From assembly GCA_045659745.1 (NCBI GenBank), contig JAZRCL010000057.1, positions 138 to 64,137 of the forward strand: a stretch of DNA of 64,000 nucleotides, read 5' to 3'. Source of the stretch: Eubacteriales bacterium. GTDB lineage: Bacteria > Bacillota > Clostridia > Oscillospirales > CAG-272. Below the pieces are notes generated by a model. The model saw nothing but the letters and a program-made list of their open reading frames with translations, made no database searches and had not been told where the DNA came from. This document shows, one piece after another, positions 1-64,000 of this stretch. Position 1 is the first letter of the stretch, and every line of letters begins with the position of its first letter. Both the position numbers and the translations under genes were made by a program.

Positions 1-418
1 TACCGTGTTCCTGCGTTATCTTGAAATCAGGCTTTATAAGCTTCATAGCCGAGATGCGTCCAAGACAGACTATCACCTTGGGATTTATGAGCTTTACCTG
101 CTCGCGCAGATAGTCTATGCAAGCCTCCTCCTCGTCGGGACGGGGGTCACGGTTCTGAGGCGGACGGCATTTGAGGATGTTTGCAATATAAACGTCCTCG
201 CGCTTTATGTCGATTGCATAAAGATACTTGTCAAGCAGCTGACCCGCGCGGCCAACGAAGGGCGTCCCCGAAAGGTCCTCCTGCTGTCCGGGAGCTTCTC
301 CCACGAACATAATATCTGCGTTTGTATTTCCCACACCGAATACGCAATTCGTGCGTGTCTTGCAAAGCTCGCATTTTTCGCAGCTCTCACAAGCGGCTCT
401 CAACTCATCCCAAGTCAT
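1..418 (-). CDS. Uracil-DNA glycosylase, family 4 (about 139 N-terminal codons; 3' end lies beyond window start)
   Basis: Own translation of minus strand from ATG at 418: MTWDELRAACESCEKCELCKTRTNCVFGVGNTNADIMFVGEAPGQQEDLSGTPFVGRAG... It has the GEAPG motif and N-terminal Cys cluster typical of family-4 UDG. GGAGG lies 8 nt upstream. It is absent from the ORF track because it is open at the window edge. Confidence 0.85.
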   Translation of the reverse strand, partial: MTWDELRAACESCEKCELCKTRTNCVFGVGNTNADIMFVGEAPGQQEDLSGTPFVGRAGQLLDKYLYAIDIKREDVYIANILKCRPPQNRDPRPDEEEACIDYLREQVKLINPKVIVCLGRISAMKLIKPDFKITQEHG

Positions 419-494
419 ATTAAAACCTCCAAAGGATATTATCTGATACCATTATATCAAAAAACATCCGTGATTTCAATAGGAAAAGCAAATT

Positions 495-1082
495 TTAGAG
501 CGAGCCGAGGACTGATACTGCGTCCTTGCATATCCAATTTCCGTATTCCTGAATATATTTCTCAAAGCTCTCGCTGTTTTCGCGCTTGCCGTATTCAAGC
601 AGAAACGTAAACTTATCAAGCCTTGTATAAGGCGATAGATTTGCGTGTTTAAGTGAGAGAAAATATCCTCCCGAAATATCCGAGTATGCAACACTGTCAA
701 CATCTTTGGCAAATGGTTTCAGGCGTCGGCAGGAAGATATGAGATTATAAAATGTATCAAAAGAATACAGACTTTGATATGTACGGCGCGCGGGTGGAGT
801 TTTTTTCTCGCTTTCTGCACCGATCGTATAATCATCCTGCTCACCTTTAGTGATGAAGAGTTCGCAGCCGCCGTGAGCCGACGTGAAAAGCTGAACGAAA
901 AATCTCTCACCCTCGGTGTCAAAGCCCGTAAGGGTTTTTGCGTCGCTTAAAATGCTTTTAAGTATAGTTCTTGTGGAGAGCTTGGAATAGTCAAACTCGT
1001 CGCCCGAGATATGATAGCGCTGCATATCCTCCTCGGAGAGCATTATTTTAAGTTTATCGTCACTTATTACAATGAGTTCCAT
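495..1082 (-). CDS. mecA: MecA-like adaptor protein (ClpC adaptor / competence negative regulator family)
   Basis: MELIVISDDKLKIMLSEEDMQRYHI... N-domain, and a C-domain ...LYSFDTFYNL...FLLEYGK...IQEYGNWICKDAVSVL that parallels B. subtilis MecA. Start moved to ATG 1082, which has a GGAAAGGA Shine-Dalgarno. Confidence 0.7.
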   Translation of the reverse strand: MELIVISDDKLKIMLSEEDMQRYHISGDEFDYSKLSTRTILKSILSDAKTLTGFDTEGERFFVQLFTSAHGGCELFITKGEQDDYTIGAESEKKTPPARRTYQSLYSFDTFYNLISSCRRLKPFAKDVDSVAYSDISGGYFLSLKHANLSPYTRLDKFTFLLEYGKRENSESFEKYIQEYGNWICKDAVSVLGSL

Positions 1083-1179
1083 AAAAATCCTTTCCAGCCT
1101 ATTGCATAGGCTTGTATCCACACTAATATTATAATACATTTCAGTGGGGATTGTAAGTCCTAAAATATTGGTAATTTTG

Positions 1180-1208
1180 TTGACATAACCTCTCGTATTT
1201 GTTATAAT
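1180..1208 (+). promoter_or_regulatory. Sigma-A type promoter TTGACA-17-TATAAT for the helicase gene
   Basis: TTGACA at 1180-1185, 17-nt spacer, TATAAT at 1203-1208, about 37 nt upstream of the GTG start. Confidence 0.6.
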
Positions 1209-1244
1209 AATCTTGTATTATTCTATGAAAGGCAGGGCATTGGT

Positions 1245-3662
1245 GTGAAATACAGTCTTGAATACGACCATATAGAAATATGTGCAGACCAGCTCTGCTT
1301 TGATATATTTGGAAGACGTGACCTTGATGGCTATGCGGCAAGGGAATACACCTCGGCGACAAAGCTCAAGCGCGGAGTTGCCCCTCGACTTGCGTCCGCT
1401 ATGGGTGGGGAATATTATATGAACGTATCGCTTACGAACACCTTGCGCCTTGACGACGTATACTATTTTGTAAGCGGAGAATGTGACGGCGTTATCAAAA
1501 AGCCTGACGGCTATTGCGTAGTCGAGATACGCGTGGTAAATAAGTACGGTGCACCACTTGTAAGCGAGGACTTTTATCGCGCAAGGCTGCATACGTTGGC
1601 GTATTTTTTGTGCAGACAAAAGGACGTGGAGAGTGTCGAGCTTTGTATGGCTTCGTACAATACGGAAACCGGCGAGGTGGAACCGTCGTATTCCTACGCG
1701 TCTTTGAATGAGCTTCGCGATTTTTACACTCGAATGCTCGCAAAAATACATCAAAGAGGAAAATTCTTGTCTTATTCTAAAAGGGAAAGAGTCCCCTCGC
1801 TATCTGACGCAGTGTTCCCGTACAGAGGGCTTCGCGACAGTCAGGCGGAGATGATAAAGGAATGCTACCGAGATATACGACACGGCAACAGACTTTTCTG
1901 CCAAGCCCCCACGGGAATAGGAAAGACGATTTCAACCCTTTACCCCTCGATCAAAAGCTTAGGCGATAGGGTAGCCGACAAGATATTTTACCTGACCTCA
2001 AAGGCGAGCATACGCCGAGAGGCGCTTGCGGCGGCGAAAAATATGCGCTCGCACGGTGCAAATATATACACCTGTGTGCTTTCCTCAAAGGAGCAGAGCT
2101 GTATCTGCGAGCAGGCAAAGGCGAGCGGCGGCAGGGTGTCATCGTATTGCAGGAGTGATATATGCCCTTATGCAAAGGGGTATTACGACAGAGTCGAGGG
2201 AGCGATATTTGAGCTTATAGAGAACGGGTTTGAGTTTGACCGCGCCGATATTCTGCGCGTGGCGAAAAAGCATCGCGTTTGTCCTCACGAGCTGTCGCTT
2301 GACTTGTCCGAGCTTTGCGACGTTATAATTTGCGACTATAACTATATCTTTTCACCCACAGTCTATCTCAAGAGATATTTTGCGGACGGCAGTCGCGGTG
2401 AGAAATATATTTTTCTTATCGACGAGGCGCACAATCTGCCCGACAGGGCAAGAGATCTGTTTTCCGCAAAGCTATCCAGCGGTGAGCTTGAGCGGGTCTG
2501 CGAGTGCTTGAGTGAGAACTCAACTCTCCTGCCCGAGATCGACGGGGTTATTTGCGAGCTTGAAAAGCTTGAGAGGCTTTGTGAGGACAATATACGCTAC
2601 GATCATAATCAAAATAAAATAGGATATTATATAGGTAAGCAAATTCCCGAGCATCTGTCCGAAAAGCTTGCGTCCTGCCAGAAGGCGTGCGAGAGGTGGC
2701 TCAAATATAATTCGGACAGCCCCGCGTATCATAAAATTGAGGAATTACACTCCAAAATACGCGAATATAAGGTTTCAGAGGAATGCTTTGGAGACAACTA
2801 TCTCGTATTTATAAACACTAACAATCACGACGTTGAGATATTGCTCTATTGCCTTGATCCGTCAAGCCTTTTAGATTCCGCGCTAAACCGTGCTTGCTCT
2901 TCGGTGCTTTTCTCGGCAACACTCACACCTACAGAGTATTTTGCCGACATTCTCGGCGGTGGCAAAAAGGGAGTATCGGTCAGCTTCCCGTCACCGTTCC
3001 CGCCCGAAAATCTCTGCGTGGCGGCGGTGGACACTGTCAGCACACGATACGAGGACAGAGAAAAATCCTACGCTAAAATTGCGTCCTGTGTGGCGGCGAC
3101 CGCTTCCGCCCGTGCGGGCAACTATATAGTTTTTCTGCCGTCGTACAGCTTTATGGAAAAGGTCGCGGAAAAATTCTCCGCAAAGTACCCTAAAGTCAAG
3201 ACCATATTGCAGAAAAAGGGAATGTCCTACCGTGACCGCGAGGAATTTCTGGAGTTTTTCCAGGATGACAACAAGCTCCGCATAGGTTTTTGCGTTATGG
3301 GAGGACAGTTCTCTGAGGGAATAGACCTGCCCGGAAACAGACTTATCGGCGTTATAGTGGTCGGTGTAGGATTGCCGGGACTTTCAAACGAGCGCAACAT
3401 AATGCGGGATTACTATGAGGAAAAATGCTCGCAGGGGTATGATTACGCGTACACCTTCCCGGGCATGAACAGCGTGCTTCAGGCGGTGGGCAGAGTTATC
3501 CGTCGTGATAGTGATAAAGGAATTGCCGTTCTCATTGACGACCGCTATTCCGAGCCCAAGTACAGAGAGCTGTTTCCACATGAGTGGAAGAACATAAAAT
3601 ATGCAGGAAATTCCTCCTCTCTTGCAGAAATTGCGAGGAGATTTTGGGAAAGTCAAGGGTAA
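1245..3662 (+). CDS. XPD/DinG-family Fe-S ATP-dependent DNA helicase with extra N-terminal domain
   Basis: Walker A CQAPTGIGKT, DEAH box (LIDEAHNL), four-Cys cluster CICEQ..(15)..C..(4)..C between motifs I and II, and a helicase C-terminal domain (QFSEGIDLPG..., VGRVIRR). GTG start. Confidence 0.85.
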   Translation: MKYSLEYDHIEICADQLCFDIFGRRDLDGYAAREYTSATKLKRGVAPRLASAMGGEYYMNVSLTNTLRLDDVYYFVSGECDGVIKKPDGYCVVEIRVVNKYGAPLVSEDFYRARLHTLAYFLCRQKDVESVELCMASYNTETGEVEPSYSYASLNELRDFYTRMLAKIHQRGKFLSYSKRERVPSLSDAVFPYRGLRDSQAEMIKECYRDIRHGNRLFCQAPTGIGKTISTLYPSIKSLGDRVADKIFYLTSKASIRREALAAAKNMRSHGANIYTCVLSSKEQSCICEQAKASGGRVSSYCRSDICPYAKGYYDRVEGAIFELIENGFEFDRADILRVAKKHRVCPHELSLDLSELCDVIICDYNYIFSPTVYLKRYFADGSRGEKYIFLIDEAHNLPDRARDLFSAKLSSGELERVCECLSENSTLLPEIDGVICELEKLERLCEDNIRYDHNQNKIGYYIGKQIPEHLSEKLASCQKACERWLKYNSDSPAYHKIEELHSKIREYKVSEECFGDNYLVFINTNNHDVEILLYCLDPSSLLDSALNRACSSVLFSATLTPTEYFADILGGGKKGVSVSFPSPFPPENLCVAAVDTVSTRYEDREKSYAKIASCVAATASARAGNYIVFLPSYSFMEKVAEKFSAKYPKVKTILQKKGMSYRDREEFLEFFQDDNKLRIGFCVMGGQFSEGIDLPGNRLIGVIVVGVGLPGLSNERNIMRDYYEEKCSQGYDYAYTFPGMNSVLQAVGRVIRRDSDKGIAVLIDDRYSEPKYRELFPHEWKNIKYAGNSSSLAEIARRFWESQG

Positions 3663-3759
3663 ATTTAGAAATTTTGCAAAATTTCAAATTTACTCTTGCT
3701 TTTTTTGTCTGTTTATGCTATAATACAAAAAGTATATTTTCATTATTTGGAGAGCGCCA

Positions 3760-5037
3760 ATGAATTACATAGAAATGACCAAAGAACAGCTTGTCTGCGA
3801 AAAGGCAAGTCTTGAAGCTCAATATAAAGCCATCTGCGAGCAGAAGCTCTCCCTTGACTTGTCACGTGGCAAGCCAAACTCCGAGCAGCTTGATCTGTCA
3901 GACGGAATGCTCACCTGTGTCTCCGTTGCGGACGGATATACCACCGAGGCGGGCTTTGACTGCAGAAACTACGGGCTTTTTGACGGAATTCCCGAGGCGA
4001 AAGCTCTGTTTGCCGACCTTTTAGGCATACCTCAAAATTATATATTCGTGGGAGGAAGCTCATCTCTCAACCTTATGTACGACGCAGTTGCGCGCGCTAT
4101 GCTTTACGGTGTTTTTGGCAGCGAGAAGCCTTGGTGCCGAGAGGAAAAGGTGAAATTTATCTGCCCCGTGCCGGGATATGACAGACACTTCAAGATTACC
4201 GAGTCGCTCGGTATTGAAATGATAAACGTTAATATGACGCCCACAGGTCCCGATATGGACGCGGTTGAAGCACTTGTAGCTGACCCGACAGTGAAGGGAA
4301 TTTGGTGCTGTCCTAAATACTCCAACCCTGACGGAATTACGTATTCCGACGAGACTGTAAAACGCCTCGCAGCTATGAAGACCGCCGCCCCCGACTTCAG
4401 AATTATGTGGGATAACGCTTATGCGGTACATGATTTCTGCGATAAGGGAGATGTTCTTCTTGATATTTTTGAGGCTTGCAAAGAGTTTGGTACAGAGGAC
4501 AGAGTTTTCTACTTCGCTTCCACCTCCAAAATAACCTATTCGGGCTCGGGTGTGGCTATAATCGCTGCAAACGAGAATAATATGAAGCAGATAAAGTCGA
4601 TTATGACGGCGCAGACAATAAGCTTTGATAAGATAAACCAGCTCCGTCACGTAAGATTTTTCGGCAACGCCGACGGCGTACGCGCTCATATGAAAAAGCA
4701 CGCCGAAATTCTCGCCCCCAAATTTGCGCTCGTTCGCGAGCGACTTGAACGCGAGTTAACCCCCGTCGGAATAGGCAGATGGACCAATCCCCGCGGCGGA
4801 TATTTTGTAAGTCTTTTCACTCCATGTGGCTGCGCAAAGAGAACCTTTGAGCTTTGCAAGACGGCGGGAGTCACGCTTACCACGGTCGGCGCGACATACC
4901 CCTACGGCAATGACGAGAACGACAGTAATATCCGTATAGCTCCCACCTACACGACTATGGAGAGCCTTAGCTCTGCTATGGATGTGCTCACCCTCTGCGT
5001 AAAGCTCGCGGCGGTTGAAAAATTACTTGAAAATTAA
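3760..5037 (+). CDS. PLP-dependent aminotransferase (class I/II fold)
   Basis: 425 aa. Has LSRGKP...LDL N-terminal motif, WDNAY and [13 protein letters not shown] (candidate PLP-lysine) blocks. GGAG Shine-Dalgarno. Confidence 0.75.
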
Positions 5038-5041
5038 AGCA

Positions 5042-5065
5042 CAGGGCGGTTTTACCGCCCTGTTT
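5042..5065 (+). terminator. Hairpin terminator after the aminotransferase gene
   Basis: cagggcgg-tttta-ccgccctg stem-loop followed by a short T run. Confidence 0.55.
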
Positions 5066-5079
5066 GAACAAGGAAGATT

Positions 5080-6048
5080 ATGAAAAATAAACCTACTCAA
5101 TCCGCTACCAACCCGTACAAAAACAGCGATACAAACAAGCGCTATTATACCTATGATTATTGGCTCAAGCGAACCTTTGGCGGTAAGTGTATGAAGATAC
5201 CGATAGATGCTGGATTCACCTGTCCGAATATTGACGGAAAATGCTCGGTCGGCGGTTGTATATACTGCTCCCAGAGGGGAAGCGGAGACTTCGCGCAGAC
5301 GGCAGATATTCCCGTGACAGAGCAGTTTGAAATGACTAAAAATCAGCTTTCGTCAAAGTGGAAAACAGATAAATATATACCTTATTTTCAGGCGCACACA
5401 AACACCTATGCGCCGCTTGAGAAAATAAAGGAAAAGATTGAGCCCGTGATGAACGTCGATGGTGTTGTTGGGCTGAATATCGCCACCCGCGCGGACTGCC
5501 TTGAGGATGACGTTGTGGAGTACCTTTGCGAGCTTGCAGAGAGAACTGTTCTCACCGTTGAGCTTGGTCTGCAAACCATACACGACAAAACGGCAATGCT
5601 CATAAACAGAGGGCATACCTATGAGGATTTTCTCAGCGGTTACAATAAGCTTCGCGCCGCATCGGATAAAATAAATATCTGTGTTCATCTCATATTCGGT
5701 TTGCCTGAGGAGAGTGGGGAGGATATGCTTGAGTCGGTCCGGGCGGTTTCCGCGCTTGCCCCTGACCAGGTAAAACTTCATCTGCTTCACGTGCTGAAAA
5801 ACACCCGTCTATCTGATATGTATCTTTCGGGAGAATATCAGCCTATGAGTATGGAGGAATATGTTGACGTAGTAGCAAAAGCCTTGACTTATCTGCCTGA
5901 GAGTACCGTGGTGGGAAGACTTACAGGTGACGGTATGCAGTCCGAGCTTTTAGCTCCCGATTGGAGCAGAAAAAAGACAGTTGTAATAAACAGCATAGAC
6001 AAAAAGATGTATGCGGAGAATCTGTGGCAGGGAAAGAATAAAGAGTAA
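5080..6048 (+). CDS. Radical SAM protein, TIGR01212 (YhcC-like) family
   Basis: IPIDAGFTCPNIDGKCSVGGCIYCSQRGSGDF signature near the N-terminus, and about 320 aa length typical of the family. Confidence 0.85.
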   Translation: MKNKPTQSATNPYKNSDTNKRYYTYDYWLKRTFGGKCMKIPIDAGFTCPNIDGKCSVGGCIYCSQRGSGDFAQTADIPVTEQFEMTKNQLSSKWKTDKYIPYFQAHTNTYAPLEKIKEKIEPVMNVDGVVGLNIATRADCLEDDVVEYLCELAERTVLTVELGLQTIHDKTAMLINRGHTYEDFLSGYNKLRAASDKINICVHLIFGLPEESGEDMLESVRAVSALAPDQVKLHLLHVLKNTRLSDMYLSGEYQPMSMEEYVDVVAKALTYLPESTVVGRLTGDGMQSELLAPDWSRKKTVVINSIDKKMYAENLWQGKNKE

Positions 6049-6250
6049 AAAATTCAATACAAAGATCAAAATTGACAGTATCGTGGAAAACCACGCGAAT
6101 AATAGGCGCGCAAAGGTAAATATCCACAATTTATACTTGTTAATTTTGGTCTTTTTGTTAATTTACAATCTTTTCGTATTATGATATAATTACATTAAGA
6201 GCGGAGTATGCACACTCCGCACAAATATTTTCTAAAAGGAGAAAAAGAAA

Positions 6251-8743
6251 ATGAAAAAGATTATTGCTACAGTTCTTGCAGCTGTAATGATTCTCTCTAT
6301 CCTTGCTACTCTCGCTGTTATTCCTGCAGCGGCAGCTGATGACAAGGAAGCAGGTGATTGGGCAGTTTACACTGATCCCGGATCATATAAGGACGAGGGA
6401 GGCGAATATCTCTACGATTATAGCGATCCCACCACCTCCGATATGGATATCCCCGGATATGAATATACCGATGAGGGCTTCAAGGTATCCGGAGAGTATA
6501 CAACAGAGGGCGTTAACACAAAGCCCCGTATCCAGATCACCACTAAGGAAAAGCAGAACCTCAAAAAGGGTATTTCTATGACGGTTGAGGTAACAGGATT
6601 CAAGGCAGACCCCGGAAGCGACAGATGGTTCAGCTTCTATATCTGGGATCAGCCCAACCCTGCTCAGGGTAACGTAACCGGCGAATTCGGCCAGGGCTAC
6701 GCTTCTCTTAACAGATGTACCGTTATTCAGAACTTCATTTCTGACCAGGCGTTCTATGACTGGACAGGAACTATGTCTGACCCCGGTTCACCCACCGCTC
6801 CTTGTACATGGTCCTTCCTTTCTGACAAGGCAACAGCGGGAACAGTTCACGCTACTAACCCCGATGAAAACGGTGTATACACACTCACATTGGATCTTAT
6901 TTACGATTCCGCAACAGATTATTATACCCTCTACAATCAGGGTATTCAGGTAACTCCCGTAGAGGTTGTTAACAACTATTTCCACCAGAGATTTGCTGAC
7001 GGATATGCATACGTAGGATTTGGTCTGTTCAACTCCGGCTCGGATTGCACAACTACAGTTACTATCACTGAGTTCAACGGCGAGAAGCCCACAGGTACAG
7101 ATAAGGCTGATCAGGTTTACAATGCAGAGCCTATGGGTCCCATGATCGATACCTCTACACTTGATCCCAGCGCTCCCGCTCTTCTCTTCAATGCAAAGAA
7201 CGAGAAGAAGGAATTCGAAAAGGATGCTTACATGCATACTTGCGACGGAACCTACGTAGCTAACCTTCACGACGGCTCCTTTAGAATTTACCCCGAAAGC
7301 CATACTAAGGTAACATACTTCAGCATGTCACCTGATAACGATTATACTTACGAAGCATCCGATTTCCCCTATGCAGCAGTACTTTTCAGAAACTTCTGTA
7401 ACTGTCAGCAGTTTGAGGGTATGGACTATGCGTGCGAAGGTAAGTACGGTCATACGCTCCAAAGCGTATACTATTGCTCCGGCGCTAACACCTCTCCCGG
7501 AATGAACTGCAGAATTGATCTTGAGCCTCAGGTTGAGGAGTACGAGGATTACTACGGAAACACCTACCAGCTCTTCCTTGTAGACTTCTCCCTCTTCGGT
7601 CCCGACTGGCAGGGAAGAATCAACCTCTTCAGAGTTGACGTACAGTATACTGAATATATGCTCAGCGATGAGGATACAAACTTCTTTGACCTTTGCTATA
7701 TTGCTTTCTTCCAGACAGAAGAGGCAGCATTGAATTATGCTGCAAACTATGCTGAGGAATACGAGCCCTGCGCTCACGACGGTGAGATAATAGTCACTCC
7801 CGAGGTTCCCGCTCAGTGTACCGATACAGGTTGGAGAGAAACCCAGCAGTGCGCTGTTTGTAACCAGTACCTCGTTCCTAAGAAGAGATTGCCCGCTCTC
7901 GGACATAGCTATACTCCCTCTGAATACATAGCTCCTACATGTACAGAGGTTGGTAGAGAAGCAGGTCAGGAATGTACTCGCTGCGGACTTAACAGTTCCA
8001 TGGGTATCGATGCTCTCGGACACGTTGAGATTTATGCATCTGACGACGAAGCACACTGGATCGCTTGTAAGAGAGACGGCTGTGATTATGCAAAGAATCC
8101 CGAGCCTCACACTATTGGTGAAAACGACGTATGTACAGTTTGTGGACATGGTTGTCCTCACGCTAGCACCGAGTGGAGCACCACAACAGGTGCAACCTGT
8201 ACGACTCCCGGCTTGAAGAGCGAGATTTGTAACGACTGCGGAGCTACTGTTAACTCCGAAACCATTCCCGCTCTCGGACATACCGAGGAAGTATTGCCCG
8301 CAGTTGATCCCACATGTACTGACGCGGGTAGAACAGAGGGTAAGCATTGTGCTGTTTGTAAGGCTGTAACAGTTGTTCAGGTTATCATTCCTGCTCTCGA
8401 TCACACTGAGGAAGAGATTCCCGCAGTAGATGCTACATGTAAGGATACAGGTCTCACAGCAGGTAAGAAGTGCACAGTATGTGGCACTGTAACTGTTGAG
8501 CAGACAGAAACTCCTGTGACAGCTCATACATACGACAACGATACAGATGCAGACTGTAACGCTTGCGGTGAGAAGAGAACAATCGCAACTCAGCCTCCTG
8601 TAGACAACACTCCCAATGAGGGTGGTGACAACGCTGGCGGCGAGGAAGAGAAGGGATGCGGCTCCGTTATCGGACTTGGCGCATTCGCAGTTATCGCAAC
8701 CATCGGTCTTGCAGGTGTTGCTTGCTTTAAGAAAAAGGACTAA
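6251..8743 (+). CDS. Secreted cell-surface protein with Cys-rich ALGH repeats and a C-terminal hydrophobic anchor
   Basis: Signal peptide MKKIIATVLAAVMILSILATLAVIPAAAA|DD. Repeated (P)ALGH-x(10-12)-TC(T/K)-x-x-G-x(5)-C-x-x-C modules (aa 507-773). C-terminal GCGS + 22-aa hydrophobic helix + KKKD. Strong Shine-Dalgarno AAAGGAG. Confidence 0.8.
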   Translation: MKKIIATVLAAVMILSILATLAVIPAAAADDKEAGDWAVYTDPGSYKDEGGEYLYDYSDPTTSDMDIPGYEYTDEGFKVSGEYTTEGVNTKPRIQITTKEKQNLKKGISMTVEVTGFKADPGSDRWFSFYIWDQPNPAQGNVTGEFGQGYASLNRCTVIQNFISDQAFYDWTGTMSDPGSPTAPCTWSFLSDKATAGTVHATNPDENGVYTLTLDLIYDSATDYYTLYNQGIQVTPVEVVNNYFHQRFADGYAYVGFGLFNSGSDCTTTVTITEFNGEKPTGTDKADQVYNAEPMGPMIDTSTLDPSAPALLFNAKNEKKEFEKDAYMHTCDGTYVANLHDGSFRIYPESHTKVTYFSMSPDNDYTYEASDFPYAAVLFRNFCNCQQFEGMDYACEGKYGHTLQSVYYCSGANTSPGMNCRIDLEPQVEEYEDYYGNTYQLFLVDFSLFGPDWQGRINLFRVDVQYTEYMLSDEDTNFFDLCYIAFFQTEEAALNYAANYAEEYEPCAHDGEIIVTPEVPAQCTDTGWRETQQCAVCNQYLVPKKRLPALGHSYTPSEYIAPTCTEVGREAGQECTRCGLNSSMGIDALGHVEIYASDDEAHWIACKRDGCDYAKNPEPHTIGENDVCTVCGHGCPHASTEWSTTTGATCTTPGLKSEICNDCGATVNSETIPALGHTEEVLPAVDPTCTDAGRTEGKHCAVCKAVTVVQVIIPALDHTEEEIPAVDATCKDTGLTAGKKCTVCGTVTVEQTETPVTAHTYDNDTDADCNACGEKRTIATQPPVDNTPNEGGDNAGGEEEKGCGSVIGLGAFAVIATIGLAGVACFKKKD

Positions 8744-8773
8744 TTTCTGATTAGTTTAACAAATAAACAAAAA

Positions 8774-8806
8774 TCGGAGGATGCCTCGGCATCCTCCGAC
8801 TTTTTT
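8774..8806. terminator. Bidirectional intrinsic terminator between convergent genes
   Basis: tcggaggatgc(c)-loop-(g)gcatcctccga stem flanked by an A run and TTTTTT. Confidence 0.8.
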
Positions 8807-8812
8807 ATTAAG

Positions 8813-9631
8813 TTAAGAGTTAAGCTCTGTGGGAGCCTCCGTGTGAGCCTCCGTGGGCTTGGTAGATACGGGATATTCCTTGTATCCGTGAGTTCTTATG
8901 TATTCGAGCATTATTTTGTAGCCGTCTGCGTTTGGTGAGCCGCCGTCCTTGTTTGCATACTTCTTGGGGAGATTGCCCGATGAGTCCTTAAGGGCTTCTG
9001 CGGTGTTGATAAAGCGGATATTCAACTCCTGTGCGAGCTCGCATAACCACTTGTTGCAGGTGTCTATTTTTTCATTTGATATCTCACTGTTTCTGTGCTG
9101 ATATTTTGCTGACACTGGAAGTATGGATTGGATTATTATCTTTGTGCCAGGAGAGTTTTCCTTGATCGTGTCTATAAGCTTTTTGTAGTATTCGCAAAAG
9201 GCATTTTTGTCGCAATAGGGAACACCGTTCTCAAGCCCCAAGGTTATTACAAGATACCTTGGCTTTTTTGTTTTAAGCGATTGTGCGAGGAGCATCTCCT
9301 CATCTGTTTCGGGGAGAATTATTGTTGCTTTGTCGATATTGTAATCGAGCTTCAGCGTTCCGTCCTTGCCGGTCCAGACCTGATTTGAGTCAACTCCGTT
9401 TTCCAAAACTCCGCTGCTAACCATATTCTGACTTGTAAAGTCGCCGAGGAATATCAGATTATTTATATAATTCTGACCGTAATCGGGAGTGGATTTCAGA
9501 GTCGCCTCGCTCTCTGAGATATTAAAATCCTTGTCCTTTTTTATCAAGGTGGCGAGACACACCGCAGCGATTATCGCCAGACACAGCGCGGCAAGCAGGG
9601 AGATTATAATTACTTTCGTTGTTTTTTTCAT
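8813..9631 (-). CDS. Membrane-anchored SGNH/GDSL-family hydrolase
   Basis: N-terminal TM helix, block I-like LIFLGDFTS and later ITLGLENG blocks. Size and layout fit SGNH esterases. Identification from motifs only. Confidence 0.6.
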   Translation of the reverse strand: MKKTTKVIIISLLAALCLAIIAAVCLATLIKKDKDFNISESEATLKSTPDYGQNYINNLIFLGDFTSQNMVSSGVLENGVDSNQVWTGKDGTLKLDYNIDKATIILPETDEEMLLAQSLKTKKPRYLVITLGLENGVPYCDKNAFCEYYKKLIDTIKENSPGTKIIIQSILPVSAKYQHRNSEISNEKIDTCNKWLCELAQELNIRFINTAEALKDSSGNLPKKYANKDGGSPNADGYKIMLEYIRTHGYKEYPVSTKPTEAHTEAPTELNS

Positions 9632-9643
9632 TTTATTTCAATC

Positions 9644-10117
9644 CTATTTGTCGTCTGAAAAAAGACTTTTGTATTCAGTCTGCGTCTCGGGCTGCTTTTT
9701 GGATTTTTTAGTGCTTCCGGAATTTTTTGTGTTTTGTGACTTGGCGTTGACTTTTTTCTCACTCTTGCGATTGATAATAAAGGATTTGATAAGACAAGCT
9801 ATCCCATATAATACGGCGAAAATTGCCGTTGAAATAACCGAGAAGGTAAATCCCTTGTGGTAGGGGAGAATGACGCAGAAGAAAAATCCACCCACGTAGC
9901 ATGCCGCGTGGCATACTGCTGCGGGAATCTTGTTCATTAAGTTGCTTTCCTTTATCGCTGTTCCCGTGGACATTATAAAAGCGAACAAAAGCAGAAACAA
10001 AAATTTTCCCGGGTCAAGTCCCGTGTTATTATCGCCAAATAACTGTGCAAATAACAAAAAGACGCCGCTTATTGCGGTATAGTAAACCGCTCCGAGATTT
10101 ATGATTCTTTTAAGCAT
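9644..10117 (-). CDS. Hypothetical integral membrane protein with Lys-rich C-terminal tail
   Basis: Four predicted hydrophobic helices followed by a KSEKKVNAKSQNTKNSGSTKKSKKQ tail. Tightly coupled to the downstream hydrolase gene. Confidence 0.6.
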   Translation of the reverse strand: MLKRIINLGAVYYTAISGVFLLFAQLFGDNNTGLDPGKFLFLLLFAFIMSTGTAIKESNLMNKIPAAVCHAACYVGGFFFCVILPYHKGFTFSVISTAIFAVLYGIACLIKSFIINRKSEKKVNAKSQNTKNSGSTKKSKKQPETQTEYKSLFSDDK

Positions 10118-10253
10118 AGATATAACCTTTCAGTTTAGTAGGGCAAACACACCCTCATTTTATTTTAACACACAGCGTAAATTTTTTCAATAAGCATTTT
10201 ATATTTTTTGATAAAATAAATGTATAAAAATTCATAAAAATATGCAAAGTTTC

Positions 10254-10282
10254 TTGACAATATAAAGTAAATGATATATAAT
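10254..10282 (+). promoter_or_regulatory. Sigma-A type promoter TTGACA-17-TATAAT for nusB
   Basis: TTGACA 10254-10259, TATAAT 10277-10282. The 5' UTR contains hairpin gttgcc-ggta-ggcaac. Confidence 0.6.
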
Positions 10283-10345
10283 TAAAATAGGTAGGTGTTG
10301 CCGGTAGGCAACAATCGTAAATTTTTAACGTAAGGAGACATAAAA

Positions 10346-10798
10346 ATGCCCGAGATTTCAAGAAAAGAAGCGAGAAGAACACTGTTTGCGCTTTTGTTTG
10401 AGACTGAATTCAAGTCCGAAGAGTTGCCTGAGGTAATATATAATTCGGCGCTTGAGGATAGAAACATTCCCGAGGATGAGTATATAAAGAGCGTATTTTT
10501 CGGCATCTGCGAAAAGAGCGCAGAGCTGGACGCTATAATCAGTAAGTATGCAAAGGGATGGAGAGCTGACAGACTTTCCAAGGTATCAAGAACAGTTATC
10601 CGTCTTTCCGTTTATGAGATACTTTACGCGGATATTCCCGCAAACGTATCCGTCAGCGAGGCGGTTGATATTGCCAAGAAATACGGCGAGGACAAGTCGC
10701 GCGCGTTTGTCAACGGAGTGCTTGCAAGCATTGTAAAAGATGTTGAAGCAAAGGGCAAGGGCGCAGTCGTTATGCTTGCCGAGTCTGACGCAGAATAA
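10346..10798 (+). CDS. nusB: Transcription antitermination factor NusB
   Basis: SRKEARRTLFALLFE..., RLSVYEILY...DIPANVSVSEAVDIAKKYGEDKSRAFVNGVLASI. Confidence 0.9.
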   Translation: MPEISRKEARRTLFALLFETEFKSEELPEVIYNSALEDRNIPEDEYIKSVFFGICEKSAELDAIISKYAKGWRADRLSKVSRTVIRLSVYEILYADIPANVSVSEAVDIAKKYGEDKSRAFVNGVLASIVKDVEAKGKGAVVMLAESDAE

Positions 10799-10799
10799 A

Positions 10800-11777
10800 A
10801 TGAAAAACAAGCTTTTTGTCGGTATAGACACGAGCAACTATACAACCTCACTTGCGCTTTGCACGTATGATGGCGAGGTTGTTGCGAACATAAAAAAATT
10901 ACTCGCCGTTGAGAGCGGCGAGAGGGGACTGCGGCAGAGTGACGCGCTCTTTCTGCACACCAAAAACCTCCCCGAGCTTATGGACAAGCTATCCGACGTT
11001 ATAAAAAACAGTTATTCGCAGAGCAAAATATGCGCTATTGGCTATTCAGCATATCCGCGTGACTGCGAGGGCTCGTATATGCCTTGCTTTTTAGCAGGTC
11101 AGGCGGCGGCGTATTCTTTTGCTGCGCCCATAGGTTGTCCCATATATAAGTTCTCACATCAGGCAGGACATATCTCGGCGGCGCTTTATTCGTCGGGCGC
11201 GGAGGAGCAGATAATTTCGCAGGCAAAGGCTTGCGGGGGCAGATTTGCGGCGTTTCACGTCTCGGGCGGCACGACCGAGCTTTTGCTCGTGACGTTGAAT
11301 GACGGAAAAATGTCCATAGAGCAGATAGGCGGCACGAAGGACATAAACGCCGGGCAGGCTATCGACCGTGCGGGCGTTATGATGGGACTGACATTCCCCT
11401 GCGGCAGAGAAATGGAAACTCTTTGCGGCGATGGCGTGTTGTATAAGAAGCAGATAAAGATCTGCGTTGACGGACTTTTCTGCAATCTTTCGGGACTTGA
11501 AAATCAAGCCGCGGCGATTTACTCCCAAGGGCAGAACAAGGGCGAGGTATGTGAGTTTGTGTTTGACTTTGTAGGCAAAACGCTCCTCAAAATGACAGAC
11601 AATTTGAGGTCGCTATATCCCGACATGCCCGTGCTTTATGCGGGCGGAGTTATGAGCAACTCCAGAATAAAAAACATGCTCTCAAAAAATGAAAATACTT
11701 ATTTTGCGCAACCCGAATTTTCCTCGGACAACGCCGCAGGAATCTCGCTTTTGTGCAGAAAACAGCATATAGGATAA
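10800..11777 (+). CDS. Kae1/TsaD-like (peptidase M22 / glycoprotease family) protein
   Basis: MKNKLFVGIDTSNYTTSLAL..., GLRQSDALFLH, HQAGHISAAL, HVSGGTTELL blocks of the ASKHA/TsaD fold. Start set at ATG 10800, just after the nusB stop, rather than at track start 10740. Confidence 0.7.
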   Translation: MKNKLFVGIDTSNYTTSLALCTYDGEVVANIKKLLAVESGERGLRQSDALFLHTKNLPELMDKLSDVIKNSYSQSKICAIGYSAYPRDCEGSYMPCFLAGQAAAYSFAAPIGCPIYKFSHQAGHISAALYSSGAEEQIISQAKACGGRFAAFHVSGGTTELLLVTLNDGKMSIEQIGGTKDINAGQAIDRAGVMMGLTFPCGREMETLCGDGVLYKKQIKICVDGLFCNLSGLENQAAAIYSQGQNKGEVCEFVFDFVGKTLLKMTDNLRSLYPDMPVLYAGGVMSNSRIKNMLSKNENTYFAQPEFSSDNAAGISLLCRKQHIG

Positions 11778-11797
11778 TACTGCGAAAGGAGACTCAT

Positions 11798-13009
11798 ATG
11801 AGCGGACGTAGCGCATTCAGCGTATCCCAGATAAATGAATATATAAAAATGCTTCTTGAGTCTTCCGACGTAATAAATAACGTTTGGGTAATGGGTGAAA
11901 TATCAAATTTCAAGAGCCATTACGCAACGGGACATCTCTATTTTTCTCTTAAGGACGAGGGAAGCATAATCAAGTGCGTAATGTTCCGAGGTAGCGCGCA
12001 GAAATTGAGATTTGTGCCCGAGGATGGTATGAAGGTGCTGATTCACGGCAAAATTTCAAGCTATGCTCCGCGCGGAGAATATCAGATATATGCCGACGAT
12101 ATGCAGCCTGACGGCATAGGCGCGCTTGCGCGAGCGTTTGAGCAGCTTAAGGTGAGACTCGGCGCAGAGGGACTTTTCGACCAAGCGCACAAAAAGCCAA
12201 TACCGCAGATGCCAAAAAGGGTGGGAGTTATCACGTCCGCCTCGGGTGCGGCGATACACGATATACTCAACGTCTCGGGCAGACGTTGTCCCAGTGCGGA
12301 GATAGTCATATATCCTGCGCAGGTGCAGGGAGATACTGCCGCAAGAAGTCTTTGCGGAGGTATTAAGTATTTTAACGAAAGAAGCCCTGTCGACGTTATA
12401 ATAATCGGTCGTGGTGGCGGTTCTATTGAAGATTTGTGGGCGTTTAACGACGAAAATCTGGCAAGAATTATATACGACTCGAAAATTCCCGTTATCTCGG
12501 CGGTGGGACACGAGACGGATTTTACCATCTGCGATTTCGTAGCGGACCTGCGAGCACCAACTCCAAGCGCGGCGGCGGAGATAGCTTTTCCCGATATGCT
12601 TGGAGTTTTGCAGAAGGTAATACAGCTTCGCGGAATGTGCGACGTGAAAATTTCAAGAAAGCTAACATCTCTCAAAACTCAGACATCGCTTCTTGAAAAG
12701 AAGATAGAGGTAAAATCCCCCGAGCACGTGCTAAATCAGAAAATGATGCACGTGGCAAGACTTAGTGAAAGACTTGAGAGCTTGAGTCAAGGAGTCTTTG
12801 CAAAGTCGAAAAATAAATTCAACGTACTTGTTGCCCGTCTTGACGCGTCAAATCCGTTAGCGCTCATGTCTCGCGGATATGCGGTGGTTCAAAAGGACGG
12901 AGGAGTCGTCACAAGAGCTGAGAAGTTATCCACGGGCGACACTATTACCGTTGCATTTGCGGACGGCGAGGTGTCCGCAAGAGTTGAAAAAACACAAAAA
13001 GGAGAATGA
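11798..13009 (+). CDS. xseA: Exodeoxyribonuclease VII large subunit
   Basis: FSVSQINEYIKMLLE...VWVMGEISNFK...HLYFSLKD (OB fold), followed by the catalytic and coiled-coil regions. ATG 11798 has an AAAGGAG Shine-Dalgarno. Confidence 0.9.
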   Translation: MSGRSAFSVSQINEYIKMLLESSDVINNVWVMGEISNFKSHYATGHLYFSLKDEGSIIKCVMFRGSAQKLRFVPEDGMKVLIHGKISSYAPRGEYQIYADDMQPDGIGALARAFEQLKVRLGAEGLFDQAHKKPIPQMPKRVGVITSASGAAIHDILNVSGRRCPSAEIVIYPAQVQGDTAARSLCGGIKYFNERSPVDVIIIGRGGGSIEDLWAFNDENLARIIYDSKIPVISAVGHETDFTICDFVADLRAPTPSAAAEIAFPDMLGVLQKVIQLRGMCDVKISRKLTSLKTQTSLLEKKIEVKSPEHVLNQKMMHVARLSERLESLSQGVFAKSKNKFNVLVARLDASNPLALMSRGYAVVQKDGGVVTRAEKLSTGDTITVAFADGEVSARVEKTQKGE

Positions 13010-13013
13010 TACA

Positions 13014-13253
13014 ATGGCAGAAAAGAAGAAAACATTTGAAGAAAATCTTTCCCGCCTTGAGCAGATAGTAGCGGAGTTTGAGGATGAAAACCTCACGCTT
13101 GAAAAATCGATAAAGCTTTACGAAGAGGGTGTCAAGCTCGCAGGAAAATGCACGCTTGAGCTTGAAGCGGCAGAGCGCAAGATAAAACTACTTCAGAGAA
13201 ATGGTGACGGAGAGATAGTTGAGACACCTATCTCCGAGGATGACCTCGCTTGA
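13014..13253 (+). CDS. xseB: Exodeoxyribonuclease VII small subunit
   Basis: KKTFEENLSRLEQIVAEFEDENLTLEKSIKLYEEGVKLAGKC. ATG 13014 follows an AAAGGAG Shine-Dalgarno. Confidence 0.9.
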   Translation: MAEKKKTFEENLSRLEQIVAEFEDENLTLEKSIKLYEEGVKLAGKCTLELEAAERKIKLLQRNGDGEIVETPISEDDLA

Positions 13254-13264
13254 TTGGAGATTTT

Positions 13265-14158
13265 ATGAATTACACTTATGCAAAAAACATAATTGAGGAG
13301 AATGCGGCTCTTATCGAGTCGGTTCTTGACTCAAAATACTCCGACGAGAGCGAAATTCTCGGAGGACTTGAGATGGCGCAAAGATACAGTCTTCTTCGGG
13401 GAGGAAAGCGGATACGTCCGTGTATATGTATCGAGACCTGCAAGATGTTCGGCGGAAATATCGAGGCGGCGTTGCCGTTTGCCGTGGCGGTAGAGATGAT
13501 ACATAACTACTCGCTGATACACGACGACCTTCCTTGTATGGACAACGACGATTTCCGTCGCGGCAAGCCCACCACCCACAAGGTGTACGGCGAGGCTATG
13601 GCGATTCTCGCGGGCGATGGACTTCTGACGGACGCGTTTCTTGAATGTGCGATGAATCCTCACGTTTCGGGTGACTGCGCGGCGACGGCAGTGTCCGTTT
13701 TGTCTGCGGCGGCGGGAAGCCGAGGAATGGTACGCGGTCAGGCAATAGATTTGTACGGCGAGCAAAATCATCTCACGATTGAGCAGCTTACAGAGCTTCA
13801 CCTCGGTAAGACGGGTGCATTAATATGCGCGTCAGTTCAGCTTGGATGTCTTGCGGCGGGAATTACCCCAGAAGATACAATAATGGGCGATATGACGGAA
13901 TTTGCCGCTCAGATAGGCCTTGCGTTCCAGATAATAGACGACGTGCTTGACGTGACTTCAAGCACCGAGACGCTTGGAAAGCCGATTGGCTCTGACGCGG
14001 AGCAGAATAAGACCACGTTTATGAGCTTCTTTACGGTCGAGGAGGCGCTCGCATATGCAGAGCAATGTACCTTATCCGCGATAGAGCTGATTGAGAAACA
14101 CAAAAATAGCGACAGACTCATTGAAATTGCAAAATACTTGTGTGCAAGAGATAAATAA
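13265..14158 (+). CDS. ispA: (2E,6E)-farnesyl / geranylgeranyl diphosphate synthase (polyprenyl synthetase family)
   Basis: First Asp-rich motif LIHDDLPCMDNDDFRRGK and second motif QIIDDVLD. Located after xseB as in many Bacillota. Confidence 0.85.
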   Translation: MNYTYAKNIIEENAALIESVLDSKYSDESEILGGLEMAQRYSLLRGGKRIRPCICIETCKMFGGNIEAALPFAVAVEMIHNYSLIHDDLPCMDNDDFRRGKPTTHKVYGEAMAILAGDGLLTDAFLECAMNPHVSGDCAATAVSVLSAAAGSRGMVRGQAIDLYGEQNHLTIEQLTELHLGKTGALICASVQLGCLAAGITPEDTIMGDMTEFAAQIGLAFQIIDDVLDVTSSTETLGKPIGSDAEQNKTTFMSFFTVEEALAYAEQCTLSAIELIEKHKNSDRLIEIAKYLCARDK

Positions 14159-14181
14159 AATAACAGCAGAGGGAAGATAAA

Positions 14182-14649
14182 ATGTTAGACATAATAAAAG
14201 ACTTTTTTACAAACTTTGTGATAATTTCTGCGGCAGTCAGCTGGATAGTCGCGCAAATACTTAAGGGTTGTACGGGAATTTTCAAGAAAAAGAAATTCAC
14301 TATTACGGAGTTCTTGTTTGGAACCGGCGGTATGCCCTCGTCTCACTCGGCAGCGGTCTGCTCTATGGTAAGTGCCACGGCAATATACTATGGCCTCAAC
14401 TCCTTCCAATTTGGCATGGCGGGACTTTTGTCTATGATAGTTATCCGTGATGCGTTGGGAGTAAGACAAGAGGTAGGCAAGCACGCTGTTGTGCTTAATA
14501 AGATACTCAAGGATCTTGAAAGCGACAATCCCGAGGAAGCGTTCAAGGAGTTTGTGGGACACACACCCTTCCAGGTGCTCATGGGCTCGCTTTTGGGTCT
14601 TGTAATACCGATAGGGTTGTACTTTACCGGTTGGTTTAGCTTGACGTAA
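14182..14649 (+). CDS. Divergent PAP2 family membrane protein (DUF212, acid phosphatase/vanadium haloperoxidase-related)
   Basis: GGMPSSHSAAV and IVIRDALGVRQEVGKH motifs. About 155 aa with 4 TM helices. Confidence 0.8.
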   Translation: MLDIIKDFFTNFVIISAAVSWIVAQILKGCTGIFKKKKFTITEFLFGTGGMPSSHSAAVCSMVSATAIYYGLNSFQFGMAGLLSMIVIRDALGVRQEVGKHAVVLNKILKDLESDNPEEAFKEFVGHTPFQVLMGSLLGLVIPIGLYFTGWFSLT

Positions 14650-15434
14650 TGAGAATTGACTTATACCTTTCGCAAAAAGGCTTTTGCGAAAGCAGAAATA
14701 AGGCGTCGCGCTTGATTGACTTGGGACTTGTGACAATCGACGGAAGAGTAGTGCAAAAATCGTCTGAGGATATTGACGAGTGTGCGGAGCATAGCGTTGA
14801 AGTAAAAAAAGACAGTGATTTTGTCGGTAGAGGCGGACTTAAGCTTGAGGCGGCATTGGATCAGTTTTCTATTGACGTTGTGGGTAAGAGATGCATTGAC
14901 GTGGGCGCGTCCACCGGTGGATTTACACAATGTCTTCTTATGCGAGGCGCACAGAGCGTTGTCGCAGTGGACTCTGGTAAGGGACAGCTTCATAAAAGTT
15001 TGCTTGATGACCCGCGTGTAAAATCTGTTGAGGGATATAACGCGCGAAATCTGAATGTTTCCGAGTTTGGTCTGTTCGACTGCGCGGTGATGGACGTGTC
15101 ATTTATATCGCAGACGCTCATAATTCCCGCACTCTCACAACTTATCTGCGATGGCGGAGTGCTTATAAGTCTAGTTAAGCCTCAGTTTGAGGCTGGCAGA
15201 CAGGCTATAGGTAAGAACGGAATAGTAAAAAAAGCTTCCGACAGGGAATACTCCTTGATTCGCGTTTCCCAATGTGCGAGTCAGCTTGGACTTGAGCTTA
15301 TAGATACGATAAAATCTCCCATTACGGGCGGTGACGGAAATATAGAATATCTTGCGTATTTTGTCAAGACGGGCAAATGTAGCGAGATATCTCAAAAAAA
15401 CATAACAAGAATAAATCGGCTTTGCCGGGAATGA
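14649..15434 (+). CDS. tlyA: TlyA-family rRNA (cytidine-2'-O)-methyltransferase
   Basis: S4-like N-terminus (RIDLYLSQKGFCESRNKASRLI) and FtsJ-type SAM motif DVGASTGGFTQ. ATG overlaps the upstream stop (TAATG). Confidence 0.85.
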   Translation: MRIDLYLSQKGFCESRNKASRLIDLGLVTIDGRVVQKSSEDIDECAEHSVEVKKDSDFVGRGGLKLEAALDQFSIDVVGKRCIDVGASTGGFTQCLLMRGAQSVVAVDSGKGQLHKSLLDDPRVKSVEGYNARNLNVSEFGLFDCAVMDVSFISQTLIIPALSQLICDGGVLISLVKPQFEAGRQAIGKNGIVKKASDREYSLIRVSQCASQLGLELIDTIKSPITGGDGNIEYLAYFVKTGKCSEISQKNITRINRLCRE

Positions 15435-15441
15435 GGATATT

Positions 15442-16323
15442 ATGCCTAAGAAAATACAAAAAGCGGCGTTGATAACCAATTTCAACATATATGAAAAGGC
15501 GTGGAAGGCTATTGAGGTAGCGAGAAAGCTTACAAGTCTTGGTTGTGAGGTTATAACGTCCTATTATAATAAGGACAAAATAGAAAAGCTGGACGCAGAG
15601 GTCAAAATAACATACGTATCCAACGATAAAGTGTATCGATCCTGTGAGGTGGTCATAGTGCTTGGAGGCGACGGGACTCTGCTTGAGTCTGCGCGCCGAG
15701 TAGCCCAGCTTGAGATACCTGTAATAGGCATCAATCTCGGACGCCTCGGATATATGGCGGAGCTTGAAACCTCCGAAATAGACAAGCTTGAGAGGGTTGT
15801 AAACGGTGATTACGAAATAGAGGAGAGATCTATGATCTCGGTGGAGATAGTCACAGGCGATGGACGCGTGCGCTCAAGCAACTATGCGCTTAACGACGCG
15901 GTCCTGTCAAACGGCTCTATATCGAGAGTGGTTGACCTTGAGCTTTACGAGGGCGGAGTGCTTATTTCGTCTTACCGCTCTGACGGTATGATAATTGCCA
16001 CACCCACGGGCTCGACGGCGTATTCTATGTCGGCAGGCGGAGCGGTAGTTGATCCCAGACTTTTCTGTCTGTGCGTGACGCCTATATGTCCCCATTCGCT
16101 CTCAGCTCGCCCCCTTATCTTCCCTGATAGTGCGGTATTATCCGTAAAGAACGTCTGCCAGAGGGAGAAGATGCTTTATCTTACGGTTGACGGACGCGCG
16201 AATTTCGAACTTTTCAGAGGAGAGTCTGTAAGAATAACCCGATCGCCATTGACGACACGCTTTATCAGACTCAACAAGAGCGGATTTTATATGAAGCTTC
16301 GTCAAAAAATGAATGAAAAATAA
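15442..16323 (+). CDS. nadK: NAD(+) kinase
   Basis: GGDGTLL, NLGRLGYM, DGMIIATPTGSTAYSMSAGG motifs. Confidence 0.9.
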   Translation: MPKKIQKAALITNFNIYEKAWKAIEVARKLTSLGCEVITSYYNKDKIEKLDAEVKITYVSNDKVYRSCEVVIVLGGDGTLLESARRVAQLEIPVIGINLGRLGYMAELETSEIDKLERVVNGDYEIEERSMISVEIVTGDGRVRSSNYALNDAVLSNGSISRVVDLELYEGGVLISSYRSDGMIIATPTGSTAYSMSAGGAVVDPRLFCLCVTPICPHSLSARPLIFPDSAVLSVKNVCQREKMLYLTVDGRANFELFRGESVRITRSPLTTRFIRLNKSGFYMKLRQKMNEK

Positions 16324-16334
16324 GAGGTTTTACC

Positions 16335-16790
16335 GTGAAAAAGAATAGACATTTGAAAATTTACGAGCTTATCTCAAAGCACGAGATAGAAACTCAGGAT
16401 GAGCTTATCGACTATCTCAGAGCCGAGGGTTATGACGTGACTCAGGCAACGGTGTCAAGAGATATAAGAGAGCTCAATATAGTAAAGGTGACCACCAAGC
16501 GCGGAACATATAAATACACAGCGTCCCACACTCAGCCAAAGTCCAGCACAACGCCCTTTGCCAATGCTCTTGTAGATTCGGTTCAGTCGGTTAATTTTGC
16601 CCAGAACATCATAGTTATAAAGACTATACCCGGAATGTCCAGCGCAGTTGCAGTAGCAATAGACGGTCTTTCCGAGCCCCGTTTGCTTGGTTGCGTGTCG
16701 GGAGACGATACAATAATTGCGGTCGCTACCGACGCAGAGGCAGCATACGATATAGGCAGCAGAATGAAGGACCTGCTTTCCCGCGCGTAA
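16335..16790 (+). CDS. argR: Arginine repressor
   Basis: Winged-helix N-terminus (QDELIDYLRAEGYDVTQATVSRDIREL) and C-terminal GCVSGDDTI oligomerisation/arginine-binding block. GTG start. Confidence 0.9.
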   Translation: MKKNRHLKIYELISKHEIETQDELIDYLRAEGYDVTQATVSRDIRELNIVKVTTKRGTYKYTASHTQPKSSTTPFANALVDSVQSVNFAQNIIVIKTIPGMSSAVAVAIDGLSEPRLLGCVSGDDTIIAVATDAEAAYDIGSRMKDLLSRA

Positions 16791-16909
16791 TATAGAATTA
16801 CATATAACGGACTAATTTTTTCAAAAATTATCCAAAGTATATTGAATTCTGAAAATATATGTGATATAATCATAAAGTTGTGTAATTTTACAGAAAGGCA
16901 GAAAATAAA

Positions 16910-18643
16910 ATGCTTAAAATCAAATCCGCAATAGCAGAGAAAATATACGAGAGCGTATTGCAGATAAATTCCGCGGCGGAAATAAGCGCGGAAGACATTA
17001 TAGGTATGCTTGAATATCCCCCCGACTCCGCAATGGGTGACCTTGCGTTCCCTTGCTTCAAGCTTTCACGAGCACTCCGTCGCTCTCCCGTGCAGATCGC
17101 GGCGCAGCTTTCCGAGTCCTTGACTCTTGACTGTATAAAGAGCGCAGAGGCGGTAAACGGATATCTCAACATCAAAATTTCGGACAAGTATCTTGGAGAG
17201 AAGGTTCTTACCGAAATACTCACAAAGCAAACAAATTACGGCAGACCCGATTTTGGCTGTGGTAAGACGGTAGTTCTTGACTATTCCTCGCCAAACGTAG
17301 CAAAGCCCTTCCATATAGGACATTTAGGCACGACTGTTATAGGTCATTCCCTCAAAAAGCTCCACGAGTTTGCGGGATATAACTGTATCGGTATAAACTA
17401 TCTCGGCGACTGGGGAACTCAGTTCGGTAAGCTCATCGTTGCTTACAGACTCTGGGGCGACAAGCAGCAGATAGAGGAGGGCGGTATTGACAAGCCCGTT
17501 GAGCTTTACGTTCGCATCAACAACACCATAAAGGGTGACGAGGAGAATGGAATCCCCGCTCGTGATGACTTGGCTCAGCAGGCAAGAGACGAGTTCCGCA
17601 AGATGGAGGAGGGCGACCCCGAAAACATCGCTCTTTGGAAGTGGTTTGTGCAGATAAGCCTTGAGGAATACAGCAAGACATACAAGCAGCTCGACATTGA
17701 ATTTGATAGCTACAAGGGCGAGAGCTTCTACACGGACAAGATGCCCGCGCAGGTACAAAAGCTTCGCGATATGGGACTTCTCAAGATTGACGACGGCGCG
17801 TCCATAGTTGACCTTGATGAGTACGGAATGCCCCCGTGTCTTATACTTAAGAGAGATGGCTCGACCCTCTATCCCACCCGTGACATCGCTGCGGCTCATT
17901 ACAGAAAGCAGACATACGACTTTGACAAGTGCATATACGTCACAAGTAATCAGCAGAATCTTCACTTCAAGCAGTGGTTCAAGGTAGTTGAGCTTATGGG
18001 ATACGACTGGTACGACAAGCTCGTGCACGTACCTTACGGCACGGTATCCCTCAACGGAGCAAAGCTTGCAACCCGTACAGGAAACGTAGTTCTTCTCCGC
18101 GACCTTTTCGCGCTTGCAATAGAGAAGGTGACAGCAATCATGGAGGAAAAGAACCCCGACCTCAAGGGCAGAGAGGATATAGCCGAGGCAGTAGGTGTTG
18201 GCGCGATAGTGTTCTACTATCTCTACAACAACAGAATAAAGGATATAAACTTCAACCTTGAGGAAGCCTTGAGCTTTGACGGCAATACGGGACCTTACGT
18301 ACAGTATACCTACGCGCGTGCTTGCTCGGTTCTTGAGAAGGCGGGCGAGGTTGACTGCAATAACTTTGAGATAACTGCTCCCGAGGAGGCTGCGCTCCTT
18401 AAAACACTTTGTCAGTTTGAGGAGAAGGTCAATATCGCGATAAGAGATTATGAGCCTTCCGTTATCACGAGATTTATACTTGACGTTGCGGTTGCGTTCA
18501 ATAAGTTCTATCACGAGTGTAAAATACTCGGAGCAGAGGATAAAGACGTAAGAAATACGAGAATACTCCTCACACATGCCACCGAAATCGTCCTTGGAAG
18601 CGCGTTTTCGCTCGTGTGCATGAAGAAAACGGAAAGAATTTAA
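16910..18643 (+). CDS. argS: Arginine--tRNA ligase
   Basis: 577 aa. PNVAKPFHIGHLG (HIGH motif), class I catalytic core and a DALR anticodon-binding C-terminus. Confidence 0.95.
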   Translation: MLKIKSAIAEKIYESVLQINSAAEISAEDIIGMLEYPPDSAMGDLAFPCFKLSRALRRSPVQIAAQLSESLTLDCIKSAEAVNGYLNIKISDKYLGEKVLTEILTKQTNYGRPDFGCGKTVVLDYSSPNVAKPFHIGHLGTTVIGHSLKKLHEFAGYNCIGINYLGDWGTQFGKLIVAYRLWGDKQQIEEGGIDKPVELYVRINNTIKGDEENGIPARDDLAQQARDEFRKMEEGDPENIALWKWFVQISLEEYSKTYKQLDIEFDSYKGESFYTDKMPAQVQKLRDMGLLKIDDGASIVDLDEYGMPPCLILKRDGSTLYPTRDIAAAHYRKQTYDFDKCIYVTSNQQNLHFKQWFKVVELMGYDWYDKLVHVPYGTVSLNGAKLATRTGNVVLLRDLFALAIEKVTAIMEEKNPDLKGREDIAEAVGVGAIVFYYLYNNRIKDINFNLEEALSFDGNTGPYVQYTYARACSVLEKAGEVDCNNFEITAPEEAALLKTLCQFEEKVNIAIRDYEPSVITRFILDVAVAFNKFYHECKILGAEDKDVRNTRILLTHATEIVLGSAFSLVCMKKTERI

Positions 18644-18667
18644 TTTGAGTTAGAGAGGATTTTAGAT

Positions 18668-19399
18668 ATGTCAGGACATAGCAAATGGGCCAACATTAAG
18701 CACAAAAAGGAAAAGACCGACGCGCAGAGAGCGAAGGTGTTTACAAAGATAGGTAAGGAAATTACTATTGCCGTAAAAGAGGGAGGCGGAGACCCCAACT
18801 CCAACGCAAAGCTCCGTGACCTTATTCAGAAGGCAAAGTCCAACAACGTGCCTAACGACAACATCGAGAGAACCATCAAAAAGGCTCTTGGCGGCACGGG
18901 TGAAAACTACGAGGAGGTAGTTTACGAGGGCTACGGTCCTGCGGGAGTTGCCGTTATAGTTGAAGCTACCACGGACAACAGAAACAGAACAGCGGGCAAC
19001 GTACGTTCTTATTTTTCCAAGTATCACGGAAACATGGGACAGTCGGGCTGCGTAAGCTTTATGTTTGAGGAGAAGGGCGTTATCGTTATCGCAGACGAGG
19101 ACGGCGAAATAGACGAGGACAAGCTTATGGAGACTGCTCTTGAGTCGGGCGCATCTGATTTCTCGGGCGAGGACGGAATCTACGAGATATACACCGAGCC
19201 TGACGACGTTTACGCCGTTGCGGAAGCTCTCAAGGATGCGGGATATACATTTGAATCCGCAGAAAAGACCAAGGTTCCTACAACAAGCGTCACTCTTGAT
19301 AACGAGGATGATATTAAGTTTATGAATCTTCTTATTGAGAAATTGGAAGAGGACGACGATGTTATGGAAGTGTATCATAACTGGGAGAACTGCGATTAA
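18668..19399 (+). CDS. yebC: YebC/PmpR family DNA-binding transcriptional regulator
   Basis: MSGHSKWANIKHKKEKTDAQRAKVFTK... canonical family N-terminus. Confidence 0.9.
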   Translation: MSGHSKWANIKHKKEKTDAQRAKVFTKIGKEITIAVKEGGGDPNSNAKLRDLIQKAKSNNVPNDNIERTIKKALGGTGENYEEVVYEGYGPAGVAVIVEATTDNRNRTAGNVRSYFSKYHGNMGQSGCVSFMFEEKGVIVIADEDGEIDEDKLMETALESGASDFSGEDGIYEIYTEPDDVYAVAEALKDAGYTFESAEKTKVPTTSVTLDNEDDIKFMNLLIEKLEEDDDVMEVYHNWENCD

Positions 19400-19460
19400 A
19401 ATACTATAAACGGGTCGTCATATTGACGACCCGTAAAATAACACTGAAAGGAGGCACAAA

Positions 19461-20894
19461 ATGGCAAAAAACAAATACACGCGGCTATTTGAAAACACCG
19501 CGATATTTACCGCAGGTAAATTTATATCCAAGCTGATAGTCATTTTCATGCTTCCTTTTTATACTTCGTGTCTTTCAAGCGCGGAGTATAGCACTGCCGA
19601 CCTTATTACAAACCTCTGCAATCTTATAATTCCGCTTGCGGGACTTGGAGTGAGCGAGGGTATATTCAGAGGCGCGGCGGAGAAAAATCAGGACAAGGAA
19701 AGCTTTTTTACCAACGGAATAATACTGATGCTTATAGGCGGCGCAGGCTTTCTTGCTCTCTCACCGTTGCTCTTGACCATTAAGTATTTTTCGACGTACG
19801 TTCTACTTATAATCGCGTACGTGCTTGCTTCAAACGTCCATTCGGTATGCTCGCAGTACATCTGCGCGATAGGCAGAACGAAGCTTTTTGCAGGACAGGG
19901 CATACTTAACACAGCTTTGACGGTAGGACTCAATATTCTGTTCCTTGCGGGCTTTGATATGGGTATTACGGGCTACGTGCTATCCATAGTGCTCGCGGAC
20001 ACTCTGACAACTGTATTTTTGTTCTTTTTTGCAAGGCTTTACAGAGCATTCAAGCGTGAGAAAATAAGCGGCTCGCTTATGAAGGAAATGCTCAAATTCT
20101 GTTTGCCGCTTGTGCCGTCCACGATATTCTGGTGGATAACCAGTGTGTCCGACAGATATATGGTTGCGGCTATGCGTTCGGACACAGAAAACGGTCTGTA
20201 CACCGCGGCGTACAAAATACCCACGCTTTTGACGTACGTTGTGACTATATTCAACGATGCGTGGAAGCTTTCGGCAGTTTCTGAGGGTGAAGACCTAACA
20301 GAAAAGACTAATTTCTATTCCAAGGCATTTAAGTATTATATTGCGATAATGTTTATGGGCGGAGCGGGACTTGCTGTCACGGCAAGACTTTCGTCGGGAA
20401 TACTCTTTGCCTCGTCGTATGAGTCGGCGTGGATATTTATCCCCATGCTTTCGGCGGCAACTGTATTTACCGCGCTTAATACCTTTATGGGAAGCGCATA
20501 TTTTACAGTTAAGAGGACGGGCATGTCCTTCTGGACTTCTCTTATTGGAGCGGTATTTAATCTCGGTCTCAATCTTCTTATGATACCCGATTGGGGCCTT
20601 GGATGGGGAGCTATGGGCGCGTCTATAGCAACGCTGATAAGCTATTTCATTGTGTTTGTAATACGTGCTATTACAATGAAGCAATTCATTCCGTTCAAGC
20701 TCTATCCTGTAAAATTGATTGTGAATACCGTAATGCTTTTTGCTATCACAGCGGTAATGACTGTGTGGGGAGAAAACATCTGGGGATTGCTTGCAGCGAT
20801 AGCAATACTCGCCGTATGCCTTGTTTATAATGGAAAAGATATTATTCTGGCGTGTAAAGAAATATTAAACTCAAGAAGAAAGAAAAAAACATAA
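19461..20894 (+). CDS. MOP-superfamily polysaccharide/oligosaccharide flippase (Wzx/SpoVB-like)
   Basis: 477 aa, about 12-14 hydrophobic helices, N-terminal FENTAIFTAGKFISKLIVIFMLPFYT typical of polysaccharide biosynthesis (PST) flippases. Confidence 0.7.
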   Translation: MAKNKYTRLFENTAIFTAGKFISKLIVIFMLPFYTSCLSSAEYSTADLITNLCNLIIPLAGLGVSEGIFRGAAEKNQDKESFFTNGIILMLIGGAGFLALSPLLLTIKYFSTYVLLIIAYVLASNVHSVCSQYICAIGRTKLFAGQGILNTALTVGLNILFLAGFDMGITGYVLSIVLADTLTTVFLFFFARLYRAFKREKISGSLMKEMLKFCLPLVPSTIFWWITSVSDRYMVAAMRSDTENGLYTAAYKIPTLLTYVVTIFNDAWKLSAVSEGEDLTEKTNFYSKAFKYYIAIMFMGGAGLAVTARLSSGILFASSYESAWIFIPMLSAATVFTALNTFMGSAYFTVKRTGMSFWTSLIGAVFNLGLNLLMIPDWGLGWGAMGASIATLISYFIVFVIRAITMKQFIPFKLYPVKLIVNTVMLFAITAVMTVWGENIWGLLAAIAILAVCLVYNGKDIILACKEILNSRRKKKT

Positions 20895-20932
20895 ATATTT
20901 ACAAATTCTTCACATTTTTTTGAAGATAAATA

Positions 20933-20961
20933 TTGACAAAAAATCGCGCTTATGATATAAT
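20933..20961 (+). promoter_or_regulatory. Sigma-A type promoter TTGACA-17-TATAAT (TG-extended) for rplS
   Basis: TTGACA 20933-20938, tgaTATAAT ending at 20961. Confidence 0.65.
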
Positions 20962-21043
20962 AATCGGGCGTGTGAAAAACACAGAAAATAGGGTGGTCCG
21001 CTGCAATGCTCGCATGAACATCCGTAATATTAAGGAGGGCTTT
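20962..21043 (+). promoter_or_regulatory. rplS 5' leader (possible L19 autoregulatory leader)
   Basis: About 80-nt untranslated leader between a consensus promoter and the Shine-Dalgarno. L19 leaders are known in Bacillota, but I could not verify the fold by eye. Confidence 0.25.
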
Positions 21044-21397
21044 ATGGATCTTATTAAGGCTTTTACAAACGAGCAGCTCAAAGAGGAAGTACCCCAGTTT
21101 AACATTGGTGACACCGTACGTGTTCACAACAAGATCGTTGAGGGTACAAGAGAAAGAATTCAGATGTACGAGGGTACCGTTATCGCAAAGCACGAGGGCG
21201 GCATTTCTTCAACCTTCACAGTAAGACGCATTACCTACGGTTGCGGCGTCGAAAAGACTTTCCCCCTTCATTCTCCTAACGTAGTTAAGGTGGATGTTAT
21301 TCGTCGTGGTAAAGTTAGACGTGCTAAACTCTACTACCTCCGTGGCAGAGTTGGTAAGGCTTCCAAGGTTAAGGAAGATATTTCTGCAAAGAACTGA
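21044..21397 (+). CDS. rplS: 50S ribosomal protein L19
   Basis: [49 protein letters not shown]... Start at ATG 21044 with an AAGGAGG Shine-Dalgarno (track ORF starts upstream). Confidence 0.95.
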
Positions 21398-21410
21398 TTT
21401 CTTATGTAAG

Positions 21411-21441
21411 AAAAAACCGAGGCTGAACGCCTCGGTTTTTT
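21411..21441. terminator. Bidirectional intrinsic terminator (rplS / convergent regulator gene)
   Basis: AAAAAA-ccgaggc-tgaac-gcctcgg-TTTTTT. Confidence 0.85.
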
Positions 21442-22474
21442 ACGTTTTCTTATGTTCTATGCTGACTATAAGTCGCTTGAATAGCCACTTGCGAGCGGCA
21501 AGTGCGCCGCCAAGTGACTGAGCGAGATGCGGGGAATCGAGAATTTTGATTATTCTGTTCGTGTCATAAAGACTTGACAAAAACTCATTTATCTCGACGC
21601 CAAAGTCTTGTCCCAGCGCAAGGGAATCCGATTGGAATATAATCTGTTTTGGTGAAAAAGTTGCGTCAAGAGTGTTTATAAGTCTTGCGGCAGATGAGAA
21701 AATTACCGAAATATCACCCGCGGTGCAGAGATAGTCGCTGAGTGGCATATTGCCCACCACTATATTCCACGGCTTGCAGATGGTAAGATTTCCAGCCTTT
21801 GAAAGATAGTATGCAGAAAGGGTATGACCTATGAGTATATATGCGGAATCAAGCTCTGCTTTAGAGATAAGATACTGCTTTATTGCTGTGTCAGGAGAAA
21901 TCACAATGTCGGGGAAAAATCCGAATATTGAGCATATTTTGCTTTTGACAACCGACACGTCGCAGGCTTTTGGAGGAGTAATCTCAGATACGTATCCTAT
22001 ACATTGTCTGCCGCCGAGATTATCGGTAATAAGTACAGAGGCAGAATAGTCGAGATTAAACTCTGAAATTCTTTGCGCACCGACGTTCAGAAAAGTCAAA
22101 AGATTTTCCTCATATCTTAACGCATCGGAATATAAATATGAATAGTGAAAATCATGGGACAGTGCCGAGGATATGAGTGACAGGGAAAACTTGCGGGTAG
22201 ATACGTCGATTACAAGAAAGCGTATCTGCTCGGAATTTTTTATATGAGCGCACACACGCCCATTGTCTTCGGGCTTTTTTATTTGCTTTTCGGCGAGGGA
22301 TAATGAGTATATGGCTTGCATTACCTTGCCGACAGTCACCTCGCTGTATCCTGTACGCTCTGCCACACTTTTTCTTGTTGGGCTATCGCTCTCAAGTATG
22401 CAGTTGAGAATAGACGATGTGGCATCCTCGCCTACCTTAATTATACATTTTTTGTGGTTTTTTCGAGTAATCAT
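21440..22474 (-). CDS. Putative HTH-containing ROK/sugar-kinase-like regulator (divergent)
   Basis: N-terminal winged-helix-like segment (ILNCILESDSPTRKSVAERTGYSEVTVGKVMQ), followed by about 270 aa with ASKHA-like strand patterns (FLVIDVS...). No clear ROK Cys/His motif. Weak call. Confidence 0.4.
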   Translation of the reverse strand: MITRKNHKKCIIKVGEDATSSILNCILESDSPTRKSVAERTGYSEVTVGKVMQAIYSLSLAEKQIKKPEDNGRVCAHIKNSEQIRFLVIDVSTRKFSLSLISSALSHDFHYSYLYSDALRYEENLLTFLNVGAQRISEFNLDYSASVLITDNLGGRQCIGYVSEITPPKACDVSVVKSKICSIFGFFPDIVISPDTAIKQYLISKAELDSAYILIGHTLSAYYLSKAGNLTICKPWNIVVGNMPLSDYLCTAGDISVIFSSAARLINTLDATFSPKQIIFQSDSLALGQDFGVEINEFLSSLYDTNRIIKILDSPHLAQSLGGALAARKWLFKRLIVSIEHKKT

Positions 22475-22580
22475 TTTAAGTCCTTTAAGGGTTATTAGGT
22501 TAATTATAAATCACTTTTTCTGCCGTGTCAATTGCGTGTGAAAAAAATTCGAAAAAACTTTAATAATATTGAAAAAAGTC

Positions 22581-22609
22581 TTGACAAATAAGAAATTTAA
22601 TGCTATAAT
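22581..22609 (+). promoter_or_regulatory. Sigma-A type promoter TTGACA-17-TATAAT for rplU-prp-rpmA
   Basis: TTGACA 22581-22586, tgcTATAAT ending at 22609. Confidence 0.65.
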
Positions 22610-22720
22610 ATTTCTTGCCGCGTAAAATTGGCTTTTTTAAGTGCGGAATTTTTTAGGGAATACCCGTAAAATTCAGCCGCCATTGTTTAGCGAGACTTAT
22701 ATGAAAGAGAGGTGCTTTTC
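22610..22720 (+). promoter_or_regulatory. rplU 5' leader (possible L21 leader)
   Basis: About 110-nt leader upstream of rplU. L21 leaders are described in Bacillota. Fold not verifiable by eye. Confidence 0.25.
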
Positions 22721-23032
22721 GTGTTTGCAATAATCGAAACCGGCGGAAAGCAGTACAAAGTAACAGAACAGGATATTATCTTTGTTGAGAAGCTTGACTG
22801 CAATGAAGGTGAGGAAATCACATTTGACAAGGTTGTAGCTTTGTCCACAGACGCAGGCTTTAAGGCAGGAACTCCTACAGTAGAAGGTGCTGTTGTTAAG
22901 GGCGTTGTTCAGAAGAACGGCAAGGGTAAGAAGATTTACGTTATGAAGTATAAGGCTAAGAAGAACGAGAAGAAGAAGATCGGTCACAGACAGCCTTACA
23001 CAAAGGTTCAGATCACAGCTATCGTTGGTTAA
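22721..23032 (+). CDS. rplU: 50S ribosomal protein L21
   Basis: (V)[24 protein letters not shown]... GTG 22721 is 8 nt after the AGAGAGG Shine-Dalgarno (track start 22712 is too close to it). Confidence 0.93.
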
Positions 23033-23041
23033 TTCTGAATC

Positions 23042-23404
23042 ATGACAAAGCTTGTATTTTACCGAAGCGGTGGTAATTTTTACGGTTTTGAGGAGCAGGG
23101 ACATACCGGATACGGCGAAGAGGGCGGCGACGTACTCTGCGCGGCACTTTCCGCAATGACAATGCTTATCATCAACACAGTAGAGATTGCGTATGCATCC
23201 CGTGTTGATTTTGAAATCGATGAAAAGACCACAAACATACGTGTAAAGTCAAAGGCAGCGCTTCCCGAATACGAGGAGGACGAGCTTAAAAGATACGCAG
23301 TATCGGGACTTTTTCTGGCATACTATAAGCAGATCGAGGATATGATGGAAGAATATTACGACTACCTCGACGTCGCAGTAGTTGACAGACCGTATGAAGA
23401 TTAA
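23042..23404 (+). CDS. prp: Ribosomal-processing cysteine protease Prp
   Basis: GHTGYGEEGGDVLCAALSAMT catalytic His/Cys region. Conserved position between rplU and rpmA. Confidence 0.85.
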   Translation: MTKLVFYRSGGNFYGFEEQGHTGYGEEGGDVLCAALSAMTMLIINTVEIAYASRVDFEIDEKTTNIRVKSKAALPEYEEDELKRYAVSGLFLAYYKQIEDMMEEYYDYLDVAVVDRPYED

Positions 23405-23457
23405 CAAAACAGAACACTACTCGGCATAGCCGAAAAAATTATTAGGAGGAAAAGATA

Positions 23458-23736
23458 ATGGTAAAGCTTAGTTTACAGTTTTTTGCTCATAAGAAGGGTG
23501 TTGGTTCTACAAAGAACGGCCGTGACAGCGAATCCAAGCGTCTCGGCGTAAAGAGAGCTGACGGTCAGGCAGTTCTCGCCGGCAACATTCTCGTAAGACA
23601 GAGAGGAACAGCTATCCATCCCGGTAACAACGTTGGTATCGGTAGCGACGACACACTCTTTGCTCTTATCGACGGCAGAGTTAAATTTGAGCATAAGGCA
23701 GGAGGAAAGAAGCAGGTAAGCGTATACGCTGACTGA
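23458..23736 (+). CDS. rpmA: 50S ribosomal protein L27 (with N-terminal propeptide)
   Basis: [10 protein letters not shown]|[22 protein letters not shown]... The 10-residue extension ending in FFA is the known Prp cleavage context. Confidence 0.95.
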
Positions 23737-23750
23737 TCTTTCTGATGTAT

Positions 23751-23793
23751 ATAGATAAGGGGTGCGAGATCGCACCCCTTATCTATATTTTTT
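23751..23793. terminator. Strong intrinsic terminator after rpmA (16-bp stem)
   Basis: atagataaggggtgcg-agat-cgcaccccttatctat followed by ATTTTTT. Confidence 0.9.
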
Positions 23794-24028
23794 CATGACC
23801 GCTACTTTTTTCCGAATACGGTGTTGCTCCTCGAACGCGGCTTGACGTAGGAAACTACGCCTGCGCCTTGCGTTCTCTGGTGCGATACGCAAGCAGTAGC
23901 TTGCTGCCCGCTTTTGCAGGCAAAAACGCCTTGTCTTCGAAAAAATTAACGGCCTTGTTTTGATTGAGTTTTCGACTTTCGATTTTGCTATATTGCTTGT
24001 GCCAAGCCTACGACAAAATTGAAAGGTC

Positions 24029-24057
24029 TTGATTTTTTATGATTCAAGTGTTATAAT
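24029..24057 (+). promoter_or_regulatory. Sigma-A type promoter TTGATT-17-TATAAT for the rluA-like gene
   Basis: TTGATT 24029-24034, TATAAT 24052-24057. Confidence 0.5.
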
Positions 24058-24092
24058 TATTGCGTAATTCAATTTGAATTTAAGAGGTTGAC

Positions 24093-24791
24093 GTGAATAT
24101 TTTATTTGAAGATAAACATCTGCTGCTCTGCGAAAAGGCAGTTGGTGAAAACTCGCAGTTTGCGACTGACGAGGGCGGCAAAAACCTACCCGAAAAGCTT
24201 ATGGAATACCGTGTGAGCAAGGGTGAGGATAGCTACATAGGACTCGTTCATCGTCTTGACGTAGTGACGGGCGGAGTTATGCTATATTCAAAAAACAGAA
24301 ATCTTACGGGCAAGCTCTCCGAGCTTGTTTCAGAGAAGGAATATAAAAAGACCTATCTTGCGGTAGTGACCTCAAGACCTGAATCTGACAGTGGCGAGAT
24401 GACAGACCTGCTTTTCCACGACAAGCAGAAAAATAAGACGTATGTAGTAAACAAGGAGCGCAGAGGTGTAAAGCCCGCCGCGCTGAAATACAGAACACTT
24501 GAAAGTGTAAAACTCCTGTCGGGCGAGCAGATAAGCCTTGTGGAGATTGAACTCTTGACGGGACGCACGCATCAGATACGCGTGCAGTTTGCCTCGCGCA
24601 AAATGCCGCTTTTAGGTGACGGAAAGTACGGCTCAAAGCATAACTGCAACTGCGCGCTCTGGTCGCACAAGGCGGAGTTTATACACCCACAAACGAAAAA
24701 GCCCGTGTGTGTAAGCAGTAATCCTACCGCAGTATATCCTTGGAATATGTTTGAGACCTTGAAATCCGCTCATGGGCTCCCCAAAAACTGA
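24093..24791 (+). CDS. RluA-family pseudouridine synthase
   Basis: HRLDVVTGGVMLY (catalytic Asp motif) and GRTHQIRVQFA. GTG start with an AAGAGG Shine-Dalgarno. No S4 domain. Confidence 0.85.
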   Translation: MNILFEDKHLLLCEKAVGENSQFATDEGGKNLPEKLMEYRVSKGEDSYIGLVHRLDVVTGGVMLYSKNRNLTGKLSELVSEKEYKKTYLAVVTSRPESDSGEMTDLLFHDKQKNKTYVVNKERRGVKPAALKYRTLESVKLLSGEQISLVEIELLTGRTHQIRVQFASRKMPLLGDGKYGSKHNCNCALWSHKAEFIHPQTKKPVCVSSNPTAVYPWNMFETLKSAHGLPKN

Positions 24792-25489
24792 ATAACAGAG
24801 TCGCAAAGCTGACATGCGAGCGCGTCCTTATATTCGGCGCTCTCGAAAAGCTTGGCTTCGGCGACGTTAGATAAAAATCCGCATTCCACAAGTACCGCGG
24901 GGCAGCTTGAGTTGCTCAAAAGGTATATGCTTGTGCCTGCGGATTTTGTTTTTCTATTGTTGTTTGGCTGGAGATTGTTTTTTATATCGCTTTGTATTAT
25001 ATTGGCAAGGCTTTGTGACTCGGGATTCTGGTCGGAATACCACACCTGCAGTCCCGAATAACGAGAGTCAGAGAATGCGTTCATATGCAGGCTTATCAAG
25101 ATACAGTCATTGGTATTATTTATTATTTCAAGTCGAGCCGCCATATCAAGCTTTTTTTTGCGGCCTTGGTAGTTGACGTTTCTGTCGTAGAGAAGTCTGT
25201 CAGTATCGCGAGTGAGAATGACATTCACCCCCTCCGCTTCAAGCTTTTCCTTTAGGATAAAGGCAAGCTCAAGGTTTATATCCTTTTCAACAAGTCCGCT
25301 TTTGGAAGACGTGCCGCCGTCCTCACCGCCGTGTCCTGCGTCGATTATTATGGTAGAGTATTTATATCCCTCAGCAGACGTGTCCAGCGCCTTTGGGGGA
25401 GAGAGAACACCAAAGCCGATAGCTGCGGCGACGAGACAAGCGCTTGCCACAAGTATTGATACGACGTATATAAGAACAGTTTTTTTCAT
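24770..25489 (-). CDS. cwlD: N-acetylmuramoyl-L-alanine amidase (Amidase_3), CwlD-like
   Basis: N-terminal TM helix, IIIDAGHGGEDGG, SLHMNAF, ECGFLSN motifs. About 239 aa, as for the germination-specific CwlD. Confidence 0.75.
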   Translation of the reverse strand: MKKTVLIYVVSILVASACLVAAAIGFGVLSPPKALDTSAEGYKYSTIIIDAGHGGEDGGTSSKSGLVEKDINLELAFILKEKLEAEGVNVILTRDTDRLLYDRNVNYQGRKKKLDMAARLEIINNTNDCILISLHMNAFSDSRYSGLQVWYSDQNPESQSLANIIQSDIKNNLQPNNNRKTKSAGTSIYLLSNSSCPAVLVECGFLSNVAEAKLFESAEYKDALACQLCDSVIQFLGSP

Positions 25490-25593
25490 GCTATCTCCAA
25501 ATCTTTTTTGATAATTCTATGCGCCACTCCAAAAAATTATGCAGAATTGATAAAATCGAGAAAAAATATCCAACATATTATCTCAAAAAATCA

Positions 25594-25622
25594 TTGACAA
25601 GCAAATTTATTTTTGTTATAAT
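25594..25622 (+). promoter_or_regulatory. Sigma-A type promoter TTGACA-17-TATAAT for guaB
   Basis: TTGACA 25594-25599, TATAAT 25617-25622. Confidence 0.65.
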
Positions 25623-25661
25623 TATAACAATTAAAAATTTTCATACAGGATAAGAAAGTGA

Positions 25662-27137
<1,476 letters not shown>

Positions 27138-27164
27138 AAAAAGTCTAGAAGTTATAAACATAAA

Positions 27165-27192
27165 AAGGACACCCTGTACATAGGGTGTCCTT
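27165..27192 (+). terminator. Hairpin after guaB (no clear T tract)
   Basis: aaggacaccct-gtacat-agggtgtcctt, 11-bp stem. Confidence 0.5.
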
Positions 27193-27278
27193 GTGCTAAG
27201 TATAAAAATTATGGTTTGCAAAAACTTGACTTTCCTCATCCTTTGCGGGAGAATGAGGAAGGTGAGAAGGAGGAAAAT

Positions 27279-27932
27279 ATGAGCAAAAACGCATGTTTGC
27301 CTTTACGCTTTCGCATAAGGTATATGTTTTCGGGTTATAAAACGCAAAACCTTCTTAACACAGTGGGCAAAAAAATTCTTATATGCGTATTGGCAATATT
27401 ACTTACATTACCATCTTGCTACATATTTCTCCACCCCGTTAATAAAGTGAAGGTGAAGTACTTCTTTACCCGTAATTGCACTATAGAAGTGTCTGTAAGG
27501 GCAACTGTTCCAGTCGACAATTTCCTTGGGGCAGGTAATACAGAGATACTCATTGACGGAGATTGGATGAAGGTAGGCGGAACCTATTATAAATTGGAAA
27601 ATGGGGAAATATACTGTTATCGTAAGGATGGTTATGGTGAATGGCAGAAAAAGCTATATGAAAAAAGCGCCGACATGAGTGAAGACATTAGAACCGGCTC
27701 TGAATTACTCAAACGCAGTAATTACAAAAGAGCAAAAGGAAGTCTGTTTGTCTGGGAACTAAGGGAAGATGTTGCCAAGGAAATCAAGGGTCTTTCATCT
27801 GTAAAAGTCAAAAGATTTAATGGTGATATTGCGATAGTCGGTGATTATTATTATCTCGGTGATAAGTATAAAGTGTATATATGCTTTACCAAATTCGGAA
27901 GCACGGAAATAACGCTTCCGTGGGAGAATTAA
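27279..27932 (+). CDS. Hypothetical membrane-anchored protein
   Basis: ATG 27279 after an AAGGAGG Shine-Dalgarno. One TM helix (ILICVLAILLTLPSCYIFL), then a soluble domain with no motif I recognise. Confidence 0.5.
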   Translation: MSKNACLPLRFRIRYMFSGYKTQNLLNTVGKKILICVLAILLTLPSCYIFLHPVNKVKVKYFFTRNCTIEVSVRATVPVDNFLGAGNTEILIDGDWMKVGGTYYKLENGEIYCYRKDGYGEWQKKLYEKSADMSEDIRTGSELLKRSNYKRAKGSLFVWELREDVAKEIKGLSSVKVKRFNGDIAIVGDYYYLGDKYKVYICFTKFGSTEITLPWEN

Positions 27933-27994
27933 GAAGCGCAATATCTCTGCTTTGACAAATATTAATTAGAAAAATAAATCTCATTGTATAAAAC

Positions 27995-28023
27995 AAAAAG
28001 CCTCGGCTATGCCGAGGCTTTTA
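27995..28023. terminator. Bidirectional terminator (hypothetical gene / rpsR)
   Basis: AAAAA-agcctcggc-tat-gccgaggct-TTTT. Confidence 0.8.
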
Positions 28024-28035
28024 TGATTATTAAAA

Positions 28036-28284
28036 TCAGTCTGTTACGTAAGGAAGAAGAGCTGCCTGACGTGCGCGCTTAATAGCTGTGTTAAGCTCAC
28101 GCTGGTGAACAGCACAAGTTCCCGAAATTCTTCTGGGAAGGATCTTTCCGCGCTCGCTGATAAACTTGCGAAGCTTTGCGGAATCCTTATAGTCAATATA
28201 AGAAACCTTATCTGCACAGAAGATACAAACCTTCTTTCTCTTGCGCACTACGGGGCGCGCAGGACGGTTTTCATTCTTATCCAT
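28036..28284 (-). CDS. rpsR: 30S ribosomal protein S18
   Basis: [51 protein letters not shown]. Confidence 0.95.
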
Positions 28285-28326
28285 CTTATGAATCCTCCAA
28301 TTCTAAATTTAGGTGACGGTCACTTC

Positions 28327-28776
28327 TCAGAAGGGAAGATCGTCGTCTGTTTTGATTTCTTCAAACTTGGGAGCTACGTCCGAAGCTGAAGCGAAAGAGG
28401 GCGCTGCAGCAAAGCTATCTCCGCCAAAGCTAGCGGAAGACTCGGAACGGCTGTCAACGAACATAACCTCGTCAGCAACGATATCCGTTCTGTAGTGCTT
28501 TGTGTTCTGCTGGTCAACCCAGGATCTGTTCTGAAGAGTACCAACGATGCAAATGGACGAGCCCTTCTTAAAGTATCTTGAAACAAACTCAGCGGTCTGT
28601 CTCCAAGCGGTTACGTTAAAGAAATCAGTCTCGTTCTGCTGAGCGTCCTTGTTGTATCTGCGGTTAACCGCGATAGAGAAGGAAACAACAGCAATGCCAT
28701 TCTGTGTCTGCTTGAGTTCAGGATCTGCAGTAAGTCTACCACCGAGAATTACTTTATTGAAATTAAAATTAGCCAT
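28327..28776 (-). CDS. ssb: Single-stranded DNA-binding protein
   Basis: NKVILGGRLTADPELKQT OB fold. C-terminal acidic tip DDDLPF. Confidence 0.93.
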   Translation of the reverse strand: MANFNFNKVILGGRLTADPELKQTQNGIAVVSFSIAVNRRYNKDAQQNETDFFNVTAWRQTAEFVSRYFKKGSSICIVGTLQNRSWVDQQNTKHYRTDIVADEVMFVDSRSESSASFGGDSFAAAPSFASASDVAPKFEEIKTDDDLPF

Positions 28777-28796
28777 TCTGCTATCCCTCCAATAAA

Positions 28797-29195
28797 TTAC
28801 TCAGCGTCTGTAGCTTCAACAGTTTCAACAACTTCCTCAACAGGTGCTTCAACAGTTTCAACAACGGGCTCTTCAACAACTACCTTCTTTGCAACAGGCT
28901 CGAATTCGAGTCTGATGGTCATAGAACGCATAATTGTCTCGTCAATGTTGAACTGACGCTCAAGCTCTGCAATGAAAGAAGGAGCAGCCTTGTAGGTTAC
29001 AACGGTGTAGTAGCCTTCGCTCATATCGTTGATGAGATAAGCAAGACGACGCTTGCCCCAAGTGTCTACCTCAACGATTTCTCCGTTGGAACCGATCAAG
29101 TTTGTGAACTTCTCCGCTGTAGCCTTTGCAGCCTCCTCGCCGTTAGAAATATCGGCGATGAACAGAGTTTCATAAGAATTGATTACGTTTTCCAT
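28797..29195 (-). CDS. rpsF: 30S ribosomal protein S6 (with acidic/Val-Glu C-terminal extension)
   Basis: YETLFIADISNGEEAAKA...WGKRRLAYLINDMSEGYY. Confidence 0.93.
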   Translation of the reverse strand: MENVINSYETLFIADISNGEEAAKATAEKFTNLIGSNGEIVEVDTWGKRRLAYLINDMSEGYYTVVTYKAAPSFIAELERQFNIDETIMRSMTIRLEFEPVAKKVVVEEPVVETVEAPVEEVVETVEATDAE

Positions 29196-29284
29196 GTTTT
29201 TTACCTCCCTATGGACTTATTCGACCGTGTCTGATATTTACACGGTAGAGAGTAGATCTGCTCTGCAGACCATACCGAGTATGA
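29196..29284 (-). promoter_or_regulatory. rpsF 5' leader (possible S6:S18 autoregulatory leader)
   Basis: About 90-nt leader with hairpin accgtgt-(9)-acacggt just upstream of the Shine-Dalgarno. The S6:S18-binding leader is known in Bacillota. Not verified. Confidence 0.25.
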
Positions 29285-29313
29285 ATTATACCACAACCAA
29301 AAGTGTTTGTCAA
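29285..29313 (-). promoter_or_regulatory. Sigma-A type promoter TTGACA-17-TATAAT for rpsF-ssb-rpsR
   Basis: Reverse complement reads TTGACAaacacttttggttgtggTATAAT. Confidence 0.65.
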
Positions 29314-29340
29314 TAGTTTTTTTACATTTTTTATATATAT

Positions 29341-29919
29341 TTATACTATGCTGACGAAAAGGATAGAAATAAGCATAGCGGCAATCGGGATGGCGGTTCC
29401 AATGGCAAGCTCGCTTATCTTGTGTCGTTCCATTCCGAGCGATGCCCAATACACAAGAATAAGCAAGGGAAGTCCCAAAAGCGCGATGGGGCCGTAAATA
29501 TACGTAAGAAAGGCGATAGGACCTGCAACTCCGCATGCGTGTCCGCTTGCCTTGATTTTGAGCACCTTGTTGAATATAAATACCAGAAGTCCCGAGATGA
29601 AGTACGTCAAAAACAGAGCCTGCATTTTGTCGGGCATTCTGAGAGCGAAGGCGAGGATAATGCCCACGACGTATCCGAATACAGACATATATATTGCGAG
29701 ATTGCGCTGACCCTCTCTGCCTTTTTTCTTGAAATAGGGAAGTATGGGCTGGAGGGGATACGCCAAAAGAGGAAAGACTGCCACGAATATTATTCCCAAC
29801 ACGTAATTGAGAGTGCTTCCCGTTATTTCGGGAGAAACAAAATGCAGTATTGTGAACGTGGCTATGGCGACAACGGGGGCGACCGTCAGTATCCTGGCGG
29901 CATAACAGATTTTTCTCAT
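29341..29919 (-). CDS. Integral membrane protein, possibly PAP2-like phosphatase
   Basis: Six hydrophobic helices. KASGHACGVAGP and MERHKISE resemble PAP2 motifs C2/C3 (SGH ... RHxxx[DE]). Weak call. Confidence 0.5.
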   Translation of the reverse strand: MRKICYAARILTVAPVVAIATFTILHFVSPEITGSTLNYVLGIIFVAVFPLLAYPLQPILPYFKKKGREGQRNLAIYMSVFGYVVGIILAFALRMPDKMQALFLTYFISGLLVFIFNKVLKIKASGHACGVAGPIAFLTYIYGPIALLGLPLLILVYWASLGMERHKISELAIGTAIPIAAMLISILFVSIV

Positions 29920-30127
29920 AAAAGCTCCTTATAAACATCAGATATCTACATTGTATGTCACACTATATGGTTATTAAAACCACATTTGAGAATATTATAC
30001 ACTACAACTTGATTTTTTGCAAGAGGTATTTCAAAAATTTTCAAGCTTTTTGCGTGCTTCTACATTCTTGACAAAATGCGCCCTCAATGATACAATAAAG
30101 GTGTAATATTTTACTTTGGGAGCTATA

Positions 30128-30430
30128 ATGAAAAAAGTTAAAATAACGGTTATGAAAAAGGCAAGATATGACGACCTTATCTCGCAATACGAAAATCCCA
30201 TAGAACACGCCTGCGATATACAGCTTGGTCAGGTGTTTATTTCGGAGGACGGAGAGAAGCCCGAAGGACTTTGCGACAGCGCGTGGGAAAGTATGGCGTA
30301 TTTTGTAAAGACGCTTGCCGAGGGCGGCGGAGATTTTTACGGAGGCTGGATGAAAAACAAGCATTCCGCGATGATATCCTGCAACGACGGCTTTCGTCCC
30401 GTCAGCTTTTTGCTTGAGGTGATAGAATGA
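30128..30430 (+). CDS. TIGR04076-family protein
   Basis: MKKVKITVMKKARYDDLI...CDIQLGQVFI...GLCDSAWESM... resembles the TIGR04076 pattern. From memory only. Confidence 0.65.
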   Translation: MKKVKITVMKKARYDDLISQYENPIEHACDIQLGQVFISEDGEKPEGLCDSAWESMAYFVKTLAEGGGDFYGGWMKNKHSAMISCNDGFRPVSFLLEVIE

Positions 30431-30894
30431 TAAGAATTATGTTTGTCTGCCACGGTAATATATGCCGCTCACCTATGGCAGAGTTTATCTTCAAAAATCT
30501 TGCGGAGGAGCGGGGAATGTCGGATAGATTTTTTGTGCGCTCCAGTGCGACAAGCACCGAGGAAATATGGCGAGGAATAGGGAATCCCGTTTACCCGCCC
30601 GCTAAGGCGGAGCTTGCAAAGCACGGCATCTCTTGCAACGGTAAACGCGCGGTACAGCTTGTGCGAGCAGACCTTGATAAGTACGATATGTTTATCGGGA
30701 TGGATAGTGCCAATATCCGCAATATGCACCGAATACTCGGCGACGTATCGGAAGGGAAGATATATAAGCTTATGGAGTTTACGGAGCGTGGCGGCGATGT
30801 GGCAGACCCGTGGTATTCCGATAGATTTGATATAGCATACAGAGATATTTACGACGGCTGTAAAGCCCTGATCGAGAAGTTATTAAAGGAATAA
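30427..30894 (+). CDS. Low-molecular-weight protein-tyrosine phosphatase
   Basis: IMFVCHGNICRSPMAE (C-X5-R-S P-loop), DPWY Asp loop. Confidence 0.9.
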   Translation: MIRIMFVCHGNICRSPMAEFIFKNLAEERGMSDRFFVRSSATSTEEIWRGIGNPVYPPAKAELAKHGISCNGKRAVQLVRADLDKYDMFIGMDSANIRNMHRILGDVSEGKIYKLMEFTERGGDVADPWYSDRFDIAYRDIYDGCKALIEKLLKE

Positions 30895-30922
30895 TAGAGT
30901 TAACATTTGAGGAGGAAATATA

Positions 30923-31465
30923 ATGTCGGAATTTTTAGCATCCTTGCCCCCTGTGGCAGTATGTTTTTTGGTATGCGCAGCAAAAATAGTTGAGATAACC
31001 ATACAGTCGCTAAAGACCTGTATGATGGTAAAGGGTCAGAGACTTAAGGCAGCGGGACTTGGATTTATTGAGTGTATCATCTGGGGACTTGTTATATCCA
31101 CGATAATCGGAACACTTGGCGACAACTATTTGCTTTTGGTATTCTACTGCTTTGGATATGCTACGGGACTTTTCCTTGGCTCCACTATAGAGAACAAGAT
31201 AGCTCTTGGCACGTCCAACCTCCAGCTTATTGCCAATGATGAAAACACGGAGAAAATAACTGAGTATCTAAAGGAAAAAGACAAGGGATATACGGTTTTT
31301 GCGGGACACGGCTCTAAGGACAAAATGAATATGATACTTATCGTATTGCCGAGAAGAGAGGCGTTTAAAATGCTACGACATATACGCGCTATGTGTGACA
31401 ACAAGGTATTTGTTGTTGCATCTGATGTCAGCAAGTATGCGGGCGGCTACGGAATGGTAAAATAA
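30923..31465 (+). CDS. UPF0316 / DUF2179-domain membrane protein
   Basis: N-terminal 3-TM region (IVEITIQSLKT...VKG) plus a C-terminal soluble DUF2179-like domain (YTVFAGHGS...ILIVLPRRE). Confidence 0.7.
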   Translation: MSEFLASLPPVAVCFLVCAAKIVEITIQSLKTCMMVKGQRLKAAGLGFIECIIWGLVISTIIGTLGDNYLLLVFYCFGYATGLFLGSTIENKIALGTSNLQLIANDENTEKITEYLKEKDKGYTVFAGHGSKDKMNMILIVLPRREAFKMLRHIRAMCDNKVFVVASDVSKYAGGYGMVK

Positions 31466-31512
31466 AAACAAACAACCCGTCACACCAATCTGGTGTGACG
31501 GGTTGTTTGTTT
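31466..31512. terminator. Bidirectional terminator, perfect 22-bp inverted repeat
   Basis: aaacaaacaacccgtcacacca-atc-tggtgtgacgggttgtttgttt. Confidence 0.85.
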
Positions 31513-31526
31513 AATAAATTTCTTAA

Positions 31527-34250
31527 TTAACCGTTGATCAAAGCGTCGCTGATAACTATTACTGCACTGTATGCGGGAACACTGATTTCTCCCTCAACTG
31601 TGCCGAGGATCTCGACGCCTGCGTTTGCTCCGTCGCAAACAACATTCCAAGTGCCCCTGTCAAGAGTGTGAGTTATAGCTGAAGCTGTGGGATTGAGAAT
31701 TACGGTTGCAATGCCGCCCTCGTAATTATCAAATGTGATGGCTACCGCACCGTCGGAAAGGGTAGTAGTGCTCATAGGAATACTGTTATCGGTGAACAGA
31801 CCAAAGTTCTTTCTTATTTCGATAAGACCCTTGTAATACTGCATCATCTGATATTCATTAGTGCCGTCATTGAGAACCGACCAGTCGATATTATTTATTG
31901 CATCGCTTGAATTATAGCTGTTCTCGTCGCCGTCCTTGGTACGAAGCATTTCTTCTCCCGCCTGGAAGAATACCATACCCTTTGACACCATAAGAACTGT
32001 TGCGCCAAGACGGTTCATAGCAAGTCTTGTTTCCACGGAGTCGCTACCGTTTGAAAGCTCAAGCTTATCCCAAAGTGTGTTGTTGTCGTGAGCTGACATA
32101 TAGTTTACGACCATTGCGTTGTCAACGGACCAGCCCGATCCGCCTTTACCACCCTTGATTCCGAACAGAACTGCATTGAGATTTGCTTTGCCCTGACCGT
32201 TAATATATCCCTGAGCGGTTGCATTGAATACGCTGCCCTTGAGACCGTCGCGTATCGTGTCGTTGAATACCGCGATAGCGCCGATAGCGTTATTTGTGGT
32301 TTCTATCTTTTTGATGTTGGACTGGTTAGCCATAAGACTGCCGTCGATTGTCGAGCCCATTGTCCAGCCTTCGCCGTAGATGAGTGCCTGAGGATCAATG
32401 GTGTGTACTGCAGCTTCAACCTCCTGCATAGTCTGAAGGTCGTGAAGACCCATAAGGTCAAAGCGGAAGCCGTCCAGATTGTATTCCTCGAGCCAGTAGC
32501 TTACGGAGTCCACCATATACTTGCCGTACATATATCTCTCGGATGCGGTGTCGTTTCCGCAACCGGACGCGGACGAGTTAGCGCCGCTTGAGGTGTATCT
32601 GTAGTAATAGTAGGGAACTATCTTGTTGAGATAGGAGTTAGCGGTGTAGGTGTGGTTATATACCACGTCCATAATAACGCCGATGCCTGCCTCGTGAAGC
32701 GCCATTACCATTTCCTTATATTCTTCTATTCTGACTGCGCCGTTGTAGGGGTCGGTAGAGTAGCTTCCCTCGGGGACGTTGTAGTTCTTGGGATCGTAGC
32801 CCCAGTTGAACTGACTGTCGGGGTCTGCCTCATTGACTGTCGCGTAGTCATATACGGGAAGGAGGTGAACGTGAGTGATACCAAGCTCTACAAGGTAATC
32901 AATACCAACGCTCTTGCCGTGCTCGTTTACAAGTCCCTGCTCAGTGAATGCGAGATATTTACCCTTGTACTGAGAGGATGCTATCTTGTTAGAGAAGTCT
33001 CTTACGTGTACCTCCCAGATTATAGCATCCGAATAGCTGTCAATGTTTGTAGAGAATGATGCATCATTATCCCAACCCTCGGGATTTGTAAGGGAAAGGT
33101 CAACTACCATTCCGCGATCGCCGTTAAGTCCTGCTGCCTTTGCATAGGGGTCGACCGCCTCTTGAGTACCGACGGACGTTGTGACTGTGTAGGTGTAGTA
33201 GGTTCCGTGTCCGCATTCTGCCGTATAAGACCATACGCCCTTTTCGCCAAGAGTCATATCGATGTTAGCGTGCGCCTCGCCCTCGTGACCCGAAGCAAAG
33301 AGGTTAAGGACTACCTTGGATGCGGTGGGCGCCCATACCTTGAAGGTCGAGGTGCCGTCACTATTTATCGTGGCGCCGAGGTCGTTGCCGTCGTAGGTGT
33401 AATTCTGAATAAAGTTTTCAGTATCAAAAATGCTTGTAGGAACTACGGTCTTTTCGCCGTAATCCTTAATGCTTACCGTGTAATTTTTAGAAAGATCAAG
33501 AGTCTCTGCGACCTCTATAATACCTGTCGTTGAGTCTTTGCCAAGAGTGCTCACGCCTACTACCGTGAGCTCATTTTCGCCGTCATAGACCTTAAAATCA
33601 TCTAAACTCGAGAAGGTATCCTTCGGAGAGATATAGTACTGAATTTTATTGAAGTCAACCATTCCCGCCAGTGAAAATTCTGTTATCATTTCGAGAGTTT
33701 CTCCTCCGTCGTTGCTTGTGTATTGTGAAGCGTCTCCGCTCTTTAAGTAAATGAAGGTCTCCTCGCCCGTAATAATTGCAAAACGGTCCTCCTGAGTTCC
33801 GTCCTTGGTAGCTGTGCCCCATGACGATCCACCGGGATCGGAGCAACCTGTACGGACTATAAAGCCGACCTCTGTAATATCCTCTGGAACATTGACTATA
33901 ACCTTACCGCCGCGCTCCCATTTATGCATTACGTGACCTGCACCTGCGACGCTGCCCCACCATATCCAAATATCGCAGTTTTGGATAGAGCCCGAGGTGA
34001 CCCAGTAAAACGTAAGCTGATTATAGCCATCCTGCTTTTCAAGCGTATAATCGCCGTCGTCATCACCGTCATCAGGCTTCTCGGTAGGCTTCTCAGTAGG
34101 TTTTTCGGTAGGCTTTTCTGTAGGAGTTTCTGTAGGTGTGCCTGAGGGCGCATCTGTGGAATTTTCATTGTTATCACACGAAACGGCATTAAGACACATG
34201 CCCAGTATCATTATTATTACAAGAAATAAAGAGAGTAAACGTTTTTTCAT
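31527..34250 (-). CDS. pulA: Type I pullulanase (GH13) lipoprotein with N-terminal carbohydrate-binding modules
   Basis: Lipobox LNAVS|C, PTEKPTEK linker, YGYDP-type and GH13 regions (VIMDVVYNH, GFRFDLMG, YGEGW, YMSAHDN). Confidence 0.9.
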   Translation of the reverse strand: MKKRLLSLFLVIIMILGMCLNAVSCDNNENSTDAPSGTPTETPTEKPTEKPTEKPTEKPDDGDDDGDYTLEKQDGYNQLTFYWVTSGSIQNCDIWIWWGSVAGAGHVMHKWERGGKVIVNVPEDITEVGFIVRTGCSDPGGSSWGTATKDGTQEDRFAIITGEETFIYLKSGDASQYTSNDGGETLEMITEFSLAGMVDFNKIQYYISPKDTFSSLDDFKVYDGENELTVVGVSTLGKDSTTGIIEVAETLDLSKNYTVSIKDYGEKTVVPTSIFDTENFIQNYTYDGNDLGATINSDGTSTFKVWAPTASKVVLNLFASGHEGEAHANIDMTLGEKGVWSYTAECGHGTYYTYTVTTSVGTQEAVDPYAKAAGLNGDRGMVVDLSLTNPEGWDNDASFSTNIDSYSDAIIWEVHVRDFSNKIASSQYKGKYLAFTEQGLVNEHGKSVGIDYLVELGITHVHLLPVYDYATVNEADPDSQFNWGYDPKNYNVPEGSYSTDPYNGAVRIEEYKEMVMALHEAGIGVIMDVVYNHTYTANSYLNKIVPYYYYRYTSSGANSSASGCGNDTASERYMYGKYMVDSVSYWLEEYNLDGFRFDLMGLHDLQTMQEVEAAVHTIDPQALIYGEGWTMGSTIDGSLMANQSNIKKIETTNNAIGAIAVFNDTIRDGLKGSVFNATAQGYINGQGKANLNAVLFGIKGGKGGSGWSVDNAMVVNYMSAHDNNTLWDKLELSNGSDSVETRLAMNRLGATVLMVSKGMVFFQAGEEMLRTKDGDENSYNSSDAINNIDWSVLNDGTNEYQMMQYYKGLIEIRKNFGLFTDNSIPMSTTTLSDGAVAITFDNYEGGIATVILNPTASAITHTLDRGTWNVVCDGANAGVEILGTVEGEISVPAYSAVIVISDALING

Positions 34251-34310
34251 TGCGTAAAATTCCTTTCCTATGTTTTTATGGAAATATTAAAATTGGGGAT
34301 TTTCGCTGTT

Positions 34311-35822
34311 TTATTTCGTCGCGCGCTTTGTACGCACCGTGACGTCCTTTATTTTCTTTGTGAGAGCTGATGTTCTGTATCTCGGCGAGAGGCGGTAAGA
34401 CCAGTTTCCGTCGGCTACCGCGGGGGTATTCATTCTGCCTTCTTCGTTTGTTAGCTCAAGGTAGTCCTGAATCGGTATTACTGCAAGATTTGCGCGGCTA
34501 CCCAACGCAAGCTCGATAAGAGCCTCGGTGTAGCTCTGACCCTTTCTTCTCGGGCACTCTCTCTTCAAACGCTCAAGCGTGTCTCCGCTGACGTTGTCCA
34601 CCCAAGTTTTCGTACAATCCGCATCGTGCGAGCCTGTATAAACTACGCAGTTATCAGTTTCGTAAACTCTGGGGAGATACTCGCCGTCCTCATCATAGAA
34701 AGCAAACTGCAATATCTTCATGCCGGGGAACTGTGTGTCGGTGAGGAGCTCGCGGACGTCGGGAGTGATAAATCCAAGATCCTCTGCAATTATTTTTGCC
34801 TTGGGGAACTTTTCCTTCAAGGTGCGGAAAAGCTGGATGCCGGGAGCGGAGTTCCACTTGCCCTCGCGAGCCGTCGTGTGACCGTAGGGAATATTGTAAT
34901 ATCCCGCAAAGCCTCTAAAATGGTCTATTCGGAGAATATCGTAGAGGTGGAAGCTTGCTTTGACTCGCTTTTGCCACCAAGTAAATCCGTCCTGCTCCAT
35001 AAGTGCCCAGTTGTATATGGGGTTGCCCCAGAGCTGTCCGTCGAGAGAAAATCCGTCGGGGGGACATCCTGCGACTACTGTGGGATTATAATTTTCGTCA
35101 AGCAAGAACTGCTCGGGAGCCTGCCATACGTCCATACTGTCGTGAGCGACGTAGATAGGCATATCTCCTATGATTACGATACCCTTGGAGTGAGCATAGG
35201 AGAGAAGCGCCTGCCACTCTGCATCAAACTCAAACTGTATCCATTCCCAGAATCCGCACTCACTCTCAAACTCGGAGCGGAGGGTTCTTGCGGTATGTAT
35301 ATTTTTGTGCTCGTCTGCCCAATTTGTCCAAGCGCAGTAGTTGTATTTTACCTTGAGCGCCATAAAGAGGGTGTAATCCGAGAGCCAAGCGGCGTTCTTT
35401 CTCTTAAAGGACTTGTATTCGGGTGTCTTATTCCCGTCTCGCGCAATAAATCTTTCATAAGCCTTACGAAGGACGGTATAACGCGTGTTAAAGAGCCAAC
35501 CGTAGTTTATTTTTTTGTCGGAATTTTTGTTTTCCTCAAGCTCTGTTTTTGTCAGAAGTCCCTCGTTTGCAAGAATCTCAAGGTCTATAAAATAAGGGTT
35601 GCCCGCTACTGATGCGGGTGACTGATAGGGGCTGTCACCGTAAGACGTGGGGTTGAGGGGGAGCACCTGCCAGCATTTTGTTTTTGTCTCTGTGAGAAAG
35701 TCTACAAAATCGTATGCGCTTTTACCGAAAGTACCAATTCCGTACTTGTTGGGCAAGGAGCTTATGGGTAAAAGAATACCGCTTTTATGGGTAAAGCCAA
35801 AATTTTTGAGATTTTTTTTCAT
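34311..35822 (-). CDS. malQ: 4-alpha-glucanotransferase (amylomaltase, GH77)
   Basis: HKSGILLPISSLPNKYGIGTFG N-terminus, LRIDHFRGF, GDMPIYV, IIAEDLG, YTGSHD motifs. Confidence 0.93.
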   Translation of the reverse strand: MKKNLKNFGFTHKSGILLPISSLPNKYGIGTFGKSAYDFVDFLTETKTKCWQVLPLNPTSYGDSPYQSPASVAGNPYFIDLEILANEGLLTKTELEENKNSDKKINYGWLFNTRYTVLRKAYERFIARDGNKTPEYKSFKRKNAAWLSDYTLFMALKVKYNYCAWTNWADEHKNIHTARTLRSEFESECGFWEWIQFEFDAEWQALLSYAHSKGIVIIGDMPIYVAHDSMDVWQAPEQFLLDENYNPTVVAGCPPDGFSLDGQLWGNPIYNWALMEQDGFTWWQKRVKASFHLYDILRIDHFRGFAGYYNIPYGHTTAREGKWNSAPGIQLFRTLKEKFPKAKIIAEDLGFITPDVRELLTDTQFPGMKILQFAFYDEDGEYLPRVYETDNCVVYTGSHDADCTKTWVDNVSGDTLERLKRECPRRKGQSYTEALIELALGSRANLAVIPIQDYLELTNEEGRMNTPAVADGNWSYRLSPRYRTSALTKKIKDVTVRTKRATK

Positions 35823-35887
35823 ATTTGAGATTTTTCCTTTCTGACATGTGGCTGAAATTTATTGTCATAATATTTTATATAATTTTT

Positions 35888-35904
35888 AGGATAAAATTTA
35901 TCCT
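35888..35904. promoter_or_regulatory. Candidate operator: perfect palindrome AGGATAAA-A-TTTATCCT at the predicted malQ transcription start
   Basis: 8-bp arms with a 1-nt centre, located 6-22 nt downstream of the -10 box of the malQ promoter (minus strand). Confidence 0.35.
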
Positions 35905-35909
35905 TTACT

Positions 35910-35938
35910 ATTCTAACATTAACGAGTGTGATTGTCAA
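35910..35938 (-). promoter_or_regulatory. Sigma-A type promoter TTGACA-17-TAGAAT for malQ-pulA
   Basis: Reverse complement reads TTGACAatcacactcgttaatgtTAGAAT. Confidence 0.6.
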
Positions 35939-36008
35939 CATCAAATTATAATGACGTCAAAGACAATTTGTGCAAAACATCTAAATTTTGGTTATTTTAA
36001 CAAACCTA

Positions 36009-36674
36009 TTATTTTTCGGGGGCATAAACGTCAACCTTGCCTATAATACGAAGTTGGCCGTTATCCACAACTATTCCGCCCTTTGCTGTGTGGGTGACAT
36101 ATACTGTTTTGCCGCGTTCCGCAAGAACTTTGCGGATTGACTCATCCTGCTCGGGCTTGTATTCGTAATGCACCTCTATATAAAAATCGTCAAAGAATGG
36201 AAGCCCTTCGTAGTAGGCGTAATCCGAGTAGTCGCAGTCGGGATAGAGGTGATATTCCGCGAGCTGTATGACAGCGCCTGCGCTATAGCCCATAACTATC
36301 CCCTCGTGCTTCATAATAAGCTCGCACAGTTCAAATTCCTTTATTCTGTCCATCATTCTGTCGGGGAGGCCGCCTGTGAAATAAAGGACGTCGGCATTTC
36401 TTATCTTTTCTGCGGCAGATTCCTTTGTATCGGTAAAGTAGTTGATGAACACTATATTTTCTTCCTTGACACCAAACGGTTCAAAGGATTCTATGGTTTC
36501 AATATAGCCGTTGCCGTCCTTGCCATAAACTGTATTCCACGATTGATCATCATTTACGTAGTCATCGTAAAACGAAAAGGCTATCATACACACCTTAGTT
36601 TTTTCGGAAAAATAACCTTTTAAGTCATCGTGAAAATCTTGAATATTGGGGCAATCAAAAAGAATATTTACCAT
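36009..36674 (-). CDS. Peptidase S51 (peptidase E-like) / type 1 glutamine amidotransferase-like protein
   Basis: LYFTGGLPDRMMDRIKE and GYSAGAV (nucleophile elbow) motifs. ATG 36674 after an AAAGGAG Shine-Dalgarno. Confidence 0.6.
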   Translation of the reverse strand: MVNILFDCPNIQDFHDDLKGYFSEKTKVCMIAFSFYDDYVNDDQSWNTVYGKDGNGYIETIESFEPFGVKEENIVFINYFTDTKESAAEKIRNADVLYFTGGLPDRMMDRIKEFELCELIMKHEGIVMGYSAGAVIQLAEYHLYPDCDYSDYAYYEGLPFFDDFYIEVHYEYKPEQDESIRKVLAERGKTVYVTHTAKGGIVVDNGQLRIIGKVDVYAPEK

Positions 36675-36798
36675 TATTGCGACTCCTTTTTTGTTAATTT
36701 GTATAATTATATCATAAAAAAGGTACAAAATCAATGGTGTATATATTGCAAAATTTCAGGGCGTGTGATAGAATGAAATAAAACGGAGGGATAGGTAT

Positions 36799-37275
36799 AT
36801 GAAATATGATATAATAAAACTGTCAGATGAACCCGATATGAAGGAGCCTGCAGCAATCTGGTTTCACAAAAAATGGGGAATACCACTTGAGGCTTATATG
36901 GAGAGCATCGGTGAGTCTCTGGGTGGAAAATCACCTGTCCCCGCGTGGTATATAGCTGTATCCGAGGATAAAATAGTTGCAGGACTTGGAGTTATAGAAA
37001 ACGATTTTCACGACAGACCCGACCTCTCGCCAAATATTTGCGCGGTATATACCGAGGATTATGCCCGCGGACAAGGCATAGCTGGAGCGCTTCTCGAGTT
37101 TGCGTGCCTCGATATGAATGAAAAGGGTATAGATACATTGTATCTTGTGACGGATCATACGTCATTTTACGAGAGATACGGTTGGGAGTTTTTCTGTGAC
37201 GTGCATAGCGACGGCGAAGAAGGCACGTCAAGAATGTATATTCATAGATATCAAGGACAAATTAGGCAATCATAA
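36799..37275 (+). CDS. GNAT-family N-acetyltransferase
   Basis: ARGQGIAGALLEFA (acetyl-CoA Q/RxxGxG/A motif), about 158 aa. Confidence 0.75.
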   Translation: MKYDIIKLSDEPDMKEPAAIWFHKKWGIPLEAYMESIGESLGGKSPVPAWYIAVSEDKIVAGLGVIENDFHDRPDLSPNICAVYTEDYARGQGIAGALLEFACLDMNEKGIDTLYLVTDHTSFYERYGWEFFCDVHSDGEEGTSRMYIHRYQGQIRQS

Positions 37276-37307
37276 ACAAAATATGACAAGCGATGGCTTA
37301 TAAACAT

Positions 37308-37340
37308 GGTTGTAATCAACAAATTACAACCGTGTTTTTT
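37308..37340 (+). terminator. Intrinsic terminator after the GNAT gene
   Basis: ggttgtaat-caacaa-attacaacc followed by gtgTTTTTT. Confidence 0.8.
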
Positions 37341-37378
37341 GTGTATAATACATTATTGAATTTTGCACTTGAAAATGA

Positions 37379-39451
<2,073 letters not shown>

Positions 39452-39463
39452 AAGGCAAACAAA

Positions 39464-41116
39464 ATGAGAAAAGGAATAAAATTAAGACACATAACTGTCT
39501 TACTGTTAGTATTTACAATGTTATTTTCTGCAACGGCTATGATAGGCTGCAAGGACAACACAAATAATGACAACACAAATAATGACAACAACGTAAACGA
39601 TGGAGTATACACCCCGACTGTTGATCCTATAAACGACAATTACAGAACTTTTTATCAGATATTCGTAGGCTCGTTTTCCGACGCTAACGGAGATACGTTT
39701 GGAGACCTTCGCGGTATAATCAACCGCATAGACTATCTCAATGACGGAGATATAAATTCAGGCAAGAGTCTTGGTGTGCAGGGAATATGGCTCTCACCTA
39801 TATTTTCCTCGCCGTCATACCACAAGTATGACACAAAGGACTATTATCAGATAGACTGGAGATTCGGCACGGAGGACGACCTCAAGGAGCTTATTGAGCT
39901 TTGTAATGAGCGAAATATCAAGCTTATACTTGACCTTGTAATCAACCATACGTCAACTCAGCACGAATGGTTTGTTCAGTTCAAGCAGGCGCGTATGAGC
40001 GGCGATACCTCAAACAAATATTACGATTATTATACCTTCGTGACGGCTGCCGAGAAGGTAAACGGCAGAACCTATCAGAAGATAGCGGGTATTGACGGCT
40101 ATTACGAGTGCAACTTTTCAGGTGATATGCCCGAGCTCAATTTTGACAATCCCGAGGTAAAAGAAGAAGTTCTCAAAATAGCAAAATACTATCTTGATCT
40201 TGGTGTGCACGGCTTCCGCTTTGACGCGGTAAAATACATATACTACGGAGATACCAAAAATACGGTAGCATTCTGGGAGTGGTACATGGAGGAGCTTTTA
40301 AAGATCAATCCCGATATCTACTGCGTTGCAGAGTGCTGGTCGGGAGAGACAGAAATTCTTGAGTACTACGGCGCAATGAACTGCTTTAACTTTGCAGTGT
40401 CTCAGGCAGAGGGCGTTATGGCAAGAGCAGCAAAGGGACAAAGCATTGCAAACTACACAAATTATATTGAGTCGTTTCAGGATAAGGTGTTGGCAAAGAA
40501 CCCGGACGGTATGATGATGTCCTTCCTTTCAAACCATGATATGGACAGAATTGCAGGCACGTTTATTCTTGAAAATAATATGCGTATGGCGGCAAACCTC
40601 TATTTGCTTTCTCCCGGCTCACCTATGATATACTATGGTGAGGAGATAGGTATGAGGGGCTCAAGAGGTGGCGAGAACACGGATGCAAATCGCCGTCTTG
40701 CTATGCTTTGGGGTGACGAAGACCTTGTCAAGAATCCCACGGGATCGACATACTCACCAGATAAGCAGATACAGACAACAGTTGCATCGCAGATGGCGGA
40801 CGAGAATAGTTTGTATAATTACTACTGCAAGCTCATTGCTATGCGCCACAAGTATCCCGCAATAGCGCGCGGAGATTACAACGCGATATCCTGCGGAAAC
40901 AAAAACCTCGGCGGATTCTATATAGAATATAATGGAGAAATACTTGGACTGATACACAACAATTCCACGTCGGAGCTCACTGTGGATCTCAGCGCTATAA
41001 CTGGACTTGACGGACACACCTTCTCAAAGATATGCGACTATATCGGATGCGGCACGGCAACTCTTGAGGGCACTACTCTTACAGTTGGACCTCAGACAAG
41101 CGTAATACTTGAATGA
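39464..41116 (+). CDS. GH13 alpha-amylase-family lipoprotein
   Basis: Lipobox AMIG|C. GH13 regions I-IV: DLVINH, GFRFDAVKY, VAECW, FLSNHD. Confidence 0.88.
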   Translation: MRKGIKLRHITVLLLVFTMLFSATAMIGCKDNTNNDNTNNDNNVNDGVYTPTVDPINDNYRTFYQIFVGSFSDANGDTFGDLRGIINRIDYLNDGDINSGKSLGVQGIWLSPIFSSPSYHKYDTKDYYQIDWRFGTEDDLKELIELCNERNIKLILDLVINHTSTQHEWFVQFKQARMSGDTSNKYYDYYTFVTAAEKVNGRTYQKIAGIDGYYECNFSGDMPELNFDNPEVKEEVLKIAKYYLDLGVHGFRFDAVKYIYYGDTKNTVAFWEWYMEELLKINPDIYCVAECWSGETEILEYYGAMNCFNFAVSQAEGVMARAAKGQSIANYTNYIESFQDKVLAKNPDGMMMSFLSNHDMDRIAGTFILENNMRMAANLYLLSPGSPMIYYGEEIGMRGSRGGENTDANRRLAMLWGDEDLVKNPTGSTYSPDKQIQTTVASQMADENSLYNYYCKLIAMRHKYPAIARGDYNAISCGNKNLGGFYIEYNGEILGLIHNNSTSELTVDLSAITGLDGHTFSKICDYIGCGTATLEGTTLTVGPQTSVILE

Positions 41117-41132
41117 TAAGGAAAGATACACT

Positions 41133-42938
41133 ATGGAAAACAAATTTATAGTTAACATAATACACCGACCCGAGCTTTCGCCCGAGTATGCCGAAAAGGC
41201 GCTTGGAAAGGGCGAGGGAGTGCGCGACGAATCGCTGGACATATTCAGATTTCAGCAGGACACCGCTCATAAATACGGACTTAAGACCACTATACAGATA
41301 ACCTACGCGTCCTTATTCTCGGACGTGATCATTGAGCTTGCAAAGCGCGAGCGCGAGGAATACGGTGACGAGATAGGACTGTCCCTCTTAGGACTTCCTT
41401 GTCCCGAATTCAAGGAAAAATATAAGACCGAAGACTTCTGCATCTGGATGTTCGATGAGGCGACCAAGCGGGAGATAATAGACGATGTTTTCGGCAAATT
41501 CTACGAAAAATTCGGATTTTATCCTGAGTCTACGTCAAGCTATTTCCTTGACGCGTACACCATAAATTATATTAAGGAAAATTATCCGAGCGTGAAATGC
41601 GCAGTCGCTACCTGCTGGGAGGAGGGCCCCAAGGCATACCACACCTGTAATAACTCGTGGTATACGTTTATGGATGGCGGCCCGTGGAATCCTTGGATAC
41701 CTTCAAAAACAAACTCCCACTGTCCTGCATCCTGCGAGGATGACGATTCGGGCATAGTTGCCATTCCGCACCTCTCGCGCGATCTCATGGCGTGCTTTGA
41801 CGGAAACGGCTCAAACTTTGGAACTCACCCGCAGAACGTCCTCCGCGGAATGATATACTACAACGAGGACGGGGAATACGAGTATCCCTATCTGTATAAC
41901 CTCGTTGACCAGTACCGTCACCTTGCAAAATATAACGACGGATACAGCTACAATATGATGTTCGTGGGTCCGGGCTGGCTCAACAGACGCGGGCGTTGGG
42001 AAGCACCCTACGAGCTGCTTGCAAAGTCCTATGACGACGGTATGAAATATTACGGCAAGCTCAAAGCCGAGGGCAAGCTTATTGATATGACAATGAGCGA
42101 GTTTGCGGATTATTACCGCAGCTGCCACAAGGACTATTCACGCGGAGAGTGCGCGCTTTGGAAGGATATTCTGTACGGAAGCAATAAAGAATATTTCTGG
42201 TATGCCGACCCTGCGATGAGAACCTGTCTTGACTTCAATCAGGGCGGTGCTATGATAGACCTTCGTCCGTATATCGCAAGAATACCTCAAAAGACGGGTA
42301 TCGGTACGGACAACGTGTACGATGCGTCCTATCCTTACCTTATACAGATAAACTACCGCGCAGGCTACTTTACGCACTATGCAGGCGCAGGAACGATAAA
42401 GTCCTGCAAGGTCAGCTGCCGTGGCGAGAGCGCAGACCTTTGTCTGTGCAGAACTATGGCAGTCTATGAGAAGATTGACGGTGGTGTGCGTCTTACAGCA
42501 GATCCCGTGACAGTCACACTTGGCGGACTTGATATTGCTATTAAATCGGTATTTACAATTCTTGAAGGCTCGGGCGAGATAATTACCGAGAGACTTATAC
42601 TCAATGATCTCGGCGGCGAGCTGGTCACTTTTGAGGAATATTTCACAGGTGCGTTCGGCACTACCGAGTATCAGGCTGATATGACAAGTATCACCCTCGG
42701 TGTTGACGGCGAGCAGATGCAGTTCTCGTATCTCGGCAGAAAGATAGTCAAGCAGAGCGCTGAGTGCGCGTATGTAAGCATTCCCGACGTTCTTACAACA
42801 ATAGAGATGGGCGGCGAGTGCGACGAGTCGCTGGTCGAGGAGGGAATAGCGTTCTCTCCCGTATATCATCTCGCTCTCCGCAAGACTGTCAGTAAAGGAG
42901 GAGTTAAAACATGGCTCAGGCTACGAAAGGTAAATTAA
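41133..42938 (+). CDS. Uncharacterised 601-aa cytoplasmic protein embedded in the glycan operon
   Basis: ATG 41133 after an AAGGAAAG Shine-Dalgarno, translationally packed between glycoside hydrolase genes. No signal peptide. No motif I can assign. Confidence 0.6.
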   Translation: MENKFIVNIIHRPELSPEYAEKALGKGEGVRDESLDIFRFQQDTAHKYGLKTTIQITYASLFSDVIIELAKREREEYGDEIGLSLLGLPCPEFKEKYKTEDFCIWMFDEATKREIIDDVFGKFYEKFGFYPESTSSYFLDAYTINYIKENYPSVKCAVATCWEEGPKAYHTCNNSWYTFMDGGPWNPWIPSKTNSHCPASCEDDDSGIVAIPHLSRDLMACFDGNGSNFGTHPQNVLRGMIYYNEDGEYEYPYLYNLVDQYRHLAKYNDGYSYNMMFVGPGWLNRRGRWEAPYELLAKSYDDGMKYYGKLKAEGKLIDMTMSEFADYYRSCHKDYSRGECALWKDILYGSNKEYFWYADPAMRTCLDFNQGGAMIDLRPYIARIPQKTGIGTDNVYDASYPYLIQINYRAGYFTHYAGAGTIKSCKVSCRGESADLCLCRTMAVYEKIDGGVRLTADPVTVTLGGLDIAIKSVFTILEGSGEIITERLILNDLGGELVTFEEYFTGAFGTTEYQADMTSITLGVDGEQMQFSYLGRKIVKQSAECAYVSIPDVLTTIEMGGECDESLVEEGIAFSPVYHLALRKTVSKGGVKTWLRLRKVN

Positions 42939-43171
42939 ATTTCCGTTGTCCCTCGTGCTTTATGAGAGATATCGATATAGATATGTTCTTTGACGAGGAG
43001 AAAAAAGAATATTACTGTCTGCGTTGCTCGTTTACAGGAACGGAGGCGGACGTGTTGCGTCTCAACGAGGCGGCAAGATACCGCTATCGCGCTATGAGAA
43101 TGCGAGTCGTGGATTTCGGTGAGGACAACCAACCCGTAAAATTTGAAAAGCACAAGGGAGGAGAACAATGA
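42911..43171 (+). CDS. Small zinc-ribbon protein (CxxC...CxxC)
   Basis: 86 aa. CPSC-(21)-CLRC. AAAGGAGG Shine-Dalgarno inside the upstream gene. Overlaps the upstream gene by 28 nt and the downstream gene by ATGA. Confidence 0.5.
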   Translation: MAQATKGKLNFRCPSCFMRDIDIDMFFDEEKKEYYCLRCSFTGTEADVLRLNEAARYRYRAMRMRVVDFGEDNQPVKFEKHKGGEQ

Positions 43172-44280
43172 TCCTCGGAATTGACGTTTCGACCTACCTT
43201 GAGGAGCTCGAGCACGGCGCCAAATTTTACGACGGAGACACCGAGATTGACCCGCTTGACGAATTTGTCCGCAACGGGGTCAATTATATGCGTATCCGCG
43301 TATGGAACAATCCCAAAGGCGAGGACGGCCAGCCCTATCTTGCAGGAAACTGCGATATTTACCATTACGTAAAGCTCGCAACTCTTGCAAAATCTAAGGG
43401 ATATAAGCTACTGCTTGATTTCCATTACAGCGATTTTTGGGCAGACCCGGGCAAACAAATGATACCTAAGGCTTGGAGAAATTACGGCATTGACGAGATG
43501 ACCTCGGCGGTATATGAGTTTACAAAGGAATGTCTTGAAATTGCAAAGGCAAATGACGTTTCCCCCGAGCTTATTCAGGTGGGCAACGAGATAACAAATG
43601 GTATGCTCTGGCCAATAGGACGTCTTGATGAAAGTAAGGAAGGTGAAAGAGGGAATTATGAAAACCTCTGCCGCCTTATTGATGCGGGATGCCGCGCCTG
43701 TCGCGAGGCTTGTCCCGAGGCGGAGATAATTCTTCACCTTGAGCGCAGTCACGATAAAGCTGTATATCAGGAATTTTTCACGAAGATGGAGAATGCCCAT
43801 ATCGATTACGATATTATAGGCGCGTCGTATTACCCCTATTGGCACGGTACACCTACTCAGCTTTTTGAAAACCTCAATAATTGCCGACGCTTTGGCAAAA
43901 AGCTTATGGTCGTCGAGCTTGGCTACGGATTTACTACCGAGGCATACTGTCTTGACGGCAAGTCGCAAAGACTTGTGATTGACTCTGAGCGCGCTTACGT
44001 TGCGGGATTTACCGAAAATTATCCAATAACGCCCGAGGGTCAGGCAGCGTTTGTCAAAGACTTTCTCTTGCTTGCGCGAAAGAATTGCATTGACGGCGTA
44101 TTTTATTGGGAGCCTCTTTGGCTGCCGGGCGAAGGCATCTGTTGGGCGTCTGAGGCAGGGCAGGAATACATCAACGAACAAGGTAAATCTACCACTAACG
44201 AATGGGCAAATCAGTGCCTGTTTGACTACAATGGAAAGAAACTTCCAGCCTTCGATGAATACACAAATATCATTGTGTAA
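43168..44280 (+). CDS. Cytoplasmic GH53-family beta-1,4-galactanase homologue
   Basis: No signal peptide. NYMRIRVWNNP...AGNCD...LLLDFHYSDFWADPGKQ..PKAW, VGNEITNG, VVELGY catalytic blocks. Confidence 0.88.
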   Translation: MILGIDVSTYLEELEHGAKFYDGDTEIDPLDEFVRNGVNYMRIRVWNNPKGEDGQPYLAGNCDIYHYVKLATLAKSKGYKLLLDFHYSDFWADPGKQMIPKAWRNYGIDEMTSAVYEFTKECLEIAKANDVSPELIQVGNEITNGMLWPIGRLDESKEGERGNYENLCRLIDAGCRACREACPEAEIILHLERSHDKAVYQEFFTKMENAHIDYDIIGASYYPYWHGTPTQLFENLNNCRRFGKKLMVVELGYGFTTEAYCLDGKSQRLVIDSERAYVAGFTENYPITPEGQAAFVKDFLLLARKNCIDGVFYWEPLWLPGEGICWASEAGQEYINEQGKSTTNEWANQCLFDYNGKKLPAFDEYTNIIV

Positions 44281-44364
44281 AATTTGTTAATTTCACATTG
44301 TGTAGAAAAAAACATTTGAATATTGGTGAAAATGCCGAATTTGAGTTTTGAATTCAGAATGTTA

Positions 44365-44393
44365 TTGACAAAACAACTAAAATGTGATAGAAT
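44365..44393 (+). promoter_or_regulatory. Sigma-A type promoter TTGACA-17-TAGAAT (TG-extended) for the ABC importer genes
   Basis: TTGACA 44365-44370, tgaTAGAAT ending at 44393. Confidence 0.6.
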
Positions 44394-44446
44394 CATTAAG
44401 GCACAAAGGTGCATAAAAAAACATAATCCTAAGGAGGAATTATATT

Positions 44447-46081
44447 ATGAAAAGAATGAGTAAGATTATAGCACTCTTGCTCGTACTCGCATTTGTTTTT
44501 GTTGGTGTTGTAGCTTGTAAGGATAACACACCTGACGAGAACCCCAGCGAGAACCCTAGCACAAACAAACCCGATGGTAACAAACCCGTTGTAAATCCCC
44601 TTGCTGGTACATACGATATCACAATGTGGGTTTCCGAGAAGGAAGGCGTTGCTGATCAGTTCAAGCAGCAGATTGCAGAATTTATGGCAGCTAACCCCGG
44701 TATCATCATCAACGCTTCTATTGAAGGCGTAACCGAGGCAGACGCAGGCTCCAAGGTTGTTGCTGACGTTGCTTCCGCTCCCGATATGTACTGTTTCGCA
44801 CAGGACCAGCTCGCTCGTCTCGTTCAGGCAGCAGCTCTTGCAGGTCCCGGCGGTGACATCGCTAAGCTTATCAAGGAATCCAACGACGCAGGTTCCGTTG
44901 CTGCAGCTTCCGTTGCAGGAACAATCTACGCTTATCCTATGACAAGTGACAATGGTTACTATATGTACTACGATACAAGCATCATCTCTGAGGAAGACGC
45001 AGAGAGCCTTGAGGCTATCATCGCAGCTTGCGAGGACAGCGGTAAGCTCTTCCGTTTCGCTCTTGAGAACGCTTGGTACACAGCATCCTTCTTCTTCGCT
45101 ACAGGTTGTAACTCCAACTGGTCTATGAACGAAGATGGCGATTTTATCGCCGTTGACGATGACTTCAACTCCACAAAGGGTCTTATCGCTATGAAGGGTA
45201 TGCAGAAGCTCGCTCAGTCTTCCATTTACGACTCCAACGCTGATATCTTCACAGACGCAGGCGTAGTTGTAACAGGTATCTGGAACGCAGAGGCAGCAGA
45301 GGCTCACTTCGGTGAGAACTTCGGCGTAACCGATCTTCCTTCCTTCACAGTTGACGGTGAGTCCTATCACCTCGGCTCCTACACCGGTAACAAGCTTCTC
45401 GGTGTAAAGCCTCAGCAGGATAAAAACAGAGCAGCAGTTCTTTCTCTCCTTGCACAGTACCTCACAAACGAGGCGTGCCAGACTCAGAGATATGAGAGCT
45501 TCCAGTGGGGTCCCTCTAACCTCGCAGCTCAGCAGTCCGAGGCAGTTCAGGCTAACCCCTCTCTTGCAGCTCTTGCTAAGCAGAACGCATACGGTCAGCC
45601 TCAGGGTCAGATCCACGGTTCTTGGTGGGATATAGCAAAGGTTCTTGGTGCAGAAGCTAAGGCAGCTACATCCGAGCAGGATCTTAAGGATGCTCTTACA
45701 GACTACCAGGCAGCTATCGACGGTCTCTTCCAGATGACTGAAGAGCAGAAGATGGCTTGGTCCGTAATCGGTTCCGTTAACGGCGCAAGCTGGGATACAG
45801 ACTTCGCTATGACAAAGGTTAACGATACAACTTGGGAATCCGTTGTTCTTAATCTCGAAGCAGGTCAGGAATTTAAGCTCCGCCGCGGCGCAGCATGGGT
45901 TCCTCAGATAGGTGTAACCAATGATAACACCGGAGAAACAGACGGTGGATACTACGTAAGACTTGCTGACTCGAATCCTGAGCCCGGCAACATCGTTGTT
46001 GAAGTAACCGGTAGCTATAAGGTTCAGCTTGTTTGGGACGGCACTTCCACTAGCGCAGTAGTTAACCTTATTCCCGCATAA
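44447..46081 (+). CDS. ABC transporter oligosaccharide-binding lipoprotein (MalE/CycB-like) fused to a C-terminal carbohydrate-binding-like domain
   Basis: Lipobox GVVA|C and a Pro/Asn-rich linker. Family-1 solute-binding core about aa 55-435. An extra about 108-aa C-terminal segment WSVIGSVNGASWDTDFAMTKV..TTWESV..LEAGQEFKLRRG..W. Confidence 0.88.
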   Translation: MKRMSKIIALLLVLAFVFVGVVACKDNTPDENPSENPSTNKPDGNKPVVNPLAGTYDITMWVSEKEGVADQFKQQIAEFMAANPGIIINASIEGVTEADAGSKVVADVASAPDMYCFAQDQLARLVQAAALAGPGGDIAKLIKESNDAGSVAAASVAGTIYAYPMTSDNGYYMYYDTSIISEEDAESLEAIIAACEDSGKLFRFALENAWYTASFFFATGCNSNWSMNEDGDFIAVDDDFNSTKGLIAMKGMQKLAQSSIYDSNADIFTDAGVVVTGIWNAEAAEAHFGENFGVTDLPSFTVDGESYHLGSYTGNKLLGVKPQQDKNRAAVLSLLAQYLTNEACQTQRYESFQWGPSNLAAQQSEAVQANPSLAALAKQNAYGQPQGQIHGSWWDIAKVLGAEAKAATSEQDLKDALTDYQAAIDGLFQMTEEQKMAWSVIGSVNGASWDTDFAMTKVNDTTWESVVLNLEAGQEFKLRRGAAWVPQIGVTNDNTGETDGGYYVRLADSNPEPGNIVVEVTGSYKVQLVWDGTSTSAVVNLIPA

Positions 46082-46105
46082 TAATATTTGCGATTGAGGT
46101 TTTTT

Positions 46106-46130
46106 GCGGGTGAGCCTCAGGCTCACCCGC
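46106..46130 (+). other. GC-rich stem-loop in the SBP-permease intergenic region
   Basis: gcgggtgagcc-tca-ggctcacccgc, 11-bp stem, no downstream T tract. Confidence 0.6.
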
Positions 46131-46144
46131 CCTTGATATAAAAA

Positions 46145-46204
46145 AGGCATTGTTAGCCGATATACAAGGACAACAGTTGTCTTGTGTGTCGGCTAACAAT
46201 GCCT
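46145..46204 (+). other. Long (about 30 bp) extended hairpin in the SBP-permease intergenic region
   Basis: Perfect 16-bp outer arms aggcattgttagccga / tcggctaacaatgcct, plus an inner bulged stem acaaggacaac / gttgtcttgt. Confidence 0.6.
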
Positions 46205-46252
46205 CTAATTATTTTAGAAGGAGCTCGAATAAACTCGGCTTATGCTTTTAAT

Positions 46253-47857
46253 ATGAAAAGATTAAACGATTTGGAATACTTAAAGCTAAGTAAATTCGCG
46301 GCGTTTTGGTATAATATCAAGCTCTTCTTCCTCATTATGATACCAACATGGTTCAAAAATCTTGGAAAGAAGATATGGAATCTTATCAAGGGCTGCGGCT
46401 CGGCTATCAAAAACGAATTTTTAGATATAACCCGTACCTTTACCAAAGGTAACTGGGCAGTAAAGCTCTCCTTCCTCATCTTTGGATTTGGAAACCTTTA
46501 TCATGGACAGATCCTTCGCGGAATACTGTTCCTGGTATTTGAAATAGTATTTATTGTATATATGGCTCTTCCCAGCGGCGGCGCATTCTGGCTCGCCAAG
46601 TGTAATTGGTTCCAGGTAGGTCAGACGGTGGGTACGGTTCAGGGTCATACTGAAATTGAGACGACGATATATCCTATGCCCGGTGTTGGTGATATAGAAA
46701 TTGAAACACCTGTGTGGGTGCCCGGCGACGACTCTGTTAAGGTGTTGTTCTACGGCCTTTTGACAGTTCTCTTTATCGTGGCATTCATATATACCTGGAG
46801 ACTTCAGGTCAAGCAGTGCCGTATATGTATGGACATTACCGCAACGGGCAAGAAGGTAAGAAGCGGCAAGCAGGACTTAAAGTCACTCCTTGACGACCAG
46901 TTTCACAAGACCCTTCTTGCTCTCCCCGTGGCAGGAATTCTGTTCTTCACAGTAATCCCGATAATATACATGGTAATTATAGCCTTCACAAGCTATTCTG
47001 CAGAGGCTGACGGATACTCCAACCTGTTCACTTGGGTAGGCTGGGAGCATTTCAACGAGATCACCAACTTTAGCAAGGGCGGACTTGGTCTTGCCTTTGG
47101 AGAGATACTCGGCTGGACGCTTATCTGGTCGATTTTTGCTACCTTTACAAACTATTTCCTTGGAATGTTTGTCGCTATTATGATAAACAAAAAGGGAATA
47201 AAGATAAAGAAATTCTGGAGAACGGTGCTGGTTATGACCATCGCTATTCCTCAGTTCGTATCTCTGCTTTACGTTGCAAAGCTGTTTGATAAATCAGGTA
47301 TTATAGGTAGTGTACTTAATCAGGTGCCGTTTATCAATAATTATTTGACTTCTAACAACTTTATCTCCCTCTGGAATTCTCCCATAGTTGCAAAGATACT
47401 CGTTATCGTTATCAATATCTGGGTAGGTATTCCTTACATTATGCTTATGGCAACGGGTATTCTTATGAATATCCCTCAGGACCTTTACGAGTCCTCGCGT
47501 ATTGACGGCGCAAGCCCGTTCCAGCAGTACACAAAGATAACCCTTCCTTATATGATGTTCGTAATGGGCCCATATCTGCTTACGAGCTTCGTTGGAAACC
47601 TCAACAACTTTAACGTTATCTACCTGCTTACGAAGGGAGACCCGCTTAACACCGATATAGGTACGGCGGGCGGAGTATCCGTAGGACACACCGACCTGCT
47701 TATTACGTGGCTTTACAGAATGACACTCGGCGGCTCTGAAAGTAAATACTATATGGCGTCGGTCGTAGGTATTCTCGTATTTATAGTTGTTGCGGTCCTG
47801 TCGCTTATCATCTATAATGTAATTCCGTCAACGAGAAATGAGGAGGATTACAAGTAA
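46253..47857 (+). CDS. ABC transporter permease, MalF-like (with large N-terminal extension and periplasmic loop)
   Basis: Multiple TM helices. EAA-type loop YESSRIDGASPFQQYTKITLP. Start at ATG 46253 chosen because track start 46184 lies inside the hairpin. The Shine-Dalgarno is weak. Confidence 0.8.
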   Translation: MKRLNDLEYLKLSKFAAFWYNIKLFFLIMIPTWFKNLGKKIWNLIKGCGSAIKNEFLDITRTFTKGNWAVKLSFLIFGFGNLYHGQILRGILFLVFEIVFIVYMALPSGGAFWLAKCNWFQVGQTVGTVQGHTEIETTIYPMPGVGDIEIETPVWVPGDDSVKVLFYGLLTVLFIVAFIYTWRLQVKQCRICMDITATGKKVRSGKQDLKSLLDDQFHKTLLALPVAGILFFTVIPIIYMVIIAFTSYSAEADGYSNLFTWVGWEHFNEITNFSKGGLGLAFGEILGWTLIWSIFATFTNYFLGMFVAIMINKKGIKIKKFWRTVLVMTIAIPQFVSLLYVAKLFDKSGIIGSVLNQVPFINNYLTSNNFISLWNSPIVAKILVIVINIWVGIPYIMLMATGILMNIPQDLYESSRIDGASPFQQYTKITLPYMMFVMGPYLLTSFVGNLNNFNVIYLLTKGDPLNTDIGTAGGVSVGHTDLLITWLYRMTLGGSESKYYMASVVGILVFIVVAVLSLIIYNVIPSTRNEEDYK

Positions 47858-48741
47858 TGAAAAAACAAGATAACAACCAAATACAGAAAACAGGTCTCGG
47901 AGCAAAGGCAAGCAGACGTATAGGCAACACAATTATTTACATAGTGCTTATTCTTATCACTGTAATCTGGCTTTTCCCGTTCTTCGGTATCGTTCTTGAG
48001 TCCTTTAAGGTTGAAACGACGAGTATAACAAGCTATCTCTGGCCCAAGCAGTTTGGATTTGACAACTATATAAAACTGTTCAAGGAAACAGATTTCCTTA
48101 TCTGGTTCAGAAACACCGCAATTATGGGTGTGGCAACGGCAGTTCTCCAGACCTTCTTCGTGCTTTCAATGAGCTACGTGCTTTCGCGTCTCAGATTCAA
48201 GGGCAGAAAGGCTCTTATGAACCTTATGCTTATCCTTGGAATGTTCCCGGGATTCCTTACTATGATACTTATCTATAAGGTATTTGCAGATCTCGGCCTT
48301 ACACTGAATATGGCTCCTTTGGGTCTTATTATTGTTTACTGCGCGAGCAGCGGTATGGGATATTACGTATCAAAGGGCTTCTTTGATACCATTCCGAAGA
48401 GTCTTGACGAGGCGGCAAGAGTTGACGGAGCAACGCGTTGGCAGGTATTCTATAAGGTTATTATGCCACTTTCCAAGCCTATCGTAATATATACGATACT
48501 TATGGGCTTTATGGCTCCTTGGGGAGACTTTATGCTTGCAAGCTATCTCATACATGAAAACAGTCAGGGTATGAACGTCGCAGTAGGTATGTTCGAATGG
48601 CTTTCTATGACAAACCTTAATACGAATTACACAATGTTCTGCGCCGCGGGCGTAATAGTTGCAATTCCTGTTACCGTGGTATTCCTCTGCTTGCAGAAAT
48701 ACTACGTTGAAGGTGTGACAGGCGGAGCAGTGAAAGGATAA
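47857..48741 (+). CDS. ABC transporter permease, MalG-like
   Basis: EAA loop LDEAARVDGATRWQVFYKVIMP. Six TM helices. ATG overlaps the upstream stop (TAATG). Confidence 0.9.
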   Translation: MKKQDNNQIQKTGLGAKASRRIGNTIIYIVLILITVIWLFPFFGIVLESFKVETTSITSYLWPKQFGFDNYIKLFKETDFLIWFRNTAIMGVATAVLQTFFVLSMSYVLSRLRFKGRKALMNLMLILGMFPGFLTMILIYKVFADLGLTLNMAPLGLIIVYCASSGMGYYVSKGFFDTIPKSLDEAARVDGATRWQVFYKVIMPLSKPIVIYTILMGFMAPWGDFMLASYLIHENSQGMNVAVGMFEWLSMTNLNTNYTMFCAAGVIVAIPVTVVFLCLQKYYVEGVTGGAVKG

Positions 48742-48752
48742 GAGGGATAAAT

Positions 48753-49877
48753 ATGGCTACATTAAAATTAACTAACGTAAAGAAAATATACGGCAAGGAT
48801 ACTCTTGCGGTTGATAATTTCAACCTTGAGATTGCCGATAAAGAATTTATCGTTTTCGTAGGACCTTCGGGATGCGGAAAGTCCACCACGCTTCGTATGA
48901 TAGCGGGACTTGAGGACATCTCGGGAGGTACTATCGAGATCGACGATGTCGTTGTAAACGACCTTCAGCCCCGTGACCGTAATATCGCGATGGTTTTCCA
49001 GAACTACGCGCTTTATCCTCACCTCACAGTCTTTGAGAACATGGCGTTCAGCCTTAGACTCAAGAAGGCTCCTCAGGATGAGGTTTACAAAAAAGTCACC
49101 GAGGCAGCAGAGATCCTCGGCATCACAGAATACCTGACACGTAAGCCCAGAGCTCTTTCGGGCGGTCAGAGACAGAGAGTTGCTATCGGACGCGCTATGG
49201 TTCGTGACAGCAAGGTATTCCTTATGGATGAACCGCTCTCCAACCTTGACGCAAAGCTCCGTAACCAGATGAGAGCAGAGATAATTCTTCTCCGTCAGAA
49301 GATAGACAGTACCTTTATTTACGTAACTCACGATCAGACCGAGGCTATGACACTCGGTGACCGTATAGTTATTATGAAGGACGGTCTTATCCAGCAGGTC
49401 GGCACACCTACAGAGGTGTTTGATATGCCCGTTAACCTCTTCGTTGCAGAGTTTATAGGTGCTCCCAAGATGAACACCTTCAAGACAGAGCTTATCGAAG
49501 ATGGTGGCAAGTATTACGTAAAGCCTTACGGCGCAACCATTGAGGTGACCGGTAAGAAGGCAGAGATGCTCAAGGAAAAGGGCATTGGTTCAGGCGAGAT
49601 CATCCTCGGCGTACGTCCCGAGCATATCGTGCTTGCAGATCCCTCCAACCCTGCGGCAATTCCTTGCAAGGTAGTGGTAAATGAAATGATGGGTAGTGAG
49701 CTTCACCTCCACGTTGTAGAGGATAACGGCGACAGACTTATCGTTCGTGTTCCCACCGTATCGCTTTCCGACGAGCAGCGTAACGCTATGACGTACGGAA
49801 ATACCATTTACGTCACGTTTGAAGGAAAGGTAATGCATTTCTTCGACGCAGAAACACAGAATAATCTTCTCGTTTAA
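48753..49877 (+). CDS. ABC transporter ATP-binding protein, MsmX/MalK-type
   Basis: Walker A GPSGCGKST, signature LSGGQRQRVAIGRA, Walker B VFLMDEPLS, C-terminal regulatory/TOBE-like domain. Confidence 0.93.
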   Translation: MATLKLTNVKKIYGKDTLAVDNFNLEIADKEFIVFVGPSGCGKSTTLRMIAGLEDISGGTIEIDDVVVNDLQPRDRNIAMVFQNYALYPHLTVFENMAFSLRLKKAPQDEVYKKVTEAAEILGITEYLTRKPRALSGGQRQRVAIGRAMVRDSKVFLMDEPLSNLDAKLRNQMRAEIILLRQKIDSTFIYVTHDQTEAMTLGDRIVIMKDGLIQQVGTPTEVFDMPVNLFVAEFIGAPKMNTFKTELIEDGGKYYVKPYGATIEVTGKKAEMLKEKGIGSGEIILGVRPEHIVLADPSNPAAIPCKVVVNEMMGSELHLHVVEDNGDRLIVRVPTVSLSDEQRNAMTYGNTIYVTFEGKVMHFFDAETQNNLLV

Positions 49878-49889
49878 TCAAATATAACG

Positions 49890-49925
49890 GCATACCGCCT
49901 CGCATGAGGCGGTATGCTTTTTTTT
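49890..49925 (+). terminator. Strong intrinsic terminator closing the ABC operon
   Basis: gcataccgcctc-gcat-gaggcggtatgc followed by TTTTTTTT. Confidence 0.9.
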
Positions 49926-49938
49926 ACACTCAAATCTA

Positions 49939-49967
49939 TTGAATTTGTTTGCAAAGTATGCTATAAT
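49939..49967 (+). promoter_or_regulatory. Sigma-A type promoter TTGAAT-17-TATAAT for the VUT-family transporter gene
   Basis: TTGAAT 49939-49944, TATAAT 49962-49967. Confidence 0.55.
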
Positions 49968-50003
49968 AAAGAAAACGGATTAAAACAACGGAGTATATCA
50001 TAA

Positions 50004-50753
50004 ATGTCAAAAATAAAATTATGGCTAAAAAAAGAAAGGGAGCAGACGGCGCTTCTGCTGCGGTGTATTCCCGCAACGGTGGTGACGCTTTTCGTAGTCA
50101 GCGTTATCTGTATGAACCTGCTCGCGAACAAGACGCTACTGCAGCTTGATTGGATCGCGCTTGACGGTGGTATTCTTATTTCCTGGTTGTCCTTTATGTG
50201 TATGGACATAATCACAAAGCACTTCGGGCCTCGCGCGTCCAACCGCATATCTGTGCTCGCGGCGGGAATAAATCTTCTGACTTGTCTTATATTCCTGGTT
50301 GCAAGCATGATACCCTCAAACGCAAATGACTACACCGCCTTTGATAGCATATTCGGCGGCACGTGGTTTATACTTCTCGGCAGTACGGTGGCTTTCCTTT
50401 TGTCTGCTATGATAAACAATCTCTTGAATTTCTCCATAGGAAGAATGTTCAAGAAAAATCCTGACGGTAAGCTCGCGTTTGCTATGCGCTCGTACGTGTC
50501 AACCTTTATAGGACAGTTCCTTGATAACTTTATTTTCTCGCTTATAGTATTCGTGGGATTTGCTCCGATATTCTGGGACGGATTCCACTGGACGGTGCTC
50601 CAGTGCGCTATGTGCGCGCTCACGGGAGCGGTGGCAGAGCTTATTATGGAGGTTATTTTCTCCCCCATAGGATACCATATAGTTAATAAATGGAAGAAAA
50701 ACAACGTGGGACAGAAATATCTTGATTACGTGGCAAAGGAGAAAGCTCAATGA
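50004..50753 (+). CDS. VUT-family (YhhQ/DUF165) queuosine-precursor transporter
   Basis: CMNLLANK...LDGGILISWLSFMCMDIITKHFG and SYVSTFIGQFLDNFIF blocks typical of YhhQ. Confidence 0.8.
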   Translation: MSKIKLWLKKEREQTALLLRCIPATVVTLFVVSVICMNLLANKTLLQLDWIALDGGILISWLSFMCMDIITKHFGPRASNRISVLAAGINLLTCLIFLVASMIPSNANDYTAFDSIFGGTWFILLGSTVAFLLSAMINNLLNFSIGRMFKKNPDGKLAFAMRSYVSTFIGQFLDNFIFSLIVFVGFAPIFWDGFHWTVLQCAMCALTGAVAELIMEVIFSPIGYHIVNKWKKNNVGQKYLDYVAKEKAQ

Positions 50754-51403
50754 AAATTTTGATAACCGGAACGTCGCAGGGAATAGGCAAAGCAATTGCG
50801 GAGTTGTTTTTGGCAAAAGGACATACCGTAATTGGTATCGATAGACAACCATCAAGCATTGACAACGAGGCTTATACCCACCATATCTGCGATATACGTG
50901 ATTATGACAAGCTTCCCGATGTTCAGAACGTGGAAATTCTCATCAACAACGCGGGCACGCAGAATGAAAACGATATAGATACAAACCTCAAGGCATTGAT
51001 ACACGTCACCGAAAAATATGGCATCAGAGAGGGAATTAAGTCCATACTCAATATCGGCTCGGCAAGCGCGCACACAGGCTCGGAATTTCCCGAGTATTGT
51101 GCGAGCAAAGGCGGTGTGCTTGCATATACTAAAAACGTGGCGCTCCGCGTGGCAAAATTCGGCGCGACTTGTAATAGCCTTGACCCCGGTGGAGTTATAA
51201 CCCCTCTTAATGAATGCGTAATGAATGACCCTGAACTGTGGGCGCAGATAATGGACGAAACCCCTCTGAAAAAGTGGGCAAGCACCGAGGAGATAGCTGA
51301 ATGGGCGTATTTTCTCACGGTCACAAACACCTTCTGCACAGGGCAGAGTATTCTTGTTGACGGCGGAGAATCTATAAATTATAAGTTTGTTTGGAAGGAT
51401 TGA
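50750..51403 (+). CDS. SDR-family oxidoreductase
   Basis: ITGTSQGIGKAIA (TGxxxGxG), NNAG, YCASKGG (YxxxK). ATGA overlap with the upstream gene. Confidence 0.85.
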   Translation: MKILITGTSQGIGKAIAELFLAKGHTVIGIDRQPSSIDNEAYTHHICDIRDYDKLPDVQNVEILINNAGTQNENDIDTNLKALIHVTEKYGIREGIKSILNIGSASAHTGSEFPEYCASKGGVLAYTKNVALRVAKFGATCNSLDPGGVITPLNECVMNDPELWAQIMDETPLKKWASTEEIAEWAYFLTVTNTFCTGQSILVDGGESINYKFVWKD

Positions 51404-51587
51404 TTTTTTCAAAACCCGTCATAAAACGCAATTTTTTGCGTCTATATATTGTGAGGGAATAGGAAAGATGAGTAAAAATTGTTGAAATTTGTGTAAATTA
51501 CGGCAATATGGGAAAAACATCGAAAAAGCTCACAAAATCGATATTGGCAATTTGCACATTTTTGACTCCTTAATTTGTACATTCTCA

Positions 51588-51632
<45 letters not shown>

Positions 51633-51698
51633 AATTTTATCATTTTGATAAAAAATATGATAAAATTTGTCGAATTTCACGATGTTTTGGAAAAACTA

Positions 51699-51727
51699 TT
51701 GACAAATTAACCGTTCTGTGCTATAAT
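51699..51727 (+). promoter_or_regulatory. Sigma-A type promoter TTGACA-17-TATAAT for the pilin operon
   Basis: TTGACA 51699-51704, TATAAT 51722-51727, about 66 nt upstream of the pilin ATG. Confidence 0.65.
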
Positions 51728-51793
51728 AGTGTCCAACGCATGATACAGAACAATATTTTCAAAAAATTTTTCATGTAAAAAAGGAGAAATATT

Positions 51794-52141
51794 ATGAAGA
51801 AACTTAACAAGAAGGGCTTTACAATCGTAGAGCTTGTAATCGTTATCGCAGTTATCGCAATCCTCGCAGCAGTAATGATTCCTACATTTAGTGGCATAAT
51901 TGAAAAGGCAAATGATTCTGCTCGTCTCCAGCTTGCATCTGCAGCATACAAGGAAGCATATGCGATTGCTATTAGCGATGATGGTGTAATTGACAATACG
52001 GATACAGATATCGCTGCAGGTGATTTCGAATTTGACTTTACATCCGAGGACGATGCTACCGTAACCACATCTAATACTAAGTTTACCAACTATACAGTAA
52101 AAGTAGAAAATGGTGAACTTAAGATAGAAAAGAAGAAATAA
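51794..52141 (+). CDS. Type IV pilin (probable major pilin), prepilin-type N-terminal cleavage/methylation domain
   Basis: MKKLNKKG|FTIVELVIVIAVIAILAAVMIPTF: short basic leader, Gly at -1, Phe at +1, Glu at +5, 20-aa hydrophobic helix. 115 aa. First gene of the operon, followed by a terminator-like hairpin. Confidence 0.85.
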   Translation: MKKLNKKGFTIVELVIVIAVIAILAAVMIPTFSGIIEKANDSARLQLASAAYKEAYAIAISDDGVIDNTDTDIAAGDFEFDFTSEDDATVTTSNTKFTNYTVKVENGELKIEKKK

Positions 52142-52178
52142 TTAAATATTACTAATAATTAATTTTATTAAGACGCAA

Positions 52179-52224
52179 GCACTCTGCACTCCTTGCGGGT
52201 GTAGAGTGCTTTGGTCGTTTTTTT
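52179..52224 (+). terminator. Intrinsic terminator/attenuator between the major pilin and downstream pilus genes
   Basis: gcactctgcac-(9)-gtgtagagtgc (11 bp with one G-U) followed by tttggtcgTTTTTTT. Confidence 0.7.
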
Positions 52225-52242
52225 AGAAAAGGCTGGCAAAAT

Positions 52243-52731
52243 ATGGGCAGAAAACACAGAATTACTAATGCGTCAAAGCAAAATATTGCTAAACGCGGCA
52301 AGGGTGGATTCACACTTGCCGAGCTTTGTATTGTTTTGGCAATCGTTGTGATCTCATCTGCTATGATAGTTTCGTTCGCGACGTCTATGAAGCAGTTTGC
52401 CACCTCAAGCCAAGAAGAATACGACTTTTTAGAGGACTGCGGCGCCGTCAGGGACGGGCTGTGCCGATGGATTGCTGAAAAGGACGCTCCCAATGCGGAT
52501 TTCTCGGATATAGTCGGAAAAGATTTTGCCGTGTCAGGCGGAACTCTTGATCTTGGCAATAATACGAAATTTGAAAACCTGGACACGATCGGAAAGATTA
52601 CCTTTGAGATTAACGAGGACAAAAATCTGATCAAATGCGAAATTACCCGCGTTGGCTCCGACAGTGCCGGCAAGAGCCTTGTTTTCGCTCTGCGCTGCGC
52701 AAATTCAGACGGAGGTGGCGCGAATGAATAA
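52243..52731 (+). CDS. Pilin-like protein (minor pilin) with long leader peptide
   Basis: ...AKRGKGG|FTLAELCIVLAIVVISSAMIV: Gly at -1, Phe at +1, Glu at +5. The leader is about 22 aa. Confidence 0.75.
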   Translation: MGRKHRITNASKQNIAKRGKGGFTLAELCIVLAIVVISSAMIVSFATSMKQFATSSQEEYDFLEDCGAVRDGLCRWIAEKDAPNADFSDIVGKDFAVSGGTLDLGNNTKFENLDTIGKITFEINEDKNLIKCEITRVGSDSAGKSLVFALRCANSDGGGANE

Positions 52732-53125
52732 AACAAAAAGAAATAGCGGCTTTTCCATAATGGAAACGGTTATCGCTCTGGCAATAATCGTTATCGTAAC
52801 AGTTGCGGCGCTCTCCGTGGTTATGGCATCCATCTCCGCAAGAGTCAAGCAAGCCAATTACAGCGAGGCGCAGGACTTCGCGCACAACATCCTTGAGTGC
52901 TTTAAGGCGGCAGATGATACGGCTAAGTTTGAAGATTACGTGAAATTTGCCGAGGGCGTGGAATTGAGCCAATACGCCGAAAATGATGGTTATAATTATG
53001 ACGCGGAAAATAAATTTTCTGCAAAGATAATGTACTATAACAATTTTAACGAGATATTTATCAGTATTGAAGATACAAAGGGTGACGAAATAATTTCGTT
53101 CTCATACGTAAAGGGGGCGAAATAA
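52724..53125 (+). CDS. Pilin-like protein (minor pilin)
   Basis: MNKTKRNSG|FSIMETVIALAIIVIVTVAAL. ATG 52724 overlaps the upstream stop region and has a GGAGG Shine-Dalgarno. Confidence 0.75.
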   Translation: MNKTKRNSGFSIMETVIALAIIVIVTVAALSVVMASISARVKQANYSEAQDFAHNILECFKAADDTAKFEDYVKFAEGVELSQYAENDGYNYDAENKFSAKIMYYNNFNEIFISIEDTKGDEIISFSYVKGAK

Positions 53126-53484
53126 TGAAGATACTTAAAAGCAAAAAGGGAATAGCGCTTGAAAATACGCTGCTCTTTATGATGATCATATTCTCGCTCT
53201 GCTTTTTGATCGCGTCGTTTGCCCTGATAGGTCATTATCAAGGTAAAATAGAGAATATCAAGATAACTCAAAGGATCGAGCTTGATCAGATTGGAGAGGA
53301 ATATCTTGCAAGTGTCAAGGACCCTTCAGTAGCTTTTGACAACGAAAGCTACGGCGGCTACACTTGTGATGTAAATGCAGAGAACAGGACTCTGACTGTC
53401 AAGAATGGAGAAACAGTAGTACTCTATGTAAAAGCGAACAGCTACGGCGACCCGATAATCTGGCGTTATTCACAGCCGGAATAA
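53125..53484 (+). CDS. Atypical pilin-like / ComGG-like small membrane-anchored protein
   Basis: MKILKSKKG|IALENTLLFMMIIFSLCFLIASFALI: hydrophobic helix after KKG, but Glu falls at +4 rather than +5. Confidence 0.45.
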   Translation: MKILKSKKGIALENTLLFMMIIFSLCFLIASFALIGHYQGKIENIKITQRIELDQIGEEYLASVKDPSVAFDNESYGGYTCDVNAENRTLTVKNGETVVLYVKANSYGDPIIWRYSQPE

Positions 53485-53513
53485 TCTAACATTTTGCGAT
53501 ATGGAGAAAAACA

Positions 53514-54746
53514 ATGGCAAAATCTAACTATATGACAACAATAGCGATCGATACCAATCGTTCTGCCATTCATTTTTACTCAATGGTTGGCAACGATAAG
53601 AACTCGATCACTCATAATATAAAAAGCTATGCGGGTGTAAAGCTCGACGAGAACTTTTTTGAAAGGTTCAAGGATGCCGTAAAAGACTTTGCGGCAAACA
53701 CTCCGTCCGAGTCTATACGTAAGGTCACGGTAATTCTGCCCGACTCCGCAGTGCTTACCGATACTATAAAGATACCCACGGTCAAGGGCTCGGCACAGAC
53801 TCAGAAGATGCTTGACACAACTCTTGGCGGTCTTTACCGCAACTATAAGGATCTGCATATCATCGCTCAGATGGCGGATCAGAACAAGCAGTATTCCACT
53901 ATCGGTATAGCGGCAGTGCAGAACAGCATAGTTTCGTCCGTCTATTCGGCTTGCTCGGAGAATAAGCTTTTGGTTGACACGCTTTCCTTTGCATCAGCTT
54001 CGTCTGTTGCGGGAGCTATGTCATTCAACCCCAAGCTCAAGAATGCGTCGTACGTATTCTTGGATATAAAGGATATCTATTCAAGATTTGTATTCGTGGT
54101 GGACGGCAAGGTTATGGGATTCTATACGCTTCCGTTCGGACTTGAATTTTTGAGAAAGCCCCGAGTTGTGAGAGAGGATATTTTGTTTGACCACTCATAT
54201 GGCGAGCTTGTAGTCCTTAACGCAAGGGAAAAGGCAAAGTCCAAAAAGCTTACCGTTATGGCGTTTGGTGAGGCATCCTCCAGATCTTCTCAGGAGGAAT
54301 ACTCTGCAGACGACGAGATAGACGCGGATGAAGAGCTTGTATCCGAGGAGGCAGTTGTTGAGGAGGTCACAGTTAATAACAACGGACAAACCCAAAAGCT
54401 GTTCGTGAGAAAGGGACCCCGCAATCTTCCCAAGTTTATGCTTCGTGAGATTCCCGAAACACAAGAGGGAATTGCTTATGAAAACTTCCGAGTTTTCGTT
54501 AAGTGGGCGTTGACTCTTATACATAGCAACGAAAAGATAACCGAGCTTGGCAAGCCCCAGTTCGTGTGTGTAAATCTTCCCGCGGATCTTTCATACGTTA
54601 TAGATATGACAAATCAGGAGTCGGGCGAGAACGGAATTACGTTTAACCGCCTGTCTGCTTCGAGTGATAATCGCATCATCTCGGAAAATCTCGAATTATA
54701 CGGCGGCTTGTTCCCGAATCAGATAAACTCGGCGAATAAGCTTTGA
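53514..54746 (+). CDS. Possible PilM-like pilus assembly protein with acidic insertion
   Basis: Starts TTIAIDTNRSAIHFY (actin-like phosphate-1-like strand), and its operon position is typical of PilM. Contains an acidic stretch SQEEYSADDEIDADEELVSEEAVVEE. Weak assignment. Confidence 0.4.
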   Translation: MAKSNYMTTIAIDTNRSAIHFYSMVGNDKNSITHNIKSYAGVKLDENFFERFKDAVKDFAANTPSESIRKVTVILPDSAVLTDTIKIPTVKGSAQTQKMLDTTLGGLYRNYKDLHIIAQMADQNKQYSTIGIAAVQNSIVSSVYSACSENKLLVDTLSFASASSVAGAMSFNPKLKNASYVFLDIKDIYSRFVFVVDGKVMGFYTLPFGLEFLRKPRVVREDILFDHSYGELVVLNAREKAKSKKLTVMAFGEASSRSSQEEYSADDEIDADEELVSEEAVVEEVTVNNNGQTQKLFVRKGPRNLPKFMLREIPETQEGIAYENFRVFVKWALTLIHSNEKITELGKPQFVCVNLPADLSYVIDMTNQESGENGITFNRLSASSDNRIISENLELYGGLFPNQINSANKL

Positions 54747-54756
54747 GGATTGTAGT

Positions 54757-55545
54757 ATGGATGAATTTTACCTTGCAGTAGCTTATATTCTTGCGGCAAT
54801 TATAGGCTTGTGCGTGGGCAGCTTTCTGAACGTAGTTATATACCGTCTGCCCAACAAAATGAGTCTTGTAAAGCCCAATTCGCATTGTCCCGCTTGCAAA
54901 TATGAGCTTCGCTGGTATGACAATATCCCCGTGCTTTCTTATTTGATTCTTGGCGGTAAATGCAGAAAATGTAAGGCGCGTATATCCTTCAGATATGCGG
55001 CGGTCGAGCTTGCAAACGCGGCTCTGTGGGTGCTTTGCGTTTTGTTCTTCTGGCAAAAGAGCATAGTGCTCGCTTGTATTTACGCGCTTGTATGTTCAAT
55101 TTTTATATGTATATTCTTTATTGATCTTGAGCATAAGATCATATTTGACCGTTTTCAGATAATGCTGCTCGTGCTTTCGTTAGCAAGCATATTCTTTGAT
55201 AAGGACTACGGTTGGCTGTCGCACGTGATTGGTGGCGTTGCGGGCTTTGCAGTCTTTTTCCTTGTCGCTTGGGTATTTGAAAAGGTATCCAAGAGGGAGG
55301 GGCTTGGCGGCGGCGACGTTAAGCTTGCCTGTGTTGCAGGACTTTTGCTTGGATGGGAGCGTCTGCTTCTGTCGCTTATTATAGCAACTGTTCCCGCCGC
55401 GATAATAATGCTTATCGCGTCAAGAGGCAAGGAGGGGGAGGACAGAGAATTTCCCTTTGCGCCGTTCTTGATCTGCGGTTTTAGTGTTGCAATGTTTTTC
55501 GGAACACAGATACTGAATTGGTATCTGTCGCTTCTTGGATTTTGA
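54757..55545 (+). CDS. pilD: Prepilin peptidase (A24 family)
   Basis: GSFLNVVIYRLP, CPACKYEL...CRKCKA zinc-binding pairs, GLGGGDVKL catalytic Asp motif, second Asp-containing FAPFL region. Confidence 0.92.
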   Translation: MDEFYLAVAYILAAIIGLCVGSFLNVVIYRLPNKMSLVKPNSHCPACKYELRWYDNIPVLSYLILGGKCRKCKARISFRYAAVELANAALWVLCVLFFWQKSIVLACIYALVCSIFICIFFIDLEHKIIFDRFQIMLLVLSLASIFFDKDYGWLSHVIGGVAGFAVFFLVAWVFEKVSKREGLGGGDVKLACVAGLLLGWERLLLSLIIATVPAAIIMLIASRGKEGEDREFPFAPFLICGFSVAMFFGTQILNWYLSLLGF

Positions 55546-55566
55546 TAGAAAGTGAGGTGAGCTTTT

Positions 55567-56778
55567 ATGCCTACATATAAATACGTAGCGGTAAATTTGC
55601 AAAAGAAAAAATACAAGGGTATTTTTATCGCTGAGGATGAAAAAGACCTCGCGGTGCAGCTCACAAAACAAAATTTATATTTGGTTTCCGCCTCTGTATA
55701 CAAGGGAGGCACTCCGTCTGCATTTTTCACGCTTGGCACAGGAAAGGTCAAGCTGAGTGAGCTTACCACGTTTTGCAGACAGTTCGCTATTATGATATCC
55801 ACGGGTATTACGCTGCTTGACTGTATCGATAGCCTGAAGCGTCAGCCCTATTCCGCATATTTTAAGTCTGTGCTTCAGGTAGTCAGTGAGGACATCAAGG
55901 GCGGAGCTATGCTGTCCGAGGCGTTTGATAAGCACAAAAAGGTATTTCCCGATTTTTTCTGCAGCATGGTGCACGTCGGAGAAGCCAGTGGAAAGCTTGA
56001 TAAGGTTTTCTTGTCTCTCGCGGATTATTACGAGTCGGACGCGGCAATCAAGAGAAAGGTTAGATCCGCGCTCGCATATCCGTCTATGCTCGCGCTTATG
56101 ACGGTTGCCATCGTAGTTTTGATGCTTGCATTCGTCGTTCCCACATTCCGCGAATCGCTCTCGCAGCTCGACGTTGAGATCACGGGCTTGACTAAAGCGG
56201 TTTACGACATTTCGGATTTCATTTTGAATTATTGGCGAATCATCGTTATCGGAATAATTCTCATCGGCGGCGCGATTTTCCTCTTCACCCGAACAGCAAA
56301 GGGAAGACGGGTAATGGACGTATTAAAGATCAAAACTCCTATTATAGGACGCATCCAGATCAACCTTATAACAGCCCGCTTTGCGCGAGCATTCAGTATT
56401 TTGCTTTCGAGCGGAATGGATCTCGCTACTGCGCTTGATACAACGTCCATTATTCTTGGCAACAGCTACGTTAAGGAACGCTTTGACGAAGCAGCAGACG
56501 ACGTCCGTGAGGGCATCACGCTGACAAACGCGTTTCAAAAGCAAAATCTGTTTCCGCAAATGCTCTTGCAGATGCTTGCGGTAGGAGAACAGACGGCTTC
56601 CTTGGAAGAGGTGCTTGTCCGTTCGTGCGCATTCTTTGACGATCAGGTCGAATCCTCTCTCAATTCGCTGACCTCCAAGATTCAGCCCGCAATGCTTTTG
56701 ATCATGGGTCTTGTCGTGGGAACGCTGTTTATGGCGGTCTACTCGCCTATGCTTGCCATTATGAGTACCCTTGCTTGA
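55567..56778 (+). CDS. pilC: Type IV pilus platform protein (GspF/PilC family)
   Basis: Two T2SSF repeats (LTTFCRQFAIMISTGITLLDCI ; ARFARAFSILLSSGMDLATAL). Three TM segments. 403 aa. Confidence 0.92.
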   Translation: MPTYKYVAVNLQKKKYKGIFIAEDEKDLAVQLTKQNLYLVSASVYKGGTPSAFFTLGTGKVKLSELTTFCRQFAIMISTGITLLDCIDSLKRQPYSAYFKSVLQVVSEDIKGGAMLSEAFDKHKKVFPDFFCSMVHVGEASGKLDKVFLSLADYYESDAAIKRKVRSALAYPSMLALMTVAIVVLMLAFVVPTFRESLSQLDVEITGLTKAVYDISDFILNYWRIIVIGIILIGGAIFLFTRTAKGRRVMDVLKIKTPIIGRIQINLITARFARAFSILLSSGMDLATALDTTSIILGNSYVKERFDEAADDVREGITLTNAFQKQNLFPQMLLQMLAVGEQTASLEEVLVRSCAFFDDQVESSLNSLTSKIQPAMLLIMGLVVGTLFMAVYSPMLAIMSTLA

Positions 56779-56794
56779 TTTCGGAGGTTGACTG

Positions 56795-58483
56795 ATGAAT
56801 ATAAATAGAGACTTACTACAGTTTTATATTTACAAAAAAATAATAAAGAAAAAGCAAGCAGAAAAGATTCTTGAGGATTGCGAACGACTTAAGGTTTCGG
56901 TCCGCGACTATATGCTTACTAAGGAGTATGCGACGGAGGTCAGGGAATTGCCCGTTTTGGGAGGATATTATTGCCTTCCTCACGTGGAAATAGACATGCT
57001 TGATATCGACAAGTCACTTTTCGAGCTGTTCAGCTTCGAATTTATGAAGCGCTACAAAGTCATTCCCGTGAGCATGAGCCCCGACGGCACGCTTCTTATC
57101 GCAACGGGTAATCCGCTTGACTGCTCGGCTATGTCGGCGATTTCCTCGCAGATCGTATGTCCTATGGACTACGTTCTCGTCCCACCCGGACAGATAGACC
57201 GCTATATTGACTCAATAGCGGTGGTAATGTCCACGTCCGCGGCACTCGACGACCTTAATACCGAGGGCGAGGTTGAGATGTTCTCGACCAAGAAGGCCCT
57301 CGCAGAAGAGAATATCGCCGAGAATGACGTCGTCAACAACCCGTCGGTTCGTCTGGTTGACTCAATTATCCGAGAAGCCGTACCGTACCGCGCGAGTGAT
57401 ATACATATCGAGCCCTTTGAGAAGGTCGTTAAGGTGCGCTACCGTATAGACGGCGACCTTCAGGAAAGAGCAGAGTTCCCGATAAACTCTTATTCCGCGA
57501 TTTGTGCGCGAATTAAAATAATGGCGGGACTTGATATTGCCGAGCGCAGAATACCTCAGGACGGACGAATTGATATGATCATCGGCGGCAAGGAGTTTGA
57601 CTTCCGTGTTTCCTCGCTTCCCACGATGTTCGGAGAAAAATTCGTTATCCGAGTACTCGATAAAACGTCCTTCCGCTTCACACGTGACGACCTTGGCTTT
57701 ACCGAGGACGAAAACGTGTATATAAACAAAATGCTCTCCAAGCCCCACGGAATAATCCTTCTGACAGGACCCACGGGATGCGGAAAGTCCACGACCTTGT
57801 ACTCCTTCTTAAAGGAGGTTAACACCTCAGCGGTGAATATCGTTACCGTTGAAGACCCCGTTGAGTATGTTATGCAGGGCATAAATCAGACGCAGGTAAA
57901 CGCAAAGGCTAATATGACCTTTGCGACCGCGCTTCGTTCCATACTCCGTCAGGACCCCGATATCATAATGATCGGTGAGATGCGAGACGAGGAGACCGCG
58001 GAGATAGCCGTAAGAGCGGCTATTACTGGACACCTTGTGTTCAGTACGCTGCATACCAACGATGCCACGGGCGCGATCACGCGTCTTGAGGATATGGGTA
58101 TCGCAGATTACCTCGTTGCAGACGCGCTTGTGGGCGTTATTGCCCAGCGTCTTGTTAAAAGACTTTGCCCCGAGTGCAGAAGAAGAAGTAAAACCACCCC
58201 CAGCGAGATGCGGATGCTCGGCATAGACGAGCCCATCAGCATTTATCGCCCGCAGGGATGTCAGTTCTGCAACCATACGGGATATAAGGGCAGAATAGCA
58301 GTGCACGAGATTATGTATATGAATGAAAATATGCGTAACGCCGTCGTGCGCGAAAAGAATCTTGAGGTGCTTCGCGACCTCGCAAGACAAAACGGAATGG
58401 TCACTCTTTGGAGCTCCTGCCGTAACCTTGTAATAAACGGCGTGACGAGTATCCAACAGCTTATGACCTTGAATATGGAGTGA
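56795..58483 (+). CDS. pilB: Type IV pilus assembly ATPase (GspE/PilB family)
   Basis: Walker A GPTGCGKST, Asp box, Walker B IIMIGEMRD, His box, tetracysteine CPEC...CQFC motif. N-terminal GSPII_E-like domain. Confidence 0.93.
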   Translation: MNINRDLLQFYIYKKIIKKKQAEKILEDCERLKVSVRDYMLTKEYATEVRELPVLGGYYCLPHVEIDMLDIDKSLFELFSFEFMKRYKVIPVSMSPDGTLLIATGNPLDCSAMSAISSQIVCPMDYVLVPPGQIDRYIDSIAVVMSTSAALDDLNTEGEVEMFSTKKALAEENIAENDVVNNPSVRLVDSIIREAVPYRASDIHIEPFEKVVKVRYRIDGDLQERAEFPINSYSAICARIKIMAGLDIAERRIPQDGRIDMIIGGKEFDFRVSSLPTMFGEKFVIRVLDKTSFRFTRDDLGFTEDENVYINKMLSKPHGIILLTGPTGCGKSTTLYSFLKEVNTSAVNIVTVEDPVEYVMQGINQTQVNAKANMTFATALRSILRQDPDIIMIGEMRDEETAEIAVRAAITGHLVFSTLHTNDATGAITRLEDMGIADYLVADALVGVIAQRLVKRLCPECRRRSKTTPSEMRMLGIDEPISIYRPQGCQFCNHTGYKGRIAVHEIMYMNENMRNAVVREKNLEVLRDLARQNGMVTLWSSCRNLVINGVTSIQQLMTLNME

Positions 58484-58525
58484 TTTTAGCTCCGTTCACC
58501 CTCATTTTTTAACAGGAGGAAAATT

Positions 58526-61500
58526 ATGAAAAAGAGAAACATTAAAGCCTTTACTGTCGTAGAGCTTGTAATCGTTATCGCAGTTATTGCTATACTTGCG
58601 GCGGTTATGATCCCTACCTTCAGCGGCTTGATAAGAAAGGCGAATAAATCCGCGGACGAAGCGGAGATAACCTCGCTCAATACACAGCTTGCTATCTGGG
58701 ATGGCGATATTACGACCGAAGCGGATCTTTATGCGGTAATCGCAGAAACCTACGGCGAAGAAACCGCTAAAACCTTTGCGCCAAGAAGCGCAAAGCACGG
58801 TCTGCATTATTGGTATGACGTAGCTAAAAATCGTGTGATCCTTAGCAAATATGAGGATCTTGACGCGACCCCCGTTAATACTGTAAATGCAAATTCTGGT
58901 GTGACAATGCTTTCCAACGTAACACCACTTGCAGCAGGAGAAGAGAAGGCTCCTTTTGCACCTAACAGCCTTCGTACCATCACCAAGGGCGAAAGACAGT
59001 ATTTCTTTATAGATAAGAGCGGTAGTGCGGTCGCTGAATTCTTTGACTTGATCGATACAATCAGCGAAAACAATTATAGTGACATTGAGGCGGCACTTGA
59101 AAGCCTTAAAGGTGAGATTGTTAATGCAATCAAAACAAGACTTGCGTCCGTCGCAATCCTTAATGGCAACGGCTTGTTTACAAAGGTTGAGAAGCCTTCC
59201 GCGATCTATATTCCTGTGAATAAGGATACCGAGAATGTCATCGCCTTGGGAACAGCAATCTATAAAGACGGTGATCTTGTTGATCGTAACGCGGTAGATT
59301 TTTCCGAGATAAAGCGCATTGATTTGCCTAACGGATATAAGGTTCTTACTGCAGGTCTGACAGGCTTTAGAGGTGCCGATGCAACTCCTATGTTGGAGAA
59401 CACGACCGAACTCCACGTTAACGCCAAGGAAAGCGACCTCGGAACAATTTTCGAGGCATATTCTACTGATTGCGTTATCGTTCTTCCTAATGGTTCGAGA
59501 TACATTATAGAGGGAACGAGTATCTATAAGCTTCCCAAGGGTGATACACCTATCACTGATGATCTTAAAGCCGATAGTGTTCCCGATGTTAAGATTGAAT
59601 ACACGGACGGCAATGAAAATGTTGGAGCAGATACCGGTTATTTCTATAACGGCACACTCTATATCGCATACGACATAGAGAATGGCGCACAGCTTTCCTT
59701 GGCTGACGGCGTTGCTTCAAGTATGGTTAATTGGACAGTAAGTGATAATGCTCCTATTAGCATTGATGAAACTGGTAAGATTACAGTGGTAGGCGCCCCC
59801 GATCCTCTTAATGTTACGGCTACTGTAACTGCCACGTCTAAATATAACAACGAAAAGACGGATAGCATAAATGTAGTGCTTGTATTCCCGACAACTGTAG
59901 ATTGGTCTTTAGAAACAATTGGAGATAAAACAGCAGATTCTAATGTTATCAATGAACCGATTAAACTTAGCATTAGCGATGTCGATAAGCTTTCATTTGA
60001 AATCAAGGCAACTGGAACTGTTGGATATACATATAACAGTTATGTCAAAATGGCTGGCGCCGAGAGTGTTCAGTTTATTTTGGGCGACGGAAACCTGCTT
60101 ACAAAGGATGGCGAAAAATTGGTAGCTCATCCAGGAAATATTACGGAAGAGAATAACACCCAGACACTTAACGTCATCTATAAAGTTGGCGAGCAGACTT
60201 ATATCACAGCAACTTATGATATCATAGTTTCTGACGATACAAATTGCCCTATTAGCGTAAATGCTATTACTAATTCTCTCAATATGGGAGATAAATATCT
60301 GTTCCGCGTTGGTAACAGCAATGCATTCAACTTGAACAAATTGTTTAACGGCACGACAGACAAGAAAGTTAAAATTGAAATATATGATGTAGCGCTGACA
60401 GATAATGACGGAGAAGAAAATCTCATTGCCACTTCTGGAAATTTCTATGCAAAGATTAACGACATTGCGGCCAACACTAAAGAATGCTCAGATGGCAATT
60501 GGAATGAAATTAAAGTGCAGTTTTTTGGTACCGGCGTAGCAATTATTCGTTTTACTGCAAACGGCAAGACTGAGGAATTGCATATTGAAGTTGTTGACGG
60601 TTACAACATTACCTCGGCAGGGGAGTTGAAAACTAATAAGAACAATATTTTGTTGAATGATATTGATATTAGTGATTACAGTAATAACTATATTTCTTTC
60701 TCGGGTAATACCACCAACCATGTAGTTTTGTACGGTAATGGTTTTAAGTTTAATATTGAGGCAGGAAGAAATAATAACTTTGGCGTAATTACTCTTACAA
60801 ACGCTGATATTGACAACACAAGAATTATCGGATCAATATATACTGAGTACGGCGACTCGTGGGATAACGGGAACACCCCATACTATGCATCAGCAGTATA
60901 TGTTACTGCGAATAGCCGAATTTCCAATTCCTACATTTTTGGCTGTCGTGCAAATGTCAGAGTAGATAATTTAATTTCTAAGGGAACTCTCGAACTTGTT
61001 GATACCGTTTTGGATTGCGGAAGATTTGCAAACCTCGATGTTGCCGGTAATGCTGTATTGGAAGGTGTAACAACCGTAAATGAACCGCGTCCGGATAATA
61101 AAAATGTAGCGGGTTTTAGTGTTGTGATTCCCCAAGAAGGTGGATCTTCAACAATAGAAATTAAAGGTAAGGGCTTAACACAATACAATTGGATGACCAG
61201 CAGCGATAGCTCTAAGCTTCCTAATTTTACTGGTAAAAATGTATTATTCAATGCTATGTTTGATACAGAGTATGCTGCATTCCAGCACAAACATGGCACT
61301 GAAACCTATGTCAATATGGGTATTATCTCTATGTCTAGTGAGACAGACGGAAGTAATATTAAATACGAATCTCAATATTATACTGAAAAGACTGCAACGC
61401 TTACTGGTTTTTCGGGCTATGTTGTATCTCTTGGAGAAAAGTACAGCTTGTCCTCAAATGATTTGACATACCGCGAGGACACTTATTCTTGGGATCCTTC

Positions 61501-63052
61501 GAAGCAGAGCGCATCGCTACCTACATTTACATGGACAGCCGGATATGAGGATTATAAGCATGAAATTTCTTTTGATAGCGGAAGTTCTGTAACATTTGAT
61601 CCTAAAGTATTGATTGCTGAAAAGCATAAGCAGGGTTTGGAAGTTACAATAAAGCTCGAAAATGATTCCTCTTACACTGGTGGTGGTAAAACTTTCACCG
61701 AGGGAGGCACTTATACATTTGAATATACTGTAACAGACCCGTATGTTTATAATTTAGATGGAACGCTTGCAGAAGCGAAAATTTACACCTATAAGCTTAC
61801 CGTTGAAGTAGAGGTTAGAGAGACAACCATCAAAGAACCCGAATTTACCTTTAACGGAGTAAAAGCAACTATCGTTGAGGGTACAGATGGAAAGTTCTAT
61901 GTTACGCTTCCTGCTGGAACAGCTAATACAAAAACAACTACTGCTGGTGGAAAGACTATCACATACCCGATTGCTGAGGGAAAAACTCAGGCTGTTTCAC
62001 TTGGTAATAATAAGTATTGGTATTTCCCTTATTATTCGATCGTAACTATTACAAATTACACAGATGCTTTCGGAAATAACACAATCTTTAATAGTTCCAC
62101 CACAAGCAAGGGGCCTGTTCCCGAGTCTTATTCAGGCGATTTGTATTGGGGTAAGAGCGACGCGGAAGGTAACTACTCAGATTACGGTGGCTATGGTATG
62201 AAACGTAATACTAGCAACGACAGTAAGTATCAAGTCGAAAGAGAAACTACTGTTCAATTCTCCTTTACTGCCGGAAATAACACAACATACTACTACTACA
62301 TTCATTATGCTTTCGATACTACAGATGATGCTCCTAGCTCTGGTGGAGGCTCCGACAATTGTATTGCCGCAGGCACTATGATTACTCTGGCTGATGGCTC
62401 TAAGAAGGCTGTCGAGGATCTTCGTAAGGGTGATATGGTAATGTCCTTCGACCACCTTACTGGCGAGATCACATACAAGGATGTAATCATCGTTGCAAGA
62501 ACGTATTCAGAAAGCTACTACAAGAACACGTTCGTGTTCGATGACGGAACAGAGCTTGTAACGATCAATGAGCACGGTATCTACGACCTTGACCTCAACA
62601 AGTACGTAAATATCGATCACATTAACTATACCGATTATCTTGGACATAGTTTTGTATCTGTAGATGCCGAGGGTAATCTTGGTGTGAAAAAGCTTGTTGA
62701 CGTTAAGACCGTTTGCGGCGGTGGTTATAAGTACGACATCGTAACTAATGGAACTCTTAATTACGTTGCAGAGGATACTCTTTCTGTAACACACGTTCTT
62801 GTTGATGTTATCAACTCCTTCGACTTTGGCTCAGATCTCAAGTACGATGCAGAAAAGATGCTGTCTGATATTGAGAAGTACGGTCTGTATGACTATGCAG
62901 AATGGGAAGAGTACTGCGATATTTCTGTATTTGATCAGTACAATATTCCCGTTATGAAGGTGGGTATTTCTAAGGGACTTTACACCAAGGAATACATTAT
63001 CGGCCTTATTAACACGTATGTTCTTAATGACAGCGCTCAGATTATCGACTAA
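58526..63052 (+). CDS. Giant (1,508 aa) modular pilin-like adhesin with C-terminal Hint autoprocessing domain
   Basis: MKKRNIKA|FTVVELVIVIAVIAILAAVMIPTF prepilin signal and helix, near-identical to the major pilin. Ig-like segments (aa about 384-453, about 1020-1097). Beta-helix-like repeats (aa about 700-860). Hint domain from Cys1279 (CIAAGTMITLADGSKKAVEDLRKGDMV...). AGGAGG Shine-Dalgarno. Terminator follows. Confidence 0.85.
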   Translation: MKKRNIKAFTVVELVIVIAVIAILAAVMIPTFSGLIRKANKSADEAEITSLNTQLAIWDGDITTEADLYAVIAETYGEETAKTFAPRSAKHGLHYWYDVAKNRVILSKYEDLDATPVNTVNANSGVTMLSNVTPLAAGEEKAPFAPNSLRTITKGERQYFFIDKSGSAVAEFFDLIDTISENNYSDIEAALESLKGEIVNAIKTRLASVAILNGNGLFTKVEKPSAIYIPVNKDTENVIALGTAIYKDGDLVDRNAVDFSEIKRIDLPNGYKVLTAGLTGFRGADATPMLENTTELHVNAKESDLGTIFEAYSTDCVIVLPNGSRYIIEGTSIYKLPKGDTPITDDLKADSVPDVKIEYTDGNENVGADTGYFYNGTLYIAYDIENGAQLSLADGVASSMVNWTVSDNAPISIDETGKITVVGAPDPLNVTATVTATSKYNNEKTDSINVVLVFPTTVDWSLETIGDKTADSNVINEPIKLSISDVDKLSFEIKATGTVGYTYNSYVKMAGAESVQFILGDGNLLTKDGEKLVAHPGNITEENNTQTLNVIYKVGEQTYITATYDIIVSDDTNCPISVNAITNSLNMGDKYLFRVGNSNAFNLNKLFNGTTDKKVKIEIYDVALTDNDGEENLIATSGNFYAKINDIAANTKECSDGNWNEIKVQFFGTGVAIIRFTANGKTEELHIEVVDGYNITSAGELKTNKNNILLNDIDISDYSNNYISFSGNTTNHVVLYGNGFKFNIEAGRNNNFGVITLTNADIDNTRIIGSIYTEYGDSWDNGNTPYYASAVYVTANSRISNSYIFGCRANVRVDNLISKGTLELVDTVLDCGRFANLDVAGNAVLEGVTTVNEPRPDNKNVAGFSVVIPQEGGSSTIEIKGKGLTQYNWMTSSDSSKLPNFTGKNVLFNAMFDTEYAAFQHKHGTETYVNMGIISMSSETDGSNIKYESQYYTEKTATLTGFSGYVVSLGEKYSLSSNDLTYREDTYSWDPSKQSASLPTFTWTAGYEDYKHEISFDSGSSVTFDPKVLIAEKHKQGLEVTIKLENDSSYTGGGKTFTEGGTYTFEYTVTDPYVYNLDGTLAEAKIYTYKLTVEVEVRETTIKEPEFTFNGVKATIVEGTDGKFYVTLPAGTANTKTTTAGGKTITYPIAEGKTQAVSLGNNKYWYFPYYSIVTITNYTDAFGNNTIFNSSTTSKGPVPESYSGDLYWGKSDAEGNYSDYGGYGMKRNTSNDSKYQVERETTVQFSFTAGNNTTYYYYIHYAFDTTDDAPSSGGGSDNCIAAGTMITLADGSKKAVEDLRKGDMVMSFDHLTGEITYKDVIIVARTYSESYYKNTFVFDDGTELVTINEHGIYDLDLNKYVNIDHINYTDYLGHSFVSVDAEGNLGVKKLVDVKTVCGGGYKYDIVTNGTLNYVAEDTLSVTHVLVDVINSFDFGSDLKYDAEKMLSDIEKYGLYDYAEWEEYCDISVFDQYNIPVMKVGISKGLYTKEYIIGLINTYVLNDSAQIID

Positions 63053-63063
63053 CAACTTTTTAT

Positions 63064-63092
63064 CACCCACCCTTTCGGGGGTGGGTGGTTTA
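63064..63092 (+). terminator. Hairpin terminator after the giant pilin gene
   Basis: cacccaccc-tttcgg-gggtgggtg followed by gTTTaT. Confidence 0.55.
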
Positions 63093-63117
63093 TAATCCTT
63101 TGTTCAGGAGGTAGCCT

Positions 63118-63999
63118 ATGGCTATAAAATATACATCTACAAAACCCGAAAAAGAAAAGCCCCAAAAGGCACCTAAAGCACCCAAAACCGAAAAGCCTGC
63201 GAAAAAAGACAATTTGGTTAAGGTGAAGATGAGCAAGCCCACAAAGGCTGCTAAAGCGCCTAAGGCACAGAAACCCCAAAAGGTAAAGAATAGTACGCCC
63301 GCGAAAGCGCCTAAGGCAGGAGCGTCTGTCACGTTTAAAGGTGGTAAAACTAAAAAGACGTCAAATACCGTGAATGGTGATGCGCCCAAAAAAGCATTTG
63401 CTCCTAAAATTGCTATAGTGATAGGCGTTATCTTGGTGCTTGCTATCGTAATGGTTGCTGTATTTTTGATTATGCCTGCAGTTAAGCAAAATGGCGAGGC
63501 GATAAAAGAAATAAGTGTTTCGCAATTGCCTGACAAGACTGTTTATTTGACCGGTGAAGAAGCAAATTACACTGGCTTGCGTATTCAGGTGACGAAAAAA
63601 AATGGTGAAACCTATACCGTTCGCGCTCATGAGTGCGAAATTACCGGATTTGATAGCGCCAAGGAAGGATATATACGTATTCTTGTAAAATATGAGGGCT
63701 TTGAGGTTGGGTTTAACCTCAAGGTTCAGGAGCCACCACGCCCTACTCCATCACTTAAGAGCATTAGTTTGAAAACTTTACCTAAAACAGAATATAAGGT
63801 AGGAGAGAGGCTCGATACCATAGGTGGTGTTATTCTTTGCGAATATAATGATGGTTCACAACACACTGTTTCTCTTGTAAATGGCCATGTCTCTGGCTTC
63901 AAGAATGTCGATGGCCCGGGAACATATATGTTGACCGTAAAGTACAAGGAAAACGGCGTTTTGGCAACCTGCACCTACGAAATCACGGTAACAGAATAA
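63118..63999 (+). CDS. Single-pass membrane protein: Lys/Pro/Ala-rich cytoplasmic N-terminus and extracellular Ig-like (Big_3-like) repeats
   Basis: KPEKEKPQKAPKAPKTEKPAKK... (aa 8-95), TM IAIVIGVILVLAIVMVAVFLIMP, then two repeats of the LP.KT.Y..GE....GL.I......G pattern. The TAA stop at 63997-63999 is inside the window. Confidence 0.7.
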   Translation: MAIKYTSTKPEKEKPQKAPKAPKTEKPAKKDNLVKVKMSKPTKAAKAPKAQKPQKVKNSTPAKAPKAGASVTFKGGKTKKTSNTVNGDAPKKAFAPKIAIVIGVILVLAIVMVAVFLIMPAVKQNGEAIKEISVSQLPDKTVYLTGEEANYTGLRIQVTKKNGETYTVRAHECEITGFDSAKEGYIRILVKYEGFEVGFNLKVQEPPRPTPSLKSISLKTLPKTEYKVGERLDTIGGVILCEYNDGSQHTVSLVNGHVSGFKNVDGPGTYMLTVKYKENGVLATCTYEITVTE

Positions 64000-64000
64000 C

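Follow-up and report, generated by a model that had tools for sequence, protein, structure and literature searches.

A giant modular pilin-type protein with a predicted self-cleaving C-terminal domain in a gut Clostridia pilus operon

The pilus operon and its giant gene

We analysed a 64,000-nucleotide stretch of DNA (the window) from an uncultured gut Clostridia bacterium, in which the gene for a giant pilin-type protein follows a set of type IV pilus genes; all features described below lie on the + strand. The operon is preceded by a promoter-like site (51699..51727; TTGACA-17-TATAAT with a TG, 12 of 12 consensus positions), and equivalent TTGACA...TATAAT sites are visible 5′ of the pilin genes in two related loci (L002, L090). 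The major pilin (51794..52141; 115 aa, MKKLNKKG/FTIVE) is PpdD/GspG-like and matches Pfam N_methyl (30.4 bits) and NCBIfam TIGR02532. Directly 3′ of its gene is a terminator-like hairpin with a 15-bp stem (52177..52211), probably an attenuator. Two minor pilin genes follow, one (52243..52731; ...KGG/FTLAE) recognised by motif scan and family matches, the other (52724..53125; MNKTKRNSG/FSIME) with a likely ATG start within a listed TTG ORF (52652-53125). The next gene (53125..53484), whose position is conserved by synteny, encodes a small protein with a hydrophobic N-terminus (KKG/IALEN), possibly a non-canonical minor pilin, and the one after it (53514..54746) a conserved 410-aa protein, presumed to be an assembly component, that occupies the equivalent position in L001, L002, L003, L005 and L090; neither has a match in Pfam or NCBIfam. 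Genes for a prepilin peptidase (54757..55545; A24_N_bact and Peptidase_A24, E 1.9e-36 and 1.5e-18) and, from family matches, a PilC/GspF platform protein (55567..56778) and a PilB extension ATPase (56795..58483; MshEN and T2SSE) complete the set. Pfam/NCBIfam annotation revealed no PilT and no recognisable PilMNO in the operon. Scanning all six frames of the window for class III motifs yielded four credible matches, all within the operon; a fifth, on the minus strand, was discounted for want of a basic leader.

The giant gene (58526..63052) is an uninterrupted frame of 1,508 aa with an ATG start and a Shine-Dalgarno sequence (AGGAGG) 7 nt 5′ of it, and no terminator was found before it in the window. 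Genes for pilin, minor pilins and pilus machinery precede the giant in five of six further loci. PilC and PilB genes lie 5′ of it in the window, L001, L002, L003, L005 and L090, and all of these except L002 and L090, where no A24 gene was called, have an A24 peptidase gene ahead of it as well. The giant had been proposed to be the last gene of the operon, which proved wrong: 65 nt downstream, with no terminator-like site between, starts a co-directional gene (63118..64000, cut by the window end; Pfam Big_3, E 4.7e-18) whose product, a membrane protein with a single TM segment, has an N-terminus rich in Lys and Pro and a pair of Ig-like Big_3 domains. A Big_3 gene follows the giant in all eight other loci inspected, in two of which (L006, L089) the pair is remote from pilus operons.

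Modules of the giant protein

The protein begins MKKRNIKA|FTVVELVIVIAVIAILAAVMIPTFSG, with the class III (prepilin) signal MKKRNIKA|FTVVE. The leader peptide (residues 1-8, 58526..58549) ends in Ala and is followed by an alpha-1 helix with F+1 and E+5 (residues 9-57, 58550..58696). In the AF2 model this is a 47-residue helix (residues 11-57), and the strands that come after it may make up the head sheet of a pilin; phmmer matches the helix to the alpha-1 of the solved pilins geopilin and PilA (E 4e-8). As the original prediction had it, signal and helix are almost identical to those of the 115-aa major pilin: the first 45 residues agree at 36 positions, the mature ones at 31 of 35, and the two genes at 97 of their first 135 nucleotides. 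The giant helix also co-varies with its cognate major pilin in L003, where both read ATVLVP.

We found about 28 full-length relatives (1,310-2,018 aa) with matching architecture, usually encoded after pilB, and aligned 20 of them, sharing 29-42% identity, to assess residue conservation. A-1 (Ala8), F+1, T+2 and E+5 are invariant in 20/20, and all 20 match Pfam N_methyl; the window protein itself scores 19.9 bits, under the gathering threshold of 21.2. Prepilin leaders end in Gly or Ala (review PMC10191384). Since Ala stands at -1 in about 60 of 64 members of the giant superfamily, as opposed to Gly in their cognate major pilins, the peptidase could handle the giants differently. The sequence evidence bears out the original proposal of a modular pilin-type protein, one that is genuine and conserved.

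Behind the helix lies a body that matches no Pfam model. An alpha/beta head and neck (residues 58-340, 58697..59545), with AF2 strands at 94-98, 103-107, 151-154 and 157-161 plus helices, is 63% identical to that of a relative (P0023). It is followed by a tandem Ig-like beta-sandwich array (residues ~341-700, 59546..60625). The Ig-like stretches of the earlier reading are borne out here: Foldseek, given residues 1-760 as modelled by AF2 (pLDDT 85.5), matched tandem Ig, cadherin and Sap S-layer arrays (E ~1e-8). The next region (residues ~701-960, 60626..61405) was expected to be a right-handed beta-helix, and that expectation held in part. AF2 places 16 short strands at high pLDDT in residues ~723-890, and the motifs LYGNGF, ISNSYI and QYNW are invariant among relatives; however, Foldseek and profile searches gave no significant fold or family match, the only profile matches being insignificant ones to left-handed beta-helix proteins (E 0.07-0.3). 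A beta-solenoid is plausible in this part of the model. Further beta-sandwich modules were modelled by AF2 at residues ~961-1270 (61406..62335), with protocadherin-type Foldseek matches at ranks 43-49.

The C-terminus consists of a Hint domain of the Hedgehog/BIL type (residues 1279-1421, 62360..62788), assigned from fold, profile and invariant residues, and a helical tail. Here too the prediction stood at the level of fold: the model of residues 701-1508 (pLDDT 84.5) retrieved BIL2, mini-inteins and Hedgehog Hint with Foldseek (TM 0.72-0.84, E 1e-9 to 1e-8), and the family profile matches BIL2 (E 1.3e-7), although the Pfam Hint score (23.3 bits) is under threshold (29.7). Cys1279, Hint residue 1, and the block-B His1350 are invariant among relatives, whereas the C-terminal His-Asn of inteins is absent from the family in the alignment to BIL2. 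Such a Hint could only cleave at its own N-terminus, in the manner of Hedgehog; the domain is therefore a predicted cleavage-only autoprocessing unit, with its putative cleavage site at Asn1278/Cys1279 (AAT TGT, 62357..62362). The block-B Thr is not conserved (position 1326 is Thr in the window protein and His in at least 90% of relatives), and the residue before the Cys varies (N, G, S, T, V, K, L, I). The tail (residues 1422-1508 and stop codon, 62789..63052; motif DIEKYGLY.Y) is modelled as five helices with pLDDT mostly 84-93, dropping across the last ~20 residues. It has no Pfam model or PDB sequence match that we could find, and D1448, Y1452, G1453, L1454, Y1457, F1469 and K1478 are invariant in the 20 aligned relatives.

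Body swapping and the spread of the cassettes

Comparison of closely related loci revealed a sharp boundary within the giant gene. Between the window and L001, PilB is 97.7% and giant residues 1-98 are 94.9% identical, while the body is only 26.7% identical; likewise, L002 and L090 share 99.6% of PilB and 30.7% of the giant body. The more distant L001 and L003 have values of 72% (PilB) and 68% (body). Collinear DNA homology of the window to L001 (91%) and to L002 (80%) ends at nt 58818 in both, at about codon 98, and the gene up to this point is a lineage-conserved N-terminal block. On these comparisons, the body is hypervariable and behaves as a cassette swapped by horizontal transfer.

Hint and tail together form a common C-terminal cassette of large Firmicutes surface proteins (~2,000 clusters), and pilins make up about one-fifth to one-quarter of the top-scoring representatives. 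In the best 150 representatives the tail adjoins Hint, and their matches span both. A segment homologous to the solenoid (residues 585-960) occurs in 28 of 80 non-pilin Hint-tail loci, and L007, which has a non-pilin N-terminus, aligns to giant residues 585-1508 at 38.6%. The solenoid-Ig-Hint-tail body is found behind conventional signal peptides or membrane-anchoring N-termini as well, and thus does not need a pilus. Many giants have no Hint and tail at all (958-1,254 aa), and small pilin-Hint-tail proteins sit within another pilus cluster (P0142).

A tip-displayed pilin and its alternatives

We consider it probable, at roughly 60%, that the giant is a modular minor pilin, displayed at the pilus tip, adhesin-like, with a C-terminus released by Hint. 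By its class III signal it would be inserted into the membrane via Sec, and the A24 peptidase of the operon would remove MKKRNIKA after Ala8. Since alpha-1 nearly equals that of the major pilin and Glu5 is kept, the giant could dock in the major pilin's filament; given ~1,200 extra residues, the tip, as the place of the first subunit assembled, would be the only sterically easy position. The exported part would comprise the small pilin head, the Ig-like arrays, the beta-solenoid-like module and the further beta-sandwiches, a stalk-plus-binding-module layout that, if the models hold, would be typical of adhesins, and the near-complete divergence of the body between close relatives is what we would expect of an exposed surface under ligand or immune selection. 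After export, Hint would perform an N-to-S acyl shift at Asn1278-Cys1279, and the resulting thioester would be resolved, most simply by water, to give a mature pilin of ~1,270 residues and a discarded 230-residue Hint-tail fragment. The tail probably assists this step, in folding, oligomerisation or choice of nucleophile. In favour of such release, the giants without Hint and tail are sized like the predicted mature product; the small pilin-Hint-tail proteins of P0142 and the S74 self-cleaving domain listed on modular pilins (PMC8179133) point the same way. Against this explanation we count the sub-threshold N_methyl and Hint scores, the Ala at -1, the unconserved block-B Thr, the presence of the same body in proteins without a pilin N-terminus and the giant-Big_3 pairs off pilus operons, and against the tip in particular, that a ~140 kDa module would have to cross the cell wall.

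In a less probable alternative, for which the same off-operon pairs speak, the giant is a pilin-like surface protein held by an anchor and forms no part of a filament. As in the archaeal "bindosome", whose sugar-binding proteins bear class III signals, its helix would then be only a membrane anchor or a handle for the pilus-type machinery, which would push the body through the wall or leave it attached to the cell. This possibility also fits the many relatives in which body and Hint-tail stand behind a Sec signal or an N-terminal membrane anchor, the Ala at -1 that separates giants from true major pilins, and the operon without PilT or recognisable PilMNO. However, minor pilins are frequently encoded apart from machinery genes, and Glu5 together with an alpha-1 nearly equal to, and partly co-varying with, that of the major pilin would be needless in a mere anchor. 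Ala at -1 is, moreover, accepted as a normal cleavage context (PMC10191384).

Somewhat more doubtful is a transfer like that of Hedgehog, in which a nucleophile recruited by the tail, acting as an "adduct recognition region", would resolve the thioester at Asn1278 and leave the mature C-terminus attached through a covalent bond to a lipid, to a constituent of the wall or to the amine of a protein. Cholesterol is joined to Hedgehog in this way, and ciliate BIL domains conjugate UBLs; Tetrahymena BIL2, the closest solved relative of the giant Hint by sequence, activates a UBL for conjugation. The Cys1 and block-B His without a C-terminal Asn follow Hedgehog logic, the conserved helical tail of ~85 residues is placed like the sterol-recognition region of Hedgehog, and a gene for a TMEM164-type membrane protein (PF14808) lies 3′ of the Big_3 gene in four of the eight loci. 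Yet the tail has no detected homology to any sterol- or adduct-recognition region, the residue preceding the Cys varies, many giants wholly lack Hint and tail, and anchoring of the C-terminus would be hard to reconcile with a place at the tip of a pilus.

It is very improbable that the giant is a pilus-delivered polymorphic toxin, with a conserved N-terminal trafficking module, a variable remainder, a pre-toxin HINT and a co-varying immunity gene downstream. A weak PT-HINT match (E 0.0016), the constant N-terminus before a variable remainder and the variable downstream gene would agree with this, but no part of the protein is better conserved than the region after Hint, the variable part is the Ig/solenoid body before Hint, the downstream gene is of a conserved membrane Ig-domain type rather than one for a small cytoplasmic immunity protein, and pilins go unmentioned in the available part of the polymorphic-toxin survey (PMC3482391). 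Finally, an assembly or frameshift artefact joining separate genes, a concern raised in the original prediction and for which we found no supporting point, is refuted by the conserved architecture, as full-length relatives from independent NCBI, ENA, JGI and Logan assemblies keep the module order and the ORF is uninterrupted behind a strong ribosome-binding site.

The giant can be set beside several known systems. With Hedgehog/Hog (1AT0, 6TYY) it has in common the Hint fold (TM ~0.73-0.74), the N-terminal Cys and block-B His without a C-terminal Asn, a conserved region after Hint and a C-terminal place in an exported protein; it differs in being bacterial, in having Asn instead of Gly before the Cys, and in a tail without detectable sterol-recognition similarity. 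Bacterial intein-like (BIL) domains and pre-toxin HINT (C. thermocellum BIL, 2LWY; Neisseria MafB; Tetrahymena BIL2, 6Y75) likewise belong to secreted or surface proteins and cleave rather than splice, and BIL2 is the giant Hint's best match by fold as well. In contrast to the giant's family, A-type BILs and BIL2 retain the C-terminal His-Asn, and PT-HINT precedes variable toxins instead of a conserved tail. In phage tailspikes, an S74 domain sits behind a beta-helix and is shed after folding. The available part of Dataset S1 of Raynaud et al. 2021 lists 29 proteins of pilin plus S74 "intramolecular chaperone auto-processing" architecture (IPR012902-IPR030392; PMC8179133), which, like the giant, are pilins with a predicted self-cleaving domain at the C-terminus; S74 is a Ser-Lys dyad peptidase and Hint a Cys-thioester domain, so that fold and chemistry differ.

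Among modular pilins, PilB-vWA and PilC-lectin of Streptococcus sanguinis also carry non-pilin modules behind a class III signal and pilin module, come from a monoderm pilus cluster and are expected to be exposed at the tip (PMC8179133). The giant is three to four times larger, with at least four module types versus one, Ala rather than Gly at -1, a body outside Pfam and a terminal Hint and tail; no Hint-related InterPro ID occurs among the architectures in the available part of Dataset S1 (PMC8179133). Surveys of this kind would miss the giant since its N_methyl score is sub-threshold. The most extreme multi-domain example cited there has 860 residues (PMC8179133), which agrees with the earlier statement that published modular pilins are much smaller. 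PilY1/PilC, CofB and ComZ are, like the giant with its presumed tip position and binding role, large tip modules that give pili binding specificity, but PilY1 is not a pilin, and CofB and ComZ are ~500 aa without an autoprocessing domain. Our literature search found no paper uniting a pilin and a Hint domain, in keeping with the prediction that this combination has no characterised example. Thus, with its pilus-subunit-like start, strain-variable, adhesin-resembling body and putative self-cleaving domain of the Hedgehog/intein type at the end, the giant would be an extreme new variant among modular pilins, one that may combine pilus display with self-cleavage.

The giant pilin gene and its neighbors

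The giant pilin is encoded by an uninterrupted open reading frame of 1,508 codons (58526-63052, + strand) that begins with ATG and has an AGGAGG ribosome-binding site 7 nt 5' of its start codon. We found that this frame lies downstream of a complete set of pilus genes, all on the same strand. The set opens with a sigma-70-type promoter of perfect consensus (51699-51727, +), followed by the gene for the 115-aa major pilin (51794-52141, +) and, between the major and minor pilin genes, a strong terminator-like hairpin with a 15-bp stem and a T-rich tail (52177-52211), which probably acts as an attenuator and so fixes how much pilin is made relative to the machinery. Two clear minor pilin genes and a third possible one (+) lie between this hairpin and the gene for the A24 prepilin peptidase (54757-55545, +); a gene for a conserved 410-aa protein of no recognized family (+) is also found upstream of the peptidase gene, and PilC (55567-56778, +) and PilB (56795-58483, +) complete the machinery. 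The genes for the prepilin peptidase, the platform protein and the extension ATPase accompany the giant pilin gene with conserved synteny in relatives, and the giant pilin gene is placed after pilB in all five of the other pilus-operon loci inspected (L001, L002, L003/L004, L005 and L090, from other assemblies). In L005, a gene encoding an 885-aa GAP1-N2/GAP1-M protein (7300-9957) is inserted between pilB and the giant pilin gene.

We also noted a run of 38 consecutive A residues (51589-51626), about 70 nt 5' of the -35 box of the major pilin promoter; no other homopolymer in the 64-kb window reaches 10 bases. The pilin genes of L002, L003, L005 and L090 have no such tract upstream, and it may reflect an error of assembly, a curved-DNA or UP-like element, or a sequence prone to slippage.

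A homologue search in NCBI, ENA, JGI and Logan assemblies yielded about 28 full-length relatives of 1,310-2,018 aa, with 28-40% identity over 99% of the length, which are annotated as "hypothetical protein" or "type II secretion system protein". We excluded a frameshift or an assembly fusion as the origin of the giant pilin because the same architecture is conserved across independent assemblies. Thus, given these relatives and their shared place after pilB, the open reading frame is real.

The gene had been predicted to be the last of the operon, which is not the case: a membrane-protein gene (63118-64000, +, cut by the window end) begins 65 nt after its stop codon, and a scan of the window revealed no terminator-like site between the two. 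The product has a Lys/Pro-rich N-terminus, one transmembrane segment and two Big_3 domains. A Big_3-type gene comes next after the giant pilin gene in all eight other loci inspected (including L001, 11231-12115; L002, 14452-15426; L003, 14500-15363; L005, 14815-15684; L006, 14373-15398; L089, 7653-8366; and L090, 14028-14954), and in L006 and L089 the pair is far from any pilus operon. The giant pilin and the Big_3 protein therefore look like a conserved pair, in which the Big_3 protein may be a partner, a receptor or a chaperone. Between close relatives the Big_3 protein is as variable (~40% identity) as the body of the giant pilin, the part beyond codon ~98; since we saw no clear correlation between the similarity of one and that of the other across relatives, we claim no interaction. 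In four loci the gene after the Big_3 gene encodes a TMEM164-family (PF14808) membrane protein (L003, 15368-16117; L005, 15689-16450; L006, 15400-16431; also L004); it is not found there in L001, L002 or L090, and the window ends before the equivalent position.

A pilin N-terminus on a replaceable body

The original prediction had described an N-terminus, MKKRNIKA|FTVVELVIVIAVIAILAAVMIPTFSG, that nearly copies alpha-1 of the major pilin; this description was correct, since the two proteins agree at 36 of their first 45 residues and, counted from the mature N-terminus, at 31 of 35. A class III signal is defined by a short hydrophilic leader with Gly or Ala at its end (PMC10191384), and MKKRNIKA fits this definition, with an Ala8 that is invariant in the giant family. 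Four credible class III signals came out of a six-frame motif scan of the 64-kb window, and all of them are in the pilus operon. In type IV pilins the leader is followed by a hydrophobic stretch of about 20-25 residues that forms alpha-1N, with Phe at +1 and often Glu at +5; here this stretch is FTVVELVIVIAVIAILAAVMIP, and across an alignment of 20 full-length relatives A-1, F+1 (F9), T+2 and E+5 (E13), numbered from the cleavage site, do not vary.

The giant pilin scores 19.9 bits against Pfam N_methyl, below the gathering cut-off of 21.2, and has no match to NCBIfam TIGR02532. All 20 aligned relatives match N_methyl at E < 0.01, and some related proteins exceed the cut-off (P0042, 25.6 bits; P0023, 24.0 bits). 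Ala at -1 (KA|FT.VE) is found in about 60 of 64 members of the wider giant-pilin superfamily, with or without the C-terminal Hint domain and tail, and Gly at -1 in the cognate major pilins of 5 of 5 loci. Because Ala is accepted at this position (PMC10191384), it is no argument against processing, and it may be part of the reason why TIGR02532 and the Pfam threshold miss the giants. Since standard annotation misses them, surveys that rely on the N_methyl threshold under-count these proteins.

Two AlphaFold2 models built on family alignments (residues 1-760, pLDDT 85.5; residues 701-1508, pLDDT 84.5) cover the whole protein. Residues 11-57 form one long helix, alpha-1, followed at residues 58-340 by a small alpha/beta region of helices and two short hairpins (94-98/103-107 and 151-154/157-161; pLDDT ~80-92). 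No match to a pilin head was seen in a Foldseek search with the model of residues 1-760, the output of which was dominated by Ig arrays. Judged by its sequence, the giant is very probably a pilin-type protein.

The Ig-like stretches that had been predicted were borne out, as residues ~341-700 form beta-sandwiches that resemble tandem Ig, cadherin and S-layer arrays (Foldseek, E ~1e-8). With its N-terminal pilin module, and with Ig-like arrays and a Hint domain that are both confirmed by fold, the protein conforms to the modular-pilin definition of Raynaud et al. (2021), in which a pilin module is combined with at least one other that is not particular to pilus biology. The predicted right-handed beta-helix fared less well: residues ~720-890 are modeled at high confidence as 16 short strands around conserved LYGNGF, ISNSYI and QYNW motifs, a pattern plausibly compatible with a beta-solenoid, but neither a fold nor a family match was obtained. 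A profile of this region found only insignificant left-handed beta-helix matches among PDB sequences, a homologue search with its alignment returned a single protein, and no beta-helix structure appeared in the Foldseek top 50 for the C-terminal model (PDB and BFVD); the fold was not placed because that search was dominated by the Hint domain. Residues 961-1270 form further beta-sandwiches (AlphaFold2, Foldseek). In Pfam, NCBIfam and PHROGs scans of the giant pilin and 20 relatives, only the pilin motif and weak Hint models were matched, and the 1,200-residue body and the tail had no match.

We compared the window with its relatives and found that its DNA is collinear with L001 (91% identity) and L002 (80%) from just after the major pilin gene to 58818, at about codon 98 of the giant pilin, where homology stops in both comparisons. 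Since the end falls on the same base in two relatives, we take it to be a shared recombination boundary between a docking segment and a replaceable body. Amino-acid identities between the window and L001 are 97.7% for PilB and 94.9% for residues 1-98, compared to 26.7% for the body, 36.9% for the Hint domain plus tail and 41% for the Big_3 protein; between L002 and L090, the corresponding values are 99.6, 81, 30.7, 43.6 and 39.9%. Between L001 and L003 they are 72% (PilB), 53% (residues 1-98), 68% (body), 50% (Hint plus tail) and 48% (Big_3); we read the body value (68%), set against 72% for PilB and 53% for residues 1-98, as a closer resemblance between the bodies than between the machinery, and take it as a pointer to horizontal exchange. 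Furthermore, L001 encodes a second giant pilin two genes after its first (P0023; 13332-16208; 958 aa), which has Ala-1 and lacks Hint and tail. P0023 is 63% identical to the giant pilin of the window over residues 1-329, and beyond residue 98 is closer to it than is the first giant pilin of L001. The window ends before the position equivalent to P0023.

The major pilin shows the same pattern as the giant, with a conserved N-terminus and an unalignable C-terminus. At the level of sequence, a conserved N-terminus with a variable remainder bears the signature of exposed surface structures diversified by recombination. This pattern supports surface display and gives no indication of what is bound.

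The Hint domain and its conserved tail

The predicted Hint domain is confirmed at the level of fold. Residues 1279-1421 superpose on Tetrahymena BIL2, mini-inteins, the Hedgehog autoprocessing domain and a Clostridium thermocellum BIL (Foldseek TM 0.72-0.84, E down to 1.3e-9), and the family profile finds BIL2 by sequence (E 1.3e-7). All three Pfam models score the giant pilin below their gathering values (Hint, 23.3 vs 29.7 bits; PT-HINT, 19.1 vs 27.7; Hint_2, 16.7 vs 28.4), and Pfam Hint matches only 7 of 20 relatives at E < 0.01. The first residue of the fold is the N-terminal Cys, C1279, in the context SDN|CIAAGT in the window and mostly PSG|CVT.DT in relatives. Cys1279 and the block-B His (INEH, His1350) are invariant in the 20-relative alignment, as are several motifs in the body, and the block-B Thr is not conserved. 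Residue 1326 (62499-62501) is Thr in the giant pilin vs His in at least 90% of aligned relatives (I.NHG motif); it lies roughly at the position of Hedgehog Asp46. The Hint domain and tail of the giant pilin constitute a divergent subtype that is common to L007 (a 1,704-aa non-pilin) and P0142 (a small pilin).

At the other end of the domain, a non-conserved consensus S-V-T occupies the position of the BIL2 A-H-N in the HMMER alignment, and we found in the family no conserved HN motif near the Hint C-terminus, such as an intein has ahead of a Cys, Ser or Thr nucleophile at +1. Because the C-terminal Asn is missing, this Hint cannot cut its own C-terminus or splice. By analogy, it could form a thioester at Asn1278-Cys1279 that a nucleophile would resolve, as happens in Hedgehog and in bacterial intein-like domains that cleave without splicing.

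The Hint domain is followed by a dedicated tail rather than by a resumed host protein (extein). This 85-residue segment, with five predicted helices (residues 1423-1498; pLDDT mostly 84-93, lower over the last ~20 residues), adjoins the Hint domain in all relatives examined and is the best-conserved part of the giant pilin after alpha-1 (DIEKYGLY.YE.F, K1478); neither a Pfam model nor a PDB sequence matches it. The arrangement is analogous to that of the Hedgehog Hog domain, in which a Hint without a C-terminal Asn precedes a C-terminal region that adduct transfer requires. Pfam and PDB sequence searches detected no homology of the tail to sterol-recognition regions.

We found that the Hint and tail form a cassette that extends far beyond pilins. 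Against 1.84 billion representative proteins, a profile of the cassette had 1,975 matches at E <= 1e-30 and 3,325 at E <= 1e-10, amounting to ~2,000 clusters at 50% identity; among the best 150 of the 1,975, many shorter entries of which are fragments, it stands almost always at the very C-terminus, and the longest of these proteins has 3,072 aa. When one genome per GTDB species was scanned, 224 loci were detected. The best 80 of these 224 are all from uncultured gut or rumen Clostridia and some Bacilli; their proteins carry ordinary signal peptides, N-terminal membrane anchors or SipW/TasA-type signals, and class III signals and neighboring pilus genes are lacking in all 80. Of another 122 representatives that the profile search yielded (P0185-P0306), 22 begin with a class III signal (Ala at -1 in 14, Gly in 8) and 18 with a SipW-type signal. 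The cassette thus occurs on at least two kinds of filament-forming exported proteins, in addition to ordinary Sec substrates. A SipW/TasA-type start (...TFAWFTDSVTS) is also present in L008, L024, L042, L046, L062, L079, L083 and L084.

Small pilin-Hint-tail proteins of 416-417 aa with Gly at -1 also exist (P0142 and P0168). P0142 (416 aa, G|FTLIEM), with a Hint and tail 69% identical to those of the window, is encoded at 10001-11251 of L087, between pilin genes and a prepilin peptidase gene in a separate PilB-PilT-PilC cluster. Among the best 80 of the 224 loci, L007 has the closest Hint and tail (81% identity) and aligns with the giant pilin from residue 585 to the end (38.6% identity). The solenoid-bearing segment (residues 585-960) recurs in 28 of the best 80 non-pilin loci, compared to none for the pilin head and first Ig array. 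Since both the cassette and the solenoid segment recur in non-pilins, the giant is best described, from its sequence, as a pilin head and Ig stalk that would have been grafted onto a widespread "solenoid - beta-sandwich - Hint - tail" surface protein.

Proposed display and maturation; significance

Putting together sequence, predicted structure and gene context, we favor, with a probability of about 60%, a tip-docked giant pilin adhesin that is matured at both ends. The protein would be inserted through Sec, and its leader would be removed after Ala8 by the A24 peptidase of the operon. Alpha-1, which keeps Glu5 and mirrors that of the major pilin, would then dock it in the filament, most easily as the first (tip) subunit, with the Ig and solenoid body providing strain-specific binding. 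After export, the Hint would remove itself and the tail, leaving a product about the size of the giants that lack Hint (958-1,254 aa). The parts of this account differ in strength: self-cleavage at Asn1278|Cys1279, for which we argue by analogy, is likely, and we consider display as an adhesin at the filament tip, as read from the sequence, to be an even call.

Alternatively, the role of the class III helix may be limited to that of an anchor, or of a handle for the machinery, in which case the protein would never enter a filament. The non-pilin relatives of the body and the giant-Big_3 pairs away from pilus operons are both consistent with such a role; in contrast, the conservation of Glu5 and the match of the helix to that of the major pilin argue for incorporation. 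A second alternative concerns the fate of the thioester: by analogy with Hedgehog or BIL2, the tail may select a specific nucleophile to receive it. In its broadest form, which we consider unlikely, the Hint and tail would be a bacterial counterpart of the Hedgehog "Hog" module that transfers the C-termini of exported proteins to a defined nucleophile; a lipid, a wall polymer or a protein amine would be conceivable acceptors, and pilins, SipW/TasA-type proteins and Sec-exported giants the substrates. If true, this would be a sortase-independent covalent attachment or cross-linking of surface proteins in gut Firmicutes, including a 1,270-residue pilus adhesin. We rejected a pilus-delivered polymorphic toxin because the region after the Hint is conserved and the downstream Big_3 membrane protein is not immunity-like.

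Modular pilins are an established concept, comprising over 1,200 proteins in 264 architectures, of which the most extreme multi-domain example cited has 860 residues (PMC8179133). The pilins fused to a self-cleaving C-terminal S74 domain (IPR030392) that Raynaud et al. list (PMC8179133) provide an in silico precedent for C-terminal maturation of a pilin; we found no Hint or intein InterPro IDs in the accessible portions of their supplements. Compared to characterized modular pilins (PMC8179133), the giant is three to four times larger and has as its own an unannotated, multi-module body exchanged between strains, the Ala-1 hallmark, and a Hedgehog-type Hint with a new tail. Thus, we conclude that the family is within the modular-pilin concept, but is an extreme and distinct variant of it. 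In open-access papers and preprints, we found none that links a pilin with a Hint domain and nothing relevant on giant pilins or Hint autoprocessing in Firmicutes; likewise, we found no description of the Hint-tail cassette, which we consider a sizeable unrecognized family in Firmicutes surface proteins.

The size of the protein and its Hint would surprise a type IV pilus specialist. With this family, modular pilins reach 1,300-2,000 residues and acquire bodies of several modules that are swapped between strains. An autoprocessing Hint thereby enters pilus biology, and one must ask by what route, and to what purpose, a pilin would be processed at its two ends. Whether the chemistry of the cassette is release or covalent transfer is directly testable on a short recombinant fragment. 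The docking segment (codons 1-98) is sharply delimited from the replaceable body, which offers a natural design rule for the display of cargo on monoderm pili, and these giant pilins may be a main determinant of adhesion targets in uncultured gut and rumen Clostridia.

Follow-up and report, generated by a model that had tools for sequence, protein, structure and literature searches.

The C-terminal 230 residues of a 1508-aa type IV pilin encoded in the window (by which we mean the whole 64,000-nucleotide stretch of DNA analyzed) probably form a Hog-like autoprocessing module. A thioester would form at the Asn1278-Cys1279 junction, the polypeptide would be cleaved there, and a terminal tail would direct the way in which the thioester is resolved. 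The Hint domain and this tail are one two-part module, conserved jointly. The module is a C-terminal device of general use among large secreted or fibre-associated proteins of gut Bacillota, and in the present case a modular pilin carries it. An acyl shift at the same junction had been proposed in the preliminary description of this DNA, and that interpretation was supported in every part that computation could test.

Hint chemistry underlies protein splicing and the lipidation of Hedgehog proteins, and bacterial Hint domains are known mainly as inteins, bacterial intein-like (BIL) domains, and toxin-release modules. The family described here is set apart by its very large size (about 2,000 clusters at 50% identity) combined with an almost complete lack of annotation, and by the permanent pairing of its Hint domain with a tail of unknown fold, an arrangement also seen in Hedgehog. 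It is further distinguished by its carriers, which are huge surface proteins of gut Bacillota, type IV pilins included.

The modular pilin and its operon

The pilin gene was delimited from the ORF list and its translation at 58526..63052 on the forward strand. Its 1508-aa product consists, in this order, of a leader, an alpha1-N helix, a passenger of about 1240 aa, a linker, the Hint domain, and the tail. The region 58526..58645 (+) encodes a class III (prepilin) signal, MKKRNIKA|F, and, after it, the hydrophobic alpha1-N helix, which contains Glu5 (FTVVELVIVIAVIAILAAVMIPTFSGLIRKAN). This segment matches solved pilin alpha1-N helices in the PDB (E 3e-8), with query residue 9 corresponding to mature residue 1. 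NCBIfam pilin and ComGC models match the 1508-aa protein at about 1e-6, and the Pfam N_methyl model scores 19.9 bits on its N-terminus, slightly under the cut-off of 21.2. The alpha1-N segment is almost the same as the N-terminus of a 115-aa pilin encoded at 51794, and the differences between them at the DNA level are synonymous.

This small pilin belongs to a type IV pilus operon located upstream of the 1508-aa pilin gene (51794..58483, +), which we recognized by Pfam scans and from N-terminal sequences. Directly 5' of the large pilin gene lie, on the same strand and as assigned by Pfam, the genes for a prepilin peptidase (Peptidase_A24, 54757-55545), PilC/T2SSF (55567-56778), and PilB/T2SSE (56795-58483). 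The operon also contains more pilin-like ORFs and an unassigned 410-aa protein. The locus of P0028, a relative discussed below, is laid out alike. The preliminary description had called the protein a pilus adhesin. The first half of this label is borne out by the class III signal (KA|FTVVE), the helix and NCBIfam matches, and the adjoining prepilin peptidase, PilC, and PilB genes. The second half is an assumption, as neither a Pfam scan nor a PDB search recognized any domain in the passenger.

At 63064..63087 (+), the sequence shows a GC-rich hairpin (CACCCACCC-loop-GGGTGGGTG) and, after it, GTTTAT, which together are probably the terminator of the pilus operon. This hairpin was not reported by a consensus terminator scan because its T run is short. 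The next gene (63118..63999, +), identified from its sequence and by Pfam (Big_3, E 4.7e-18), encodes a single-pass membrane protein whose N-terminus is rich in Lys and Pro and which has one transmembrane helix and two Big_3 domains. A Big_3 gene and then a TMEM164-family gene are also found 3' of the orthologues P0028 and P0118. We rejected these genes as partners of the Hint chemistry: they follow only orthologous pilins and not the module family generally.

The Hint domain, its junction, and the tail

The translation of 62360-63049 is exactly that quoted in the earlier account. Just before this region, the sequence reads as a flexible linker, SSGGGSDN (62336..62359, +), which ends in Asn1278, at whose carbonyl the thioester would be formed. 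Across the family, Ser and Gly are frequent at positions -6 to -1, and 141 of 161 sequences have S, T, G, or N at position -1. The codon 62360..62362 (+) specifies Cys1279, the predicted nucleophile at position +1 of Hint block A. This residue, already singled out as the nucleophile on first inspection, is invariant: all 161 relatives have a Cys at +1, followed by the motif [IL]-x-x-G-T-[LM]-I-T-[LM]-A-D-G, and here as elsewhere conservation was measured on the 150 best-scoring representatives, a choice that favours well-conserved members.

The Hint domain itself (residues 1279-1423; 62360..62794, +) is all-beta and ends with ...LNYVAEDTLSVTH, without a terminal His-Asn. The 'Thr/His block' reported previously is retained in its His only. 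His1350 (codon 62573..62575, +), which lies in an EHG motif and is equivalent to the catalytic His of block B, is 99% conserved and aligns with the block-B His of BIL2 in a profile alignment. The Thr of the T-x-x-H signature is not conserved in the family, and the spacing in the window protein is T-x-x-x-H. Conservation of 95% or more is also seen for H1310, D1354, and H1374.

Structure prediction leads to the same fold assignment. AlphaFold2 (AF2) modelled the last 250 aa with a pLDDT of 90.7 and a pTM of 0.86; within this model, the Hint domain is predicted with a pLDDT above 90 and consists of strands throughout. A Foldseek search of the PDB with this model returned 65 matches at E ≤ 1e-3, and all 50 among the matches listed are Hint-fold proteins. 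The best are BIL2 (6y75, 8.8e-10) and the NpuDnaB intein (5e-9), followed by Hedgehog (1at0 and 6tyy, about 1e-8) and a BIL domain of Clostridium thermocellum (2lwy, 2e-7). The alignments to BIL2, inteins, and Hedgehog cover about 150 columns, with a probability of 1.0 and target-normalized TM-scores of 0.72-0.84. A profile built from 25 sequences of the family matched BIL2 in the PDB with an E value of 1e-7 over the entire Hint domain, blocks A to G, and matched Hedgehog at 1e-3 over the Hint part only. Together, the AF2 confidence, the Foldseek E values of 1e-8 to 1e-9, and the profile match to BIL2 confirm the Hint fold at 1279-1423, well above what chance would give.

No Pfam model of the Hint clan reaches its gathering score on this protein: Hint scores 26.7 bits against 29.7, PT-HINT 21.2 against 27.7, Hint_2 20.0 against 28.4, and Vint 18.1 against 27. 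Relatives scanned with the same models are likewise sub-threshold or without a match. Since every Pfam Hint model falls just under its curated cut-off, the domain is mostly unannotated. Of the checks suggested in the preliminary description, profile scanning gave sub-threshold Pfam scores and structural comparison gave strong Foldseek matches.

The remaining 85 aa of the protein (residues 1424-1508; 62795..63049, +) form a conserved helical tail. It is predicted as five helices with a pLDDT of 91-98 when modelled together with the Hint domain and of 73 when modelled alone, and it appears to pack on the Hint domain. It is marked by the motifs N-x-F, Y-D-x-x-x-M-x-x-D-I-E-K-Y-G-L-x-x-Y, and K-G-x-x-T, and D1448, Y1452, and K1483 are among its conserved residues. 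No other 10-residue block in the whole module is as conserved as IEKYGLYDYA. The tail occupies the place of the Hedgehog sterol-recognition region, as had been pointed out, and its conservation is on a par with that of the Hint domain: its information content is 2.64 versus 2.57 bits per column, and its mean pairwise identity of 48% equals that of the Hint domain. The acidic and aromatic character first noticed in the window protein extends to the family, with a median pI of 4.1, a median net charge of -9, about 20% aromatic residues, and a GRAVY of -0.2.

Pfam and NCBIfam scans identified no family matching the tail, and a fold search of the PDB and BFVD with the tail modelled alone gave nothing under E = 2.6. 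Similarity to the Hedgehog sterol-recognition region was detected neither in sequence nor in fold. A homologue search with the tail only returned 11 short proteins. The two that we inspected as candidate free-standing tails proved to be broken genes, disrupted by a frameshift deletion in one case and by an in-frame stop in the other, so the search is silent on the independent occurrence of the tail.

A proposed thioester and its resolution

From these features we propose the following course of events. The prepilin, as its pilin features suggest, would enter the membrane, its long C-terminal part would be translocated, and its helix would join the pilus assembled by the adjacent operon. Outside the cell the Hint domain would fold, and Cys1279, aided by His1350, would attack the carbonyl of Asn1278. 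The invariant residues point to an N-to-S acyl shift yielding a thioester. Because the module has no terminal Asn and no C-extein, cleavage at Asn1278-Cys1279 would be the sole possible outcome; it would free a Hint-tail fragment of 26 kDa. The tail would likely control the resolution of the thioester, by recruiting a specific acceptor nucleophile or by gating hydrolysis. A role in the choice of the acceptor, as for the sterol-recognition region of Hedgehog, is proposed by analogy, as the tail shows no detectable similarity to that region or to any known fold.

A stronger version of this proposal, which we put forward tentatively, makes the module a bacterial counterpart of Hog. The tail would be the binding site of one particular nucleophile, for example an amine or hydroxyl of the cell envelope, a lipid, or a group carried by a host or dietary target, and the thioester would join the C-terminus of the surface protein covalently to it. 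The two systems share their layout: a cargo, a Gly/Ser-rich junction, a Cys, a Hint domain, and an extension of 70-85 aa that ends a secreted protein. In both, the Hint domain is accompanied by a dedicated terminal region, and the tail of the module is co-conserved and terminal in 154 of 171 relatives. In both, there is no terminal Asn, so that the N-terminal junction is the sole place of cleavage. The differences are that the module is bacterial and that its tail has no detectable similarity to the sterol-recognition region. The tail is also acidic and soluble and lacks the character of a lipid-binding region. In addition, Asp46 of HhC is the general base that activates the acceptor hydroxyl. 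No conserved Asp was found, as judged by sequence position, in the linear region 41-50 of the module, where Hedgehog has Asp46/Asp303, and the block-B Thr of the module is not conserved either.

The best structural and profile match of the Hint domain, BIL2, comes from the BUBL locus of Tetrahymena thermophila. BIL2 uses its thioester to link the domain upstream of it to lysine residues in other proteins (PMC8616854). BIL domains also resemble the module in being found in secreted bacterial proteins, those of Clostridia included (2lwy). BIL2 and A-type BIL domains differ from it in keeping a C-terminal His-Asn and a downstream domain, neither of which the module has. Conversely, no BIL class has been reported with a conserved helical tail such as that of the module (PMC2362128).

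If transfer to an acceptor is the true outcome, thousands of gut Bacillota surface proteins would carry a self-contained, sortase-independent anchoring or 'harpoon' chemistry, and the Hedgehog autoprocessing domain might have a prokaryotic relative in the module. A tail that selects the acceptor would represent a new route for the covalent attachment or modification of bacterial surface proteins and pili. It would also provide a concrete prokaryotic model for the origin of the Hedgehog autoprocessing domain.

It is also possible that the module is a self-removing propeptide. The thioester would merely be hydrolyzed, leaving a free carboxylate on Asn1278, and the tail would be a folding or export aid or a timing element. 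Many bacterial Hint domains, BIL and PT-HINT among them, do cleave only. The tail is moreover acidic and soluble (pI 4.1, GRAVY -0.2) and not lipid-like, and no conserved gene that could supply an acceptor is found beside family members at 78 loci. However, the Hint domain alone suffices for hydrolysis, and yet the tail is equally conserved, holds the most conserved block of the module, and is kept with the Hint domain even in rare internal copies. Should the module only cleave, it would still represent a widespread maturation step for pilus- or fibre-borne proteins that genome annotation should capture.

It is unlikely that the Hint domain is catalytically dead and that, without any cleavage, it has been reused in a structural or binding role at the distal end of the polypeptide. 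The low scores of the Hint-clan HMMs and the missing block-B Thr would fit such a reuse, as would weak matches to the AXH domain of Ataxin-1, which is related to Hint and not autoprocessing. Against this stands the signature of an active junction, on which we rejected a dead domain: an invariant Cys at +1, a block-B His conserved at 99%, and a flexible linker that leads to a small residue at -1.

The preliminary description had mentioned, and disfavoured, a PT-HINT-type device of a polymorphic toxin, in which the 85-aa tail would be freed as a toxin against competing bacteria. Like PT-HINT domains, the module is found in very large secreted proteins of bacteria, close to the C-terminus, and it gives a weak match to the Pfam PT-HINT model (21.2 bits, E 3.7e-4). 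The PDB sequence matches include 8w20, a large protein whose Hint domain lies close to the C-terminus and whose deposited name is intein C-terminal splicing domain-containing protein. Polymorphic toxins carry, behind their Hint domain, a variable toxin that is paired with an immunity gene. The tail of the module is instead conserved family-wide (48% mean pairwise identity) and matches no toxin family or fold. Because the C-terminal Asn is missing, the tail would stay on the Hint domain after cleavage at Cys+1. We clustered the ORFs flanking 78 loci and found no downstream family at more than six of them, and no immunity or partner gene; in the window, the stop codon is followed by the hairpin and then by the gene of the Big_3 membrane protein. 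The conserved tail, the lack of a C-terminal Asn, and the lack of a recurrent downstream gene make this role very improbable, and we rejected it more firmly than before.

Finally, a true intein or A-type BIL domain that splices, or cleaves at both ends, is extremely unlikely despite a fold and blocks A, B, and F that resemble those of mini-inteins: the Hint domain ends with LSVTH, where the intein His-Asn position reads V-T and equivalent positions vary in the family, and more than 90% of members have no C-extein, their polypeptide ending with the tail, in keeping with the absence of splicing predicted earlier.

Distribution of the module

Homologues at 35-40% identity span 86-95% of the module, whose end lies within 10 residues of the protein C-terminus in those 154 of 171 relatives. 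The family comprises 1,991 representative clusters (50% identity clustering) at E ≤ 1e-30. Two peptide patterns yielded 292 matching stretches in species-representative genomes, from which 80 loci in 77 assemblies were retained, nearly all labelled as gut Bacillota. Pumilibacter muris is one cultured carrier. By capping about 2,000 gut Bacillota clusters, the module looks like a general route of C-terminus processing or attachment. Several genomes have multiple copies on different passengers, sometimes in tandem. The few relatives with names given by their source are all 'hypothetical protein'. In the literature on Hint or BIL domains with pilins, bacterial adduct-recognition regions, Hint-containing surface proteins of Clostridia, and modular pilins, we found no description of the module.

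The module, initially described at the C-terminus of a pilin, is not specific to pilins. Prepilin N-termini are present in only about 3% of long relatives; the others have Sec-type, SipW-type, or other signals, and very diverse secreted proteins carry the module. The largest upstream family, found at 10 of the 78 loci, consists of small proteins with the N-terminal signal motif of the passenger itself. Among the pilins, P0028 (38% identity) and P0118 (26% identity) are full-length orthologues with the architecture of the window protein. The passenger evolves faster than the module; P0028 is 38% identical to the window protein overall.

Described modular type IV pilins, such as PilB and PilC of Streptococcus sanguinis, carry binding or enzymatic modules. 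A Hint or intein module is mentioned neither in the main text of a survey of modular pilins nor in its supplementary text as consulted. A self-cleaving C-terminal module on a pilin appears to be undescribed. The association recurs outside the orthologous group: P0009 is a 416-aa pilin-Hint-tail protein encoded within a pilus operon, whose first 50 or so residues are common to two neighbouring pilins, and a broken copy of the module adjoins another pilus operon.

The Hint domain and its C-terminal tail

The translation of 62360–63049 in the preliminary description, comprising a proposed Hint domain (residues 1279–1423) and an 85-aa tail (residues 1424–1508), was reproduced exactly. Pfam models of the Hint clan match the region; however, all score under their curated cut-offs (Hint 26.7 vs. 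29.7; PT-HINT 21.2, Hint_2 20.0, and Vint 18.1). The C-terminal 250 residues were modelled with AF2 from 25 homologues (pLDDT 90.7; pTM 0.86). Searched with Foldseek, this model matched only Hint-fold structures among the 50 matches listed of 65, each over about 150 aligned columns: among them BIL2 of Tetrahymena (6y75; 8.8e-10), the NpuDnaB and SspDnaB mini-inteins (~1e-8), Hedgehog 1at0/6tyy (~1e-8), and Clostridium thermocellum BIL 2lwy (2e-7). With the family profile, BIL2 is matched at E = 1e-7 along the full length of the Hint domain; the value for Hedgehog is 1e-3. The claim of a Hint fold thus holds by all three approaches, and the region is shown, at the level of a predicted structure, to be a Hint domain. 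In the profile alignment, the E-H-G motif of the family, which contains H1350, is aligned with the block-B His of BIL2, and YKYDIVT..LNYVAEDTLSV lies opposite intein blocks F and G.

Homologues with 35–83% identity span the Hint domain and the tail alike. An exhaustive profile search returned 8,165 cluster representatives (50% identity) with E ≤ 1e-3 and 1,991 with E ≤ 1e-30. Among 171 module sequences sampled in detail, the Cys at position +1 is present in all 161 in which it was scored; a small residue (S, T, G, or N in 141 of the 161) occupies position −1, preceded by a flexible Ser/Gly-rich linker. The module ends at most 10 residues from the C-terminus in 154 of the 171, and a few carry 40–115 extra low-complexity residues. 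Among the 150 best-scoring representatives, residues conserved at 90% or more are, in the numbering of the window protein, C1279, G1283, T1284, D1290, G1291, H1310, G1313, H1350, D1354, Y1360, N1367, G1373, H1374, F1376, and N1412 in the Hint domain and N1430, F1432, D1448, I1449, Y1452, G1453, L1454, Y1457, K1483, G1484, and T1487 in the tail. Tail and Hint domain are equally conserved (2.64 vs. 2.57 bits per column; 48% vs. 47% mean pairwise identity), the top conserved block of the whole module being IEKYGLYDYA in the tail. The tail is acidic throughout the family (median pI 4.1, net charge −9), lacks hydrophobic character, and has about 20% aromatic residues; it is predicted to form five helices, with a pLDDT of 91–98 when modelled with the Hint domain and 73 alone. 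It has no match in Pfam, PDB, or BFVD.

Internal copies of the module occur in only two proteins of the sample, P0042 (modules at 336–555 and 1784–1994) and P0070 (327–547 and 1355–1574), and both keep the tail. In these very large proteins, both internal modules are inserted among beta-helix-like repeats that resume past the tail. They would be cut into three pieces if each Cys cleaves.

Proposed cleavage and its alternatives

The C-terminal part of prepilins is translocated by the Sec system. After this step, the module would fold outside the cell and convert the Asn1278–Cys1279 peptide bond into a thioester. Because there is neither Asn cyclization nor a downstream nucleophile, scission at this bond would be the sole outcome, freeing a 26-kDa Hint-tail fragment. 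For the last step, the main alternative is a plain self-removing propeptide whose thioester would only be hydrolysed. Hydrolysis needs no extra domain, yet the tail matches the Hint domain in conservation; for this reason, it most likely governs thioester resolution. It could recruit an acceptor or, alternatively, gate the reaction. Recruitment would be analogous to Hedgehog, in which the sterol-recognition region following the Hint domain recruits cholesterol. We speculate that, with its acidic, aromatic-rich surface, the tail would be better suited to binding a sugar or cationic amine than a sterol. In BIL2, the closest structure, the upstream ubiquitin-like domain is transferred to lysines (PMC8616854).

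A dead, purely structural Hint domain is unlikely, as the catalytic residues are invariant. The toxin release module of PT-HINT type, already disfavoured in the preliminary description for its short tail and the lack of an obvious immunity gene, is very unlikely: the tail is conserved and would remain joined to the Hint domain after cleavage, no immunity-like neighbour recurs (downstream families reach at most 6 of 78 loci), and in the window the stop codon is followed by a hairpin and then by a Big_3 membrane protein gene. A splicing intein, previously considered improbable, or an A-type BIL domain is excluded, since V-T replaces the terminal His-Asn of BIL2 in the profile alignment and there is no C-extein.

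The modular pilin and its neighbourhood

The 1508-aa protein is encoded on the + strand (58526–63052), directly 3' of a pilus operon with pilin-like genes (51794–53484) and genes for a prepilin peptidase (54757–55545), PilC/T2SSF (55567–56778), and PilB/T2SSE (56795–58483). It begins with a class III (prepilin) signal, MKKRNIKA/FTVVELVIVIAVIAILAAVMIPTF. The N-terminus matches alpha1-N helices of solved type IV pilins (E up to 3e-8; query residue 9 being mature residue 1) and the NCBIfam pilin and ComGC models (~1e-6), and Pfam N_methyl scores 19.9 bits, slightly below its cut-off of 21.2. Signal, helix, and operon position confirm the pilin identity proposed initially and place this protein with the modular pilins, as described for Streptococcus sanguinis PilB and PilC (PMC8179133). 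Pfam scanning and PDB matching revealed no recognisable domain in its 1240-aa passenger; the label "adhesin" is therefore an assumption.

The leader and alpha1-N helix (first ~40 residues, 58526–58645; FT[IV]VELVIVIAVIAILAAVMIPTFSG) are almost identical to those of a 115-aa pilin (51794–52141). The DNA of these two N-termini (51794 vs. 58526) differs, mostly at synonymous sites, which argues for selection for one polymerisation helix and not for a recent copy. Several pilin paralogues with common first ~50 residues also occur in another locus, L001, around the protein P0009.

Within the operon, a 410-aa ORF (53514–54746) without Pfam or NCBIfam match may encode a divergent PilM/N/O-like assembly component; a similar unannotated 384-aa gene occupies the equivalent position in L089, an orthologous locus. 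In L089, the genes for PilB and the large pilin are separated by an additional 874-aa gene (7320–9944) that has a weak GAP1-N2 Pfam match and is absent from the window. Before the first pilin gene (51794), the intergenic DNA contains a run of about 38 A (about 51600–51640), which might allow phase variation of the operon by strand slippage, unless it is an artefact of assembly. Downstream of the modular pilin gene, the product of 63118–63999 crosses the membrane once, is rich in Lys and Pro at its N-terminus, and carries two Big_3 domains. Its counterparts in L089 (14741–16411) and the other orthologous locus, L088 (14703–16167), are followed by a TMEM164-family gene (PF14808); NCBIfam lists a related family as TMEM164-related integral membrane acyltransferase. 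The expected start of this gene coincides exactly with the end of the window. The trio is kept at 26% protein identity, even away from a pilus operon.

Distribution of the module

The fusion to pilins recurs. Two orthologues align over their full length, P0028 (38% identity), with the same operon layout, and P0118 (26%), away from any pilus operon. P0009 (416 aa), within a complete pilus operon, consists of a pilin, about 130 aa, and the module, and shares its first ~50 residues with two adjacent pilin paralogues. A frameshifted module copy adjoins another pilus operon, and pilin-like N-termini (G/[VI]TL[VI]A) occur in two more loci. Such fusions are a minority, about 3% of long relatives.

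Searching species-representative genomes for two conserved peptide patterns gave 292 matching stretches, from which 80 loci in 77 assemblies were kept. Nearly all assemblies are labelled gut Bacillota, among them Oscillospiraceae, Christensenellaceae, Faecousia, Acutalibacteraceae, Pumilibacter muris, and members of the Bacilli that bear the labels Acholeplasmatales, Mollicutes, or Erysipelotrichaceae. Ruminants, rabbits, birds, and humans are among the hosts. The closest module (81% identity) is from an uncultured Clostridia MAG, so the window probably derives from a similar gut bacterium. Pfam annotation is absent or weak in most members, and none is named beyond "hypothetical protein." The Hint superfamily, BIL and PT-HINT domains, and modular pilins have been described before. 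In the literature on Hint/BIL domains and modular pilins, we found no description of this Hint subfamily or of the obligatory helical tail that gives it a two-part, Hog-like arrangement in bacteria, nor of the scale of the family in gut Bacillota or its fusion to type IV pilins. These features are relevant to Hint/Hedgehog evolution, Gram-positive surface-protein biogenesis, and type IV pili.

Passengers and N-termini are highly varied, with ordinary Sec and prepilin signals among them, and some genomes have several copies, at times in adjacent genes; such a pattern is typically seen with a module for general sorting or processing and not with a cargo domain. Some module proteins start with SipW-type signals (TFAWFTD), and their loci encode TasA/camelysin-like proteins together with a SipW-like peptidase. 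In L011 (6950–9676), such module proteins adjoin the TasA/camelysin-like genes and the gene for a SipW-like signal peptidase I; the module thus also sits on proteins of a second fibre system. In many others (e.g., P0060, P0063, and P0090), the N-terminal transmembrane segment ends with the motif G-[FY]-S-[ST]-W-[IV]-I, which is shared by small ORFs (~215–230 aa) just upstream. The motif may thus mark an uncharacterised class of fibre subunits or a sorting signal, with a possible relation to SipW-type signals. The small ORFs are in L016 (1969–2616), L029 (781–1428), L031 (2745–3425), and L034 (2122–2820).
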